Assembly (NCBI RefSeq): GCF_000019605.1
Contig: NC_010482.1
Span: 720,001-752,000, forward strand
Direction: 5' to 3'
From: Candidatus Korarchaeum cryptofilum OPF8
Lineage (GTDB): Archaea; Korarchaeota; Korarchaeia; Korarchaeales; Korarchaeaceae
DNA: 32,000 nt
Shown: one piece after another, positions 1-32,000 of the stretch
How positions within the stretch are numbered: the stretch's first letter is position 1
How the letters are laid out: the number at the start of each line of letters is the position of its first letter
Translations under genes and position numbers: made by a program
The notes under the pieces: model-generated
Told to the model about the DNA's origin: nothing
What the model saw: only the letters and a program-made list of their open reading frames with translations
Databases searched by the model: none

Positions 1-3000
1 CCCCCTCCATTGAGAAGCGTATATTCCCCCCGAACTCAGCATCGATATTCACTTTAGCCTTCATGCCCAGCTTGCTCACATTTTCTATCGCTATTTTCAG
101 CGAAATTAGATCGGAACTACTTATTGATAGGAGCTTCTCTCCAGAGATGCTGCTATCTATCTTATCTACGTCTCTCTCCTCCTCAGGGCTCAAGATGACT
201 ATGGAGACGGATTCCTCCTTGAGCAGCCCGTCCGAGCTCACTGCCCTTATCTTCAGGGGAAACCTCCCCACCCTCCTGGGCGTTACCTCCCATGAGACCT
301 TCATCGGAGGCCTGCCTTTCCCCTGACTGAGCTCCCCTTCCTCTACCTGGAGCTTTATCTCCTCCGAATAATCTTCTACGGGTTCTATGGATATCTCGAA
401 TACTGCCTTCTCTCCCTGGTTCAATTCCACATGCTTCGGTTTCACATCGAGAACGAAGCCTCTCTTCAGCTCCTCCTCCCTCTTCTCTATCACCCCGGCC
501 CTCAAGACCTCTTCCCATCCTTCCTGCTTCACCAAGTCCTCGAGAGGTATTCTCTCCCCTCCAATCTCTACTTCGTACCAGATCCTCTTCGTTACTCCGT
601 TCTTCCGCACACCGCTTTTGGAGAGGAGCTCCTCCTTCATCTGCTCCGCAGCCCTCTTCCAGGGGAGTATCACTGCTGTATCCCTCAATCCCTTCGGCCT
701 CTCAGCGCCTGAGGATCCGATTCTCTTCCAGTAGAGTCCCCCCTCTATCTTAATCCCTATATCCAGTTTATCCAGGCCCTCGAGGAGGGCTTCCTCAACC
801 GCTTTTTGCGTAGTGAAGGGAGCCGCTGTATTCGTGTAGAATACATCCATGATTTCCTTGAACTCGAACTGCCTGTCTCCATTCACTAAATCCCATCCGA
901 GATTGTCCTTAAGAAAATCGGAGATATCCTTGAATTCCAGTTTTGTCCTGAGCTTCGGTCCAGTTCTCGGGTCTTTGAGCGCCGCTTCCACCTGCGATAT
1001 GAGGTAGGAGGAAGGGCTCGCTTCCACGATCTTTATATCGTTCCCCTCCTTCCCCTTGTATGGGTAAGCGACCTTCGTTAGGAGGGAGAGTATCTGCTGC
1101 ATCAAGTATCCTTTGTTTTCATTAATGTAACTCTCCAACTTATTACTCTGGATCTTTATTATGTCCTTATCCGTGTAGTACTCGCTCAGGTTTTCCTTTA
1201 TTTCTTCAGCTGCTTCTATCTTCGCTACATATCTGAGCTCATCCTCTAAGTTCGATTTCGATGGGAATACTACTGCTATCGTATTTGCATATGTTCTCTT
1301 TCCTCCTCCGGGTTCTCTCAGTATTATATTCCTCAGCTCCTCCTCACTAACATCCGGTTTTACCATTACGACTAACCTCAACGATTTCTCGTCCCTCAGT
1401 TCTCTCCCTATGTCATCTCCATATCCCAGTGTAATCACGTTATTACTGTCAAATACCTCGCCTGATGGCTTCTCTCCCTTCTTGCGGGTTCCGGATGTGT
1501 CTCCTTTAACATGACTTTTTACATAATTGACCAGCTTCCTGTGGAGGTCGAGGATCGCGCCTCTCAGCATCTCATCAGCTCTCCTCTCTACGTACTCCAA
1601 GACCGATGGATAGGGCGTGAACCAGAACCTGTTCTCCTCCCCGGTGAAGTGGGGGAGTTTGACCAGCATCTCCTCTACCGTGGCCTCTATATCTGGTGGC
1701 TGAAGATCGCTTGATGAAAAGCTCTCGGGATCGTAGGTCATCAAAGCTATGTCCTTCAGATCTGGGAATACTTTTAGAGGCTCTTTGAATGTTTCATAGG
1801 TGTAGGTCTTCAATAATACGACTGTAGCTATCTTGAGGGCGAGCGCTGGCTTTGAGCAGTTCGCGATAGAGCCGAGGCTTCCATCCTCGGATACTATGTC
1901 CCTGCTCGCGACATCCCTGAAATTCTTGTAGCTCTCTGTGAGGACCAGGTTCCTTATATCCTTATCCCTCAGGTCTATGTGCCACGGCATTATGAACTCC
2001 GAATCCTCCCTCCCGCTGAGGATCCTCCTCACGACCTTTCTAGTTATCCTTATCGCATCCCTCGTCTTCTGAAGATCTCTGTTCCTCGTGACGAATTCTC
2101 TGAGTACTTCCAAATACTTTGGGTGGAAAGGATAAGTATCCTTAGCCGTGATCCTCTTCTCCTCGAGTGATAGCTGCCAGTCGGATTCCGTCCCGAATAT
2201 CTCGTATCCCCTGTAGGTAGATTGGAGCCCATCTTGAGCTTTCCATGCTGCATCCTCAGATATGTATGAGAATATCCTCCTCTTGAGGACCATCACAATG
2301 TCCTCAGGGGCTACAGGAACTACTATTTTGGTGGTCTCCCTGCGTATGTGCCTCAGTATCTTTTCCGCTACGTCCCTGTAAAGCTCCTCGTAGCGGGGCT
2401 CCCCCTTCCTATACTCCGCTTGGATGGAGATCACGAGGGCTATCCTTTCGAGGGGTTCTATGGCTTTAGCCAGATTTTCCAGGAAAAGTATGACTTTCTC
2501 CCCATAATCCTTGAGATCCTCGGATCTCGTCATATTGAAAACGTAGGGGACTATCTCATCAAGCAGTATTATCGTGGGATCCTTCGCTCCAGACAAGATG
2601 GACCTGAGCTTCTCGATATCGGGAGCCGGAGATCCCTTGCTATCAAGGTGCTCTATATCAGCGTATCTGCCTAGCTTATAAGCTAACATACCCCATATCG
2701 TCCTTATTTTGAATCCCTCAGCTTCATAAGGCTCAGCTGGGTGAGGGACTAATTTCGTGCTGCTCGCGTCCATCACCACGACCTTTACCCTTCCTAGCCT
2801 CGATATCCTAGCGGCGAGTTTCTCATCGAGATCCCTCAGACTCTCCGGGCTCTCGAAGGCATGGTAGAGCGTTATCAGCGTATGGGTCTTCCCTCCTCCG
2901 AAGAGTGATGTCAGGAGGAATATATTGCTTCCCTTTTTCCCCTCTAGAGAATCTGCTATCTCCTCTATAAGCTCCCTCATCGATTTCGTGAGGTAAGTGT

Positions 3001-3154
3001 GCTTGAAGAACTCCTTGGGGTCTGTGTAGAGGGGGACCTCCCTCCGGAAGTAGACATCGCATAAGTTAGGAGCAGCTTTATCGTCCAAGCTCGTATCGTA
3101 GACATCATCCCAGACCTTCACATCTCCCCTCTGCAAATATTCCTTCAGCCCCAT
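1..3154 (-). CDS. DUF499/COG1483-like P-loop ATPase; C-terminus lies beyond the left window edge
   Basis: Absent from the ORF track because it is open at the window edge. Manual minus-strand translation from ATG 3154 (MGLKEYLQRGDVKVWDD...) stays open to position 1 (~1051 codons; frame verified at both ends). Walker A TSLFGGGKTHT (~2884-2910) and Walker B-like TIILLDEIVPY (~2547-2576). The start lies 4 nt after the stop of the upstream methylase gene. Confidence 0.85.
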   Translation of the reverse strand, partial: MGLKEYLQRGDVKVWDDVYDTSLDDKAAPNLCDVYFRREVPLYTDPKEFFKHTYLTKSMRELIEEIADSLEGKKGSNIFLLTSLFGGGKTHTLITLYHAFESPESLRDLDEKLAARISRLGRVKVVVMDASSTKLVPHPAEPYEAEGFKIRTIWGMLAYKLGRYADIEHLDSKGSPAPDIEKLRSILSGAKDPTIILLDEIVPYVFNMTRSEDLKDYGEKVILFLENLAKAIEPLERIALVISIQAEYRKGEPRYEELYRDVAEKILRHIRRETTKIVVPVAPEDIVMVLKRRIFSYISEDAAWKAQDGLQSTYRGYEIFGTESDWQLSLEEKRITAKDTYPFHPKYLEVLREFVTRNRDLQKTRDAIRITRKVVRRILSGREDSEFIMPWHIDLRDKDIRNLVLTESYKNFRDVASRDIVSEDGSLGSIANCSKPALALKIATVVLLKTYTYETFKEPLKVFPDLKDIALMTYDPESFSSSDLQPPDIEATVEEMLVKLPHFTGEENRFWFTPYPSVLEYVERRADEMLRGAILDLHRKLVNYVKSHVKGDTSGTRKKGEKPSGEVFDSNNVITLGYGDDIGRELRDEKSLRLVVMVKPDVSEEELRNIILREPGGGKRTYANTIAVVFPSKSNLEDELRYVAKIEAAEEIKENLSEYYTDKDIIKIQSNKLESYINENKGYLMQQILSLLTKVAYPYKGKEGNDIKIVEASPSSYLISQVEAALKDPRTGPKLRTKLEFKDISDFLKDNLGWDLVNGDRQFEFKEIMDVFYTNTAAPFTTQKAVEEALLEGLDKLDIGIKIEGGLYWKRIGSSGAERPKGLRDTAVILPWKRAAEQMKEELLSKSGVRKNGVTKRIWYEVEIGGERIPLEDLVKQEGWEEVLRAGVIEKREEELKRGFVLDVKPKHVELNQGEKAVFEISIEPVEDYSEEIKLQVEEGELSQGKGRPPMKVSWEVTPRRVGRFPLKIRAVSSDGLLKEESVSIVILSPEEERDVDKIDSSISGEKLLSISSSDLISLKIAIENVSKLGMKAKVNIDAEFGGNIRFSMEG

Positions 3155-3158
3155 GAGA

Positions 3159-6077
3159 TCACCCCAAATCGAGCGGAACTGCCCTAGGCACTGGTTCTAA
3201 GCATCCGACGATCCTCTCGCACAGTACCCTCTCCTTATCGTCCTTAGATAGGACCTTAGCCATCATCTTAGCCATTAAAATTGCCTCCTCGACTTGAGAG
3301 GGGTACTTCGATCTCAGTTCATCGAGCTTCTTCTTGAATTCCCCGCAGGCGAGCGAGACGGAATAATACTCGAGGACGTGCAAGGCATCTATCGAGCACC
3401 TTATCTCGGGTTCCCTCACACCCACCCCTCTGACCTCTAGAAGTTCCTCTAATTTAGCTTTTTCCGTAGATGTGGGCTCCATTAAGATGAGGCTCTGCGC
3501 TCTCGCTACTTTAGCCCCTTCGCTCTCCCCTCCTTTCAATATCCTCAGTTTCTTCGCCCTTCCCAGATCTAGGGAGGTCCCTATTGAGAATATCCTGGCA
3601 TCTGTGCTCTCTATCACTTTCTCCTTCATCCCGCTGAGGGCAAATTTTACGATAAGGTAGAACATAGCCTCAGGGCTTTTTATAGTCTCTTTAAGATCCG
3701 CTTTATATGCTAGGGCTCTCGCGAGGCCCAGGAGGGAGGCAGGGTATATGTAGCTGTCGACTAGCGTCCTGACGTCAACTCTCCCCATAGACCTGACCTC
3801 CTTGTACTTAGTGGCCACTGAAAGAGCTTCCGCTAGAGTCCCTATTATGAGATCCCTCCCGCTTATGCCCAGATCTATTAGCTCCCTAGCTTTCCTCGCT
3901 GAGGCATCTGCCATCTCCTCGTAGAGATCTGATGCATCTACTGATGCCTCGGATCCCTTCCTCCACACCACAATAATGCTAGTGTCCATGGATAGCTTCC
4001 CCCTTTTGACAACGCTCTGCTCAGATTCCGTGACCAACGGGAACGCGTTCGTGATCCTCAACCCCGAGTTCTCCCAACCGGTCTCTAGGAGGGCCTTCCA
4101 TGCATCGGGACTAGTGTGAGCATAGAAAGTCACTAAAATTCCGTCTTCCTTGAGCCTAGAGGCCATGTTATTGAAGGAGAGATTCAGGAGGTTCTGAAAG
4201 TGTTTTATGCCTTCCTCCTTCTTCGCATTCGGGCCAAGCCTAGGCGGGTTGAGGCTCACCTCACTCAAAGCATATTTTTCCCATTGGGTAGGTATCTCTA
4301 TATAGCTTTCACCGACTTTCTCGAAGAAAGCCTCCGGTATGAATCTCGGAGCGAGTTTGTTATCGATAACATCGCTCAAAGCTCTCTTCAACCAGACGTA
4401 GTAGAAATCGCTGAGCTCTGTATAGGGAACATCATCATAGTAGGGTGGATCTGTAACTATAAGATCGAACTTCTCCTCTGAATTAAGCTTATTGAGGATT
4501 GTAGCATCATCTAGTAATACTTTTATTTCGTTATTTTCGGTTAATCCCTCGTCTAATGGACTATGAGGTGTGTTATGAATGCCAAAAATAAGGTAAGAAA
4601 GGCCATTAGTACACTGTTTTATTACCCTCATCCAGCTACCAGTAAATTCAGCCGAGGGGACAGTATCTACCCAATTCCACATCATTGCTATACCGCGCAT
4701 AGCAAGTCCATGACTAATTTTTGGTATATTGCAATCCCACAGATTACATAAGAAGTTATAATCAGCATATTTACATAGCGCTATTGCCAGATATGCTGTC
4801 ACTGCTTCCGCATACTCAAACGCATCCTGCTTACTCCAACCCTCTTTAAGTTTATCCTCCTCTATCCTCTTTCCGGCCTCTCTTATCAGCTTAACGAGCT
4901 TGACTAATGTCAGAAGCTGGCGGGGGTTAAAGAGCTTATACCATTCAGTCATACCATAAAGTATTGGGAAAAGGTACCTCACACTATATGGAGAGATAAA
5001 ATCTCTTGGTACGTCTGGATCATTTGCCTCTAGGAGCTTTTTCACCTCTTCCCTCGCTTTCTCAAGTTTTTCTTGATCTTTTTCAGTACATGGCTCGAAT
5101 TCCAGGTCTCCCTGTTTAACTTTGACTTTAACGAGCAGCCTCTGCCTTGCTAAGCTATCATCCCCCTCATTACACCTCGAGAGCGCGTACTTCACGTACC
5201 ACTTCAGCTTTTCACCCTTCCCGGGCTTGATAACATGCCTCCCATCCTCAGCATCATAATACTTTATGGGTTGATTGCAGAGGAGGCATACAGCCTGCTC
5301 CCTTCTCGCCTCTATATTGCTCTCTGGAACTCTGAACTCCTCGGAATCTATTATCACTCTGTTCTTCACAATTTTAGCTCTCTCAACGGCTCTGTCTCCA
5401 AACATTTTATTCAGATCCACTACCTCTATGCCAACTCTATCCCCATTTACCACGGGCTTCATCCAAGCGATCCTCTCATACCCCTTATCTCCTTTAACCC
5501 TCGCTAGCCACCAGTTTCCCACTAGCGGAGTCCACCTCCCGCAGTTAGGGCACTTCACCTCCCACGATCCGATGTAGGCAGCTACGTCCTCATCGTAAAG
5601 CTCCTTCACCTCCTCCTTGAGCCTCTCAACAACCCACTCCCCCCACTTTTTCACGTCATCTGAGAGCTTCTTCCCATATTTAGGGTACTCCAAGATAGCC
5701 TTCAGGAACACGTAAGCTGTTGGAAGAAGCTCTACAGCTGTTGCTGAGATCCCAAGCCTAAGTGCTTCTAAGGGTATCGAGCCGAACCCTGCGAATGGAT
5801 CCAAGAGCTTTACTCCATCGAATTTGTATGAAGGGGGATTTCTATGAGCCATTCCTTTCCCCCTTATCCCTATCGAACGGAGGAAACTCTCTCTATCAGT
5901 GTTTTCAGGCAGGAGGCATCCGGCTATCACAGCTCTCGCTGCTATTAACGGCTTCCTAGTCCACCAGAAGACCATCTCCCAATGAGGAGGCCTTCCAGGT
6001 CCCTTCTCTGCAGCGGATGCTCTACTCACCTCCTTGACTGGGAACCTCGGCGACTCTATGAACTTCCTTTCGCTCAC
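3159..6077 (-). CDS. DUF1156/COG1743-like N6-adenine DNA methyltransferase with Zn-ribbon insertion
   Basis: 972-aa ORF with a GTG start. The N-terminus FPVKEVS...GRPPHWEMVFWWTRKP is typical of DUF1156. SAM motif LLDPFAGFGSIPLEA; Cys clusters CPNCGRW and CLLCNQP; catalytic DPPY in LIVTDPPYYDDVPY (4440-4451). Confidence 0.88.
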   Translation of the reverse strand: MSERKFIESPRFPVKEVSRASAAEKGPGRPPHWEMVFWWTRKPLIAARAVIAGCLLPENTDRESFLRSIGIRGKGMAHRNPPSYKFDGVKLLDPFAGFGSIPLEALRLGISATAVELLPTAYVFLKAILEYPKYGKKLSDDVKKWGEWVVERLKEEVKELYDEDVAAYIGSWEVKCPNCGRWTPLVGNWWLARVKGDKGYERIAWMKPVVNGDRVGIEVVDLNKMFGDRAVERAKIVKNRVIIDSEEFRVPESNIEARREQAVCLLCNQPIKYYDAEDGRHVIKPGKGEKLKWYVKYALSRCNEGDDSLARQRLLVKVKVKQGDLEFEPCTEKDQEKLEKAREEVKKLLEANDPDVPRDFISPYSVRYLFPILYGMTEWYKLFNPRQLLTLVKLVKLIREAGKRIEEDKLKEGWSKQDAFEYAEAVTAYLAIALCKYADYNFLCNLWDCNIPKISHGLAMRGIAMMWNWVDTVPSAEFTGSWMRVIKQCTNGLSYLIFGIHNTPHSPLDEGLTENNEIKVLLDDATILNKLNSEEKFDLIVTDPPYYDDVPYTELSDFYYVWLKRALSDVIDNKLAPRFIPEAFFEKVGESYIEIPTQWEKYALSEVSLNPPRLGPNAKKEEGIKHFQNLLNLSFNNMASRLKEDGILVTFYAHTSPDAWKALLETGWENSGLRITNAFPLVTESEQSVVKRGKLSMDTSIIVVWRKGSEASVDASDLYEEMADASARKARELIDLGISGRDLIIGTLAEALSVATKYKEVRSMGRVDVRTLVDSYIYPASLLGLARALAYKADLKETIKSPEAMFYLIVKFALSGMKEKVIESTDARIFSIGTSLDLGRAKKLRILKGGESEGAKVARAQSLILMEPTSTEKAKLEELLEVRGVGVREPEIRCSIDALHVLEYYSVSLACGEFKKKLDELRSKYPSQVEEAILMAKMMAKVLSKDDKERVLCERIVGCLEPVPRAVPLDLG

Positions 6078-6105
6078 TCACACCCCTCTGCTGGGTCCTC
6101 TCCAT

Positions 6106-6118
6106 GAAAAATATAAGT
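6106..6118 (-). promoter_or_regulatory. Candidate TATA box for the methylase-ATPase operon
   Basis: The minus strand reads AAACTTATATTTTTC, centred ~35 nt upstream of GTG 6077, in a 128-nt gap after the preceding gene. Confidence 0.35.
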
Positions 6119-6205
6119 TTTCGCTCCATCTTCCAATAAAAGTTTTCCCGGCTTTCCACAGCATTCATAGGGGTTAAGGGGCCCGCCTCAAGGCTCTTCA
6201 GCGGG

Positions 6206-7725
6206 TTAGATATATATGTGGAATACCCCTTTCGAGCTCGCGTAAGCTCTTATTCCCTGATCCGAGGTTATGAGTATGGCATTGTACTGTAGTGCGATGT
6301 CCACTATCTTCTCATCTCTCGCCTTGTTATATTTTTGATATCCCCTCAACTTTTCCCGGGCATTCAAGTCCTATCCTTCCTATCGATGAGAGTTCAGCTA
6401 ATTTACCGAGTTCTTGCTTCCCCTTTTTATTATCTGCCTCTTTTCTGACGACATTGGGCAGGATTATCGTGAACCCCTCGAAGAAGCGGGAGCTCTCGAG
6501 ATCCTTGCTTATCACCCCTCTGATCACTATATTCGTATCGGGCACTACGTAACCGCAGTAATATCTAAGGGTAATTCCTGCATTTTCTATCAATTTCTTA
6601 CATTTCGGGCACTTTATTCCGGAGATTTTCCTCCCATCATCTTCGTATATAGCGAAAGTGACACTCTTGTTTATGGAACCACAGTGCGGGCAGATTATGG
6701 CTAGAGACTGTATTGAGAGCCTTCCTTTATTGAACTCCTCTAGAAACTCTTCTGATAGAAGTTCCTCTTTTATCGGTGGGATTTGCTTCGATCTCTCAGG
6801 TTTCCCCTCAATCCTCCTCACTGTCTCATAGGATCTCCTGATGAACCACGGCCAATCCCTGCCCGACTCATACCATTTCTCCAACCATTTGATCGTCTGC
6901 ATATCATTCGGATTGCCGGAACCGACGGAGAGACCATCTATCTGGAAATCCGGATTTTCATTTATTCTCTCTATAATTTCTTCCCTAATCCTTTTCGATA
7001 CGAGAGAAGCTACTTTAACCTCTAGGTATCTCTCATCAGCCTTATTTTCTACTATAACTTCAGCTCCCTGATTCCTCAAGAAGTTAAGGTATCTTCCCAA
7101 CGTCGATCCGACTCCGTAATCATCGAGCACCACTCTACAGGAACGCATATCGGCATCTCTCGTAAATTTCGATAGGATCCTCTGATAAGTAACGTCCATT
7201 ATCTTATTCAGGTTATACTCATCTACCTCCTCAGGTGAGATCGTTTGCACCTCATACCGGAAGCCGTGCTTCATAAGGCCATCGATCCTCCTGAAGATTT
7301 CATCCCAATATTTGAAGTCGTGTCTCCTCTTCGTGTCAGCAGTACTTACTATATCGCTTAATTCGTCGAAGAGGTCTTAGGGAAAATCACACCGGCGAGT
7401 ACAACGTGACCTATGATCTCGCCTTTCCCCGTCTCATCCAAACCTATTAGGAGATCCCTCGAGGGGGTTTTGAATCTCGGAGAGCGGGAATCTATGTACG
7501 ACCACATATCTAAGACATTCCGATCCTGAGATCTGGAAGGCGTTGAATAAAGTGTCCCGTTCTTATAAAACGTGAATGTGGAATCAGATAGCTTGACTCT
7601 CCACTCCTCGCTTGGGCTTTTAACTTCCTCCTCAACACCCCCTGCATCAGTAAACGCTCTTTTATTTCAGCCGCGTCCTCTCTCGTGAGATTTTTCCATG
7701 TACGGCCTCCTACGGAAGAACTCAT
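6206..7725 (-). pseudogene. RNase HII/HIII-like + Zn-ribbon + PIN fusion gene broken by three frameshifts
   Basis: Four collinear minus-strand pieces. (1) 7725-~7640: MSSSVGGRTWKNLTREDAAEIKERLLMQG. (2) ...EEWRVKLSDSTFTFYKNGTLY...LLIGLDETGKGEIIGHVVLAGVIFPK, the RNase H2 N-terminal DE motif. (3) Track ORF 6327-7274, extended upstream, with VLDDYG, KADERYLEVKVASLVSKR, CPHCG...CPKCK and VVPDTNIVI. (4) 6206-~6330: RDEKIVDIALQYNAILITSDQGIRAYASSKGV, a PIN C-terminal motif. Shifts lie at the C5 run 7638-7642, at ~7375-7385 and at ~6300-6345. Confidence 0.7.
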
Positions 7726-7746
7726 CTTTTTCGTCGAATCTTAAGT

Positions 7747-7757
7747 GATATATAAAG
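7747..7757 (-). promoter_or_regulatory. Candidate TATA box for the gene starting at 7725
   Basis: gatatataaag (minus strand CTTTATATATC) lies ~25-30 nt upstream of ATG 7725. Confidence 0.35.
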
Positions 7758-7770
7758 CCTATATGGTGTA

Positions 7771-7790
7771 ATGCAACTGCAAGGTTGCAT
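7771..7790. promoter_or_regulatory. Inverted repeat ATGCAAC-N6-GTTGCAT in a divergent intergenic region
   Basis: Perfect 7-bp arms between divergent genes (7725 minus, 7812/7860 plus). Candidate operator. Confidence 0.35.
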
Positions 7791-7811
7791 GAATACCCTT
7801 AGAGGATAACT

Positions 7812-8297
7812 GTGAGGAAATTATTTATCTTTCTCCCCGTGAAGAATCGGGGTGTTGCGTTGAGTGAGATCATAGGTGTGATATATCCGGTACCCTCTAA
7901 CCTGTTGCAGAGGATATTCAGCGGCAAAGATGTGTTCATAAAGCATCCCACGTGCTTCAAGCAGCTCAAACCTGGGCACAAGGTCCTCTTCTACGCATCC
8001 CATGAGATAAGGGGCATCGTGGGGGAGGCGACGATAAAGAGCGTAGGGATGATGAAGCTCGATGAGATATACAGTAAATATGGAGAGAGGGTCTTCATAA
8101 CGAAGGAGGAAGCTAGGAGTTACTCGAGGCCCCTCAAGGATAGGAGAGGCGGAGGCCCCTACAGGGACGTCACTTTCCTCGTCCTAGAGCTCGAGGACAT
8201 AAAGAAATACGATAGAGTCGTGAAGCCCAGGAGGTTCATAACAGTGGGAGGGAAGTACTTAACGAAGCAAGAGTATGAGGACATGAGGTCTCACTAA
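7812..8297 (+). CDS. ASCH/PUA-like fold protein (putative RNA/DNA-binding)
   Basis: Track ORF. The pattern KPGHKVLFYASHEIRGIVGEATIKSV...LDEIYSKYGERVFITKEEARSYS...FLVLELEDIKKYDRVVKP matches ASCH-domain logic. The likely true start is TTG 7860 (MSEIIGV...), ~30 nt after aaattatttatc. Confidence 0.55.
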   Translation: MRKLFIFLPVKNRGVALSEIIGVIYPVPSNLLQRIFSGKDVFIKHPTCFKQLKPGHKVLFYASHEIRGIVGEATIKSVGMMKLDEIYSKYGERVFITKEEARSYSRPLKDRRGGGPYRDVTFLVLELEDIKKYDRVVKPRRFITVGGKYLTKQEYEDMRSH

Positions 8298-8383
8298 TTA
8301 TCTGAAATTTCTGCCTCCCACTATGCCTTATTTTCGGGGGCTCCCTAATACGTATTTAAATTTTGGGATCGCCGAATTTCCCG

Positions 8384-9136
8384 ATGGAATTGAGGGAGGA
8401 CGAGTCCTTATTCAGCCCCTCCGATACCTCCGCTACTTCGCGGAGAGGAGGGGAGTCTCTATAGACTCCTTGAGGATCCCGGATGCTATTGACATATGAT
8501 AGAGGCTTATTTGAATGTGCTAAGGGCCTCATCAGGGGCGAACCCATAGAATGGATGTATGGAGAAGCCATCCTGCACCGGCCGATTCAACGGTGTAGAA
8601 ATATGAGCTGGCCTTTTCCCGATCGGAGCACCTGCCGCAGCAGCCACACTCGAGGAAGCAATTGCATGCGGAGCTAAGATGATCATCGAGGTCGGCTTGG
8701 CCGGAGGCCTGCAGGGATTCCTGAAACCGGCTGATATAATAGTCGTGACGGAGGCAGTACGCGACGAGGGGACCTCCTATCATTACCTCCCGCCCGGAGT
8801 GAAAGTGGAGTCCTCCCAGAGATTGAGAGAGACTTTGATTGAGTGTTTGAATGGATGAGGCACTTCGTCGGCCCAGTTTGGTCCACTGACGGCGTTTACA
8901 GGGAGACCTTGGGCAAGTTCCGCAGGTTCAGGGATAGCGGCGTCTTGGCTGTGAATATGGAGACATCCGCAATTTTCGCTGTCGCGAAATATAGAGGCGT
9001 TGAAGCAGCTTCAGCTCAAGTGATTTCAGATATACTGACGGAGAGGGGATGGTTCCCAGCCTTTCACGAGAGATCTGTTAGGGAAAGTGCGGAAGTCCTG
9101 CTGAAGGCTGCCCTAGAGGTCCTTTCAAAGAGTTGA
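8384..9136 (+). pseudogene. Nucleoside phosphorylase (PNP_UDP_1, Udp-like), multiply disrupted
   Basis: Collinear fragments lie in different frames: MELREDESLFSPSD / LRYFAERRGVSIDSLRIPDAIDI / YDRGLFECAKGLIRGEPIEWMYGEAILHR / RFNGVEI-TGA(8604-8606)-AGLFPIGAPAAAATLEEAIACGAKMIIEVGLAGG...DIIVVTEAVRDEGTSYHY / track ORF 8843-9136 (GPVWSTDGVYRET...LAVNMETSAIFAVA). TATA-like tatttaaatttt lies ~25 nt upstream of 8384. Confidence 0.75.
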
Positions 9137-9318
9137 AAAGCTTTGCTTTCGTTAACTTCCGGGAGATAGAAATTCCACAGATTCAAGGTGAAGTGTGAAT
9201 AACCGGAGAGGGAGTTCGGCTCAAGGTCGAACTTATCGTTCTAAAAATGGGAAATCTGGCAGGTAAGCATTCTGATGGGAGACTTTCCCTGCTCACTAGT
9301 CAAGGTACTCGGACACAC

Positions 9319-10314
9319 TTATTCCTCGATTTTTGGACCATAGACTAGGCCGTGTTCCAAATGGTACACTGTTATAGGAGACTCTCTTCCTATTACAACT
9401 TTCATTGGCATAATTAGTTCATCGATAACCTTGAAAAACTTACGAGCGGTCTTGTAAAGATCGGAGGCCAATTTCTTTTCCTCATCTGACAGCTCTTCTA
9501 CGCACAATCCCAGCTTTTTCGCCTCATCCAGGTGAATTACTTTGCCATGATAGCTGTACTCGCTTACAAGCGTATTTGCAACACTATCTGCATTGGGAGA
9601 CTGTTGCATAGCACTGCCTTCTGACTTAATGGAGCTCCGTTTGAACATTTTGTTAGAAAGAAGCTCTATCAATAGCTTTCTCGCATGATTAATCAGTGAA
9701 TCATAATGCCCGAGCTCTGTTATGGGGATTCCGCTGAGAACTGCCTCAGTGAACGGTTTAATTACCGAGTTTACTGCTTCACTCATTCCAGGAGCTCTTC
9801 TAACAACATCTATAAGCTCCTTTATAACCTTTTCACGAAATATTTCCAGAGTCTGCCCAAAGGAATCCCGTACAACTTTCGCCGAGACCCAAGTCCTTGC
9901 ACTCTCCACGTACACCTGAGGATCCACAGGACCCAGCTCTGAAATTCGTGTCATGATTATCTTATCACCTGAGCATGCGAGGAGTGTGCCAGCAGACTTG
10001 GCCATCCTAGGAACTATGAAGGATAGTTCTCTCTCCCCCGCGAGCTTTTGCAACAGGATCCCTATATGATAAGCTGCATCTGCATCCCCTCCTAGAGTGT
10101 GAAGGACTACATCGATCCCTTCTTTGCTCGAGAGATCGTGCTCCTCAAGGAAAAACTCTAGATCGATGACATCTCTTGTGATGAATGCATCATCATGGAA
10201 GATCATTAGAATGATGTGTCTTCCTCTCTTATTCTCAAGCTCAGAGGAAATATTATCGAGCTCAGATAGATAGTCAAAAGGTCCCCTCGAAGTAATTTCA
10301 CTCATTCTATACAC
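9319..10314 (-). CDS. SDH-family (PF01972-like) ClpP/crotonase-fold serine protease
   Basis: VLHTLGGDADAAYHIG...IVPRMAKSAGTLLACSGDKIIMTRISELGPVDPQ matches the SDH/SppA-type Ser protease core. The likely start is ATG 10305, 1 nt after the upstream gene's TAG. Confidence 0.7.
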   Translation of the reverse strand: MYRMSEITSRGPFDYLSELDNISSELENKRGRHIILMIFHDDAFITRDVIDLEFFLEEHDLSSKEGIDVVLHTLGGDADAAYHIGILLQKLAGERELSFIVPRMAKSAGTLLACSGDKIIMTRISELGPVDPQVYVESARTWVSAKVVRDSFGQTLEIFREKVIKELIDVVRRAPGMSEAVNSVIKPFTEAVLSGIPITELGHYDSLINHARKLLIELLSNKMFKRSSIKSEGSAMQQSPNADSVANTLVSEYSYHGKVIHLDEAKKLGLCVEELSDEEKKLASDLYKTARKFFKVIDELIMPMKVVIGRESPITVYHLEHGLVYGPKIEE

Positions 10315-10801
10315 CTTTCAGCCTGTACATCCTTCTCCAGCCCTCAACCTTCTCCCTTATCGCGCTGTTCGATGCGAAGGAGGGGAACTTCATGTAGACA
10401 TAAGTGAGCAGGTAGGTGATCGGTGCACTGTTATAAGATCTGACTTTTCTGCGCATCTCGGCTGCCAGAATTCTGTTTTTTGCCGAGATTTCCTCGAATA
10501 TCTTTTTACCCCGCTCCATAAGGGCAGCGGATGCCGTTATTATCTTGGCCGGGTTCTCCTGCATGAAGCTGTAAATAGGGTCGCTGAACTCCTCTATTTT
10601 GATGAGCCCCTCCCTCTCCAGCTCATCTATGGAATCAGCTAGCTCACTCGACCAAGGTCCGTATTTGGAGGCTGAAAAATTATATCCGTTCAGGCCGAAC
10701 TCCTCCTGCAGAAGGAAGACTATCTTGTTCAATCTAGTGACTCCTCTTATCCTGCCATCGCACAGATAAAATACGAGAGCCAGCAGATCCACGTTCATCA
10801 A
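10307..10801 (-). CDS. wHTH protein resembling the Panacea/DUF4065 (SocA-like) antitoxin domain
   Basis: TRLNKIVFLLQEEFGLNGYNFSASKYGPWSSELADSIDELEREGLI fits the KLxKLxYLxQ...GPxS...L...G pattern. It is translationally coupled to the protease gene. Assigned by eye only. Confidence 0.45.
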   Translation of the reverse strand: MMNVDLLALVFYLCDGRIRGVTRLNKIVFLLQEEFGLNGYNFSASKYGPWSSELADSIDELEREGLIKIEEFSDPIYSFMQENPAKIITASAALMERGKKIFEEISAKNRILAAEMRRKVRSYNSAPITYLLTYVYMKFPSFASNSAIREKVEGWRRMYRLKGV

Positions 10802-10916
10802 GAACTATGGAGACCTCTGAAATTTAAATTTTGATGTGAGCTTGAGCAAACTTTCAGAGAACTCTCCTCAGAAAAGCTCAAAAATAATTTTATATGACTT
10901 AGCTTGATATAGTATT

Positions 10917-11657
10917 ATGCTATCCCTCAGCATCGGATTTAATCCTGATTTATGGACTTTGGAATCGGTCTGCAGAAGGACCATAGAAAACAAAAGAGGG
11001 AAGATAGATATCTACATATTCTACTTTGCCGTCCAGTTTCTCCCATTTCATGTATGGGATTACGAGCCTGTCATCGTATATGAAAGCGGGAATGAGGTAA
11101 CCTGCCTTTATGATGCTCTCCACTACTACATAGGATGCTCGAAAAAGCCGGAGCTCGTGATAAGCTATCCATAGAGGTCTTTTTATGAAGGATCTACTGA
11201 AAAGAAGGTTGAGCTGGATAAAATGCCGCAAAGAGAGCTTACGGATGAACTCATAAAGGTCTGGAGATCCAGAGATCACAACCCTTTCTCTATGGATGAG
11301 ATCTTCCTAGAGGATCCTTGGAAAGCATTGGATGAATTCAGGAAGGGAGAAAGGGTGAAATTTGGGGAAGAGCGAGAGAGAAAGATAGTATCACTTGAGC
11401 TTCCTGAATACAGAGATGTCGAGACTCTATACAACGATCTATCCCTTGCATTGGAGACAAATGAGATTATAAAGGGATTCAAATGGCCTGGAATTCTGGC
11501 GGAGTATGTCCTGTCATCAAGCATAGAAAAGGAGAGCCTTCAGTCCTTCCTAGCGAGAAAATGCATTGCTGAACGTATAGTGCTAGAAATGGAGAATCTG
11601 ACAAGAATAGAGGGGGAACTGAGATCAGTTTACAGCAAAACAGGAGAAGAATCCTAA
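10917..11657 (+). pseudogene. Hypothetical ~246-aa protein interrupted by one in-frame TAG (11172-11174)
   Basis: Track ORFs 10917-11174 and 11223-11657 share a frame and are separated only by TAG plus 16 sense codons. I recognised no family. Confidence 0.5.
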
Positions 11658-11834
11658 AAGCTGTAAATTATCCACAACACAGGCAAATCCCGGAAATCTG
11701 CACAGTATCTTTGTATCTAGAAGAAATTCTTGACTAGAAAAGTAAATTGAGTGCGAAAAAGATTTTTATACATTAAATTCTAGCTCATGATATGTGCATG
11801 CTATCTCACCTTAGTGACAGGGGAGGAGGATGAT

Positions 11835-11957
11835 ATGAAATATCAAGATATAGTAGAACTTAAGAAACGCATGGACTTTAACAGAACAGAATCAGAAGTT
11901 TTAGTTAAACTGGTGGAAGGTGCTCTCTACTATATAGGATGCTCGAAAAATTGTTGA
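11835..11957 (+). CDS. Small ORF (40 aa), possibly RHH-like
   Basis: MKYQDIVELKKRMDFNRTESEVLVKLVEGALYYIGCSKNC, preceded by GGGAGGAGGATGAT. Its 3' end is a near-copy of 11114-11146. Too short for the ORF track. Confidence 0.25.
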   Translation: MKYQDIVELKKRMDFNRTESEVLVKLVEGALYYIGCSKNC

Positions 11958-12025
11958 ATATGCGCACAATCTGGAGAGGAAACTTTATATAGAAAGTCCT
12001 GCAAGAATTAGAAGGGGGAGTAGAA

Positions 12026-12196
12026 ATGAGTAGAGGGAAGCAAAAGGAGCAATTATTTGAAATTAGAGTCTCCCCGGGAATTTTCGATTGGTGCAGCCCA
12101 GAGGAATTCGAGGAAGCGCTTAAGCTATACTTAGTTGATCGCCGGAATAAAACGACAGAAGAGGTTAAAAAAGAAGAAAGAAAAGCGAGATGCTAA
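12026..12196 (+). CDS. Small ORF (56 aa), Lys/Glu-rich C-terminus
   Basis: MSRGKQKEQLFEIRVSPGIFDWCSPEEFEEALKLYLVDRRNKTTEEVKKEERKARC, preceded by GAAGGGGGAG. It sits in a very AT-rich spacer. Confidence 0.25.
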   Translation: MSRGKQKEQLFEIRVSPGIFDWCSPEEFEEALKLYLVDRRNKTTEEVKKEERKARC

Positions 12197-12405
12197 AAAT
12201 AATCCTTTTCCTCTCTTTTTAATTTCCCTTTAGAAAAAGGCAAAATTAACATAACAATATCAAATACTGATGAGTTAGATATAATTTAGGAAAATAGTAT
12301 TAAAATGAAAGATACCATCAAAAGGAATTACTAGCTTAAAATATGAAATGATCTAACACCACATTTCTATAGGCTTAAGGGGGATTTCACTCCCTCTTTT
12401 TTATT

Positions 12406-13896
12406 CTAATCACTAGAAGATTTAACAATGTCATCAACTAATAAATCTCTAACTCTTCTAATGTCTTCTTCTTTTATATCCTTCTTTTGAATGTTTGGAA
12501 TTAAAAAAGATATGCGAAAGATTTCAGTTCTTCTAGCTTCCTCGTTCAGAACCCTAACATAAGAGGAAGTTGCTAATAAATCTTTCGGTTTACTTCCTTT
12601 CTTTCCTATTAGAATTCGCTCCTCCTCTTTTACGGCATAGGGTGAAAAAGGTATAGTAGAGAGTAACAAGATCGCGCCCGGGCGCGGATACATCGGTTTA
12701 CGCATTCCGCTTTTAAGTTCTTCGAGCCATCTTCTGAATTTATCAGCAATTTCCTCATCAGAAGGTTCTATGGATGATTTTCTCTTAATTTCTTCAATAA
12801 AATCATCGAAGTCCGTCTCCCTCTTAATTAAGGCAACCGGTATATACCGACGGTCGAAAAATGCCTTAAATTCTGGATGAGTTTCCTGATGCTTTCTTAA
12901 TTTAAAACGAATGAAAGTATCATCAACTTCGCCTTTTAGGAAGTTTTCAGGGCGGAAATCTTCATATTTTAGTTCGCCTTCTTCAACCATTGATTCTATT
13001 GCCATTTTTAGAAGTTCTTCCAGAGCACATACTAAATGATGGCCATATAGGGATTTATGCATCTTAATACGGGCATCTAAGATATCTTCGACCGCTCTTA
13101 AAGCCCGTTCATGTACGATTAACTGGTATTTTTCACTATATTTTTCTATAAATATATTGATAATTATTCTATTAATATCAGTCAAGCCGAATGGCAATCC
13201 TGTTGCATGCGAATCTCTTAAGAGATAGTCCATGCGGTCGGCATCCAATTGGCTTGAAATGATCTTTCTGAGAATTTCAGTACTATCTTCTGCTCTCTTT
13301 TTAATCAGAAGATTTGCCACATCTTCTACATTGATTTTATAGGATTCAATAGTTTTTCTAATTATACTATCTTTTTCGGTTATCATTTTATAACTAAAAT
13401 ATTCATGAACCGGTATATCCCTCTCACTCCTGCAGTTAAATAGATCTTTTGCCTCCTCTATCTCTTCATTTTTTAAAACTTTTCGTAAAATAGGTTCTGA
13501 AACATGTGAATAAGGACCATGACCAACGTCGTGAAGTAGGGCCGCTAACCTTACTGTTTGAATTATTCTATAACAATTTTCTGTAAATTTCTCAGAATTT
13601 GGATTTAGATTAAAAGCCTCCTTAAGCCCATCTAGTGATGCAGATCCCAAGATTTGATAGATCATTTTATTTGCCAGGTGCAAAACTCCGAGAGAATGTT
13701 CAAACCTACTTGTTTTTGCAGCTGGGTAAACCAAATAGGTAAGTCCCAAGTGATGAATATCGTGTAATCGGTTTAAAGGAGGTAATTGGAGAAGGTTGTA
13801 TTCAAGCTCAGTTAATTGAATAGGTCCATGAACGGAATCCATAATAGTTTTTGAGTATTCAAATCTTGGTAGAAATACGATCCCTTTTTTCGTCAT
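12406..13896 (-). CDS. HD-domain dNTP triphosphohydrolase-like protein (COG1078 / SAMHD1-type)
   Basis: Carries RFEHSLGVLHLA, LAALLHDVGHGPYSH and QLDADRMDYLLRDS, the H...HD...D metal-site signature of this family. ATG 13896 is preferred over the track's TTG 13908 (GGAAGGGGA lies upstream). Composition is AT-rich. Confidence 0.8.
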   Translation of the reverse strand: MTKKGIVFLPRFEYSKTIMDSVHGPIQLTELEYNLLQLPPLNRLHDIHHLGLTYLVYPAAKTSRFEHSLGVLHLANKMIYQILGSASLDGLKEAFNLNPNSEKFTENCYRIIQTVRLAALLHDVGHGPYSHVSEPILRKVLKNEEIEEAKDLFNCRSERDIPVHEYFSYKMITEKDSIIRKTIESYKINVEDVANLLIKKRAEDSTEILRKIISSQLDADRMDYLLRDSHATGLPFGLTDINRIIINIFIEKYSEKYQLIVHERALRAVEDILDARIKMHKSLYGHHLVCALEELLKMAIESMVEEGELKYEDFRPENFLKGEVDDTFIRFKLRKHQETHPEFKAFFDRRYIPVALIKRETDFDDFIEEIKRKSSIEPSDEEIADKFRRWLEELKSGMRKPMYPRPGAILLLSTIPFSPYAVKEEERILIGKKGSKPKDLLATSSYVRVLNEEARRTEIFRISFLIPNIQKKDIKEEDIRRVRDLLVDDIVKSSSD

Positions 13897-14393
13897 TCCC
13901 CTTCCCAAATGAGCTCGCTACAAGGCTATTTAATCTTTTCGTTCCTTCTCCCTTTCATGAATTTCGTGAACTTATCAGCCCTTTCTTCCTCTATACGATT
14001 CCTCTTTTCTTAACTTAAAAATGGTCTTTAGGGACAACCCGAAGCATCTTTTTCTCTAACAACCTTTATTTTAATTCCTTCATAGTTAGGAACTTCCCTA
14101 ATCACCTCTAATTCCACTTATTCCGTTTTCTATATGGCTCAGAGATGGCAAAAGAAGAAGCTAGAGGAGGTGAAGTTCAAACTTAAGAGGAATCAATCTA
14201 AAAGTTCGATATAGAAGATCTGGGCCTTGTTCACATATCTCATGTGCCGCACGTGCATGCCTTCTTCAGTGAAAATAAGAATGAGGAAAGCATAACAGCT
14301 TAGTGAAAGAGCACTAGAATAAGAGCCTTCAGAGGAACACTCCAGAGCCGAGATAAACCAAAGAGGATCAATACAGAACCGTTAAGCTTATAA

Positions 14394-14963
14394 ATGCTGA
14401 GCAGATATGAGGTTAGGGAAATGATTGTCGAAATAGTTAGCCTCACGGAAAATAACCTTATTGAAGCCCCTGAATGGGAAGAGTATCCCTTCAGCTGCAA
14501 GTACTGCACATACTGGGAGTTCCCAAGAGAGCAGAAGGATTCCTCAAAAAAGGAAGAAACGCTGGCTAAGAAGCTTGAATGGTTGAGAAGTGCGAGAAAA
14601 GCATTTGGCGAATGCGGAAAGATAATGTACGTGGATGGAAAGCCCGTTGGCTATGCACAGTATGCTCCTCCAAAAATGTTTCCTCTTTCAGCTGAATACC
14701 CATCTGGACCTCCCAGTGAGGATGCAGTCCTGATCTCCTGCCTCTTCATTGCTCATAAAGAGTACAGGGGAAAAGGGCTTGGCAGCCTGCTTCTACAAAG
14801 TATAGTTGAGGATCTGAAAGGAAGAGGAGTGAAGGCTGTTGAAACCTTCGCTAGGAAGAATAACACCAATAATCCGTCTGGACCCGTGGAGTTATACCTG
14901 AAAAACGGGTTTATGATTTTCAGGGATGATCCGGAGTTCCCTTTAATGAAGCTAGAACTATAA
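14394..14963 (+). CDS. GNAT-family N-acetyltransferase
   Basis: FIAHKEYRGKGLGSLLLQSIVEDLKGRGVKAVETFA is acetyl-CoA motif A (R/Q-x-x-G-x-G/A). Confidence 0.75.
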   Translation: MLSRYEVREMIVEIVSLTENNLIEAPEWEEYPFSCKYCTYWEFPREQKDSSKKEETLAKKLEWLRSARKAFGECGKIMYVDGKPVGYAQYAPPKMFPLSAEYPSGPPSEDAVLISCLFIAHKEYRGKGLGSLLLQSIVEDLKGRGVKAVETFARKNNTNNPSGPVELYLKNGFMIFRDDPEFPLMKLEL

Positions 14964-15039
14964 AGGAACATTTCTGGAGATGTTTATACCGGAATATTTA
15001 CGGCCTTTACTGGTTCAGTCTCATAAAGAGTATTTTAAA

Positions 15040-15085
15040 GCAAGCACCGGCTTGCGTCTTTGAAAGGGATTTAAATGGTGCTTGC
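15040..15085. repeat. 9-bp perfect inverted repeat GCAAGCACC-N28-GGTGCTTGC
   Basis: Arms at 15040-15048 and 15077-15085, in the AT-rich spacer 77 nt after the GNAT stop. Confidence 0.4.
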
Positions 15086-15288
15086 CGCGTGCATTAAACC
15101 TGCATTGTTTATAGTTTCTGGCCTCATTCCACCGGCAGCCCAAACATACTCAAAACAAGACAAATGCATGCAGCTAATATCTATCACTAACAGGATTAGG
15201 TTGTGAGAATTTCTTAATAAAACTTCAATTTAAAAATACATCTTTTATGTTCATAGTTCCATGTGCACGCTTGGAAGAGTCAAAGCTG

Positions 15289-16355
15289 TTAGAGGCATTG
15301 AGCAGCTCTCTTAACCACTGGATCCGTAAACTCGTTCTCATCATCTATGATTGAGTGCTTTCTCAAGCTCTGAAGCACCTCATATAGCACTCTGTCGCTC
15401 AGCTCCATCCCCTCATAATTCTCAAGAGCCCTTTTTAGCCTCCCCCAACTCCGTTAAACCTTCAGCGAGCAGCTTTAAAACCACTCTATATCTTTTGCTC
15501 ACCCTACTCGCAAGGAAGGACTCGATCTCGCTTTTCGCCAGCTCTAAAGCTTCATTTATCAAGCTATCAAAATCTCCGCCTCTCACCTTCAGGTAGCCGT
15601 AGTAGGTGAGCCAGCCGATGATCCCATCTAGCTCCTCAACAGCCCTCTCCACCTCACTTCCCTTAACTCCCGCTTCTTCGAATCCCCTGTTCAGAAAATC
15701 CAGCGACTCTTCCCTTGAGAGCTTGCGTGTCCTCACCTCCAGATAAGCCCTTCCGTAAAGGGGGTTCTCGGGATCCCCTAAAATTCCATAAAGCACGCCC
15801 ATCTCAGAGCCCGTTAGCACGAAAGAGAGATCTCTGTGGAAGTCGTAGGAATGCACTATTGCGCCGTGGAGGGATGCCCCAATAGGGCCCCGGGATCTCT
15901 GAAACTCATCGGAGACTATGATTACCTTCTCTCCAGTCCTTTCCCCAACTTCATCGAGCACATCGAAGAGCTCCCCTAAGAGGGGCCTCTTCCCGGGCAG
16001 CCAGTTCAAAGAAACCTCGAAGCCGAGCACTGAAACCCCTCTTAACCTAGAAACGAGCTTGAGAAATTCTCCCTTACCCCATCTAGAGGCCCTCTCGATG
16101 AACTCGCTGAAGCTCCTCGAGATCAAAGAGTAGAACTCCCTCCAGGAAGCGGAACCCCTGAGGTCTATGAATGCGTAAGGCCTATCGCTCTCATTCAAAG
16201 CTGTGAGCACAAGAGAGGTTTTCCAGCCCTCCTTATCCCAGAAACCACCGTTAAAGTTCTTTCAACTATTTAGATAACGACCTTAGTTCCTCATCGAAGT
16301 CGTACAGATCCCTCCTCGACACCTTCGGTCTCGGGTCGGACAGCAACTTCCGCAC
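15289..16355 (-). pseudogene. Arch_ATPase (PF01637/COG1672-like) with C-terminal wHTH, disrupted
   Basis: N-terminal piece from GTG 16355 (RKLLSDPRPKVSRRDLYDFDEELRSLSK-TAG). Then a degenerate P-loop, GGFWDKEGWKTSLV, leads into track ORF 15422-16210 (IIVSDEFQ Walker B). After a shift at the CCCTTTTT run (15429-15436) the frame continues ALENYEGMELSDRVLYEVLQSLRKHSII...DPVVKRA to the stop at 15289-15291. Confidence 0.65.
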
Positions 16356-16380
16356 CGAAAGTTACTTCCGCAGCGGAAGT
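16346..16380. promoter_or_regulatory. 17-nt perfect palindrome ACTTCCGC-A-GCGGAAGT plus an extra half-site
   Basis: Palindrome at 16364-16380, with a direct copy of ACTTCCGCA at 16346-16354. On the minus strand it lies between TTTATTA and the GTG at 16355, in the divergent region shared with the DUF433 gene. Confidence 0.45.
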
Positions 16381-16559
16381 AATAAACCCTTCTCGACTCA
16401 GGGCATGGGCACCTCGCATGAGAGAAGGGGTCTCCGATCCTCCCGATGGGAAGTATGAGAACAAATTTCAGGGAACCTCTTTTAGGGAGCATCCATGCTC
16501 TATTCAAAAGCTTCCGTGGTGAACGACATGTTTTTATGTTCGATAAGAAATGCATAGTG

Positions 16560-16802
16560 ATGCAGGAGCTCCTCAAGAGGATAGTCATCGATCCGGAGGT
16601 CATGGCAGGTAAGCCGGTGATACGCGGCACTAGGATAACAGTCGATCTCGTGCTGGAGCTACTGGCCGCTGGAATGAGTCCTGAGGAAATTTCTCAGGAT
16701 TACAGAATTAGCATTGAGGATATACGCGCTGTATTGTTATATGCCGCGAGAGGGTCGCATCTCGATTTCCCTGGACTTCGAAGTTCCGGCAGAAGCTTCT
16801 GA
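16560..16802 (+). CDS. DUF433 protein (antitoxin-like HTH)
   Basis: IVIDPEVMAGKPVIRGTRITVDLVLELLAAGMSPEEISQDYRISIEDIRAVLLYAA is a near-consensus DUF433 sequence. ATG 16560 is preferred over the track start at 16446. Confidence 0.75.
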   Translation: MQELLKRIVIDPEVMAGKPVIRGTRITVDLVLELLAAGMSPEEISQDYRISIEDIRAVLLYAARGSHLDFPGLRSSGRSF

Positions 16803-16842
16803 ACTATTGAGAGCTTATATACCAATACGTATCAGTATACAA
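16714..16842 (+). pseudogene. Possible 5' remnant of a DUF5615/PIN-like partner gene
   Basis: It overlaps the DUF433 3' end. RISISLDFEVPAEASELLRA resembles the N-terminus (LLDENxP...L...L) of DUF433 partners, but then runs straight into the next gene. Weak call. Confidence 0.25.
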
Positions 16843-17097
16843 ATGAGCACTAAGGTAATTCCCGTGAGGTTTAGGGAGCAGGAGCTGAAGCAGATAGATC
16901 AGCTTGTTGAATACGGAGTTTTTAGATCGAGAAGCGAAGCAATAAGAGAAATTATCAAGCTTGGCGTTGAGATAGCTCATTTATCTGAGGTGTTCAGAGC
17001 AGTCGATAAACTGTTCGAGCTCGAGAGGATGGAAGGCAGGATACCTATAGACCTGAGCGGGGCAACTCAACAGCTTCTGAAGGAGAGGGAAAGATGA
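16843..17097 (+). CDS. Ribbon-helix-helix (CopG/VapB-like) antitoxin
   Basis: MSTKVIPVRFREQELKQIDQLVEYGVFRSRSEAIREIIKLG is a classic RHH N-terminus. ATGA overlap with the downstream PIN fragment. Confidence 0.7.
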   Translation: MSTKVIPVRFREQELKQIDQLVEYGVFRSRSEAIREIIKLGVEIAHLSEVFRAVDKLFELERMEGRIPIDLSGATQQLLKERER

Positions 17098-17276
17098 GTT
17101 ACGTGGACACCAGCATAATCGTGGCAGCTCTCGATTATCTTGACCCTAGACGGGAGTTGGCATTAGAAATCCTAGAGAAAAAGGAGGAGGTATATGAACT
17201 CATTACTGTAGATGAAGACTTCGGGAGGGAGAAAGAAAACATAAAACGGGAACATAGACGTGAAAACAGCTGTTAG
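17094..17276 (+). pseudogene. Internally deleted PIN (VapC) toxin
   Basis: The 60-aa ORF keeps the PIN N-terminus (SYVDTSIIVAAL) and C-terminal motif (LITVDEDF) but lacks the ~70 central residues. Confidence 0.55.
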
Positions 17277-17351
17277 CTTATAAAAATTCTAGCGGAAGAT
17301 TGCTAGACCACTTAGCTATGCTAATTCATATGCCAGGATCCCGGAGGTATT

Positions 17352-17708
17352 TTAGAGGAGCAGTAGCTCGGCCTCTCTGAGGACTCCACGCACTAAATCA
17401 ACTTCGAGCCAGAAGATCTCCAGAGCCGTGACTCCGAGCACTGCGGGATCGCCCTCCTCACCGAATATCACCGGGATTACTCGCCTTTTACCCATCAAAA
17501 TGGCTCCTACTTCACCGATGTCCCTCTCCACAGACCCCCCGAAAGCTCTGAACTTCCTCCTCTCTATGGGCTTCACTCCGAGCTGCTCCAGTATGTCGCA
17601 TCTAACTACGCTGTATATTGCGCCCTTGTCCACTGAAGCCTCCACTTCAGCTGCCCTCTCCGGCTGCGCTGGGTTGAAGAGCCCGATCCTCACCTTCAGG
17701 AATCCCAC
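17352..17708 (-). CDS. Retropepsin-like (clan AA) aspartic protease, AF_0612/TIGR03698-like
   Basis: 118 aa, GTG start with GGAGGT upstream. ASVDKGAIYSVVRCDILEQLGV occupies the position of the D-T/S-G-A active-site loop (here DKGA). Confidence 0.5.
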   Translation of the reverse strand: MGFLKVRIGLFNPAQPERAAEVEASVDKGAIYSVVRCDILEQLGVKPIERRKFRAFGGSVERDIGEVGAILMGKRRVIPVIFGEEGDPAVLGVTALEIFWLEVDLVRGVLREAELLLL

Positions 17709-17952
17709 GGGTGAAAGTACCTCCGTCGTGCATATATCTTTTGTGCTCAGTAATCAGCTGCCTCCATTTACCCGGATCTATGGAGGAGTTCATCTCTACG
17801 CGTATAAGGGCTTTGGAAATTACCAAATCCCCTCCGAGGCCTCAGGCCCCCCTTCGCATTACTATATCCATCCATTACTCCCGCAAGAGCCTTGAGAAAT
17901 TTTAACTGCACTCTACTTTCCATCAAATGGTTTAAAATGGACTTCCCAACGA

Positions 17953-18363
17953 TCATTCCGATCCTATCCAGATCCTCTTCACTCCCTCTACTTTGTCGAA
18001 ATCCTCATCCTCACTGACAATCAGCTTTATTCCGTTGCTCCTCATCGCCCCAATATGTATCGCATCCGATGGCCTGAGGCCCATTTTAATCGCTTCTACA
18101 GCATAGTTATATTCCTCCTCCCCTATGCTCAACAGAGTCACATAAGGTAGGACTACGGACCTCACGAACTCTATTGAGAGCTCATATGGGACGCCATATT
18201 TTCTCCTGCTCACGTAAATCAGCTCATCTAAGATTAAAATATCTGTATAAGCCCTATATTTGACCAGGATATCCAAGTAGAAGTTCTCATAGGAGGATCT
18301 GAGCTCCCTGCTCTCCACCGTATTGAGGTAGATCAGGAGGGGGGCATCAATAAATGTCTTCAT
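17953..18363 (-). CDS. vapC: PIN-domain toxin VapC
   Basis: MKTFIDAPLLIY..., LDELIY, SDAIHIG and VSEDEDFD supply the four conserved acidic positions. It overlaps the upstream AbrB gene by 17 nt. Confidence 0.8.
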   Translation of the reverse strand: MKTFIDAPLLIYLNTVESRELRSSYENFYLDILVKYRAYTDILILDELIYVSRRKYGVPYELSIEFVRSVVLPYVTLLSIGEEEYNYAVEAIKMGLRPSDAIHIGAMRSNGIKLIVSEDEDFDKVEGVKRIWIGSE

Positions 18364-18628
18364 TCTCGAACTCCTCCTCCAGATATGACCTCGCTAGCTC
18401 ACCTGGTTTCGGTTCCTTCCTTCCCTCTATCTCCTTCAGATTTTCTAGATGTCTCCTGAGGGCATCCCTGAGTTTATCGGCATCGGCTCTGCCCTTCACA
18501 GGTCTGAGGATTATTCCATCTCCGACTTCAACTAGCACCTCATCCCCCTCCTCTATGCCAACAGCCTCCCTTATCGCCTTCGGGAGGATCAAATATCCCT
18601 TCCTCCCAACCTTAAGGCGGAGAGTCAA
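18347..18628 (-). CDS. vapB: AbrB/SpoVT-type antitoxin VapB
   Basis: LKVGRKGYLILPKAIREAVGIEEGDEVLVEV is a swapped-hairpin AbrB motif. TTG start. Confidence 0.8.
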   Translation of the reverse strand: MTLRLKVGRKGYLILPKAIREAVGIEEGDEVLVEVGDGIILRPVKGRADADKLRDALRRHLENLKEIEGRKEPKPGELARSYLEEEFENEDIY

Positions 18629-18645
18629 ACCGATCCACCTATAGT

Positions 18646-18657
18646 TTAACTAGTTAA
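18646..18657. promoter_or_regulatory. 12-bp perfect palindrome TTAACTAGTTAA at the vapBC promoter
   Basis: It lies between the TATA box (minus strand TTTATATAGC, 18658-18667) and the vapB start at 18628. Candidate autoregulatory operator. Confidence 0.4.
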
Positions 18658-18865
18658 GCTATATAAAGTTGATTCGAGAAAATGGGAATGGGGTGCCTTA
18701 GAGACATGGGGGATGAATTTTGAGATTCTGGCTGGATGAGAAAAGACTCTATTGGAAGTTCATAAACTCATCTATTGCGAGGCCCCATTATTTTTGGATA
18801 GCGTATCCGCAGCTAACTTAATCGGATCTCATCAAGTTTTTAGTTGAAGATAGAGGGATATTCGC

Positions 18866-19248
18866 GTGAGGACCGAGGTCCTATGGTGGCTTGAACAGGC
18901 TAAGAGGGACTTAAGGATGGCCGAGGAGCTGTTGAAGCTAGGGTTCTTTGAAGGGGCCGCATATCACTCCCATCAAGCCGGGGAGAAAGCCCTTAAAGCA
19001 TTAGTAATAAAGAAGGGAGGCTATCACTTGACTCATTCATGCAAGTTCCTCCTCGATCAGCTCAAAGTCCAGAAAATGGATGTAGATGAGGTATACAGTG
19101 ATGCGAAGGAGCTTATCCATTATATGACCTCGAGATATCCGAATGCAGCAGCGCTCCTCCTTATGAGCTTTACGATGAACAGAAGGCCAGGGAACTGGTG
19201 AACAGAGCGAGAAAGCTCGTGGACTTCGCAGAGAGGAACCTGATATGA
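18866..19248 (+). pseudogene. HEPN-domain protein (PF05168-like) with one frameshift
   Basis: Track ORF 18866-19201 (AAYHSHQAGEKALKALV...SRYPNAA). Its expected C-terminus APPYELYDEQKARELVNRARKLVDFAERNLI is in another frame from ~19150. That frame ends in TGA 19246-19248, overlapping the MNT start (ATGA). Confidence 0.7.
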
Positions 19249-19640
19249 GCTTAATGAGGGCCATATTGAAGCTTTTGAACGAGATTCCCATCAAAATAAA
19301 CTCGGCTGTTCTCTTCGGCTCCCTAGCGAGGGGAGAGGGCCTCCCATGGAGCGATGTCGACCTACTGCTCATATCCGGGGACTTCTCTGGGATGAGAGGA
19401 GAGGATAGAATACGCCTTTTGCTCGATAAATGGGATTATATGAGACCTTTAGAGCCAATTTGTTTATCTCCTGAAGAAATATCTGAGGAAAATCCTCTCA
19501 TATGGGAGATCTGTAGAGATGGAATTCCCATCGTGGATGATGGGACCTTCCGGGAGCTGAGGGAGAGGTGCATCAAACTCTTAGAGAGGAGGAAGATCGA
19601 GAGGAGGTGGTACGGATACCTGACCTCCTCCCCACCCTGA
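19245..19640 (+). CDS. Minimal nucleotidyltransferase (MNT, NTP_transf_2)
   Basis: AVLFGSLARGEGLPWSDVDLLLIS carries the GS...D.D catalytic motif. Confidence 0.8.
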   Translation: MSLMRAILKLLNEIPIKINSAVLFGSLARGEGLPWSDVDLLLISGDFSGMRGEDRIRLLLDKWDYMRPLEPICLSPEEISEENPLIWEICRDGIPIVDDGTFRELRERCIKLLERRKIERRWYGYLTSSPP

Positions 19641-19882
19641 AGTGCTCCTTCAGGGAGCTCGGCTCCCCTCAGCTGTTCGGGGTTGCATCCGATTTAACTT
19701 CGAGCATCCACCTTTCGATATCGAATAACCCATATTCGAACTTCAGCAGCTTCACATCTCCTCCCTAGAGATAATTCCCGCTCCTCAGCCTTCTTCAATG
19801 CTTCTTCCATTATGACAGCTAGATGATTTTAAAAAGGTTATAAAGGTCATCCAATCCATTAAGATGGACCGCGAGTATTGGC

Positions 19883-20245
19883 CTATGTGCCTATCAGCTT
19901 CTCCTTCAACAAGTTTATTATATCAGATTTTATGGACGATACCTCCTGCTTCAGCAGCCTCACTTCTTCCTTCAGGTCGTCTATCCTCTTGTTAAGGGAG
20001 GTGTTTAGATCGTCTATCCTCCTATTCGTATCATCTATCCTTTTGTTAAGAGAAGCGCCCAAGTCGTCTATCCTCCTATTGAGGGATTCGTTCATAATCT
20101 CCATTCTCCTGTTCATCTGATCCAGAAGGAGAATTATAACCTCGGTGTCAGTCAGCCTTTTTCCCTCTGTAAGTTTCCTAGCTATCCTTTCGGATGCCTG
20201 CTTGAGCGCCTCCTCCAGCACTGATGTGATGATAGCCTCGGTCAC
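19883..20245 (-). CDS. Coiled-coil protein with [KR]RIDD tandem units, paralog A
   Basis: 120 aa. GTG start 22 nt downstream of ATATTTATAT (20268-20277). About 88% nt identity to paralog B in the flanking parts, by eye. Confidence 0.7.
   Translation of the reverse strand: MTEAIITSVLEEALKQASERIARKLTEGKRLTDTEVIILLLDQMNRRMEIMNESLNRRIDDLGASLNKRIDDTNRRIDDLNTSLNKRIDDLKEEVRLLKQEVSSIKSDIINLLKEKLIGT
19976..20120. repeat. In-frame 21/33-nt tandem repeats, core GTCTATCCTCYTRTT
   Basis: Four RIDD units plus one diverged unit (RRMEIMNESL). Confidence 0.8.
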
Positions 20246-20516
20246 AGGAGGAGTTGCCGAGAGGAGAATATAAATATGAGGGGAAGCTCTTAGCGATATC
20301 TATCGGTTGCAGCGTAATGGATTAAAACTATTGCTGGCATCGTCGAAGTCCTATAGAGCGCAGCGATCAGCTGTTTATCTATAGACCGGTGAGCCCCTAA
20401 AAGGGGGAAAGCTGTTGAATGGAGCTCCGACTATACTTGCAGTGCATCTTTAGAAGGATACTGCCGAGCTGTACGGGTAGTGGAAGCTTTAATAGAGATC
20501 GCTTCACCTTAACCGC

Positions 20517-20816
20517 GTGGGGATCGCATATATTCTTGAGATGAGAGTGGAAAAGGGCTGGCTAAAGCTGATAAGGAGGTTCGAGGAGATATTGAGGGAG
20601 AGAATCGGTGACAGGATCGTGAGGATAATAGCCAGATCCTCGCCGGAAGATCTGATCTATGGAAGCAATGTTGCAGTTGTTGTGGAGAGAGCAGATACCG
20701 ATCTGACCAGGGAGGTGAGCAGAGCTGCTCTAGATGCGATGGAAGAAGTGGGAATGGAGGGGTTGAGCCCGATAACGATATCTGAGGGGGATCCGATGGA
20801 GCATGAGTTTGGATAA
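20517..20816 (+). CDS. MNT-like protein with degenerate active site
   Basis: Its position and size fit a MNT upstream of a HEPN, with a 14-nt overlap. IVRIIARSSPEDLIYGSNVAVVVE occupies the place of LFGSxARG...DxD, but the catalytic residues are not conserved. Confidence 0.4.
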   Translation: MGIAYILEMRVEKGWLKLIRRFEEILRERIGDRIVRIIARSSPEDLIYGSNVAVVVERADTDLTREVSRAALDAMEEVGMEGLSPITISEGDPMEHEFG

Positions 20817-21153
20817 AGTTAGATCCCTCTTAAATCAGGCGGAGGACATAAAGGTAGCGTGTTACGATAAGTGCATCAGCTCCTCCTACTTCTCCTGCAG
20901 GATGATGGTGGAGATATTCCTGAGGAGCATGGGGATAGGGCAGCTACCGAGGAGGGATGATAAGCTTGCAAATCTGCTGAGAAATCAGGGATTAAGGGAG
21001 GAGGCTGATACTCTCCTCTTCCTATATGATATGAGGAAGAAAGCTGATTACGGATGGAGCATAGCGGGAAAGGAGGAGGCCGAGGAATCCTTGAAGGCAG
21101 CGAAGAGTTTAATAAGCTCTATCTCGGGAAGAATGAAGTTGAAGCTAATTTAA
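20803..21153 (+). CDS. HEPN-domain protein
   Basis: Helical protein of 116 aa. LYDMRKKADYGWS...EEAEESLKAAKSLIS matches the HEPN R-x-x-A-D-Y region and C-terminal helix. Confidence 0.6.
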   Translation: MSLDKVRSLLNQAEDIKVACYDKCISSSYFSCRMMVEIFLRSMGIGQLPRRDDKLANLLRNQGLREEADTLLFLYDMRKKADYGWSIAGKEEAEESLKAAKSLISSISGRMKLKLI

Positions 21154-21286
21154 GGCCGGGAAAAGCGTACTCAAGCATGGCTCTAGCTCTCTGGTAGCTC
21201 ATTGGCTATGGTCATATTTTGCTTCACTCCTGGCATTGTAATATGCTCACCATATTAAATATGAGCGAGAAACGAAAAAAGTGTTT

Positions 21287-21688
21287 TTATGGCCCTCCAG
21301 TGCCTGTCAGCCTCTCCTTCGACAGGTTTATTATATCAGATTTTATGGATGATACCTCCTGCCTCAGCAACTTCACTTCCTCCTTCAGGTCGTCTATCTT
21401 CCTATTCATATCGTCTATTCTCTTATTCGTATCATCTATCCTCTTGTTGAGGGAAGCGCTCAGGTCGTCTATCCTCCTGTTGAGGGAGGTGTTTAGATCG
21501 TCTATCCTCCTATTCGTATCGTCTATCCTCTTATTAGTATCGTCTATCCTCTTGTTTATCTGGTCGAGGAGGAGGATTATTACATCGATGCTAGTGAGCT
21601 TCTTCCCCTCAGTTATCTTCTTCGCTATCCTCTCGGATGCCTGCCTGAGTGCCTCCTCCAGGACTGATGCGACTACAGCTTCTGCCAC
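21287..21688 (-). CDS. Coiled-coil protein with [KR]RIDD tandem units, paralog B
   Basis: 133 aa. GTG start 22 nt downstream of ATATTTATAT (21711-21720). Seven RIDD/KIDD units. Confidence 0.7.
   Translation of the reverse strand: MAEAVVASVLEEALRQASERIAKKITEGKKLTSIDVIILLLDQINKRIDDTNKRIDDTNRRIDDLNTSLNRRIDDLSASLNKRIDDTNKRIDDMNRKIDDLKEEVKLLRQEVSSIKSDIINLSKERLTGTGGP
21390..21565. repeat. In-frame 21/33-nt tandem repeats, same core as 19976-20120
   Basis: Repeated gtcgtctatcctc... units read directly from the sequence. Confidence 0.8.
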
Positions 21689-22012
21689 AGGGGAAGCTGC
21701 TGAATGAGGGATATAAATATTGTGGGGAGAGAGCTGAGCAAGATCTATGAAAAGCTAATAATAGAGGTATATTCTAAAGGGAGATCAATAAAGAGGATTG
21801 GTCGCTGATGAAAAAGTAAAGTCTGTCAGGGCCCTTCCTTTTTCCAAAAGTATGTAAGTTCGTAGATAATGAACGATGCTAGTTTCACCGAGTCTGATGA
21901 GATCCAGCGCCTTAGAAGCAGTTGGAGATATAGTTCACAAGATCCGATATTATCGCGTAAGTATTTATTATCAGCTCTCTGGTATATTTCTCCCGAGGGT
22001 ATACATCAAATT

Positions 22013-22177
22013 TCAGATTTCTACCCCTTCTCCTGAGCTCTGTCCAGGATCTCTCACTCTCAACATAAGGGCTCCTTCAACAACTTCAAGTTCTACTGTT
22101 CCTTCCTCAATCCCCAGCCTCTCACGCATCCTCTTGGGAATAACTATAGCGCCTCATCTGCCGATAGGCACCTTCAT
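22013..22177 (-). pseudogene. AbrB/SpoVT-type antitoxin with in-frame TGA at codon 8
   Basis: MKVPIGR-TGA(22154-22156)-GAIVIPKRMRERLGIEEGTVELEVVEGALMLRV. No recognisable toxin gene follows it. Confidence 0.55.
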
Positions 22178-22376
22178 GGTCTTCAGATATTAAATACAGA
22201 CTGAATAAAAAGTTATCTGAAAATTTATCCAAGAAACTGAATATTAAGCTGAGATGGAACCATTTTCGTTGTTTTTTCATGGAAATCTCCAGCGACTTTG
22301 GTTGATTTTAGCGGAGGAATCGACTAATTCATCCATGTAATCACTTTTATTTTATAACCTCTGAGTATTGGGAACC

Positions 22377-22737
22377 ATGATTCCCAGAAGCGAAGTTCGG
22401 AGGATGGAGAAGCCCGGTGGGTCCTCGTCTTCGGGAGGAGGAAAACGGGAAAAACCTACATGCTTAAACGCATGATAATTACTTCTTCGTGACTAGAGGT
22501 GGCCTCATCCTGCACGAGGAGCATCTCCCATATCCAGTGTTCGAGGAGCGCATCAAGGACCTCCTGCTCAGGGATACAACTATAGTCGTGGACGAATTCC
22601 AGAGGCCCCCGGAGAGGTTTCTCGATCTCCTCCATTATCACAGCCCAGACTCGAGGGTAAAGCTGAGGGGAGCCAGGATAAGAGGATTTTGGAAGCTCTT
22701 GGATGAGGATAAAGCTAGAGGCAGCGTGAACGCTTGA
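22377..22737 (+). pseudogene. Fragmented Arch_ATPase-type ATPase
   Basis: The P-loop WVLVFGRRKTGKTYMLKR (from 22418) sits in one frame and ends in a stop. Walker B TIVVDEFQRPPERFLDLL is in track ORF 22489-22737. The whole is far shorter than the intact family. Confidence 0.5.
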
Positions 22738-22816
22738 TATTTTTAAATCCCGATGGCCTACCTTTACGCCTCGAGAAATTAATATCGCATCCCTCCAGTT
22801 TATTGATGGAGAGGCT

Positions 22817-23806
22817 ATGATGTGCAGGGTCGGAGTCCTCTTCGGGCCCCAGCTGACCCTATACTCATTCGGACCGCATCATCCGATGAACTCCTCCAGG
22901 ATAATGAAGTTCTACGAGCTCCTTCCTGGGGATTTCGTGCTCCTAGATCCCGTTATGGCTGGGGAGGAGGAGATAGCTCTATTCCATAGCAGGGATTACA
23001 TAGAGTTCGTGAAGAGTATGTCTGAGAGGGGATCCGGCTACTTAGATTACGGGGATACTCCAGCTTTCAAGGGAGTTTATGAGGCCTCAGCTTACGTCGT
23101 GGGGTCCACCCTCAGAGCCCTAGATTCCGTGCTCAGGGGAGAGGTGGATCACGCTTTCAACCCAATGGGAGGGCTCCATCACGCGAGGAGGGGATCTGCC
23201 GCGGGCTTCTGCGTCTTCAACGATATAGGGGTCTTATTTGAGGCAGCTAGGAGGAGGGGGCTTCGTAAAATACTCTACATAGATATAGATGCCCATCACG
23301 GGGATGGAGTTTACTACGAGTACGAGGAGGATCCCGAGGTGTTCATAGTCGATGTCCATGAGGACGGGAGGTACCTCTACCCCGGGACCGGGTTCGAGTG
23401 GGAGAGGGGGAAGGGGGAAGCCGAGGGGACTAAGCTGAATATCTCGCTCAAGCCCGGGGATGGTGATTCTGAATTCCTAGCTAGGTTTGAGGAAGCCAGG
23501 GAGTTCATGGAGGGGATAAGCCCGGACTTAGTCGTACTGCAGTGCGGAGGGGATTGCTTGGATGGCGATCCCATAACTCACTTGAGGTGCAGCCCCAGGG
23601 TACACAGGGAGGTCGCGAGGGTCGCGCATGAGGTAGCGCATAGGAAGGCGAGCGGCAGGCTGGTGGCCCTGGGGGGAGGAGGGTATAACCCTGAGAGAGT
23701 CGCATCAGCCTGGATAGATGTGATAAGGGAGATGAGCAAGGATTGGAGAACTTCTCTGCACGAGGACTCCGGTAGCCCTTTTCACGGAGGAGAAGATAGG
23801 GGGTAA
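22817..23806 (+). CDS. Histone deacetylase/AcuC/acetylpolyamine amidohydrolase family protein
   Basis: GGLHHARRGSAAGFCVFNDIGV and YIDIDAHHGDGV are the HDAC catalytic and Zn motifs. Confidence 0.85.
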   Translation: MMCRVGVLFGPQLTLYSFGPHHPMNSSRIMKFYELLPGDFVLLDPVMAGEEEIALFHSRDYIEFVKSMSERGSGYLDYGDTPAFKGVYEASAYVVGSTLRALDSVLRGEVDHAFNPMGGLHHARRGSAAGFCVFNDIGVLFEAARRRGLRKILYIDIDAHHGDGVYYEYEEDPEVFIVDVHEDGRYLYPGTGFEWERGKGEAEGTKLNISLKPGDGDSEFLARFEEAREFMEGISPDLVVLQCGGDCLDGDPITHLRCSPRVHREVARVAHEVAHRKASGRLVALGGGGYNPERVASAWIDVIREMSKDWRTSLHEDSGSPFHGGEDRG

Positions 23807-23858
23807 GAGATCCCATCTGGCTAGGTGAGGACAGAAAATGACCTTCTCTCCATGATCA

Positions 23859-24262
23859 TTAACGCGGGCGAACTCTCCTTATTAGAATCAGAATGAAAAT
23901 CAGCACTACAGCCGATACTATCAGCGGCGTTGTAAGATCATGCCTCCATCTAGCCTTTATGAGCTTAGGAGAGTCTACTGTAAGGTTCAGCTTGGCTGAT
24001 GTGGATTCAACATCCCCTGTCCATCCCTCAAATACATACTTTCCGCCAAGAATCCAGAGATAGGGATCAGGAGCGGATTCCTCAACCGAGATATTCGCTT
24101 TCGACCCGGCAATATACCAACCACTCCCTTTTGGAATCCCATAGGGGGATGTAACATTAACTAGAAATGCGACTGGGAGATCATTTTCCTCTAACCGATA
24201 TAGATGACCAGATACTCCTCAGTTATCTCCCTCAGGAATCCCATGTGGAGTATAAATCCACA
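23859..24262 (-). pseudogene. Start-less C-terminal remnant of a membrane-anchored surface protein
   Basis: The minus frame reads ...YTPHGIPEGDN-TGA(24219-24221)-GVSG...SPYGIPKGSGWYIAGSKANISV...YVFEGWTGDVESTSAKLNLTVDSPKLIKARW. This is InlB-B-repeat-like logic. A C-terminal TM segment follows (LIVSAVVLIFILILI-RRVRPR). No start codon. Confidence 0.45.
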
Positions 24263-24438
24263 GATACTTATAAAGTCTGTGGAATTGCAGGCAACAAGTG
24301 ATATGGAAGGATTTTATGGAATAGAAGAATTAGTAGAGCGATCATTCAAGAAGAGCAGATATTCTTCAGTTGAAATTGCGCAGATTGTGATAACTCTCCC
24401 GCTATTGAGAGCTTTCTCCCCATGAATGTGTTTCGCTA

Positions 24439-25115
24439 CTATATGTCTATCCCCGCTTTTATAAGAGCCCTCTTTATCCTCTCAACCTCCTCCTCAAGTC
24501 TTTTGAATCTCTCCTCCAGCAGATAAGTCATATTGTCCAGTTTCGATGATATGAGCTTGGTGCTGGACGATATCTTCTCCCTAGTCTTTCTTCCCTCCTC
24601 CCTAATGGCTCTTATTGTCTCGTCCTGCTTCCTTAACATTCCATCTTGTTTCTCCAGCATCGTATCCATCTTCCTTAGCATCTCATCCTGCTTCTCCAAC
24701 ATTCTATCCATTTTTCCGGACATTTCATCCTGCTTACTTAGCATTTCATCCTGCTTTTCCAACATCGAGTCCTGTTTCTTCAACATCTGACCTCCATAAG
24801 TCGCTATCTTCTCGAGCTGAAGGGCCGTAAGGTACCTGTAGTAGCTCTCTATCTCCATCACACTCCCCGAGTAATCCTCAACCTGAATGCTCTCAACGAC
24901 AGCGGCTTCAGGTTTCTTCCTCTCAATTAGGTCGATAAATGCGGAAACCTTGTCCTCTGAGGAGTCTAGAAGTATCTCAACAGCTTGCTTGCCATCCAAC
25001 AATATGTTATCGGCGTAAAACCTCTCTATCCCTAGAAATCCTGCGATGCCGAGGAGGAAGGGCCTGTAGCCGCATCATGCACATTTCCCGTTATGACGAT
25101 CCTCTTCCTCGGCAT
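24439..25115 (-). pseudogene. Acylphosphatase-like domain + MLEKQDE heptad-repeat coiled coil, one frameshift
   Basis: ATG 25115 gives MPRKRIVITGNVHDA. After an apparent 1-nt loss (~25068-25075) the frame continues GYRPFLLGIAGFLGIERFYADNILLDGKQAVEILLD... into track ORF 24439-25002. This pattern is like V.G.VQGVGFR...G.V.N..DG.VE. Confidence 0.6.
24616..24786. repeat. Eight in-frame 21-nt tandem units (CATYTCATCCTGCTTYTCCAA-like)
   Basis: Unit boundaries at 24637/24658/24679/24700/24721/24742/24763, read directly. They encode ML[ERS]KQD[EG] heptads. Confidence 0.8.
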
Positions 25116-25435
25116 CGATTGAATAGGTGAGCAGAGAATTTAATAGTTAACAGTCTCAGATCTTAACATACTTCAACTGGAGTCGTATTCTTTGGTGAGG
25201 ATCGTGAAGCCTTCTCATAGCTTAGGGGAACCCGGCCTCAGAGTAGTTTCTATATTGAAGGGATCCGAGAATAATTGCCTTTGAACCCCCATAATTAAGA
25301 GAAAATGGTCTCTTTAGACCGGGAAAAGATAATTATTTTGCTATAAATGCATATAAGAATGGATATTGATTCACTTAATTATTCAGTTAAGTTAAAAATA
25401 ATGGATATAAAGTTTAGCTGGATCTCCACCTGGAG

Positions 25436-28400
25436 CTATTGTTTATAAATTTTGGAGATTAAACCCCAGGTCTCCGGATCTTCCTGCCCGATACGCCATA
25501 CAGCTACTTTACTCAACCCCTTTTCGGCTAACTTCCTGAGCCTAAGCTTCGTACTTTCTGCGGTGTTGAACCAACATATACCAGTTGAGGGGCAGCTAAA
25601 GGTAGCTTCACCGACTTTCTCATCAAATTTCACAGTTGCATTGCACTCACGCGCATAATTCATGGCATCTTGGAAGCCAACACCGAATCCATTCTTCGGG
25701 CTGGGCCAGCAGTAACCGTAAAATGGTATACCTATCACTAGCTTCTCTCTGGGGACTTTGCTGAGGGCATAGTTCACCACATCCTCGAACCAGGTAAGGT
25801 CAGAAACAGGACCCGGATCTGATTTCTCATAGTGTTGATCATATGCCATTACTATGAATAGATCTGTGTACTTGCTCAGTTCCCTATAATCGTATGGGAA
25901 GTTGTCCCAATCCAGCCAGCACCAGAAGCACCACCAGCAGCAAGTCTTAGGTTGTACGTCTACGCTAACGATCTTACCTTCTCTATGGAAAGCATTATAA
26001 AGTTCTCTCATGAACTGAACGAATTTATCCCTGTACTTCGGGTCTATTCCCTCAAAATCTATATTGATACCATCGTATTTTGAGAAAATATTTTTCAGAT
26101 CTTCTATAAACTTTTTCCTGAACAGGGAGTCCTCGAATATCCTCCTATACACATCTCTGTCATCCACATTGACACTTATCATGGGTATAACTTTTACCCC
26201 TGATCTCCTTGAATCCTTGAGGAATTTCTCAGTATCTCCACCAATTTTTATTATATTTCCCTCTCTCCCAACCTTATACCATGTGGGGGAGACCCAAGTG
26301 AATTTTTCAATATTATTATAGTATTGTTGAATGCTATTAGGATCTTCATCGTAAACCCAGCCAAAGAGTTGAACCATATATCTAGGCGAGGGCCTCCTCA
26401 CCTTTAGTGTTGAAGCAGTCTCGCTGGTAGCTCCTTTGTCGTCCTTAACTGTTACCCTTACTTTGTATTCCCCTTCATGAGAGTATACATGAGTTATTGA
26501 GCTGCTTGATACCCAGCCGCTCGTGCTGCCATCTCCAAAGTCAAAATAGTATGCGACGATCTTGCCATCCGGATCATAGCTGCCCGATGCATCCAGCTTT
26601 ACCTCCTGTCCCACACCAGCCTGTGAGGGATATATCGCAAGCGATGCCACCGGTGGCTTGTTCTCCACCTTCTCTACCACTAAAGTTGAGGTTGTCCATG
26701 TGGACCATGCCCCCTTGTCATCCTTCACCCTGAAGTATATCGTGTATTTTCCTGGAGGAAGGGATGTGCTGAAGGAACATGAGCTACTCAAGATCCTCTC
26801 ATCGGCCTTCCACTCGCACTCAGCTATCGAGCCATCCGGATCGTATCCATGCCCGCTGAAGTATATAGCCTGGCCCTCATAAGCTGGATTCGGTGATATG
26901 GAGTCTATATATGCGGTCGGAGGCTTATTTTCAGCCCCCTTCGGAACTACATTGAAATCTGAATCGCTATCATCGTATGCAGAATTTCCAGAGGGATCTA
27001 TTGCAGCCACTCTTATCCTGAACTTCCCCTCCATATTAGGGATCCAGACGAAGTAGCCCGTATTCGGGTTATCTGTGACTATAGTAGATACCTGCCTGTC
27101 CCCTTGGAATAACCAAATGTGAACTTTCTCAACTTTCACGTTATCAGTAGCTTCCCAAGTTATCTTGTAGGCCTCCCCTATGTAGAGGGTCTCACCGCCG
27201 TTAGGGAATATGACCCTCACTTTAGGCGGCTCCTTATCCTGAACTTGCGATATCCTCACCTTGAACTTAGATGAAGCTGAGATCCCTCCATCAGCGACAG
27301 CGCTTATCTCCACATCGTAAGTACCGGGGCTCCCTATTGCCTTCAGTTTGCAGCTGTACTGCATATACTCCCCAGGCTTAAGCGAGTCCCTCTTATCAGT
27401 TCCCGTGCAACCCATACCTTTGAAAGCATCATCAGCCCACCAAATCCCAGAAGCAACATTTCTAACCTCGATATTACCCGAATTTCTGACTGTAACGGAT
27501 ACCGAGAACTCCTGACCCTGATAGACTTCGGATGGGAAGTTGTGGGAGATCTCTAGCTTAGCTCCACCCTCCACGTAATACCTGACTTCATCTCTGGACA
27601 GCATATCCTCACTCTTGCAACTCTGTCCAGCCGGGCAAGCTACTGCTTTAAGCCTCCTCTCACCTTCAGGCTCTCCCATCACCCCCTTGAACTCATAAGT
27701 CCCTGCTTTGACGTTGAAGTTCTCGAAGAGGGTCACTATGCTTCCATTTGGCTTCTCTATCCACACCTTCAGGTAGCTCGCATCCCCATTTATGCTGCAG
27801 TAGAAGACTGCGCTCTCCCCTATCCTGTACCTACCGCCGCCCAGATTACCCACTCCCTTCCCCCCTTTGTCCGTCCAAACATCGACTTGGATCGATGGAG
27901 CTCCGGAGACCACTATCCTTATTGCTCTTCCAGGCTGGCCGTACTTCGAAGCTTTGCCAGTCGATATTATCGATTCCCAATCGCTCTGGCTCATGTCCCA
28001 CACATCATCCCCATCGTTGAATTGAGGGGGATGATCGTTCGATGCGACCTCCTCGCAAGTGTACATCCAGCCCGCGAATATCCCTATGTAATACGTCCCG
28101 GGGGTCTCGGGGGCCTTGAGGTGGAAGTGGTAGGATTGGATGCTCTCCCCATCGGGAGCATCATTAGTTATGCATGAGAAGTCCCCTCTCGTCCAGCTGG
28201 CGGTACCTATTACCGGCGTTATCCACGGCCCTCCCCTCACGTTGACTACCCTGACGTCGAAGAAACCCTCTATGATATCGCCGGGCTTGACGTAAACGGC
28301 TTGGGAGGGATCGTATATCTTCACACCGTTTACCTCAGCGAAGTCGAAACCCGGGGATATGGGGTACTCAACCGCCAGGTAGTACTGAGCTGAGGGGAGG

Positions 28401-28450
28401 CATATAGGGAGGAGGATGAGCAAGATGGGTATGAGGACCCTAGAGCTCAT
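25436..28450 (-). CDS. Secreted multidomain protein: Ig-like/CARDB + 2 PKD domains + C-terminal GH18
   Basis: Signal peptide MSSRVLIPILLILLPICLPSAQ. CARDB-like SVTVRNSGNIEVRNV. PKD motifs GHGYDPDGSIAECEW and ASGSYDPDGKIVAYYFDFGDGS...YKVRVTVKDDKGA. GH18 motif YDGINIDFE (26051-26074). T-rich TATA ~25 nt upstream. Confidence 0.8.
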   Translation of the reverse strand: MSSRVLIPILLILLPICLPSAQYYLAVEYPISPGFDFAEVNGVKIYDPSQAVYVKPGDIIEGFFDVRVVNVRGGPWITPVIGTASWTRGDFSCITNDAPDGESIQSYHFHLKAPETPGTYYIGIFAGWMYTCEEVASNDHPPQFNDGDDVWDMSQSDWESIISTGKASKYGQPGRAIRIVVSGAPSIQVDVWTDKGGKGVGNLGGGRYRIGESAVFYCSINGDASYLKVWIEKPNGSIVTLFENFNVKAGTYEFKGVMGEPEGERRLKAVACPAGQSCKSEDMLSRDEVRYYVEGGAKLEISHNFPSEVYQGQEFSVSVTVRNSGNIEVRNVASGIWWADDAFKGMGCTGTDKRDSLKPGEYMQYSCKLKAIGSPGTYDVEISAVADGGISASSKFKVRISQVQDKEPPKVRVIFPNGGETLYIGEAYKITWEATDNVKVEKVHIWLFQGDRQVSTIVTDNPNTGYFVWIPNMEGKFRIRVAAIDPSGNSAYDDSDSDFNVVPKGAENKPPTAYIDSISPNPAYEGQAIYFSGHGYDPDGSIAECEWKADERILSSSCSFSTSLPPGKYTIYFRVKDDKGAWSTWTTSTLVVEKVENKPPVASLAIYPSQAGVGQEVKLDASGSYDPDGKIVAYYFDFGDGSTSGWVSSSSITHVYSHEGEYKVRVTVKDDKGATSETASTLKVRRPSPRYMVQLFGWVYDEDPNSIQQYYNNIEKFTWVSPTWYKVGREGNIIKIGGDTEKFLKDSRRSGVKVIPMISVNVDDRDVYRRIFEDSLFRKKFIEDLKNIFSKYDGINIDFEGIDPKYRDKFVQFMRELYNAFHREGKIVSVDVQPKTCCWWCFWCWLDWDNFPYDYRELSKYTDLFIVMAYDQHYEKSDPGPVSDLTWFEDVVNYALSKVPREKLVIGIPFYGYCWPSPKNGFGVGFQDAMNYARECNATVKFDEKVGEATFSCPSTGICWFNTAESTKLRLRKLAEKGLSKVAVWRIGQEDPETWGLISKIYKQ

Positions 28451-28909
28451 CGCTGCACAGTAATCTTGAAAAATAAAAAGCTAATTATGGAAAAGAATTT
28501 AACCTAAGGTTAGCTGAGCTATTTTTGCAGTTAGCGTAAACTCGAGGCTTCCGCAAGCCTCCATTCATATTCTGAACCGAGGCCCGGCGATTCCCTCTGG
28601 GACTTCTCATGCAATGAGGATATGATAGTCCGCTGAGATAGCGGAATAGACCTCGACATTAAAGAGATAGATGGTAAAGAGACGATAAGTTCGTATTGAA
28701 CGGGTTCACCGGCAGGCATAAATGAAACTATTAGGAATTTCCGAAAGCTCCGGAGCTAGTGCTCGATATATCCGAGAGAATAGCTCAGAAAGCGCTTCAG
28801 AGTATAGCTGAGAGAATCGCTACAACCTCATAATCCTCGTAGGTTCTAGAGAATAGAGGCCTTGGATTTTAAGCGAAGGAAAATTTCGCAGATAAAATTG
28901 GAAGTTCCT

Positions 28910-29206
28910 TTACAATCTCCTGGATAATTTCTCCTCGAATAATTCCTCGAGAAGGTCGCTTATCCCTATGATCTCGAGGGCCGTTATCTTCCCGCTCCCC
29001 TCCTCCGTGAATAGAGTTACCGGCGTCCTGGTGGGGAGAGGCTCACCAACTTCCTGCCTAACTGGCTCGCTGAACCTTATGAACAGGAGGTCATGATCTT
29101 CATCGAGATATACCTCCGTGACTTCCCTCGGCAGCTTTATTCCACATCTCCTCTCCAGAGAATAGATCAGCCCCTTCAGAAGCTCCAGCAATGTCTTCAA
29201 ACCCAC
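28910..29206 (-). CDS. DUF2283-like small protein
   Basis: VYLDEDHDLLFIRFSE...EEGSGKITALEIIGISDL fits the Y-D-x-E-x-D-x-L-Y-I...G-x-I-x-G-I-E-I pattern. GTG start. Confidence 0.5.
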   Translation of the reverse strand: MGLKTLLELLKGLIYSLERRCGIKLPREVTEVYLDEDHDLLFIRFSEPVRQEVGEPLPTRTPVTLFTEEGSGKITALEIIGISDLLEELFEEKLSRRL

Positions 29207-29421
29207 CTCCTCACCTCATACTAAGGTTTCGCTTTATAAGGTGTGAACGCTTAGTTTGAGACGATAAACTGAATTTTTGAGACATTATAGAAGGAGGCTT
29301 CAGCGAGAGCCAGGTGTCAGTTCCCGGGGATCCATCAATAGCGGGGATTTCGTTGCTAAACAGCTGAGGGGAGCTCTCCGATGAACTTACAGCTTTTATA
29401 CTCCTCCTGAGAGGACTCCCT

Positions 29422-30165
29422 ATGAGAATAGAGGAGATAGCTAGAGGGCTTCCACCCACCAGGAAGATCTACCTGGAAGATTCTTACGCGAAGAGATGCG
29501 ATAGCAGGATTTTGAGAGTCCTGAAGGAGAAAGGAAGCTACTATTATGTAGTCCCCGACTCCTCAATATTCCATCCCCTCGGAGGGGGACAGCCCAGCGA
29601 TCAGGGTTGGATCCGCGGTGAGGGGTTCGAAGCGGAAGTGAGGAAGGTCCTAGAGAGCGATGATGTCATCGTGATCTACTGTAAGTTGATTAGAGGGGAT
29701 TTAGAGGGGGAGGCTGAGCAGGAACTGGACTGGGAGAAGAGATACCTGGTGATGAGGTTACATACAGCGGGTCACGTGATAGATAGAGCTCTAGCTGATC
29801 TCATGGGGAGAGTTGAGACTTTAGGAGCTTTCCACGGCCCTCCTAGGGCTTATGTCGATTATAGAGCTAGTATAGATGAGAGCCTGCTGCCAGAGATAGA
29901 GAGGGGCGCGAACGAGCTCCTTGGGGAGAGGGAAGTCATTGTGAGGGAAGTGGCTCCGGAGGACCTCGAGAAAGTAATATATGGAGCTCCTAATCTCGGC
30001 AGGCTCCCCAGAGCTGAGAGGTACAGGATAGTGGAGATAAAGGGAGTGAATGCAATGCCCTGCACGGGCACTCACGTGAGGAACGCGGCGGAGGTGGGGA
30101 GGATCTCAATAACAGGGATCGAGAGAGTTGAGGGAGGGACCAGGATATATTACGGAGTATCCTGA
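29422..30165 (+). CDS. alaX: Alanyl-tRNA editing protein AlaX (AlaX-M type)
   Basis: MRLHTAGHVIDRAL (HxxxH) and MPCTGTHV (CxxxH) are the Zn-binding editing-site motifs. 247 aa. Confidence 0.8.
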   Translation: MRIEEIARGLPPTRKIYLEDSYAKRCDSRILRVLKEKGSYYYVVPDSSIFHPLGGGQPSDQGWIRGEGFEAEVRKVLESDDVIVIYCKLIRGDLEGEAEQELDWEKRYLVMRLHTAGHVIDRALADLMGRVETLGAFHGPPRAYVDYRASIDESLLPEIERGANELLGEREVIVREVAPEDLEKVIYGAPNLGRLPRAERYRIVEIKGVNAMPCTGTHVRNAAEVGRISITGIERVEGGTRIYYGVS

Positions 30166-30193
30166 TGCGAGAGTTTGTAATCTGATTACTAGG

Positions 30194-31515
30194 ATGGAGG
30201 AGCAAAATCCCTGGTGGAAGGGCAAGGATCTGGTAAAGAATGATCCTGATCTGAGGAAATGGTTGAATAGTAAGATAAAATGGGTCCCTGAAATAATAAA
30301 TGATGTGAGTCTGGAGCCGTTCTCCCTGAACTTCATATTCGGGCCCAGGCAGGTGGGGAAGACAACTCTGATTAAATGATTAGGAAACTTCTGGACTCCG
30401 TGGAGGATCCAAGATCCATCTTCTATTACAGATGCGATATGCTCTCGGACTACAAGGAGCTCAATTCTCTCATAGGGGACTACCTGGAGATGAGGAGGGC
30501 TTACAAAATAAGGACATCCTACATATTCCTAGATGAGATAACGTTCCCGAGGGAATGGTACAGAGCTATAAAGTACAGGATAGACTCCGGGGGATCTGGA
30601 GAATGATGTCCTCGTTCTAACGGGCTCATGGAGCATGTTCATAAGGGGAAGTCGAGTCATTCCCGGGCAGGAGAGGGAAGGGGAGAGACGCTATATTCCA
30701 CCCTTTGAGCTTCAGGGAGTTTTTGAAGGTGATGAATCCTGATATTTACAGCTCCTTGGAGGTAATCAAGGGCTTAAATCCTTCTGAGATATGGGAGAAG
30801 TGCACGAGGGCTAGGCCCTGGCTCGATGAAGTCAACAGGGCATTCGAGAGCTATCTTGAATGTGGAGGGTTCCCTCTGGCCGTGAGATCACTGCTCGAGA
30901 GGGGTGAGGTGTCTGGGGAAGCGGAGGAAGCTTTCATCTCCTCCTTCATATCCGATATAGTGAAGCTGAGGAGGAATGAGGGAATAGCCAAGAGGATCCT
31001 GAAAGCTGTCTTGGAGAAGCTCCCATCGTCGATCAGTTTGAACAGCGTGGCGAAGGAGTTTGAGATAAGGTCTCATAAGACGGTCTTCTACTACCTCGAT
31101 CTATTCGAGAAGATGTTCGTGTTGAGGAACGTGTTCTTCATAGAGCCAAATAAACTTGTGGAGCTATATTACAAGCAGAGGAAGGTTCACTTAACGGATC
31201 CATTCCTTTACACAGTTTTCTCGCGGTGGTGCATGACTGAAAGGCCCAGCTTGAATGCGATCGTCGAGAGCGTTGTAGCGACTCATCTCGCCAGGAGGTT
31301 CAGCATTGGCTATTGGAAGAATAAGACGGAGATAGATATCGTGATACCGGATTTAGGAATGGGGATCGAGGTGAAATGGGGTGAGAAAGCGGAGCTTAGG
31401 GGATAGGAGAGTCGGGAGGATAAGGGAAGTGATAACCCTAACGAGGAAAGAGTTCGGTGAGAGGCCGATAGCCGTCCCGGTGAGCTTGTTCCTCGGATGC
31501 CTCGATATCAAATGA
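30194..31515 (+). pseudogene. COG1373-type AAA ATPase (AAA_14 + DUF4143), at least four frameshifts
   Basis: MEEQNPWWKG...IFGPRQVGKTTLIK / MIRKLLDSVEDPRSIFYYRCD...YIFLDEITFPREW / DLENDVLVLTGSWS / EVESFPGRRGKGRDAIFHPLSFREFL... (track ORF 30705-31406) / RVGRIREVITLTRKEF...VSLFLGCLDIK ending at 31513-31515. Shifts at ~30376, at the G5 run 30589-30593, at ~30640 and at ~31400. Confidence 0.75.
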
Positions 31516-31730
31516 GCTCCTGAAGTACGAAATTGAGCCGATTCGTTGTAGGGAAAGCATTTTATCCTCTATAAACCCGAATTTCCTCCGATTCCGGAAT
31601 AATATTTTTAAGGGACGCTTGATCCGCCCTTCGCGGCTGAAAACCTCTCCTTTCAGGATAACCCGGAGGAGCAGCTATCTGCATGGAGCTTGGGGCAAGT
31701 ATTTAAAATGGGAAGGGGTCGAGGCATCCG

Positions 31731-32000
31731 ATGGAGGCATTGATATTCCCGGATAAATCGAGGAAGGCGTTCCTCATCGATGAGAAAGATATGGAAACAG
31801 CCTTAAAGGAACTTTCCTTACCCGCTCATTTAATAGACTCGATAATGAGGGAGGATAGGCAGAGAGCTATACCTCACGATGGATTGACCCTCATCCTGAG
31901 GAGGTTCACATTTGAGGAGCAGCTCGAGCAGCACCCCTTCATAATCCTGCTCAGGAACGACTTCATCGCGATAATATCGGGGAAGGACTTTCTGGAGAGG
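31731..32000 (+). CDS. Hypothetical protein, N-terminal 90 codons (open at the right edge)
   Basis: ATG 31731 lies ~25 nt after gtatttaaaa. MEALIFPDKSRKAFLIDEKD...FIILLRNDFIAIISGKDFLER stays open to the window end. A vague CorA-N-terminal-like pattern only. Confidence 0.4.
   Translation, partial: MEALIFPDKSRKAFLIDEKDMETALKELSLPAHLIDSIMREDRQRAIPHDGLTLILRRFTFEEQLEQHPFIILLRNDFIAIISGKDFLER

Follow-up and report, generated by a model that had tools for sequence, protein, structure and literature searches.

A DUF1156 methylase and a BrxC-like DUF499 ATPase as parts of a probable four-gene defence cassette in Candidatus Korarchaeum cryptofilum OPF8

The left end of a 32,000-nucleotide stretch of the Candidatus Korarchaeum cryptofilum OPF8 genome (contig NC_010482.1, positions 720,001 to 752,000; below, the window) carries an intact DUF1156 methylase gene and most of a DUF499 ATPase gene. 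It is probable, in our view, that the pair forms one half, for modification and sensing, of a restriction-modification-like defence cassette of four genes, which would run in the order DUF1156 methylase, DUF499 ATPase, Snf2-NOV_C helicase and beta-CASP nuclease. As judged from its protein families, the locus is a member of the DUF499-centred Hma / BREX-related family.

The features of the two genes are listed in Table 1. The methylase frame opens with a GTG that is immediately preceded on its 5' side by an in-frame TGA, and the ATPase frame opens with an ATG at 3154 and stays open through position 2, over 1051 codons, so that only 4 nt separate the two genes (TGA(3161-3159)-tctc-ATG(3154)). 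An identical methylase is found on the Logan contig SRR9434248_68 (L001), which stops within the ATPase gene, and the ATPase translation is 100% identical to P0281 aa 1-1051. Upstream of the methylase, the BRE/TATA-like box GCGAAAACTTATATTTTT terminates ~30 nt before the GTG, and the SD-like sequence GAGGGGTG lies at ~6081-6088, between the tandem boxes and this start codon. The BRE/TATA-like boxes are the same in L086 and L087, and may be promoter elements. Both start codons are preceded by SD-like GGGGTG elements, and the spacing suggests that methylase and ATPase are translationally coupled. Since dN/dS is 0.08-0.17 across both window genes (0.08-0.12 for the methylase), both are, by this measure, under purifying selection. 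A preliminary description of this DNA had pointed out the two long, closely spaced minus-strand genes with their motifs, the TATA-like box and the purifying selection, and each of these points was confirmed. It had also called the two genes the longest in the window, which is right for the ATPase (at least 1051 codons) and wrong for the methylase, as the methylase is exceeded by a 1004-aa GH18/PKD ORF at 25436-28450(-), itself shorter than the ATPase. Scans of the window for tRNA genes and Rfam families gave no match.

Table 1. Positions in the window of the methylase and ATPase genes, their motifs and domains, and the adjoining control elements.
Feature	Position	Strand	Basis or remark
DUF1156 DNA methyltransferase (predicted), 972 aa, intact	3159..6077	-	exact match to ACB07453.1 (K. 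cryptofilum OPF8)
Methylase motif I (AdoMet binding) DPFAGFGS, aa 93-100	5778..5801	-	motif position in translation
Four-Cys zinc ribbon, CPNC 176-179 ... CLLC 264-267	5277..5552	-	within large motif I-IV insert
Hypervariable exchangeable segment, methylase aa ~421-520	4518..4817	-	identity drop in close relatives
Most variable core of this segment, methylase aa 481-510	4548-4637	-	identity 23-40% in close relatives
Methylase motif IV (catalytic) DPPY, aa 543-546	4440..4451	-	invariant in 60 homologs
DUF499 AAA+ ATPase (predicted BrxC-like), aa 1-1051 of 1120	1..3154	-	ACB07452.1; final 69 aa left of window
ATPase Walker A GGGKTH, aa 86-91	2882..2899	-	invariant in 58 homologs
ATPase Walker B ILLDE, aa 196-200	2555..2569	-	D199, E200 invariant (58 homologs)
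ATPase Ig/FnIII-like beta-sandwich, aa ~900-996	167..457	-	eight strands in AF2 model
ATPase C-terminal RRM/ferredoxin-like domain, aa 1007-1114, start only (window edge)	2..136	-	
Two tandem BRE/TATA-like boxes, GAAAACTTTTATT and GAAAACTTATATTT, 5' of methylase GTG	6100..6150	-	direct sequence reading
4-nt intergenic gap and SD-like GGGGTGATC overlapping methylase stop codon	3155..3170	-	sequence

The first of the two proteins matches Pfam DUF1156 with an E-value of 1e-11, and in PADLOC it matches MTase_II (943 bits), HmaB (173 bits) and, weakly, PglXI. Within motif I, residues D93, P94, F95, A96, F98, G99 and S100 are invariant across 60 homologs. The insert between motifs I and IV is ~440 aa long and holds the zinc ribbon, whose cysteines C176, C179, C264 and C267 are likewise invariant in homologs. 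DUF499-centred BR / Hma systems are recognised by a neighbouring DUF1156 amino-methyltransferase that has motifs I and IV and, after core strand 2, a large insert, and this locus possesses one. The motifs, together with weak matches to DNA methyltransferases, are the grounds for predicting the base that it modifies, which would be m6A or m4C, and a substrate of DNA and not RNA. A Foldseek search with the predicted structure of the methylase gave a best E-value of 0.16 and nothing below 0.1, and a sequence search of the PDB with the methylase as query gave no match.

In front of the catalytic motif, the methylase contains a segment that varies independently of the rest of the protein. Relatives that are 95-97% identical in the remainder of the methylase share 51-57% identity over aa 421-540 and only 23-40% over aa 481-510, and the nucleotides of the segment cannot be aligned to those of L087 or L004. 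Over aa 421-520, identity was below 60% in 163 of the 223 pairs with a backbone identity of at least 90%, and the correlation between segment and backbone identity was 0.15, i.e. the two are decoupled. This independent variation indicates that aa ~421-520 are probably the target-recognition determinant, specifying strain-specific sites. The low model confidence inside the segment (pLDDT <50 at 443-468 and 503-518) speaks against this. Such a hypervariable, exchangeable methylase segment seems not to have been reported before, and strains that are ~97% identical outside it should methylate different motifs, which makes them a natural experiment.

The second protein matches Pfam DUF499 with 1306 bits, along positions 2-961 of the 1024-position profile, and PADLOC HmaC with 152 bits. 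With both Walker motifs intact, it represents the ORC/Cdc6-type AAA+ ATPase of DUF499-centred BR / Hma systems. A BrxC-like fold is supported by the AF2 model (pLDDT 87), for which the top solved structure in Foldseek was BrxC 9zll_C (E 1.8e-7); a PDB sequence search with the ATPase profile gave no match. Taken with the HmaB and HmaC matches, this agrees with the earlier description of the pair as the core of a restriction-modification- or BREX-like defence module. The C-terminal extension, which had been described as beta-rich, is folded as a beta-sandwich in the model, for which Foldseek returned PKD, PapD-like and BIg matches; aa 901-976 contain VLDVKPKH and FPLKIRAVSSDG. DUF499 ATPases have been described with a C-terminal RRM (PMC12839542), which fits the C-terminus of the K. 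cryptofilum protein. Pfam, PADLOC and Foldseek searches of methylase and ATPase detected no nuclease domain, as the preliminary description had stated. The possibility that the ATPase carries a fused HEPN domain was discarded, since there are only ~75 helical residues ahead of Walker A and the searches gave no match. Scans of genome and metagenome contigs with generic Walker-A patterns gave, among the matches listed, a best match of ~50%.

The partners of the pair had been expected to the left of position 1, and to include a helicase and a DUF3780 protein. The accessions ACB07453, ACB07452, ACB07451 and ACB07450 of OPF8 are consecutive, and the last two share 90% clusters with the genes located 3' of the ATPase on 96-98% identical contigs. 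The same four genes are found on L002, L003, L086 and L087 (96-98% nucleotide identity) and on L004 (~83%). We infer from the consecutive accessions and these near-identical contigs that a Snf2-NOV_C helicase gene and a beta-CASP gene adjoin the OPF8 ATPase gene. The helicase half of the expectation is therefore supported by ACB07451.1, the DUF3780 half is not, as this profile had no match in the Korarchaeum cassettes, and the beta-CASP gene had not been foreseen. ACB07451.1 (975 aa) consists of SNF2-rel_dom, Helicase_C and a C-terminal NOV_C PD-(D/E)XK nuclease (E 6e-20, aa 858-945), and the GxGKT, DEAH and NOV_C D...EVK motifs are present as read from P0296. In PADLOC the helicase matches HmaA (185 bits), BrxHII (186-190 bits) and DrmD. 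The helicase core begins at residue ~42-55, after ~43 residues, and an N-terminal module appears to be missing because the profile matches start at HmaA position 112 and BrxHII position 127. The gap between ATPase and helicase in Korarchaeum cassettes is 128 nt, with no gene in between. The helicase of a 98%-identical relative seems to have a BRE/TATA-like box of its own, so that two transcription units are possible. In many more distant archaeal lineages a small ORF of ~145 aa is located between ATPase and helicase; DUF3780 was rejected for these ORFs, which gave sub-threshold DUF7680 and noise matches.

ACB07450.1 (415 aa) is a beta-CASP metallo-beta-lactamase nuclease. Aligned members of its family conserve SHMHLDHLG (HxHxDH), VSHSA, GDFR, EGTN, SGHYY and IHT, and thereby metallo-beta-lactamase motifs 1-4 together with beta-CASP motifs A (acidic), B (His) and C (His). 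A profile of six sequences matched RNase J (E 2e-8) and PDB 2az4 (E 1e-16) from end to end; with Artemis and Apollo, the match covered the metallo-beta-lactamase core. PglZ had been considered as the fourth gene and was discarded in favour of these motifs and profile matches. Across several archaeal phyla the gene order is kept as ATPase identity declines to ~30%, and when beta-CASP homologs were picked blind, all three of three lay directly 3' of the helicase in such cassettes. Sequence and placement thus mark the beta-CASP nuclease as a dedicated part of the system in the archaeal clade, and it seems not to have been reported as such before: it is absent from PADLOC and from the main text and accessible supplements of PMC12839542, and our literature search found nothing joining DUF499 to beta-CASP, or Korarchaeum to DUF499. 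Korarchaeum is also unmentioned in the accessible part of the PMC12839542 supplements.

These data suggest how the cassette might work. The methylase would mark host DNA at a strain-specific motif, set by the hypervariable segment just before DPPY, and this methylation would serve to tell self from non-self. The BrxC-like ORC/Cdc6-type ATPase would load on or scan DNA, and its C-terminal part, with wHTH, Ig-like and RRM-like domains, may recognise unmarked or foreign DNA and recruit the effectors, which gives the ATPase a presumed sensing and recruiting role. The Snf2 motor would then translocate, the NOV_C domain would nick the invader DNA, and the beta-CASP nuclease, a relative of RNase J, Artemis and Apollo, would process or degrade the nicked DNA. 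Its substrate could also be RNA, as the closest solved relatives include RNases (RNase J). Discrimination by methylation may not be strictly required, given that in Halomonas the helicase-nuclease alone provided defence (PMC11232893). With a conviction just short of even, we further propose that the archaeal clade is a distinct, undescribed DUF499/Hma/BREX-related subtype, in which a TUDOR-less Snf2-PD-(D/E)XK helicase and a dedicated beta-CASP nuclease are translationally coupled, with a ~145-aa protein between ATPase and helicase in many lineages, and an exchangeable methylase segment of ~100 aa. If so, this archaeal subtype would have a two-nuclease 'nick then resect' effector, and near-identical Korarchaeum strains would bear different self-marks through segment exchange.

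It is unlikely, in our judgement, that the cassette instead acts by BREX-like exclusion without degradation, whereby a Cdc6/Orc1-like ATPase, guided by methylation, blocks replication initiation on unmodified DNA and the nucleases are secondary or a backup. [quoted passage not shown] (PMC7641849), BrxC is the solved structure that the ATPase model matches best, and the methylase has been likened to type-3 BREX methylases (PMC12839542). However, the two nuclease genes have intact catalytic motifs and are tightly linked and conserved clade-wide, NOV_C nickase activity is essential to defence in a bacterial homolog (PMC11232893), and PglZ, BrxA, BrxB and BrxL were found neither in the cassette nor in its flanks in L002, L004, L086, L087 and L170.

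We give a similarly small chance to a toxin-antitoxin or abortive infection system, with the helicase-nuclease and beta-CASP protein as a latent toxin fired by the ATPase sensor, and the methylase as antitoxin or addiction factor. Such operons "arguably represent TA systems" according to Bell et al. (PMC7641849), HmaA defends without its methylase (PMC11232893), and the cassette is placed among toxin-antitoxin genes in a variable island. Moreover, decayed cassette copies in other lineages (L168, L086) have lost methylase and ATPase, or the helicase. Yet in L168 the helicase and beta-CASP genes are apparently intact beside a fragmented methylase and ATPase, a situation that should not be tolerated with an unchecked toxin, and the hypervariable specificity segment is what would be expected of sequence-specific self-marking.

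Two further readings have very little probability. The methylase and ATPase could be an independent pair, for epigenetic regulation or chromosome maintenance, with the nucleases adjacent by coincidence; the apparent translational coupling across the 4-nt gap and the apparent box of the helicase in the 98%-identical relative would fit, whereas the four-gene order that persists from 98% to ~30% ATPase identity across archaeal phyla, the patchy, island-like distribution and the defence-island genes found near the cassette in relatives (DruE-like, MZB and BrxC_BrxD/AAA_16) argue against it. It is just as hard to credit that the OPF8 cassette is an inactive remnant decaying like its neighbours, as some copies elsewhere have, since its four proteins are all full length (972, 1120, 975 and 415 aa), with intact catalytic motifs and low dN/dS in the window genes. 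The decay around it, which had been described as a window full of decayed genes, is real in the RNase HII-like gene upstream of the cassette, with at least 2 frameshifts, and in nearby PNP fragments, but much of the small-ORF clutter in the window aligns with annotated small toxin-antitoxin-type genes of relatives.

On the preferred restriction-modification-like reading, K. cryptofilum genes that are labelled "ATP-binding protein", "helicase-related protein" and "MBL fold metallo-hydrolase" would be parts of one defence cassette, to which the beta-CASP gene adds a component without a model in current detection tools. With an obvious segment for specificity and two nucleases that can be separated, such a compact, intact archaeal cassette could be a tractable thermostable model for the biochemistry and structures of methylase-ATPase-helicase complexes.

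The preliminary description had regarded the module as barely characterised and without an established mechanism, which is dated in view of four papers. Bell et al. in 2020 described the DUF1156 (COG1743)-DUF499-SWI2/SNF2-nuclease operon of archaea (PMC7641849), the Hma system was named in 2021 (PMC8565338), the bacterial HmaA tested in Halomonas meridiana was found in 2024 to defend alone against T4, with NOV_C nickase activity being essential (PMC11232893), and the DUF499-centred family was sorted into BREX-related types 1-3 by Rakesh & Krishnan in 2026 (PMC12839542). The operon of Bell et al. is archaeal, has the same gene order and three families, and restriction was its predicted function; its fourth gene, if any, is a standalone EVE reader, whereas in the Korarchaeum cassettes, which gave no EVE match, the fourth gene is beta-CASP. 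With Hma, the K. cryptofilum cassette has all three families (HmaA, HmaB and HmaC) in common, as well as the C-terminal NOV_C PD-(D/E)XK domain on the helicase. However, among the matches listed, ATPase identity to bacterial loci is ~25-30% and limited to the N-terminal ~500 aa, and the helicase is upstream in most of these loci, compared to methylase-ATPase-helicase in Korarchaeum. HmaA is ~1150 aa long, whereas the Korarchaeum helicase has ~975 aa and does not cover the N-terminal ~110 profile positions, and the dedicated beta-CASP gene is additional.

Among the types of PMC12839542, type 1 shares with Korarchaeum the core of DUF499 ATPase, DUF1156 N6-methylase and Swi2/Snf2 helicase, the RRM-like domain at the ATPase C-terminus, and the lack of DUF3780, PglZ and iSTAND. 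Its primary effector is an active C-terminal PD-(D/E)XK on the helicase, a domain and motif also present in Korarchaeum. Type 1 helicases have an N-terminal TUDOR domain, for which the ~43 residues ahead of the Korarchaeum helicase core leave no room. Type 2 was reported with an Ig/FnIII-like beta-sandwich on the ATPase, which Korarchaeum has in front of the RRM, but it also has DUF3780 as a standalone gene and an HKD (PLD) nuclease at the helicase N-terminus, neither of which was matched in Korarchaeum. Type 3 has a standalone PglZ, iSTAND and a helicase without nuclease, in contrast to the beta-CASP fourth gene and NOV_C helicase found here. The auxiliary nucleases listed in the accessible parts of that study do not include beta-CASP, which is conserved in the Korarchaeum cassettes. 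As for BREX itself, the ATPase model matches the BrxC fold, the helicase matches BrxHII and the methylase PglXI, the last weakly. PglZ, BrxA and BrxB/F have no counterpart in the Korarchaeum cassette; the ATPase C-terminus is coiled-coil in BREX and beta-sandwich plus RRM in Korarchaeum, and unlike those of BREX, the predicted Korarchaeum effectors are classical nucleases.

The two long minus-strand ORFs of the preliminary description are indeed 4 nt apart. The methylase starts with a GTG directly preceded by an in-frame TGA, and its stop codon (3161-3159), as read from the sequence, is followed by 'tctc' and then the ATPase ATG. The ATPase was invisible in the earlier ORF track because its frame runs past the window edge. 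Upstream of the methylase, where a TATA-like box had been noted, there are two BRE/TATA-like boxes, the nearer of which ends ~30 nt short of the GTG, and an SD-like GGGGTG element precedes each of the two start codons; these elements presumably function as signals. The pair had also been called the longest ORFs in the window, which is incorrect, as a 1004-aa ORF with CARDB, Y_Y_Y, PKD, and GH18 (chitinase-like) domains exceeds the methylase.

Coordinates of features in the window, its proteins, and relatives (L-numbers are retrieved contigs or loci of relatives)
Feature	Location	Strand	Remarks
Methylase ORF	window 3159-6077	minus	972 aa, ORF listing of window
Methylase motif I, DPFAGFGS	aa 93-100		
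Methylase motif IV, DPPY	aa 543-546		
Methylase zinc-ribbon cysteines, CPNC	aa 176-179		
Methylase zinc-ribbon cysteines, CLLC	aa 264-267		
ATPase frame	window, ATG 3154 to position 2	minus	1051 open codons
ATPase GGGKTH	aa 86-91		
ATPase ILLDE	aa 196-200		
ATPase beta-rich strings, C-terminal part	aa 901-976		
RNase HII - zinc ribbon - PIN-like pseudogene	window 6205-7792	minus	at least 2 frameshifts, directly 5' of methylase
PNP_UDP_1 fragments	window 8300-9140; L001 6942-7399		59-152 aa
1004-aa ORF	window 25436-28450	minus	
Four-gene cassette	L002, L003		~98% nucleotide identity to window
Four-gene cassette	L086		96% nucleotide identity to window
Four-gene cassette	L087		95-97% nucleotide identity to window
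Four-gene cassette	L004		~83% nucleotide identity to window
ATPase-helicase gap	L002 4630-4756		
Decayed cassette	L086 16412-19340		helicase split, 731 + 262 aa
Decayed cassette	L168 73-6581		methylase and ATPase each in three pieces
Defence-type genes 3' of cassette	L004 10790-15616; L086 21622-22770; L087 20784-22121		
Conserved ~110-150-aa ORF between ATPase and helicase	L005, L006, L007, L009, L011, L089, L091-L094, L168, L169		

The methylase is ACB07453.1 of K. cryptofilum OPF8 (exact-sequence match) and belongs, as proposed, to Pfam DUF1156 (E 1e-11). Motif I precedes motif IV with an insert of ~440 aa between them, and both motifs and the four zinc-ribbon cysteines were invariant in 60 homologs. 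The DPPY motif fits N6-adenine methylation, and N4-cytosine methylation would also be possible. The AlphaFold2 model (pLDDT 79, pTM 0.78) had no significant neighbour among solved structures; its weak partial matches were to DNA methyltransferases (e.g. CamA, EcoP15I Mod, and M1.HpyAVI). The assignment of the ATPase to DUF499 was likewise confirmed (Pfam, 1306 bits); the match covers profile positions 2-961 of 1024, indicating that ~60-70 residues are missing from the window. The protein is ACB07452.1 (1120 aa). Over its residues 1-1051, it shows 100% identity with the translated window sequence, thus the gene is intact and continues for 69 residues past the edge. All motifs quoted earlier were found in the two translations, Walker A and Walker B being invariant among ATPase homologs. 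The ATPase model (pLDDT 87) has four parts, including the AAA+ core at the N-terminus, modules of helical and winged-helix type, and an Ig/FnIII-like beta-sandwich (~900-996), and the C-terminal extension is beta-rich as described. Its top solved-structure match was the N-terminal part of BrxC (9zll_C, E 1.8e-7; TM 0.50 over 609 columns), from the Acinetobacter BrxC-BrxB-PglZ complex, followed by Ig-like domains. As stated before, no nuclease domain was found in either window protein.

A helicase and a DUF3780 gene had been predicted left of position 1. On metagenome contigs near-identical to the window, two genes follow the ATPase, and their 90%-identity clusters hold ACB07451.1 and ACB07450.1. 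These clusters and the accession numbering place both genes in the OPF8 genome (1,590,757 bp), outside the window DNA, and the consecutive accessions ACB07450-ACB07453 indicate four consecutive genes. Further window proteins with exact matches in OPF8 are ACB07460, ACB07475, and ACB07479. ACB07451.1 (975 aa) contains SNF2-rel_dom, Helicase_C, and NOV_C (E 6e-20), with the motifs GxGKT, DEAH, and QRIGRxxRxGQ, and D...EVK in NOV_C; just ~43 residues precede the helicase core. The helicase was therefore where expected and the DUF3780 gene was not: none of the cassette proteins searched matched DUF3780, and the 128-nt ATPase-helicase gap contains no ORF. In the 98% relative L002, this gap carries a BRE/TATA-like AAACTTTTAAGTTATTTTT, ~15-37 nt 5' of the helicase ATG and similar to the two boxes 5' of the methylase, thus the cassette may form two transcription units, methylase-ATPase and helicase-beta-CASP.

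The fourth protein, ACB07450.1 (415 aa), has a metallo-beta-lactamase fold and belongs to the beta-CASP nucleases. Aligned members share the motifs HxHxDH, VSHSA, GDFR, EGTN, SGHYY, and IHT. A profile built from six sequences of the family matched RNase J and 2az4 from end to end, whereas its matches to Artemis and Apollo span the metallo-beta-lactamase core. The family is compact (277 database clusters, nearly all archaeal), and many members come from contigs equal in size to those with ATPase and methylase matches; three of three blind picks on long contigs lay immediately 3' of the helicase in such cassettes. Among archaeal-clade loci reaching past the helicase, the gene is immediately 3' of the helicase in at least 10 distinct lineages, elsewhere in the locus in one case (L095), and absent from two (L005 and L011). 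Given this distribution and linkage, the beta-CASP gene is a dedicated cassette component. PADLOC has no model for it, no paper joining DUF499 to beta-CASP was found in the indexed literature, and the accessible text of the 2026 BREX-related survey lists HNH, HKD, PD-(D/E)XK, TOPRIM/OLD, HEPN, PIN, and Schlafen as auxiliary nucleases, without beta-CASP (PMC12839542).

Among Korarchaeum relatives, the methylase is 51-57% identical over aa 421-540, only 23-40% over aa 481-510, and 95-97% elsewhere, and the DNA of the hypervariable segment could not be aligned to L087 or L004. In 121 homologs, identity over aa 421-520 was nearly independent of backbone identity (r = 0.15); 163 of the 223 pairs with a backbone identity of at least 90% had a segment identity below 60%, and a few pairs were reversed (e.g. 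segment 98% versus backbone 71%). The ATPase conservation profile contained no such segment, merely a gradual loss towards the C-terminus. The decoupling of methylase segment and backbone is what one would expect if the segment, beside the catalytic DPPY, were a swappable specificity determinant, which it probably is; methylation motifs would then differ by strain.

The pseudogene 5' of the methylase is split over different reading frames: the catalytic N-terminus (GLDETGKGEIIG), the body of 315 aa (6327-7274), and, at 6205-6330, the PIN-like tail. L086 and L087, although near-identical, have nothing that corresponds to window 6433-7792, which is thus an OPF8-specific insertion, or was deleted in the relatives. 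The ~6.9 kb of window 9139-16038 is also absent from L086 and L087, has a low G+C core (35-42% at 11-15 kb), and looks like a strain-specific island. It encodes an SDH-type protease, a GNAT acetyltransferase, an ATPase_2 gene, a 164-aa protein matching the PADLOC PDC-M19A / DarG C-terminal models, and an HD + HD_assoc_2 protein that weakly matches dGTPase. Fragments of a PNP_UDP_1 purine/uridine phosphorylase gene, which is decayed across strains, occur in OPF8 and relatives. In relatives, the 3' neighbours of the cassette are a DruE-like helicase of 1608 aa, an ATPase of the BrxC_BrxD/AAA_16 type, and an MZB (DUF1998) protein, placing the cassette in a defence island.

A restriction-modification-like defence system is the best-supported reading, and we consider it somewhat probable. 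The methylase would mark self DNA sequence-specifically, the BrxC-like ATPase would scan DNA and recruit effectors, the Snf2-NOV_C protein would translocate and nick DNA, and the beta-CASP nuclease might process the nicked DNA. The Halomonas helicase-nuclease works alone, which calls for caution on methylation as a strict requirement. Rival readings are BREX-like replication exclusion and a toxin-antitoxin or abortive mode. Another has the methylase-ATPase pair acting autonomously; the order methylase, ATPase, an optional small ORF of ~145 aa, helicase, and beta-CASP gene recurs in 29 archaeal-clade loci and is kept down to ~30% ATPase identity. The conserved ORF of ~110-150 aa had no significant family match, nor a DUF3780 match by sequence, and does not occur in Korarchaeum subclade cassettes. 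The remaining rival is an inactive remnant, and dN/dS values (methylase 0.12 and ATPase 0.14 versus L004; 0.08 and 0.17 versus L002) indicate purifying selection on the pair, as had been proposed. Decayed cassettes do occur in relatives; in L168, the helicase and beta-CASP genes are apparently intact.

The preliminary finding is real and its interpretation mostly good, yet the system is no longer 'barely characterised'. The GenBank entry for the locus dates from 2008, the COG1743, DUF499, SWI2/SNF2-nuclease operon was recorded in diverse archaea in 2020 (PMC7641849) and named Hma in 2021 (PMC8565338), its helicase-nuclease was shown in 2024 to guard E. coli against T4 via NOV_C nickase activity (PMC11232893), and the family was sorted in 2026 into BREX-related types 1-3 (PMC12839542). 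Two elements seem new here, the beta-CASP nuclease as a dedicated component and the segment of the methylase that can be exchanged; both are testable and of modest interest. The Korarchaeum cassette falls within the definition of the DUF499/Hma/BREX-related superfamily and is nearest to type 1, because its helicase carries a C-terminal PD-(D/E)XK nuclease, and DUF3780 and PglZ are absent. Unlike type 1, the helicase lacks the N-terminal TUDOR domain, the ATPase has a beta-sandwich, reported as a type-2 feature (PMC12839542), and a dedicated beta-CASP nuclease is added. With these three departures, the cassette is a variant inside a known kind rather than a clean member of the described subtypes.

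Follow-up and report, generated by a model that had tools for sequence, protein, structure and literature searches.

The window, a 32,000-nucleotide stretch of DNA from the hot-spring archaeon Candidatus Korarchaeum cryptofilum, carries two adjacent genes in which a small protein placed by profile and fold comparisons in the Panacea (DUF4065)/DarG C-terminal superfamily precedes an SDH-type ClpP-fold serine protease. We read the pair, with a probability of about one half, as a PanA-like neutralizer or sensor restraining a protease effector. It would be a two-gene module of the PanA-PanT (Panacea antitoxin and variable toxin) kind, co-transcribed and probably translationally coupled, in which the small protein would bind the protease directly and hold it inactive. 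A cue, perhaps a viral protein, the loss of a labile partner, or stress, would free or activate the protease, and the released enzyme would cut host or viral proteins and so halt growth or virus production. We infer the binding, the inhibition and toxicity of the protease, the trigger, and the role in defense. The features on which the argument draws are as follows (where no strand is given, none applies).

9138-9230: downstream breakpoint of a variable cassette, from blastn.
9319-10314, minus strand: gene for the SDH-type ClpP-fold serine protease, with a GTG start at 10314 (331 aa).
9547-9549, minus strand: His256 codon (within YHGKVIH), predicted to supply the His of the triad and invariant in 41 homologues.
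9922-9924, minus strand: Asp131 codon (within ELGPVDPQ), predicted to supply the Asp of the triad and shared by at least 90% of the 41 homologues.
9994-9996, minus strand: codon of Ser107 (AKSAGT), the predicted nucleophile, invariant in the 41 homologues.
10303-10320, minus strand: gene junction, comprising GGTG (Shine-Dalgarno-like), the small-gene TAG, 1 nt, and the protease ATG.
10305, minus strand: ATG, alternative and more likely start of the protease gene (328-329 aa).
10307-10309, minus strand: TAG stop of the small gene, read from the sequence.
10307-10801, minus strand: small gene, Panacea-like/DarG-C-like, with a TTG start (164 aa).
10312-10329: upstream breakpoint of the variable cassette, from blastn and protein alignment of 3' ends.
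10798, minus strand: ATG, alternative and more likely start of the small gene (163 aa), and the start in the homologues P0002 and P0003.
10802-10916: intergenic region that separates the small gene from its divergent neighbor, common to all locus variants whatever the downstream gene.
10820-10831: TATA-like AAATTTAAATTT, about 22-33 nt before ATG 10798.
10842-10847 and 10876-10881: short inverted repeats TTGAGC/GCTCAA inside the intergenic region.

Both open reading frames lie on the minus strand where the preliminary description had placed them, and the motifs it quoted were all found: the small protein has RLNKIVFLLQ, SKYGPWS, and LEREGLI, and the protease has LHTLGGD, AKSAGT, and ELGPVDPQ. 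Its reading of the junction also held, in that the mRNA runs ...AAA GGT GTA TAG A ATG AGT..., with the small-gene TAG ending 1 nt before the protease ATG and the GGTG standing 8-11 nt ahead of that ATG. The N-terminus that begins there (MSE...) agrees with the closest protease homologues, of 329 aa, in an alignment of 41 homologues. This layout is consistent with translational coupling. In each of the 24 non-identical pairs examined, the open frame of the protease begins no later than the small-gene stop, and the genes called in loci L002-L005 and L204-L213 either overlap by 4-32 nt or are spaced by 2-4 nt. Homologues reach E = 3e-101 for the small protein and E = 4e-204 for the protease, and both genes are under purifying selection (dN/dS 0.10-0.26; 0.10-0.22 for the small gene). 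The gene pair is far beyond chance, given these E values, the recurrent tight junction, and the purifying selection. An exact look-up of the window's protease (the 331-aa open reading frame) in the assembly index returned no entry.

The small protein is modeled with a winged-helix N-terminal half and a helical C-terminal half. Of its proposed Panacea identity, the homology stands by profile, hhalign, and fold comparison, but a direct match to PF13274 does not: the protein itself had no Pfam match at E <= 1 and did not reach the gathering score, and a Pfam scan of 13 close homologues gave no PF13274 match at E <= 10. The family profile does retrieve, among 5.8 billion sequences, a PF13274 member (P0147, E = 1.5e-8), which scores 27.3 bits against that model (cut-off 25.7) over positions 1-108 of 113. 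Aligned by hhalign with a PF13274 member, the family gives a probability of 98% (E = 1.8e-13, residues 2-149), and 39 of 113 relatives sampled from an exhaustive search match PF13274 themselves. The best PADLOC match is PDC-M19A (6e-11), with further matches to a type I Specificity C-terminal region (1.8e-8) and to the DarG C-terminal region (3.6e-6); the NCBIfam DarG model is matched at residues 189-320 (5.5e-6), and the PADLOC and NCBIfam matches together cover only positions 181-320 of DarG, its C-terminal, non-macrodomain part. When the AF2 model of the small protein (pLDDT 92) was compared with the PDB by Foldseek, the two best matches were DarG chains of 7yk3, in which the DarG domain is bound to DarT (E = 5e-4 and 1.2e-3; TM 0.53-0.54), a moderate structural similarity, with an rmsd of about 6 A, to a helical domain with a beta-hairpin; the family profile, run against PDB sequences, gave chance-level matches only. 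The profile, profile-profile, and fold comparisons thus mark the small protein as a predicted stand-alone domain of the Panacea/DarG C-terminal toxin-binding superfamily. The C-terminal domain of DarG, a DarT-binding inhibitor, shares homology with DUF4065 (PMC13621843), and the NetFlax study describes stand-alone Panacea proteins as neutralizing toxins through direct contact and proposes the domain as a sensor, not a transcription factor (PMC10440598).

The assignment of the larger protein in the preliminary description was borne out by PF01972, which it matches above the Pfam cut-off (5.6e-14; 52.3 bits against 31.3) over the N-terminal core only. The NCBIfam model Clp_like_SDH (NF047768) is matched at 2.2e-19 with 69.9 bits, below its equivalog cut-off of 250, so by these models the protein is an SDH-type ClpP-fold serine protease as a member of the family and not as an NF047768 equivalog. 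A ClpP-like core spans residues 33-144 and is followed by a long helical insert, about 100 residues in length (145-252); the His lies in the C-terminal part, and the protein has no predicted transmembrane segment. Its AF2 model (pLDDT 86) resembles SppA, 1510-N, and ClpP in Foldseek (E ~1e-6 to 1e-5), and the profile match in the PDB is to 1510-N (1.7e-8). In the alignment with Pyrococcus horikoshii 1510-N, Ser107 corresponds to the Ser of its ASAASAGT motif, which we take to be the nucleophile Ser97. Asp131 would be the triad Asp by its position and by the Ser-Asp-His order along the chain (Ser107, Asp131, His256), presumably the order given in the Pfam family description. The conservation of these three residues and the ClpP-like fold make the protease look active, with its predicted triad intact. 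The protease matches no PADLOC model, and a Pfam match of its C-terminal part to ABC-3C MC4 (E = 0.06) was discarded as noise. The SDH-type family is large, with at least 520 confirmed loci in our genome scan and at least 132 contigs in our viral scan, and in the literature searched we found neither an experimentally defined role nor biochemical data for it. To our knowledge, no toxin role has been documented for a ClpP-fold protease that acts without an unfoldase, which counts against the PanA-PanT-like reading, as does the lack of a PADLOC match for the protease. Two other SDH proteases (L011 and L012) are followed by small proteins with weak, below-threshold winged-helix signals.

The small gene stands directly upstream in all 11 archaeal protease homologues of at least 35% identity that were checked (L006-L010 and six others), and the pair occurs in Korarchaeota, Sulfolobales, Desulfurococcales, Ignisphaera, and Bathyarchaeia. 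Sampled from the small-gene side, the protease is present at 23 of 29 evaluable metagenome loci. No Panacea-like gene was found beside 155 more distant SDH-protease loci (75 cellular, for which the neighbor search was taken to E <= 1, and 80 on viral contigs). The preliminary description had made its proposal depend on conserved pairing, and the conservation found is strong, within one archaeal clade. The genes flanking the pair vary among loci, with BREX, VapBC, and restriction-modification genes and an SNF2 helicase among them, and the two proteins evolve in step (r = 0.96 over 24 pairs).

Near-identical strains retain the small gene, yet the protease is missing or has given way to genes for unrelated membrane proteins. 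The small proteins of L006 (which has the protease), of L001 and L090, and of the orphans are 91-96% identical; downstream of the small gene, L001 has a 245-aa membrane protein and GmrSD, L090 has a 333-aa membrane protein, and L088, L089, and L094 carry the small gene as an intact orphan. DNA similarity between the window and L001, L088, L089, and L090 stops at the upstream breakpoint, which falls within the final codons of the small gene, and resumes at the downstream breakpoint, at the end of the nucleoside phosphorylase gene. Exchange of partners, typical of Panacea antitoxins, is observed directly at L001, L090, and the orphan loci. No orphan protease of the pair's clade was seen in the sample, and this asymmetry is typical of toxin-antitoxin pairs. 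A small protein that is 96% identical whether the protease or an unrelated membrane protein lies downstream is nevertheless awkward for a highly specific binding interface, and a generic regulator or sensor would account for it no less well.

A more ambitious form of the PanA-PanT-like reading, which we offer tentatively and consider doubtful, treats the Panacea-like gene of thermophilic archaea as a fixed socket for interchangeable effectors, recombined in at the breakpoint within its last codons. The small protein itself would be a switch that senses virus or stress and, in the protease version, frees a stand-alone ClpP-fold protease to kill or arrest the infected cell. Of such effectors, the small gene has been seen beside the SDH protease and beside two unrelated membrane proteins. 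Were this so, the protease would be the first toxin among ClpP-fold proteases and the module a new archaeal abortive-infection system, and the bacterial ThiF-JAB/DUF6527/SDH trios would be a second case, independent of the first, in which the same protease serves as a conflict effector.

The surroundings of the pair are only loosely defense-like, and no direct link to virus defense was found, a search of viral contigs having given no member of the small-protein family; these points weigh against the PanA-PanT-like reading. A DUF1156/type II methyltransferase (PADLOC 5.9e-284) about 3 kb away partly bears out the suggestion that the pair sits next to defense genes, but the nearby HD protein has only a weak dGTPase match (1.6e-5), and the immediate neighbors are two broken genes, one for a nucleoside phosphorylase, which carries a frameshift, and one interrupted by a nonsense mutation (10917-11657). 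A frameshift was also considered for the latter and rejected in favor of an in-frame TGG to TAG change. In Bacillus subtilis, ywfO and ywgA, which encode an HD protein and YwgA, are presumably adjacent. The pair had also been called AT-richer than its flanks; with a GC content of about 0.45 it is so relative to the left flank (0.50-0.52) but not to the right flank, which is more AT-rich still (0.35-0.43). An Rfam scan of the window found nothing.

Among the alternatives, the one that survives best, though we judge it unlikely, casts the small protein as a winged-helix transcription factor of the PadR-like kind that controls any gene lying downstream, so that the protease would be regulated and not bound, by analogy to the BrxR/CapW-type regulators that precede many defense systems. 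PadR matches 29 and HxlR 14 of the 113 sampled relatives, and PadR, LmrR, and MarR repressors follow DarG in the Foldseek ranking. The small gene and the intergenic region upstream of it are nearly constant across loci at which the downstream gene changes or is lost, the intact orphans are under purifying selection (dN/dS 0.10-0.13), and the TATA-like box is adjoined by the short inverted repeats, to which putative promoter and operator roles can be given. Yet conservation of this intergenic region, at 78% mean column identity, is not clearly above the neutral expectation from strain relatedness (dS 0.13-0.36). At the recognition position of the winged helix, the helix SELADSIDELER carries a net charge of -4, which argues against canonical DNA reading, and the entire winged-helix half is acidic. 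The best structural and sequence matches are to DarG-C, a protein-binding inhibitor domain, and genes that overlap or lie 1 nt apart over a range of 35-97% protease identity suggest stoichiometric co-production. The NetFlax study likewise argues that Panacea is not a DNA-binding autoregulator, since those PanAs that do regulate carry an extra HTH (PMC10440598). Should the small protein turn out to be only a regulator, the interest of the pair would be modest and local.

Quite improbable, in our estimate, is a role for the small protein as an adaptor that selects substrates, bringing a target to a dedicated ClpP-fold protease as SocA does for ClpXP; the pair would then be a device for targeted degradation, in regulation or quality control, and not a toxin with its antitoxin. 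SocA shows that a Panacea protein can be a proteolytic adaptor, as the Panacea survey records (PMC8832971); here the partner is itself a ClpP-fold protease, the two proteins co-evolve tightly, and their calculated charges are complementary (pI 9.1 for the small protein and 5.5 for the protease). The SocA-style mechanism raised in the preliminary description nonetheless found no counterpart in gene content: no third conserved gene that might encode a substrate, and no AAA+ unfoldase, accompanies the pair in any context examined. The PanATs tested so far, according to the same survey, neutralize without needing proteases (PMC8832971). Moreover, the small protein also occurs with non-protease partners or alone, unlike an obligate adaptor, and presence/absence polymorphism in near-identical strains argues against a core cellular role.

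Less likely still is a switch of the ImmR/ImmA or RosmerTA type, in which the protease would be a sensor or antirepressor that cleaves the small protein on a signal; the small protein, as substrate and not inhibitor, would normally repress or sequester something else. The layout, with an HTH protein first and a coupled protease second, mirrors immR-immA, and the small partners at L011 and L012 suggest that pairings of a protease with a winged-helix protein may recur, although their winged-helix signals are below threshold. Protease-containing antitoxins are known, RmrA being an example (PMC10440598). However, ImmA and RmrA are M78 metallopeptidases and not ClpP-fold serine proteases, no mobile-element genes such as an integrase or excisionase flank the pair in the window or in relatives, and from the orphan and re-partnered small genes it is clear that the small protein does not depend on the protease.

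A provirus remnant, with the protease as a ClpP-related prohead maturation protease and the small protein as a viral regulator, is very improbable and was rejected as a prohead-protease assignment. In its favor are weak head-maturation matches of the protease core (NCBIfam 6.2e-5; phrog_53 2e-8) and SDH-type proteases of 25-30% identity on at least 132 IMG/VR contigs. Against it, the head-maturation matches are confined to the ClpP core at residues ~60-130, no viral-contig protease among the matches listed exceeds ~30% identity over most of its length, the full-length phage relative, phrog_11747, is of unknown function and not a head protease, no capsid, portal, scaffold, or terminase genes (and so no capsid-assembly cluster with a major capsid protein) lie near the pair in the window or at 20 or more related loci, the small-protein family was not found on viral contigs, and the locus is syntenic with chromosomal DNA of Ca. 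Methanodesulfokora.

The PanA-PanT-like reading gives a concrete, testable hypothesis for one clade of the large SDH-type family. If the protease is an effector restrained by a Panacea protein, it would join the toxins that Panacea neutralizes, and modules of the PanAT type would extend to hyperthermophilic Korarchaeota and Thermoproteota. We know of few defense or toxin-antitoxin systems characterized in these hyperthermophiles. The strain-level replacements would also amount to before-and-after views of a partner swap, at 91-96% antitoxin identity, from which one could learn how Panacea accommodates a new partner.

Compared with known systems, the pair shares parts with several. The small protein matches component A of PADLOC PDC-M19 at positions 21-132 of the 294-residue model, the Panacea-like part only, and since the protease matches no PADLOC model the pair is not PDC-M19. 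RosmerTA and ImmR-ImmA are likewise two-gene modules of an HTH-type protein and a protease in variable or defense-rich regions, but their proteases are M78 zinc metallopeptidases acting as antitoxin or antirepressor (ImmA and RmrA are described as Peptidase_M78; PMC10440598); the pair has no M78 component, its serine ClpP-fold protease being second in the operon and the predicted effector. SocA-SocB, a type VI toxin-antitoxin system, also ties a Panacea-family protein to a ClpP-fold protease. There, however, the adjacent gene encodes the toxin SocB, which the adaptor brings to the housekeeping protease ClpXP, encoded elsewhere, for degradation, whereas here the adjacent gene is the protease itself, with no SocB-like toxin, unfoldase, or third gene beside it.

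DarG-C of the Mycobacterium tuberculosis DarTG system (7YK3) is the best solved-structure match for the small protein, with the sequence match limited to the C-terminal region. DarG-C binds and blocks its own toxin directly, but the pair has neither an N-terminal macrodomain nor an adjacent DarT ADP-ribosyltransferase, and since the partner is a protease, DNA mimicry by the small protein cannot be assumed. The protease core comes closest, among solved folds and in sequence, to the NfeD/1510-N-stomatin operon and SppA, in which the nucleophile Ser aligns and which are ClpP-fold enzymes that cut specific substrates without an AAA+ partner. These are membrane-anchored Ser-Lys dyad enzymes with housekeeping roles, whereas the protease of the pair conserves Asp131 and His256 in place of the dyad Lys, has no predicted transmembrane segment, and carries the helical insert in addition.

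A further close parallel is with PanA-PanT itself. Neither the PanT annotations nor the NetFlax nodes, as far as the available portions of the two Panacea surveys extend, include an SDH-type ClpP-fold protease, and no pairing of a Panacea-like protein with an SDH protease is reported in them, consistent with the preliminary description, which knew of no characterized system of the kind (Kurata et al. 2022, PMC8832971; Ernits et al. 2023, PMC10440598). The crenarchaeal PanA homologues listed in those portions are marked 'no_PanT'. The partner in the present pair differs in being an SDH-type ClpP-fold serine protease, the small protein falls below the PF13274 threshold, and the hosts are hyperthermophilic archaea. 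In common with PanA-PanT, a stand-alone domain of the Panacea superfamily lies upstream in a tight bicistronic operon, its two co-directional genes overlapping or separated by a short gap and found in varied contexts; the distribution is patchy, with orphan Panacea genes; and the Panacea gene is retained while the downstream partner is exchanged, so that the same putative antitoxin family stands beside unrelated proteins, membrane proteins among them.

Both open reading frames (ORFs) of the preliminary description were found on the minus strand, and all the motifs it cited are present in their translations:

9319-10314, minus strand: protease ORF, 331 aa, GTG start at 10314
10307-10801, minus strand: small ORF, 164 aa, TTG start at 10801

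Homologues of the small ORF start at the position equivalent to ATG 10798, and ATG 10305 is the likely protease start, because the nearest homologues are 329 aa long and begin MSE... At the junction the mRNA reads AAA GGT GTA TAG A ATG, with 1 nt between stop and start and GGTG lying 8-11 nt 5' of that ATG. The pair (GC ~0.45) is AT-richer, as had been proposed, than its left flank (0.50-0.52) but not than its right flank (0.35-0.43). The top genomic match, contig NZ_RCOS01000143 of Candidatus Methanodesulfokora washburnensis (Korarchaeota), shares 3.3 kb of collinear DNA with the window at 85% identity and a protease 85% identical; identity reaches 97% across 3 kb of L086, a contig from a hot-spring metagenome.

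The proposed two-gene unit held up in gene-neighbourhood analysis wherever protease identity was at least 36%. The small gene lies directly upstream and on the same strand in all five genome loci with protease identity of at least 39% (Methanodesulfokora, Sulfolobales, two Desulfurococcaceae and one unclassified archaeon), and upstream in six of six further look-ups at 36-47% (P0029, P0036, P0028, P0063, P0074 from Bathyarchaeia, and P0078), where the junctions are 4-32-nt overlaps or a 2-nt gap. Approached from the small gene, the protease is present in 23 of 29 evaluable metagenome loci, and the Ignisphaera and L002 contigs also carry the pair. The junction is tight in all 24 non-identical pairs, across which the identity matrices of the two proteins correlate with r = 0.96. 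No Panacea-like neighbour accompanies more distant SDH proteases (0/75 cellular loci, 0/80 viral-contig loci). The genes flanking the pairs vary from place to place (BREX PglX/BrxL/NOV_C, VapBC, SNF2 helicase, ABC ATPase, PLD + helicase), so the two genes move together. In a Bathyarchaeia MAG (L212 1-3407) it lies directly 3' of BREX-type genes for a PglX-like methyltransferase, BrxL and a NOV_C protein, and at locus L204 it is downstream of an SNF2/NOV_C helicase and a metallo-beta-lactamase-fold protein.

The label "Panacea-like" stands for the small protein at the superfamily level and fails at the Pfam PF13274 threshold: neither this protein nor 13 homologues gave a direct Pfam match. PADLOC matches it to PDC-M19A (6e-11) and to the C-terminal parts of a type I specificity-subunit model (1.8e-8) and of DarG (3.6e-6), and NCBIfam to DarG positions 189-320; homologues are labelled "YwgA" (JGI) or, in Ignisphaera, "DUF4065 domain-containing" (UniRef). 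Searched against 1.84 billion representatives, the family profile recovers 1984 proteins (E <= 1e-3), and in a sample of 113 relatives PF13274 (SocA_Panacea) matched 39 and PadR 29. One protein above the PF13274 cut-off, P0147, is recovered by the profile at 1.5e-8 and aligned with the family by hhalign (probability 98%, residues 2-149). In the AF2 model (pLDDT 92) a winged helix precedes a helical bundle. Compared with the PDB, this model scores best against the DarG chains in the structure of M. tuberculosis DarTG, and next come the PadR, LmrR and MarR repressors. The DarG C-terminal domain inhibits DarT, and DUF4065 proteins are homologous to that domain (PMC13621843). The small protein is a divergent branch of the Panacea superfamily, under the Pfam threshold. 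A protease-linked subclade (P0125, P0128, P0129, P0134; loci L113, L115-L118), 39% identical to it, has an extra N-terminal region of ~95-100 aa without a Pfam match, which by eye we take to resemble DUF2283-type small beta-rich domains. Remoter relatives (31% identity; L121 2903-3361 and L123 3971-4435) lie directly 3' of two genes, of ~420-430 and 345-350 aa, that may be restriction-modification-like, a context that would fit the type I specificity match.

Residues 24-145 of the downstream protein score above the cut-off of PF01972 (SDH_protease), the Pfam family suggested for it; against the NCBIfam SDH equivalog the protein scores far under the cut-off. In the AF2 model (pLDDT 86), residues 33-144 form a ClpP-like core and residues 145-252 a helical insert (~100 residues), after which comes a C-terminal part; Foldseek matches the model to SppA, the 1510-N NfeD protease and ClpP (~1e-6). 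Against the PDB the family profile matched 1510-N at 1.7e-8, aligning Ser107 with the serine of its ASAASAGT motif, which we take to be nucleophile Ser97. In the alignment of 41 homologues, G75, G76, D79, K106, S107, A108, G128, L249, H256 and G257 are invariant, and conservation is 90% or more at H72, D77, D131 and P132. Conserved residues thus run Ser107-Asp131-His256 along the chain, the order that we take to define the SDH family, whereas SppA and NfeD have a Ser-Lys dyad whose lysine has no conserved equivalent in this family. No transmembrane segment was predicted in the protease, and no PADLOC model matched it.

The surroundings of the pair include the following genes:

3159-6077, minus strand: DUF1156 DNA methyltransferase, 972 aa (PADLOC MTase_II, 5.9e-284)
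8384-9133, plus strand: nucleoside phosphorylase (PNP_UDP_1) gene adjoining the pair, with two frameshifts (frames 2, 3, 2)
10917-11657, plus strand: divergent neighbour, 246 aa, with a TAG stop at 11172-11174 (W86 to stop)
12406-13908, minus strand: HD + HD_assoc_2 protein, 500 aa (weak PADLOC dGTPase match, 1.6e-5)

The nucleoside phosphorylase gene is unbroken in Ca. Methanodesulfokora washburnensis (L006) and in a related locus, L001, and is frameshifted too, in a different way at its 5' end, in the 97%-identical L086; from these sequences it looks like a real pseudogene of the lineage and not a single assembly error. Where L001 and L006 have TGG in the divergent neighbour, the window has an in-frame TAG; the product of this gene has no match in Pfam or PADLOC. 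Both flanking genes are thus damaged, and the pair between them is intact and under purifying selection. The methyltransferase also matches HmaB and DUF1156_MTase models, and no partner genes that look intact are evident near it. On its left side, 3.1 kb (1-3158) without an ORF >115 aa or a match to Rfam may represent decayed coding sequence. GC is lowest in the window at 11500-14000 (0.35). In L089 and L090 the small gene has a gene for a 224-aa HD protein as its divergent neighbour, and in B. subtilis ywgA presumably adjoins the HD gene ywfO, which hints that an HD-YwgA link may recur. Region 16300-22800 contains only short overlapping ORFs (<=136 aa) on both strands and, together with the two broken genes beside the pair, suggests either widespread gene decay in this part of the genome or assembly indel errors.

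The stretch that separates the small gene from the nucleoside phosphorylase gene takes four forms in the organism of the window and its relatives, listed here by what lies downstream of the small gene:

Window, L086 and L006: SDH protease
L090: gene for a 333-aa protein (transmembrane helix at the N-terminus) that shares 17 nt with the small gene
L001: 245-aa membrane protein and GmrSD nuclease
L088 and L089: nothing

DNA similarity of the variants lacking the protease (L001, L088, L089, L090) to the window ends at 10312-10329 and restarts at 9138-9230. Across all the variants the small proteins are 91-96% identical (dS only 0.13-0.18, dN/dS ~0.1) and differ chiefly in the last residues, ending in ...KLKGV, a 36-40-aa tail or ...RRRILNVQVP. 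A second such case involves L002, with the protease, and L094, without it (95% identity), and degraded pairs occur in L099 and L109. Among the loci sampled, the small gene occurs alone and the protease of this clade never does, an asymmetry that one would anticipate of an antitoxin with its toxin.

The best-supported reading, with a probability of about one half, is a PanAT-like module, in which the stand-alone Panacea domain would bind and restrain the protease effector until some cue freed it. Partner swapping is a hallmark of Panacea antitoxins (PMC8832971; PMC10440598), and stand-alone Panacea domains neutralise toxins by direct contact; in multidomain PanAs it is exchangeable N- or C-terminal elements that neutralise (PMC10440598). 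By analogy, the variable C-terminal tails of the small protein may carry partner specificity. The C-terminal half of the small protein is basic, and its overall pI is 9.1 versus 5.5 for the protease. The chief reservation is that small proteins 96% identical to each other occur with unrelated partners, an observation that suits a generic regulator or sensor as much as a specific inhibitor. It would also agree with a small protein that controls the downstream gene, with the protease as cargo, which we consider rather unlikely; the helix at the wHTH recognition position of the small protein (SELADSIDELER) has a net charge of -4, and Panacea has been proposed to act as a sensor, not a DNA-binding autoregulator (PMC10440598). 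It is less probable that the small protein is an adaptor recruiting targets to the protease, and slightly more doubtful again that the protease cuts the small protein as a cleavable-partner switch. A viral remnant is unlikely and is the sole alternative that computation speaks against; the best phage family match of the protease is phrog_11747 (function unassigned; near full length, 1e-43), and head-maturation protease families match its core only.

Other SDH proteases occur in small modules of their own. Of the 75 distant loci, most of them bacterial, 24 (L016, L020, L024-L026, L030, L041 ... L082; for example, L016 3897-5489 and L025 5552-5890) have a protease 27-31% identical that follows a ThiF + Prok-JAB fusion protein, which matches many PADLOC E1-E2 models, and a DUF6527 protein of ~115 aa that overlaps the protease start. 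This unit may be an undescribed conflict system that combines ubiquitin-like conjugation and a ClpP-fold protease. A DUF6941 gene overlaps the protease stop in four loci (L031, L038, L043, L049), as do genes for 80-100-aa proteins in five archaeal or bacterial loci (L011 6819-7088, L012 6780-7046, L013 942-1181, L014 6827-7159, L019 6876-7178), two of which, a Woesearchaeota-type pair, have weak, sub-threshold winged-helix matches. At least 132 IMG/VR contigs carry SDH-type proteases (25-30% identity) that correspond to phrog_11747, and those of L124-L203 have no Panacea-like, ThiF-JAB, DUF6527 or DUF6941 neighbour. Such variety is expected of a conflict-system effector domain and so indirectly supports the effector reading.

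Our literature search found no discussion of PF01972 in this context. In the portion consulted, the Panacea survey (PMC8832971) marks its crenarchaeal DUF4065 proteins "no_PanT", and its supplementary text names no SDH, ClpP or protease toxin there. The PanAT-like reading, with a protease as toxin, differs from the NetFlax study (PMC10440598), where, in the portion consulted, the proteases are ImmA-type metalloproteases only and act as antitoxins.

Follow-up and report, generated by a model that had tools for sequence, protein, structure and literature searches.

Length-variable coiled-coil genes that bracket a HEPN cassette: a probable archaeal family with mosaic copies

Within a 32,000-nt stretch of DNA from a Methanodesulfokora-like korarchaeon, called the window here, two minus-strand genes (A and B) encode small coiled-coil proteins on either side of a two-gene HEPN cassette (Table 1). 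The explanation that best accounts for the locus as a whole, and that we regard as probable, is a family of coiled-coil proteins of variable length whose copies are mosaic and whose adjacency to HEPN genes is lineage-specific. Both belong to a multi-copy archaeal family with conserved ends and a variable rod; judged from the sequences, its products would be small alpha-helical proteins of the cytoplasm, and the family appears to be specific to archaea.

Table 1 Features of the coiled-coil locus, in window coordinates
Feature	Position	Strand	Description
Neighbouring HEPN + nucleotidyltransferase pair	18866..19640	+	Pfam HEPN 5e-20, NTP_transf_2 2e-9
Gene A	19883..20245	-	ORF, 120 aa, coiled-coil protein
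Gene A rod repeat region	19973..20113	-	codons 45-91; 33-, 33-, 21-, 33-, 21-nt units (unit parsing)
Gene A TATA-box element ATATTTATAT	20268..20277	-	22 nt 5' of GTG at 20245
Partner gene ('MNT-like')	20517..20816	+	99 aa; 14-nt overlap with HEPN gene
HEPN gene (UPF0332-type)	20803..21153	+	116 aa; Pfam, PDB profile, AF2 + Foldseek
Gene B	21287..21688	-	ORF, 133 aa, coiled-coil paralogue of gene A
Gene B rod repeat region	21386..21556	-	codons 45-101; 21/33-nt tandem units
Gene B TATA-box element ATATTTATAT	21711..21720	-	22 nt 5' of GTG at 21688

Coding status, promoters and architecture of genes A and B

Both ORFs are present as the preliminary description had them, and encode 120 and 133 aa on the minus strand. 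The ratio pN/pS ranged from 0.07 to 0.25 across orthologue and paralogue comparisons (0.07-0.08 for gene A against its orthologues, 0.16 for gene B), which identifies the minus-strand frame as the coding frame and confirms, at the level of sequence, that A and B are real genes under purifying selection. An exact-sequence look-up returned no record for either protein, and PADLOC, PHROGs and NCBIfam gave generic coiled-coil matches alone. Rfam and tRNA scans found nothing in the window.

The element ATATTTATAT does lie exactly 22 nt upstream of the GTG start codon in both genes, as had been described. In gene A, this spacing and the lack of a Shine-Dalgarno-like sequence between TATA box and GTG imply a leaderless transcript. 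The leaderless geometry is further supported by its recurrence across the family: in 12 copies of the Methanodesulfokora type, TTTATAT sits 22-23 nt ahead of the start codon. Each gene would form its own transcription unit, with the centre of the TATA box about 26 nt 5' of the start codon and a probably leaderless mRNA.

In the gene A protein, the rod lies between an N-terminal module and a C-terminal segment (...SSIKSDIINLLKEKLIGT), both of them conserved; the gene B protein carries the tail ...LTGTGGP. The N-terminal module, of about 45 residues, would fold as a helix, a G-K-K-L-T/S turn and a second helix. The rod is assembled from 7-residue units (N-K-R-I-D-D-T) and 11-residue units (N-R-R-I-D-D-L-N-T-S-L), the latter a heptad with a 4-residue stutter, and leads into a conserved heptad segment at the C-terminus (E-V-S-S-I-K-S-D-I-I-N-L).

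Rod length changes by whole repeat units

Counts of four RIDD units in gene A and seven in gene B proved right, with one additional degenerate unit in gene A (NRRMEIMNESL); the rods are arranged as L-L-s-L in gene A and s-s-L-L-s-s(-s) in gene B. The units are indeed tandem and 21 or 33 nt long, but they are imperfect rather than near-perfect as first thought, since unit identity is 67-90% in gene B; unit parsing gives 62-86% mutual identity in gene A. Tandem Repeats Finder (TRF) detected arrays with periods of 21 and 33 at 21376-21553 in gene B (81-90% matches) and no array at score 30 in gene A.

A survey across related strains showed that unit number is variable, not fixed. At the gene A position, orthologues (from L084/85, L086, L095, L101 and L104) measure 102, 105, 109, 120 and 123 aa, and at the gene B position 101, 119, 126 (two arrangements) and 133 aa (two arrangements), those of 119, 126 or 133 aa coming from L085, L095, L101, L104, L108, L110 and L111. 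A paralogue linked to FtsX is 87, 109 or 123 aa long, depending on the strain. Positional orthologues from close strains are set apart by entire units of 7 or 11 residues and have collinear flanks, which strongly supports the proposed expansion and contraction of the repeats. Rod length probably evolves fast, with 21- and 33-nt units being gained and lost in frame by slippage or unequal recombination.

A multi-copy family in thermophilic archaea

A family search returned more than 1,400 matches of 82-188 aa. Several copies occur per Methanodesulfokora genome, and in a draft metagenome-assembled genome contigs break at a family gene. The combination of conserved ends and variable centres extends to Thermofilales, Acidilobaceae, Pyrodictiaceae, Hydrothermarchaeota and Geoglobus. 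Two modules define the ends, an N-terminal one (...E.I.KK..EGKKL[ST]..[ED][VI]..L..) and one at the extreme C-terminus (E[VI].SIK[ST]D[VI]I.L.KE.L), and the proteins of genes A and B carry both, as do the distant archaeal members. Literature searches turned up no account of this coiled-coil family, nor of HSBP1-like proteins in archaea.

Several other origins and associations were considered and set aside. A viral origin is unsupported, as a scan of viral contigs with the family profile found no relatives. A 218-aa neighbour whose N-terminus resembles the family had suggested that its members are free-standing counterparts of the coiled coil at the N-terminus of PDDEXK/DUF3782-type nucleases; this idea was dropped, since neither the neighbour nor its C-terminal domain has a Pfam or PDB match. 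Finally, one protein (P0056) appears to fuse a family member with a fragment of the HEPN-like PaREP1, but its gene abuts an IS605 TnpB gene and we read the fusion as a rearrangement rather than a functional one.

Resemblance to HSBP1

Both proteins exceed the 28.6-bit gathering cutoff of Pfam HSBP1 (PF06825), at 30.7 bits for gene A (E=2.8e-7) and 37.8 bits for gene B (E=1.7e-9). The best PDB match, with single sequences and with the profile, is HSBP1 itself (3ci9, E=6.5e-4), which we take to be a single long helix in a trimeric coiled coil, and hhalign gave 94% probability and 47% identity across 43 columns, with some 41 residues matching without gaps. These matches favour true homology with eukaryotic HSBP1, in which case the archaeal proteins would work as it does, as small coiled-coil trimers that bind other coiled-coil proteins at their oligomerisation domains and regulate these. 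We nevertheless consider such homology unlikely. Family members built from other repeat units (the L011 and L014 types) and an 87-aa member with two units (P0101) have no match to PF06825, and P0078 stays under the cutoff at 23.9 bits; the similarity resides in the RIDD repeat and the stretch directly preceding it rather than in the family as a whole. The same repeat is found in bacterial membrane-anchored proteins, so that the motif recurs in unrelated contexts, the end modules that define the family have no HSBP1 counterpart, and short coiled-coil similarity is prone to convergence.

As to function, we infer that the family proteins may form parallel homo-oligomeric coiled coils that are HSBP1-like and possibly trimeric, in which the conserved ends would bind partners and the rod would serve as a spacer or adaptor of variable length.

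Mosaic structure of genes A and B

A nucleotide-level alignment of genes A and B bore out their paralogy, promoter included, with a mean column identity of 82%. Their ends had been called near-identical; this is true of the C-terminal end, where the 3' parts share 91% of nucleotides, but not of the N-terminal end, where the two are 77% identical over 132 nt. Orthologues, by comparison, are 92-96% identical, and against that range the values of 77% and 91% leave the proposed recent duplication unsupported in this genome. Moreover, gene B in its 5' part matches dispersed paralogues (80-81%) better than it matches gene A. This uneven similarity shows A and B to be mosaics, the outcome of recombination or gene conversion, through which paralogues would swap segments. 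The flanking copies of M. washburnensis share about 96% identity, suggesting homogenisation in that species.

The cassette encodes a His-less HEPN protein and an unusual partner

The genes between A and B had been described as an opposite-strand module of an MNT-like and a HEPN protein. Both plus-strand ORFs and the HEPN assignment stood up to analysis, whereas the MNT-like label could not be confirmed. The HEPN protein scores under the cutoff against Pfam HEPN (PF05168, E=2e-3), but its profile matches PDB 2hsb over the full length (E=3.5e-5). The AF2 model (pLDDT 90.8) was placed by Foldseek next to 2hsb (TM 0.82, rmsd 1.8 Å), followed by HepT toxins, and the other matches were HEPN proteins too. 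Modelling thus indicates a true HEPN four-helix up-down fold. The catalytic R-x4-6-H motif is absent from the protein and its homologues; the segment R78-K-K-A-D-Y83, invariant in 11 homologues, gives R-x4-Y instead, with Tyr replacing His, and 2hsb aligns with the same R-x-x-x-D-Y pattern. The HEPN gene of the neighbouring pair is canonical and frameshifted at its 3' end.

The partner contains neither the G-S (hG[GS]) nor the DxD motif of nucleotidyltransferases; in their places it has A-R-S-S-P and S-N-V-A-V-V-V, which do not vary within its family. It has no sequence match in Pfam (NTP_transf_2 and Polbeta included), NCBIfam or PDB, and PADLOC, PHROGs and NCBIfam returned nothing for either cassette protein. 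Its AF2 model (pLDDT 77) has an alpha-beta-beta-alpha-beta topology, for which Foldseek gave mixed matches with TM scores of at most 0.54, among them a tautomerase, RsfS, MntA (6m6w_F, 0.43) and 2rff (0.41). Among 5.8 billion proteins, the partner family comprises 10 clusters, all from Methanodesulfokora, with no detectable sequence relative outside this genus. Most relatives are 196-aa tandem two-domain proteins and the 99-aa form in the window corresponds to one domain; the gene seems to have collapsed from 196 to 99 aa by recombination between tandem repeats. The order of an upstream partner gene overlapping the HEPN gene is also found in L084-L090.

Adjacency to HEPN genes is lineage-specific

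The window shares the conserved gene order VapBC - HEPN - NTase - A - partner - HEPN - B with seven related contigs (L084, L085, L095, L096, L099, L104 and L111). The four-gene block of A, partner, HEPN and B occurs in about ten contigs, at two chromosomal sites and in two species: at the toxin-antitoxin (TA) locus in L084/85, L095, L096, L099, L101, L104, L108, L110 and L111, and at the AKR locus of M. washburnensis in L103+L109, L086 and L007, where L086 and L007 have lost one or other of the flanking coiled-coil copies. In Methanodesulfokora, the block would be inherited as a unit.

Outside the block the association does not persist. A search for further paralogues and their neighbours found most of them without HEPN/MNT genes beside them, in the vicinity of FtsX/MacB or DUF58/MoxR or at the AKR-218 site. 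Conversely, the 5 kb around cassette homologues of 58-69% identity (L087, L089, L090) are free of coiled-coil genes. Within 2.5 kb of coiled-coil genes, HEPN, PIN and NTP_transf_2 domains numbered 5, 5 and 3 per 150 ORFs, against 4 PIN, 3 PaREP1 and 2-3 NTase per 150 ORFs beyond 4 kb; no clear enrichment of HEPN, PIN or NTase is seen in this comparison, which is a weak control as the far zones still lie within 10 kb. Since paralogues occur without the cassette and cassette homologues without coiled-coil neighbours, the HEPN/MNT linkage is a lineage-specific one, tied to variable TA-rich regions and not required by the family.

These data also bear on whether the coiled-coil proteins are third components of the HEPN/partner module, for instance neutralisers or regulators of the HEPN protein. 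An adjacency held at two sites in two species, a partner devoid of GS/DxD motifs, and a distant archaeon (L016) in which three paralogues are interleaved with HEPN-MNT, MazF and VapBC genes would all agree with such a role. We consider it very unlikely, however, given the cassette homologues that lack a coiled-coil neighbour, the majority of paralogues residing at other sites, the strains in which one or other flanking copy has been lost, and transcription units that are separate, divergent or convergent; the lone fusion to a PaREP1 fragment is the rearranged P0056.

Recombination through the paralogues

No integrase, transposase or recombinase Pfam domains were found among the scanned window ORFs or beside the block in L084-L086. 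Apart from the coiled-coil genes, the cassette has no flanking repeats, be they terminal inverted or attachment repeats, and the paralogues would provide homology for rearrangements around them. The preliminary description had suggested that these direct repeats could mediate excision or amplification of the cassette. A precise deletion between two copies at the same locus was not seen among the related contigs. Loss of single copies, presence of the block at two sites and a cassette-less AKR-cc-218 site in another lineage (L097/L102/L107) all fit recombination through the paralogues, which nonetheless remains unproven. At that AKR site stands a single coiled-coil gene, 96% identical to gene B in nucleotides yet with an A-type tail. 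An apparent cassette-less allele of the MDKW lineage, formed by joining L010 to L001 through a 121-nt identical overlap, was withdrawn since the flanking copies share identical 5' ends; L103+L109 support the full bracket in this lineage.

Cast as a full explanation, this idea would make the coiled-coil genes portable homology arms, between which the HEPN-partner cassette moves and is gained or lost by homologous recombination. It can draw on the position of the bracketed block, which M. washburnensis has at the AKR locus but the window lineage at the TA locus, on the B-like AKR-site gene with its A-type tail, on patchy gene conversion between copies and on the tandem-repeat recombination that also collapsed the partner gene. 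Still, we judge it unlikely: no single lineage showed both an occupied and a precisely excised allele, the candidate L010-L001 join is unsafe, the bracket is kept in some ten independent contigs, so that deletion must be infrequent, and the region upstream of the L102-type gene is unrelated to that of gene B beyond -30, which means that the site may hold a native paralogue. Improbable to a further degree is the combined reading of a recombination-active gene set, in which dispersed, near-identical copies let TA-type cassettes be captured, relocated between chromosomal sites and lost without a site-specific recombinase, and whose products are true HSBP1 relatives serving as length-tunable adaptors.

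Implications and comparison with known systems

If this reading is correct, Korarchaeia and other thermophilic archaea have a multi-copy family of small coiled-coil proteins that has so far escaped description and in which rod length would be polymorphic in natural populations in steps of one heptad or hendecad. Such polymorphism is unusual among cytoplasmic proteins, and the variants would form a natural series in which the functional effects of stutters and of coiled-coil length can be studied. Short-read assemblies break at the paralogues, which also mark spots of structural variation; both points matter when these genomes are assembled or compared. The HSBP1 resemblance is a lead for archaeal-eukaryotic links that currently rests on a repeat motif, and the His-less HEPN with a partner devoid of catalytic residues would represent a degenerate relative of HEPN-MNT restricted to one genus.

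Like HSBP1, the archaeal proteins are small, all-helical and cytoplasmic, and the two share the core ...V.LL.QM......M.....RIDD...RIDDL...I..L. They differ from HSBP1 in carrying about 30 more residues at the N-terminus, as a helix-turn module, and a further conserved segment at the C-terminus, in having 2-7 RIDD units instead of two, and in being multi-copy with a unit number that varies between strains; the likeness vanishes in archaeal members built from other repeat units.

Length-variable tandem-repeat coiled coils are known from streptococcal M proteins and from heptad/hendecad stalks such as tetrabrachion. The archaeal family is similar to these in its heptad- and hendecad-type units, for which DNA repeats code in frame, and in a unit number that varies between strains while the end domains are conserved. 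In contrast to them, it is archaeal and multi-copy, its members are 82-190 aa long without signal peptide or membrane anchor, and there is no sign of surface exposure or of host or virus selection.

The cassette, in turn, resembles HEPN-MNT systems (HepT-MntA, for example Shewanella SO_3166/SO_3165) in being a two-gene operon in which a small upstream partner overlaps a HEPN gene of about 116 aa, and the HEPN protein shares its fold with the UPF0332 protein AF0298 (PDB 2hsb) and matches HepT chains as well. It departs from them in a partner that lacks G-S/DxD, is usually a tandem two-domain protein and is restricted to Methanodesulfokora, in R-x4-Y where HEPN RNases have R-x4-6-H, and in the flanking coiled-coil genes, which are no feature of known HEPN-MNT systems.

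Two conserved paralogues built from whole repeat units

The two RIDD-repeat coiled-coil genes under study, genes A and B, are paralogues with 82% mean column identity when aligned as nucleotides together with their flanks. As the preliminary description held, both carry ATATTTATAT at the same distance from a GTG start codon. The 22-nt spacers are rich in pyrimidines and lack a Shine-Dalgarno-like sequence, and the TTTATAT centre lies ~26 nt before the start codon. Because this matches the usual archaeal distance between TATA box and transcription start, the natural reading of the sequence is that both mRNAs would be leaderless. Equal geometry recurs in 12 Methanodesulfokora-type copies at other loci, some of which start with ATG, and is thus a property of the family rather than peculiar to this pair. 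In the conserved ends, pN/pS is 0.07–0.16 between orthologues and 0.22 for A versus B. Purifying selection acts on the minus-strand frame of both genes, and the long antisense ORFs are the mirror image expected of a charged coiled-coil gene.

Features in the window
Feature	Position	Strand	Remark
972-aa protein gene	3159–6077		DUF1156 domain
Canonical HEPN gene	18866–19245		apparently frameshifted
Gene A	19883–20245	minus	ORF, 120 aa
ATATTTATAT of gene A	20268–20277		ends exactly 22 nt upstream of GTG
Partner gene	20517–20816	plus	99 aa
HEPN gene	20803–21153	plus	UPF0332 type
Gene B	21287–21688	minus	ORF, 133 aa
ATATTTATAT of gene B	21711–21720		ends exactly 22 nt upstream of GTG
Flank upstream of gene B	21800–22282		looks decayed and mosaic
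VapB/MazE-like fragment	22058–22180		within that flank

The central rod is built from a 7-residue unit, s (N-[KR]-[KR]-I-D-D-[TM]), and an 11-residue unit, L (N-[KR]-R-I-D-D-L-x-x-S-L), the latter being a heptad extended by four residues (a stutter). Gene A reads L(degenerate)-L-s-L and gene B s-s-L-L-s-s, each followed by a terminal unit, in agreement with the 4 and 7 RIDD motifs counted previously. The units are genuine tandem repeats in the DNA but, at 67–90% identity, not the near-perfect ones first described; TRF finds arrays in gene B alone, not in gene A. Hydrophobic residues are spaced 3-4(-4), with I and T/L in the heptads and I, L and L in the hendecads, a pattern that would fit a parallel coiled coil with stutters. 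Since signal peptides and membrane segments are absent from both proteins, they are presumably cytoplasmic.

Unit number varies among orthologues

Copies of the locus were gathered by scanning metagenome contigs for a DNA pattern and from contigs found via proteins. All of the ~10 independent copies of the window-type site, or TA locus (contigs L084, L085, L095, L096, L099, L101, L104, L108, L110 and L111), have the gene order VapBC - HEPN - NTase - A - partner - HEPN - B, and their flanks are 90–97% identical to the window (BLASTN; L084, L085, L101, L108 and L110 compared). Unit number is not fixed among them and shifts faster than the surrounding sequence. A third paralogue, adjoining FtsX/MacB genes, likewise has 87, 109 or 123 aa in three genomes. 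Length changes comprise whole units throughout, and indels are absent from the conserved ends, which bears out the repeat expansion or contraction proposed earlier. The gene B orthologue of L084 (8214–8655; a 1.63-Mb JGI contig) is frameshifted within the repeat region, the cause being genuine gene disruption or else an error in sequencing the repeats; in L085, a 10.8-kb contig from another sample, it is intact at 126 aa.

Protein lengths and rod composition at positions A and B
Position	Length (aa)	Units	Source
A	120	L-L-s-L	window, L095, L096, L099, L111
A	105	L-s-s	L084/85, L104
A	123		L101
A	102 and 109		M. washburnensis
B	119	s-L-L-s	L095
B	126	s-s-L-L-s	L111
B	126	s-L-L-s-s	L085, L104, L108, L110
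B	133	s-s-L-L-s-s	window
B	133	s-L-L-s-s-s	L101
B	101		M. washburnensis

Association with HEPN and other TA genes

In favour of linkage, the four-gene block formed by genes A and B and the cassette (partner and HEPN genes) recurs at the TA locus in ~10 contigs. M. washburnensis has it at a different site, the AKR locus, between an aldo-keto reductase (AKR) gene and a group of 218-aa, 102-aa and metallo-beta-lactamase genes. The full bracket there was reconstructed from L103 and L109, contigs of one sample that overlap by 127 identical nt; contigs L086 and L007 miss one or other flanking copy. Against linkage, no coiled-coil gene lies within 5 kb of the cassette homologues at 58–69% identity (L087, L089 and L090). 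Other paralogues adjoin FtsX/MacB and membrane protein genes or DUF58/MoxR genes, or lie between AKR and the 218-aa gene with the cassette absent, and another archaeon has four clustered paralogues with TA genes absent. In a crude enrichment test, the 150 ORFs lying ≤2.5 kb from a family member included 5 HEPN, 5 PIN and 3 NTP_transf_2, versus 4 PIN, 3 PaREP1 and 2–3 NTase among 150 ORFs >4 kb away in the same loci. We conclude that the adjacency of coiled-coil and HEPN-MNT genes is lineage-specific and stems from variable regions rich in TA genes, and that it does not mark a functional module of the whole family; a functional tie of A and B to the HEPN pair is unproven.

A layout that echoes the window, and that also speaks for linkage, occurs in a distant archaeon (S141 bin.181, L016 1–10030), where three same-strand family members, one of them truncated, are interleaved with opposite-strand genes: two HEPN-MNT pairs, a MazF-like gene, a lone MNT, VapBC and another PIN gene. 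At another locus (L091 5001–6563), immediately next to an IS605 OrfB/TnpB gene, the reading frame of a family member runs on into the C-terminal portion of a PaREP1 (HEPN-like) domain; this fusion is probably an insertion-associated rearrangement.

The TA-rich region is variable in other respects. In L084, ~5.6 kb carrying citrate synthase, isocitrate dehydrogenase and aconitase genes (11485–17086) separates VapBC from HEPN/NTase, and L104 has a 5.7-kb gap at the matching place (3948–9728). This segment is absent from the window (18667–18734), and L095, L096, L099 and L111 likewise have close VapB-HEPN spacing; it is a presence/absence polymorphism of central-metabolism genes. The canonical HEPN gene adjoining the nucleotidyltransferase is apparently frameshifted near its 3′ end in the window: its 130-aa L085 orthologue aligns to 18866–19153 in one frame and to 19144–19245 in another, and the copy in L084, of 88 aa, is likewise disrupted. 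Farther away, the 972-aa protein combines an N-terminal DUF1156 domain with a weak methyltransferase-like match; an RNase HII-like gene is nearby and an HD-domain protein and archaeal ATPase fragments follow further on. The region could belong to a defence or DNA-modification island.

Mosaic paralogues and possible cassette mobility

The preliminary description took A and B for a recent duplication, which does not hold in the window genome. Their first 132 nt are 77% identical, compared with 92–96% between orthologues, and pS for A versus B (0.45) equals that for the window versus M. washburnensis orthologues (0.43). Over 87 nt around the C-terminal motif, A and B reach 91% identity, against 91–93% between orthologues in the 3′ segment. 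In its 5′ part, B is nearer to dispersed paralogues (80–81%) than to A; the 3′ parts of both diverge from those paralogues (70–74%). In M. washburnensis, by contrast, 12 mismatches over 324 aligned nt and one 33-nt indel separate the two flanking copies. The A-type upstream region is contiguous with the partner gene, the B-type region includes the opening 13 codons of a divergent 199-aa gene, and both are conserved across species. These identity patterns are best explained by patchy gene conversion among paralogues. In the window, the 13 codons, which share their truncation point with M. washburnensis contig L010 (the gene is complete in L084), are followed by the VapB/MazE-like fragment and then by a stretch homologous to the MazE-like gene adjoining AKR in L086.

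Direct repeats had also been proposed to mediate excision of the cassette, for which the signs are indirect. The block occupies two chromosomal sites, each bounded by family members, some strains are without one flanking copy, and copies exchange segments. Moreover, in another lineage the AKR site has a single family member, 96% nucleotide-identical to window gene B, with an A-type tail and then the 218-aa gene. However, no allele with precisely the cassette deleted between recombined copies was found at the same locus in the same lineage, and recombination through the paralogues as a distinct mechanism, plausible but unproven, appears to us rather unlikely. A cassette-less allele obtained by joining L010 to contig L001 was withdrawn, as the two copies there have identical 5′ ends.

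The cassette proteins

Of the module described as MNT-like plus HEPN, the second half stands: the gene encodes a UPF0332-type HEPN protein. An 11-homologue profile matches PDB 2hsb (AF0298) over its full length (E=3.5e-5), and the AlphaFold model (pLDDT 90.8) superposes on 2hsb with a TM of 0.82, followed in rank by HepT toxins and Csm6 HEPN domains. Since the invariant motif is R78-K-K-A-D-Y83 instead of R-x4-6-H, RNase activity seems doubtful.

"MNT-like", a reasonable guess from operon position, is undemonstrated for the partner, because the protein misses the G-S and DxD nucleotidyltransferase motifs, sequence searches gave no match in Pfam, NCBIfam or PDB, and its model (alpha-beta-beta-alpha-beta, pLDDT 77) has weak and mixed Foldseek matches (MntA TM 0.43). 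Among 5.8 billion proteins it has 10 detectable clusters, all from Methanodesulfokora-type sources. Most relatives encode a 196-aa tandem two-domain protein (e.g. L084 9135–9725, L086 9130–9720, L007 771–1361). The window and L101 have a collapsed form, its N-terminus resembling domain 1 and its last residues domain 2, which apparently arose via recombination between the two internal repeats.

A widespread archaeal family and its resemblance to HSBP1

The observation is real and reaches well past the window. Protein search gave >1,400 matches, the nearest in Candidatus Methanodesulfokora washburnensis and Thermoproteota/Korarchaeia; the closest 110 have 82–188 aa and 2–7 units, with s and L in many orders. 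Genomes carry multiple copies, which in the short-read MAG RCOS01 sit at contig ends, indicating that they break assemblies. The architecture is shared outside Korarchaeia by Thermofilales, Acidilobaceae, Pyrodictiaceae, Hydrothermarchaeota, Geoglobus and others: a conserved N-terminal module (...E.I.KKI.EGKKL[ST]..E[VI]..L...), a variable coiled coil with other units in some members (e.g. D-K-R-F-E-Q-V), and a conserved extreme C-terminus (E[VI].SIK[ST]DIINLLKEK[IL]). We found no description of this archaeal family in the searchable literature.

We regard the matching bacterial proteins as of a different kind, since they have the RIDD repeat alone in common and are anchored via signal peptides or transmembrane helices. 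Proteins with [ST]NKRIDD repeats and N- or C-terminal membrane anchors (L019, L031, L035, L040 and L041, from one alphaproteobacterial MAG; L020, L025–L027, L042 and L047) are a separate repeat-variable family; one alphaproteobacterium has at least 5 copies differing in unit number, and the repeats also occur in Nitrospirota and magnetotactic bacteria.

In our working model, the archaeal protein would form a homo-oligomeric rod whose length would be tuned by unit number and whose conserved ends would bind partners. A candidate partner is the recurrent 218-aa neighbour, which repeatedly follows a family member at the AKR locus (L086 10385–11041, L001 374–1030, L097, L102, L107 and L109) and has a family-like N-terminus, its own 14-residue coiled-coil repeats (DKNTENIAKLTEKV) and an alpha/beta C-terminal domain with no match in Pfam or PDB.

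Three comparisons point to HSBP1. It is the best Pfam match for A and B, above the gathering cutoff; human HSBP1 (3ci9) is the best PDB match (E=0.005 for an A-type orthologue, E=6.5e-4 for the family profile); and hhalign against a hand-entered human HSBP1 sequence gave 94% probability and 47% identity over 43 columns. Neither members without RIDD units nor an 87-aa two-unit member match HSBP1, however, and the RIDD repeat recurs in unrelated bacterial membrane proteins, so that common descent seems rather unlikely in our judgement. The likeness to HSBP1 resides in the RIDD-repeat core of the archaeal proteins and is absent from non-RIDD members; the family is one of tandem-repeat coiled-coil proteins that are HSBP1-like in their core.
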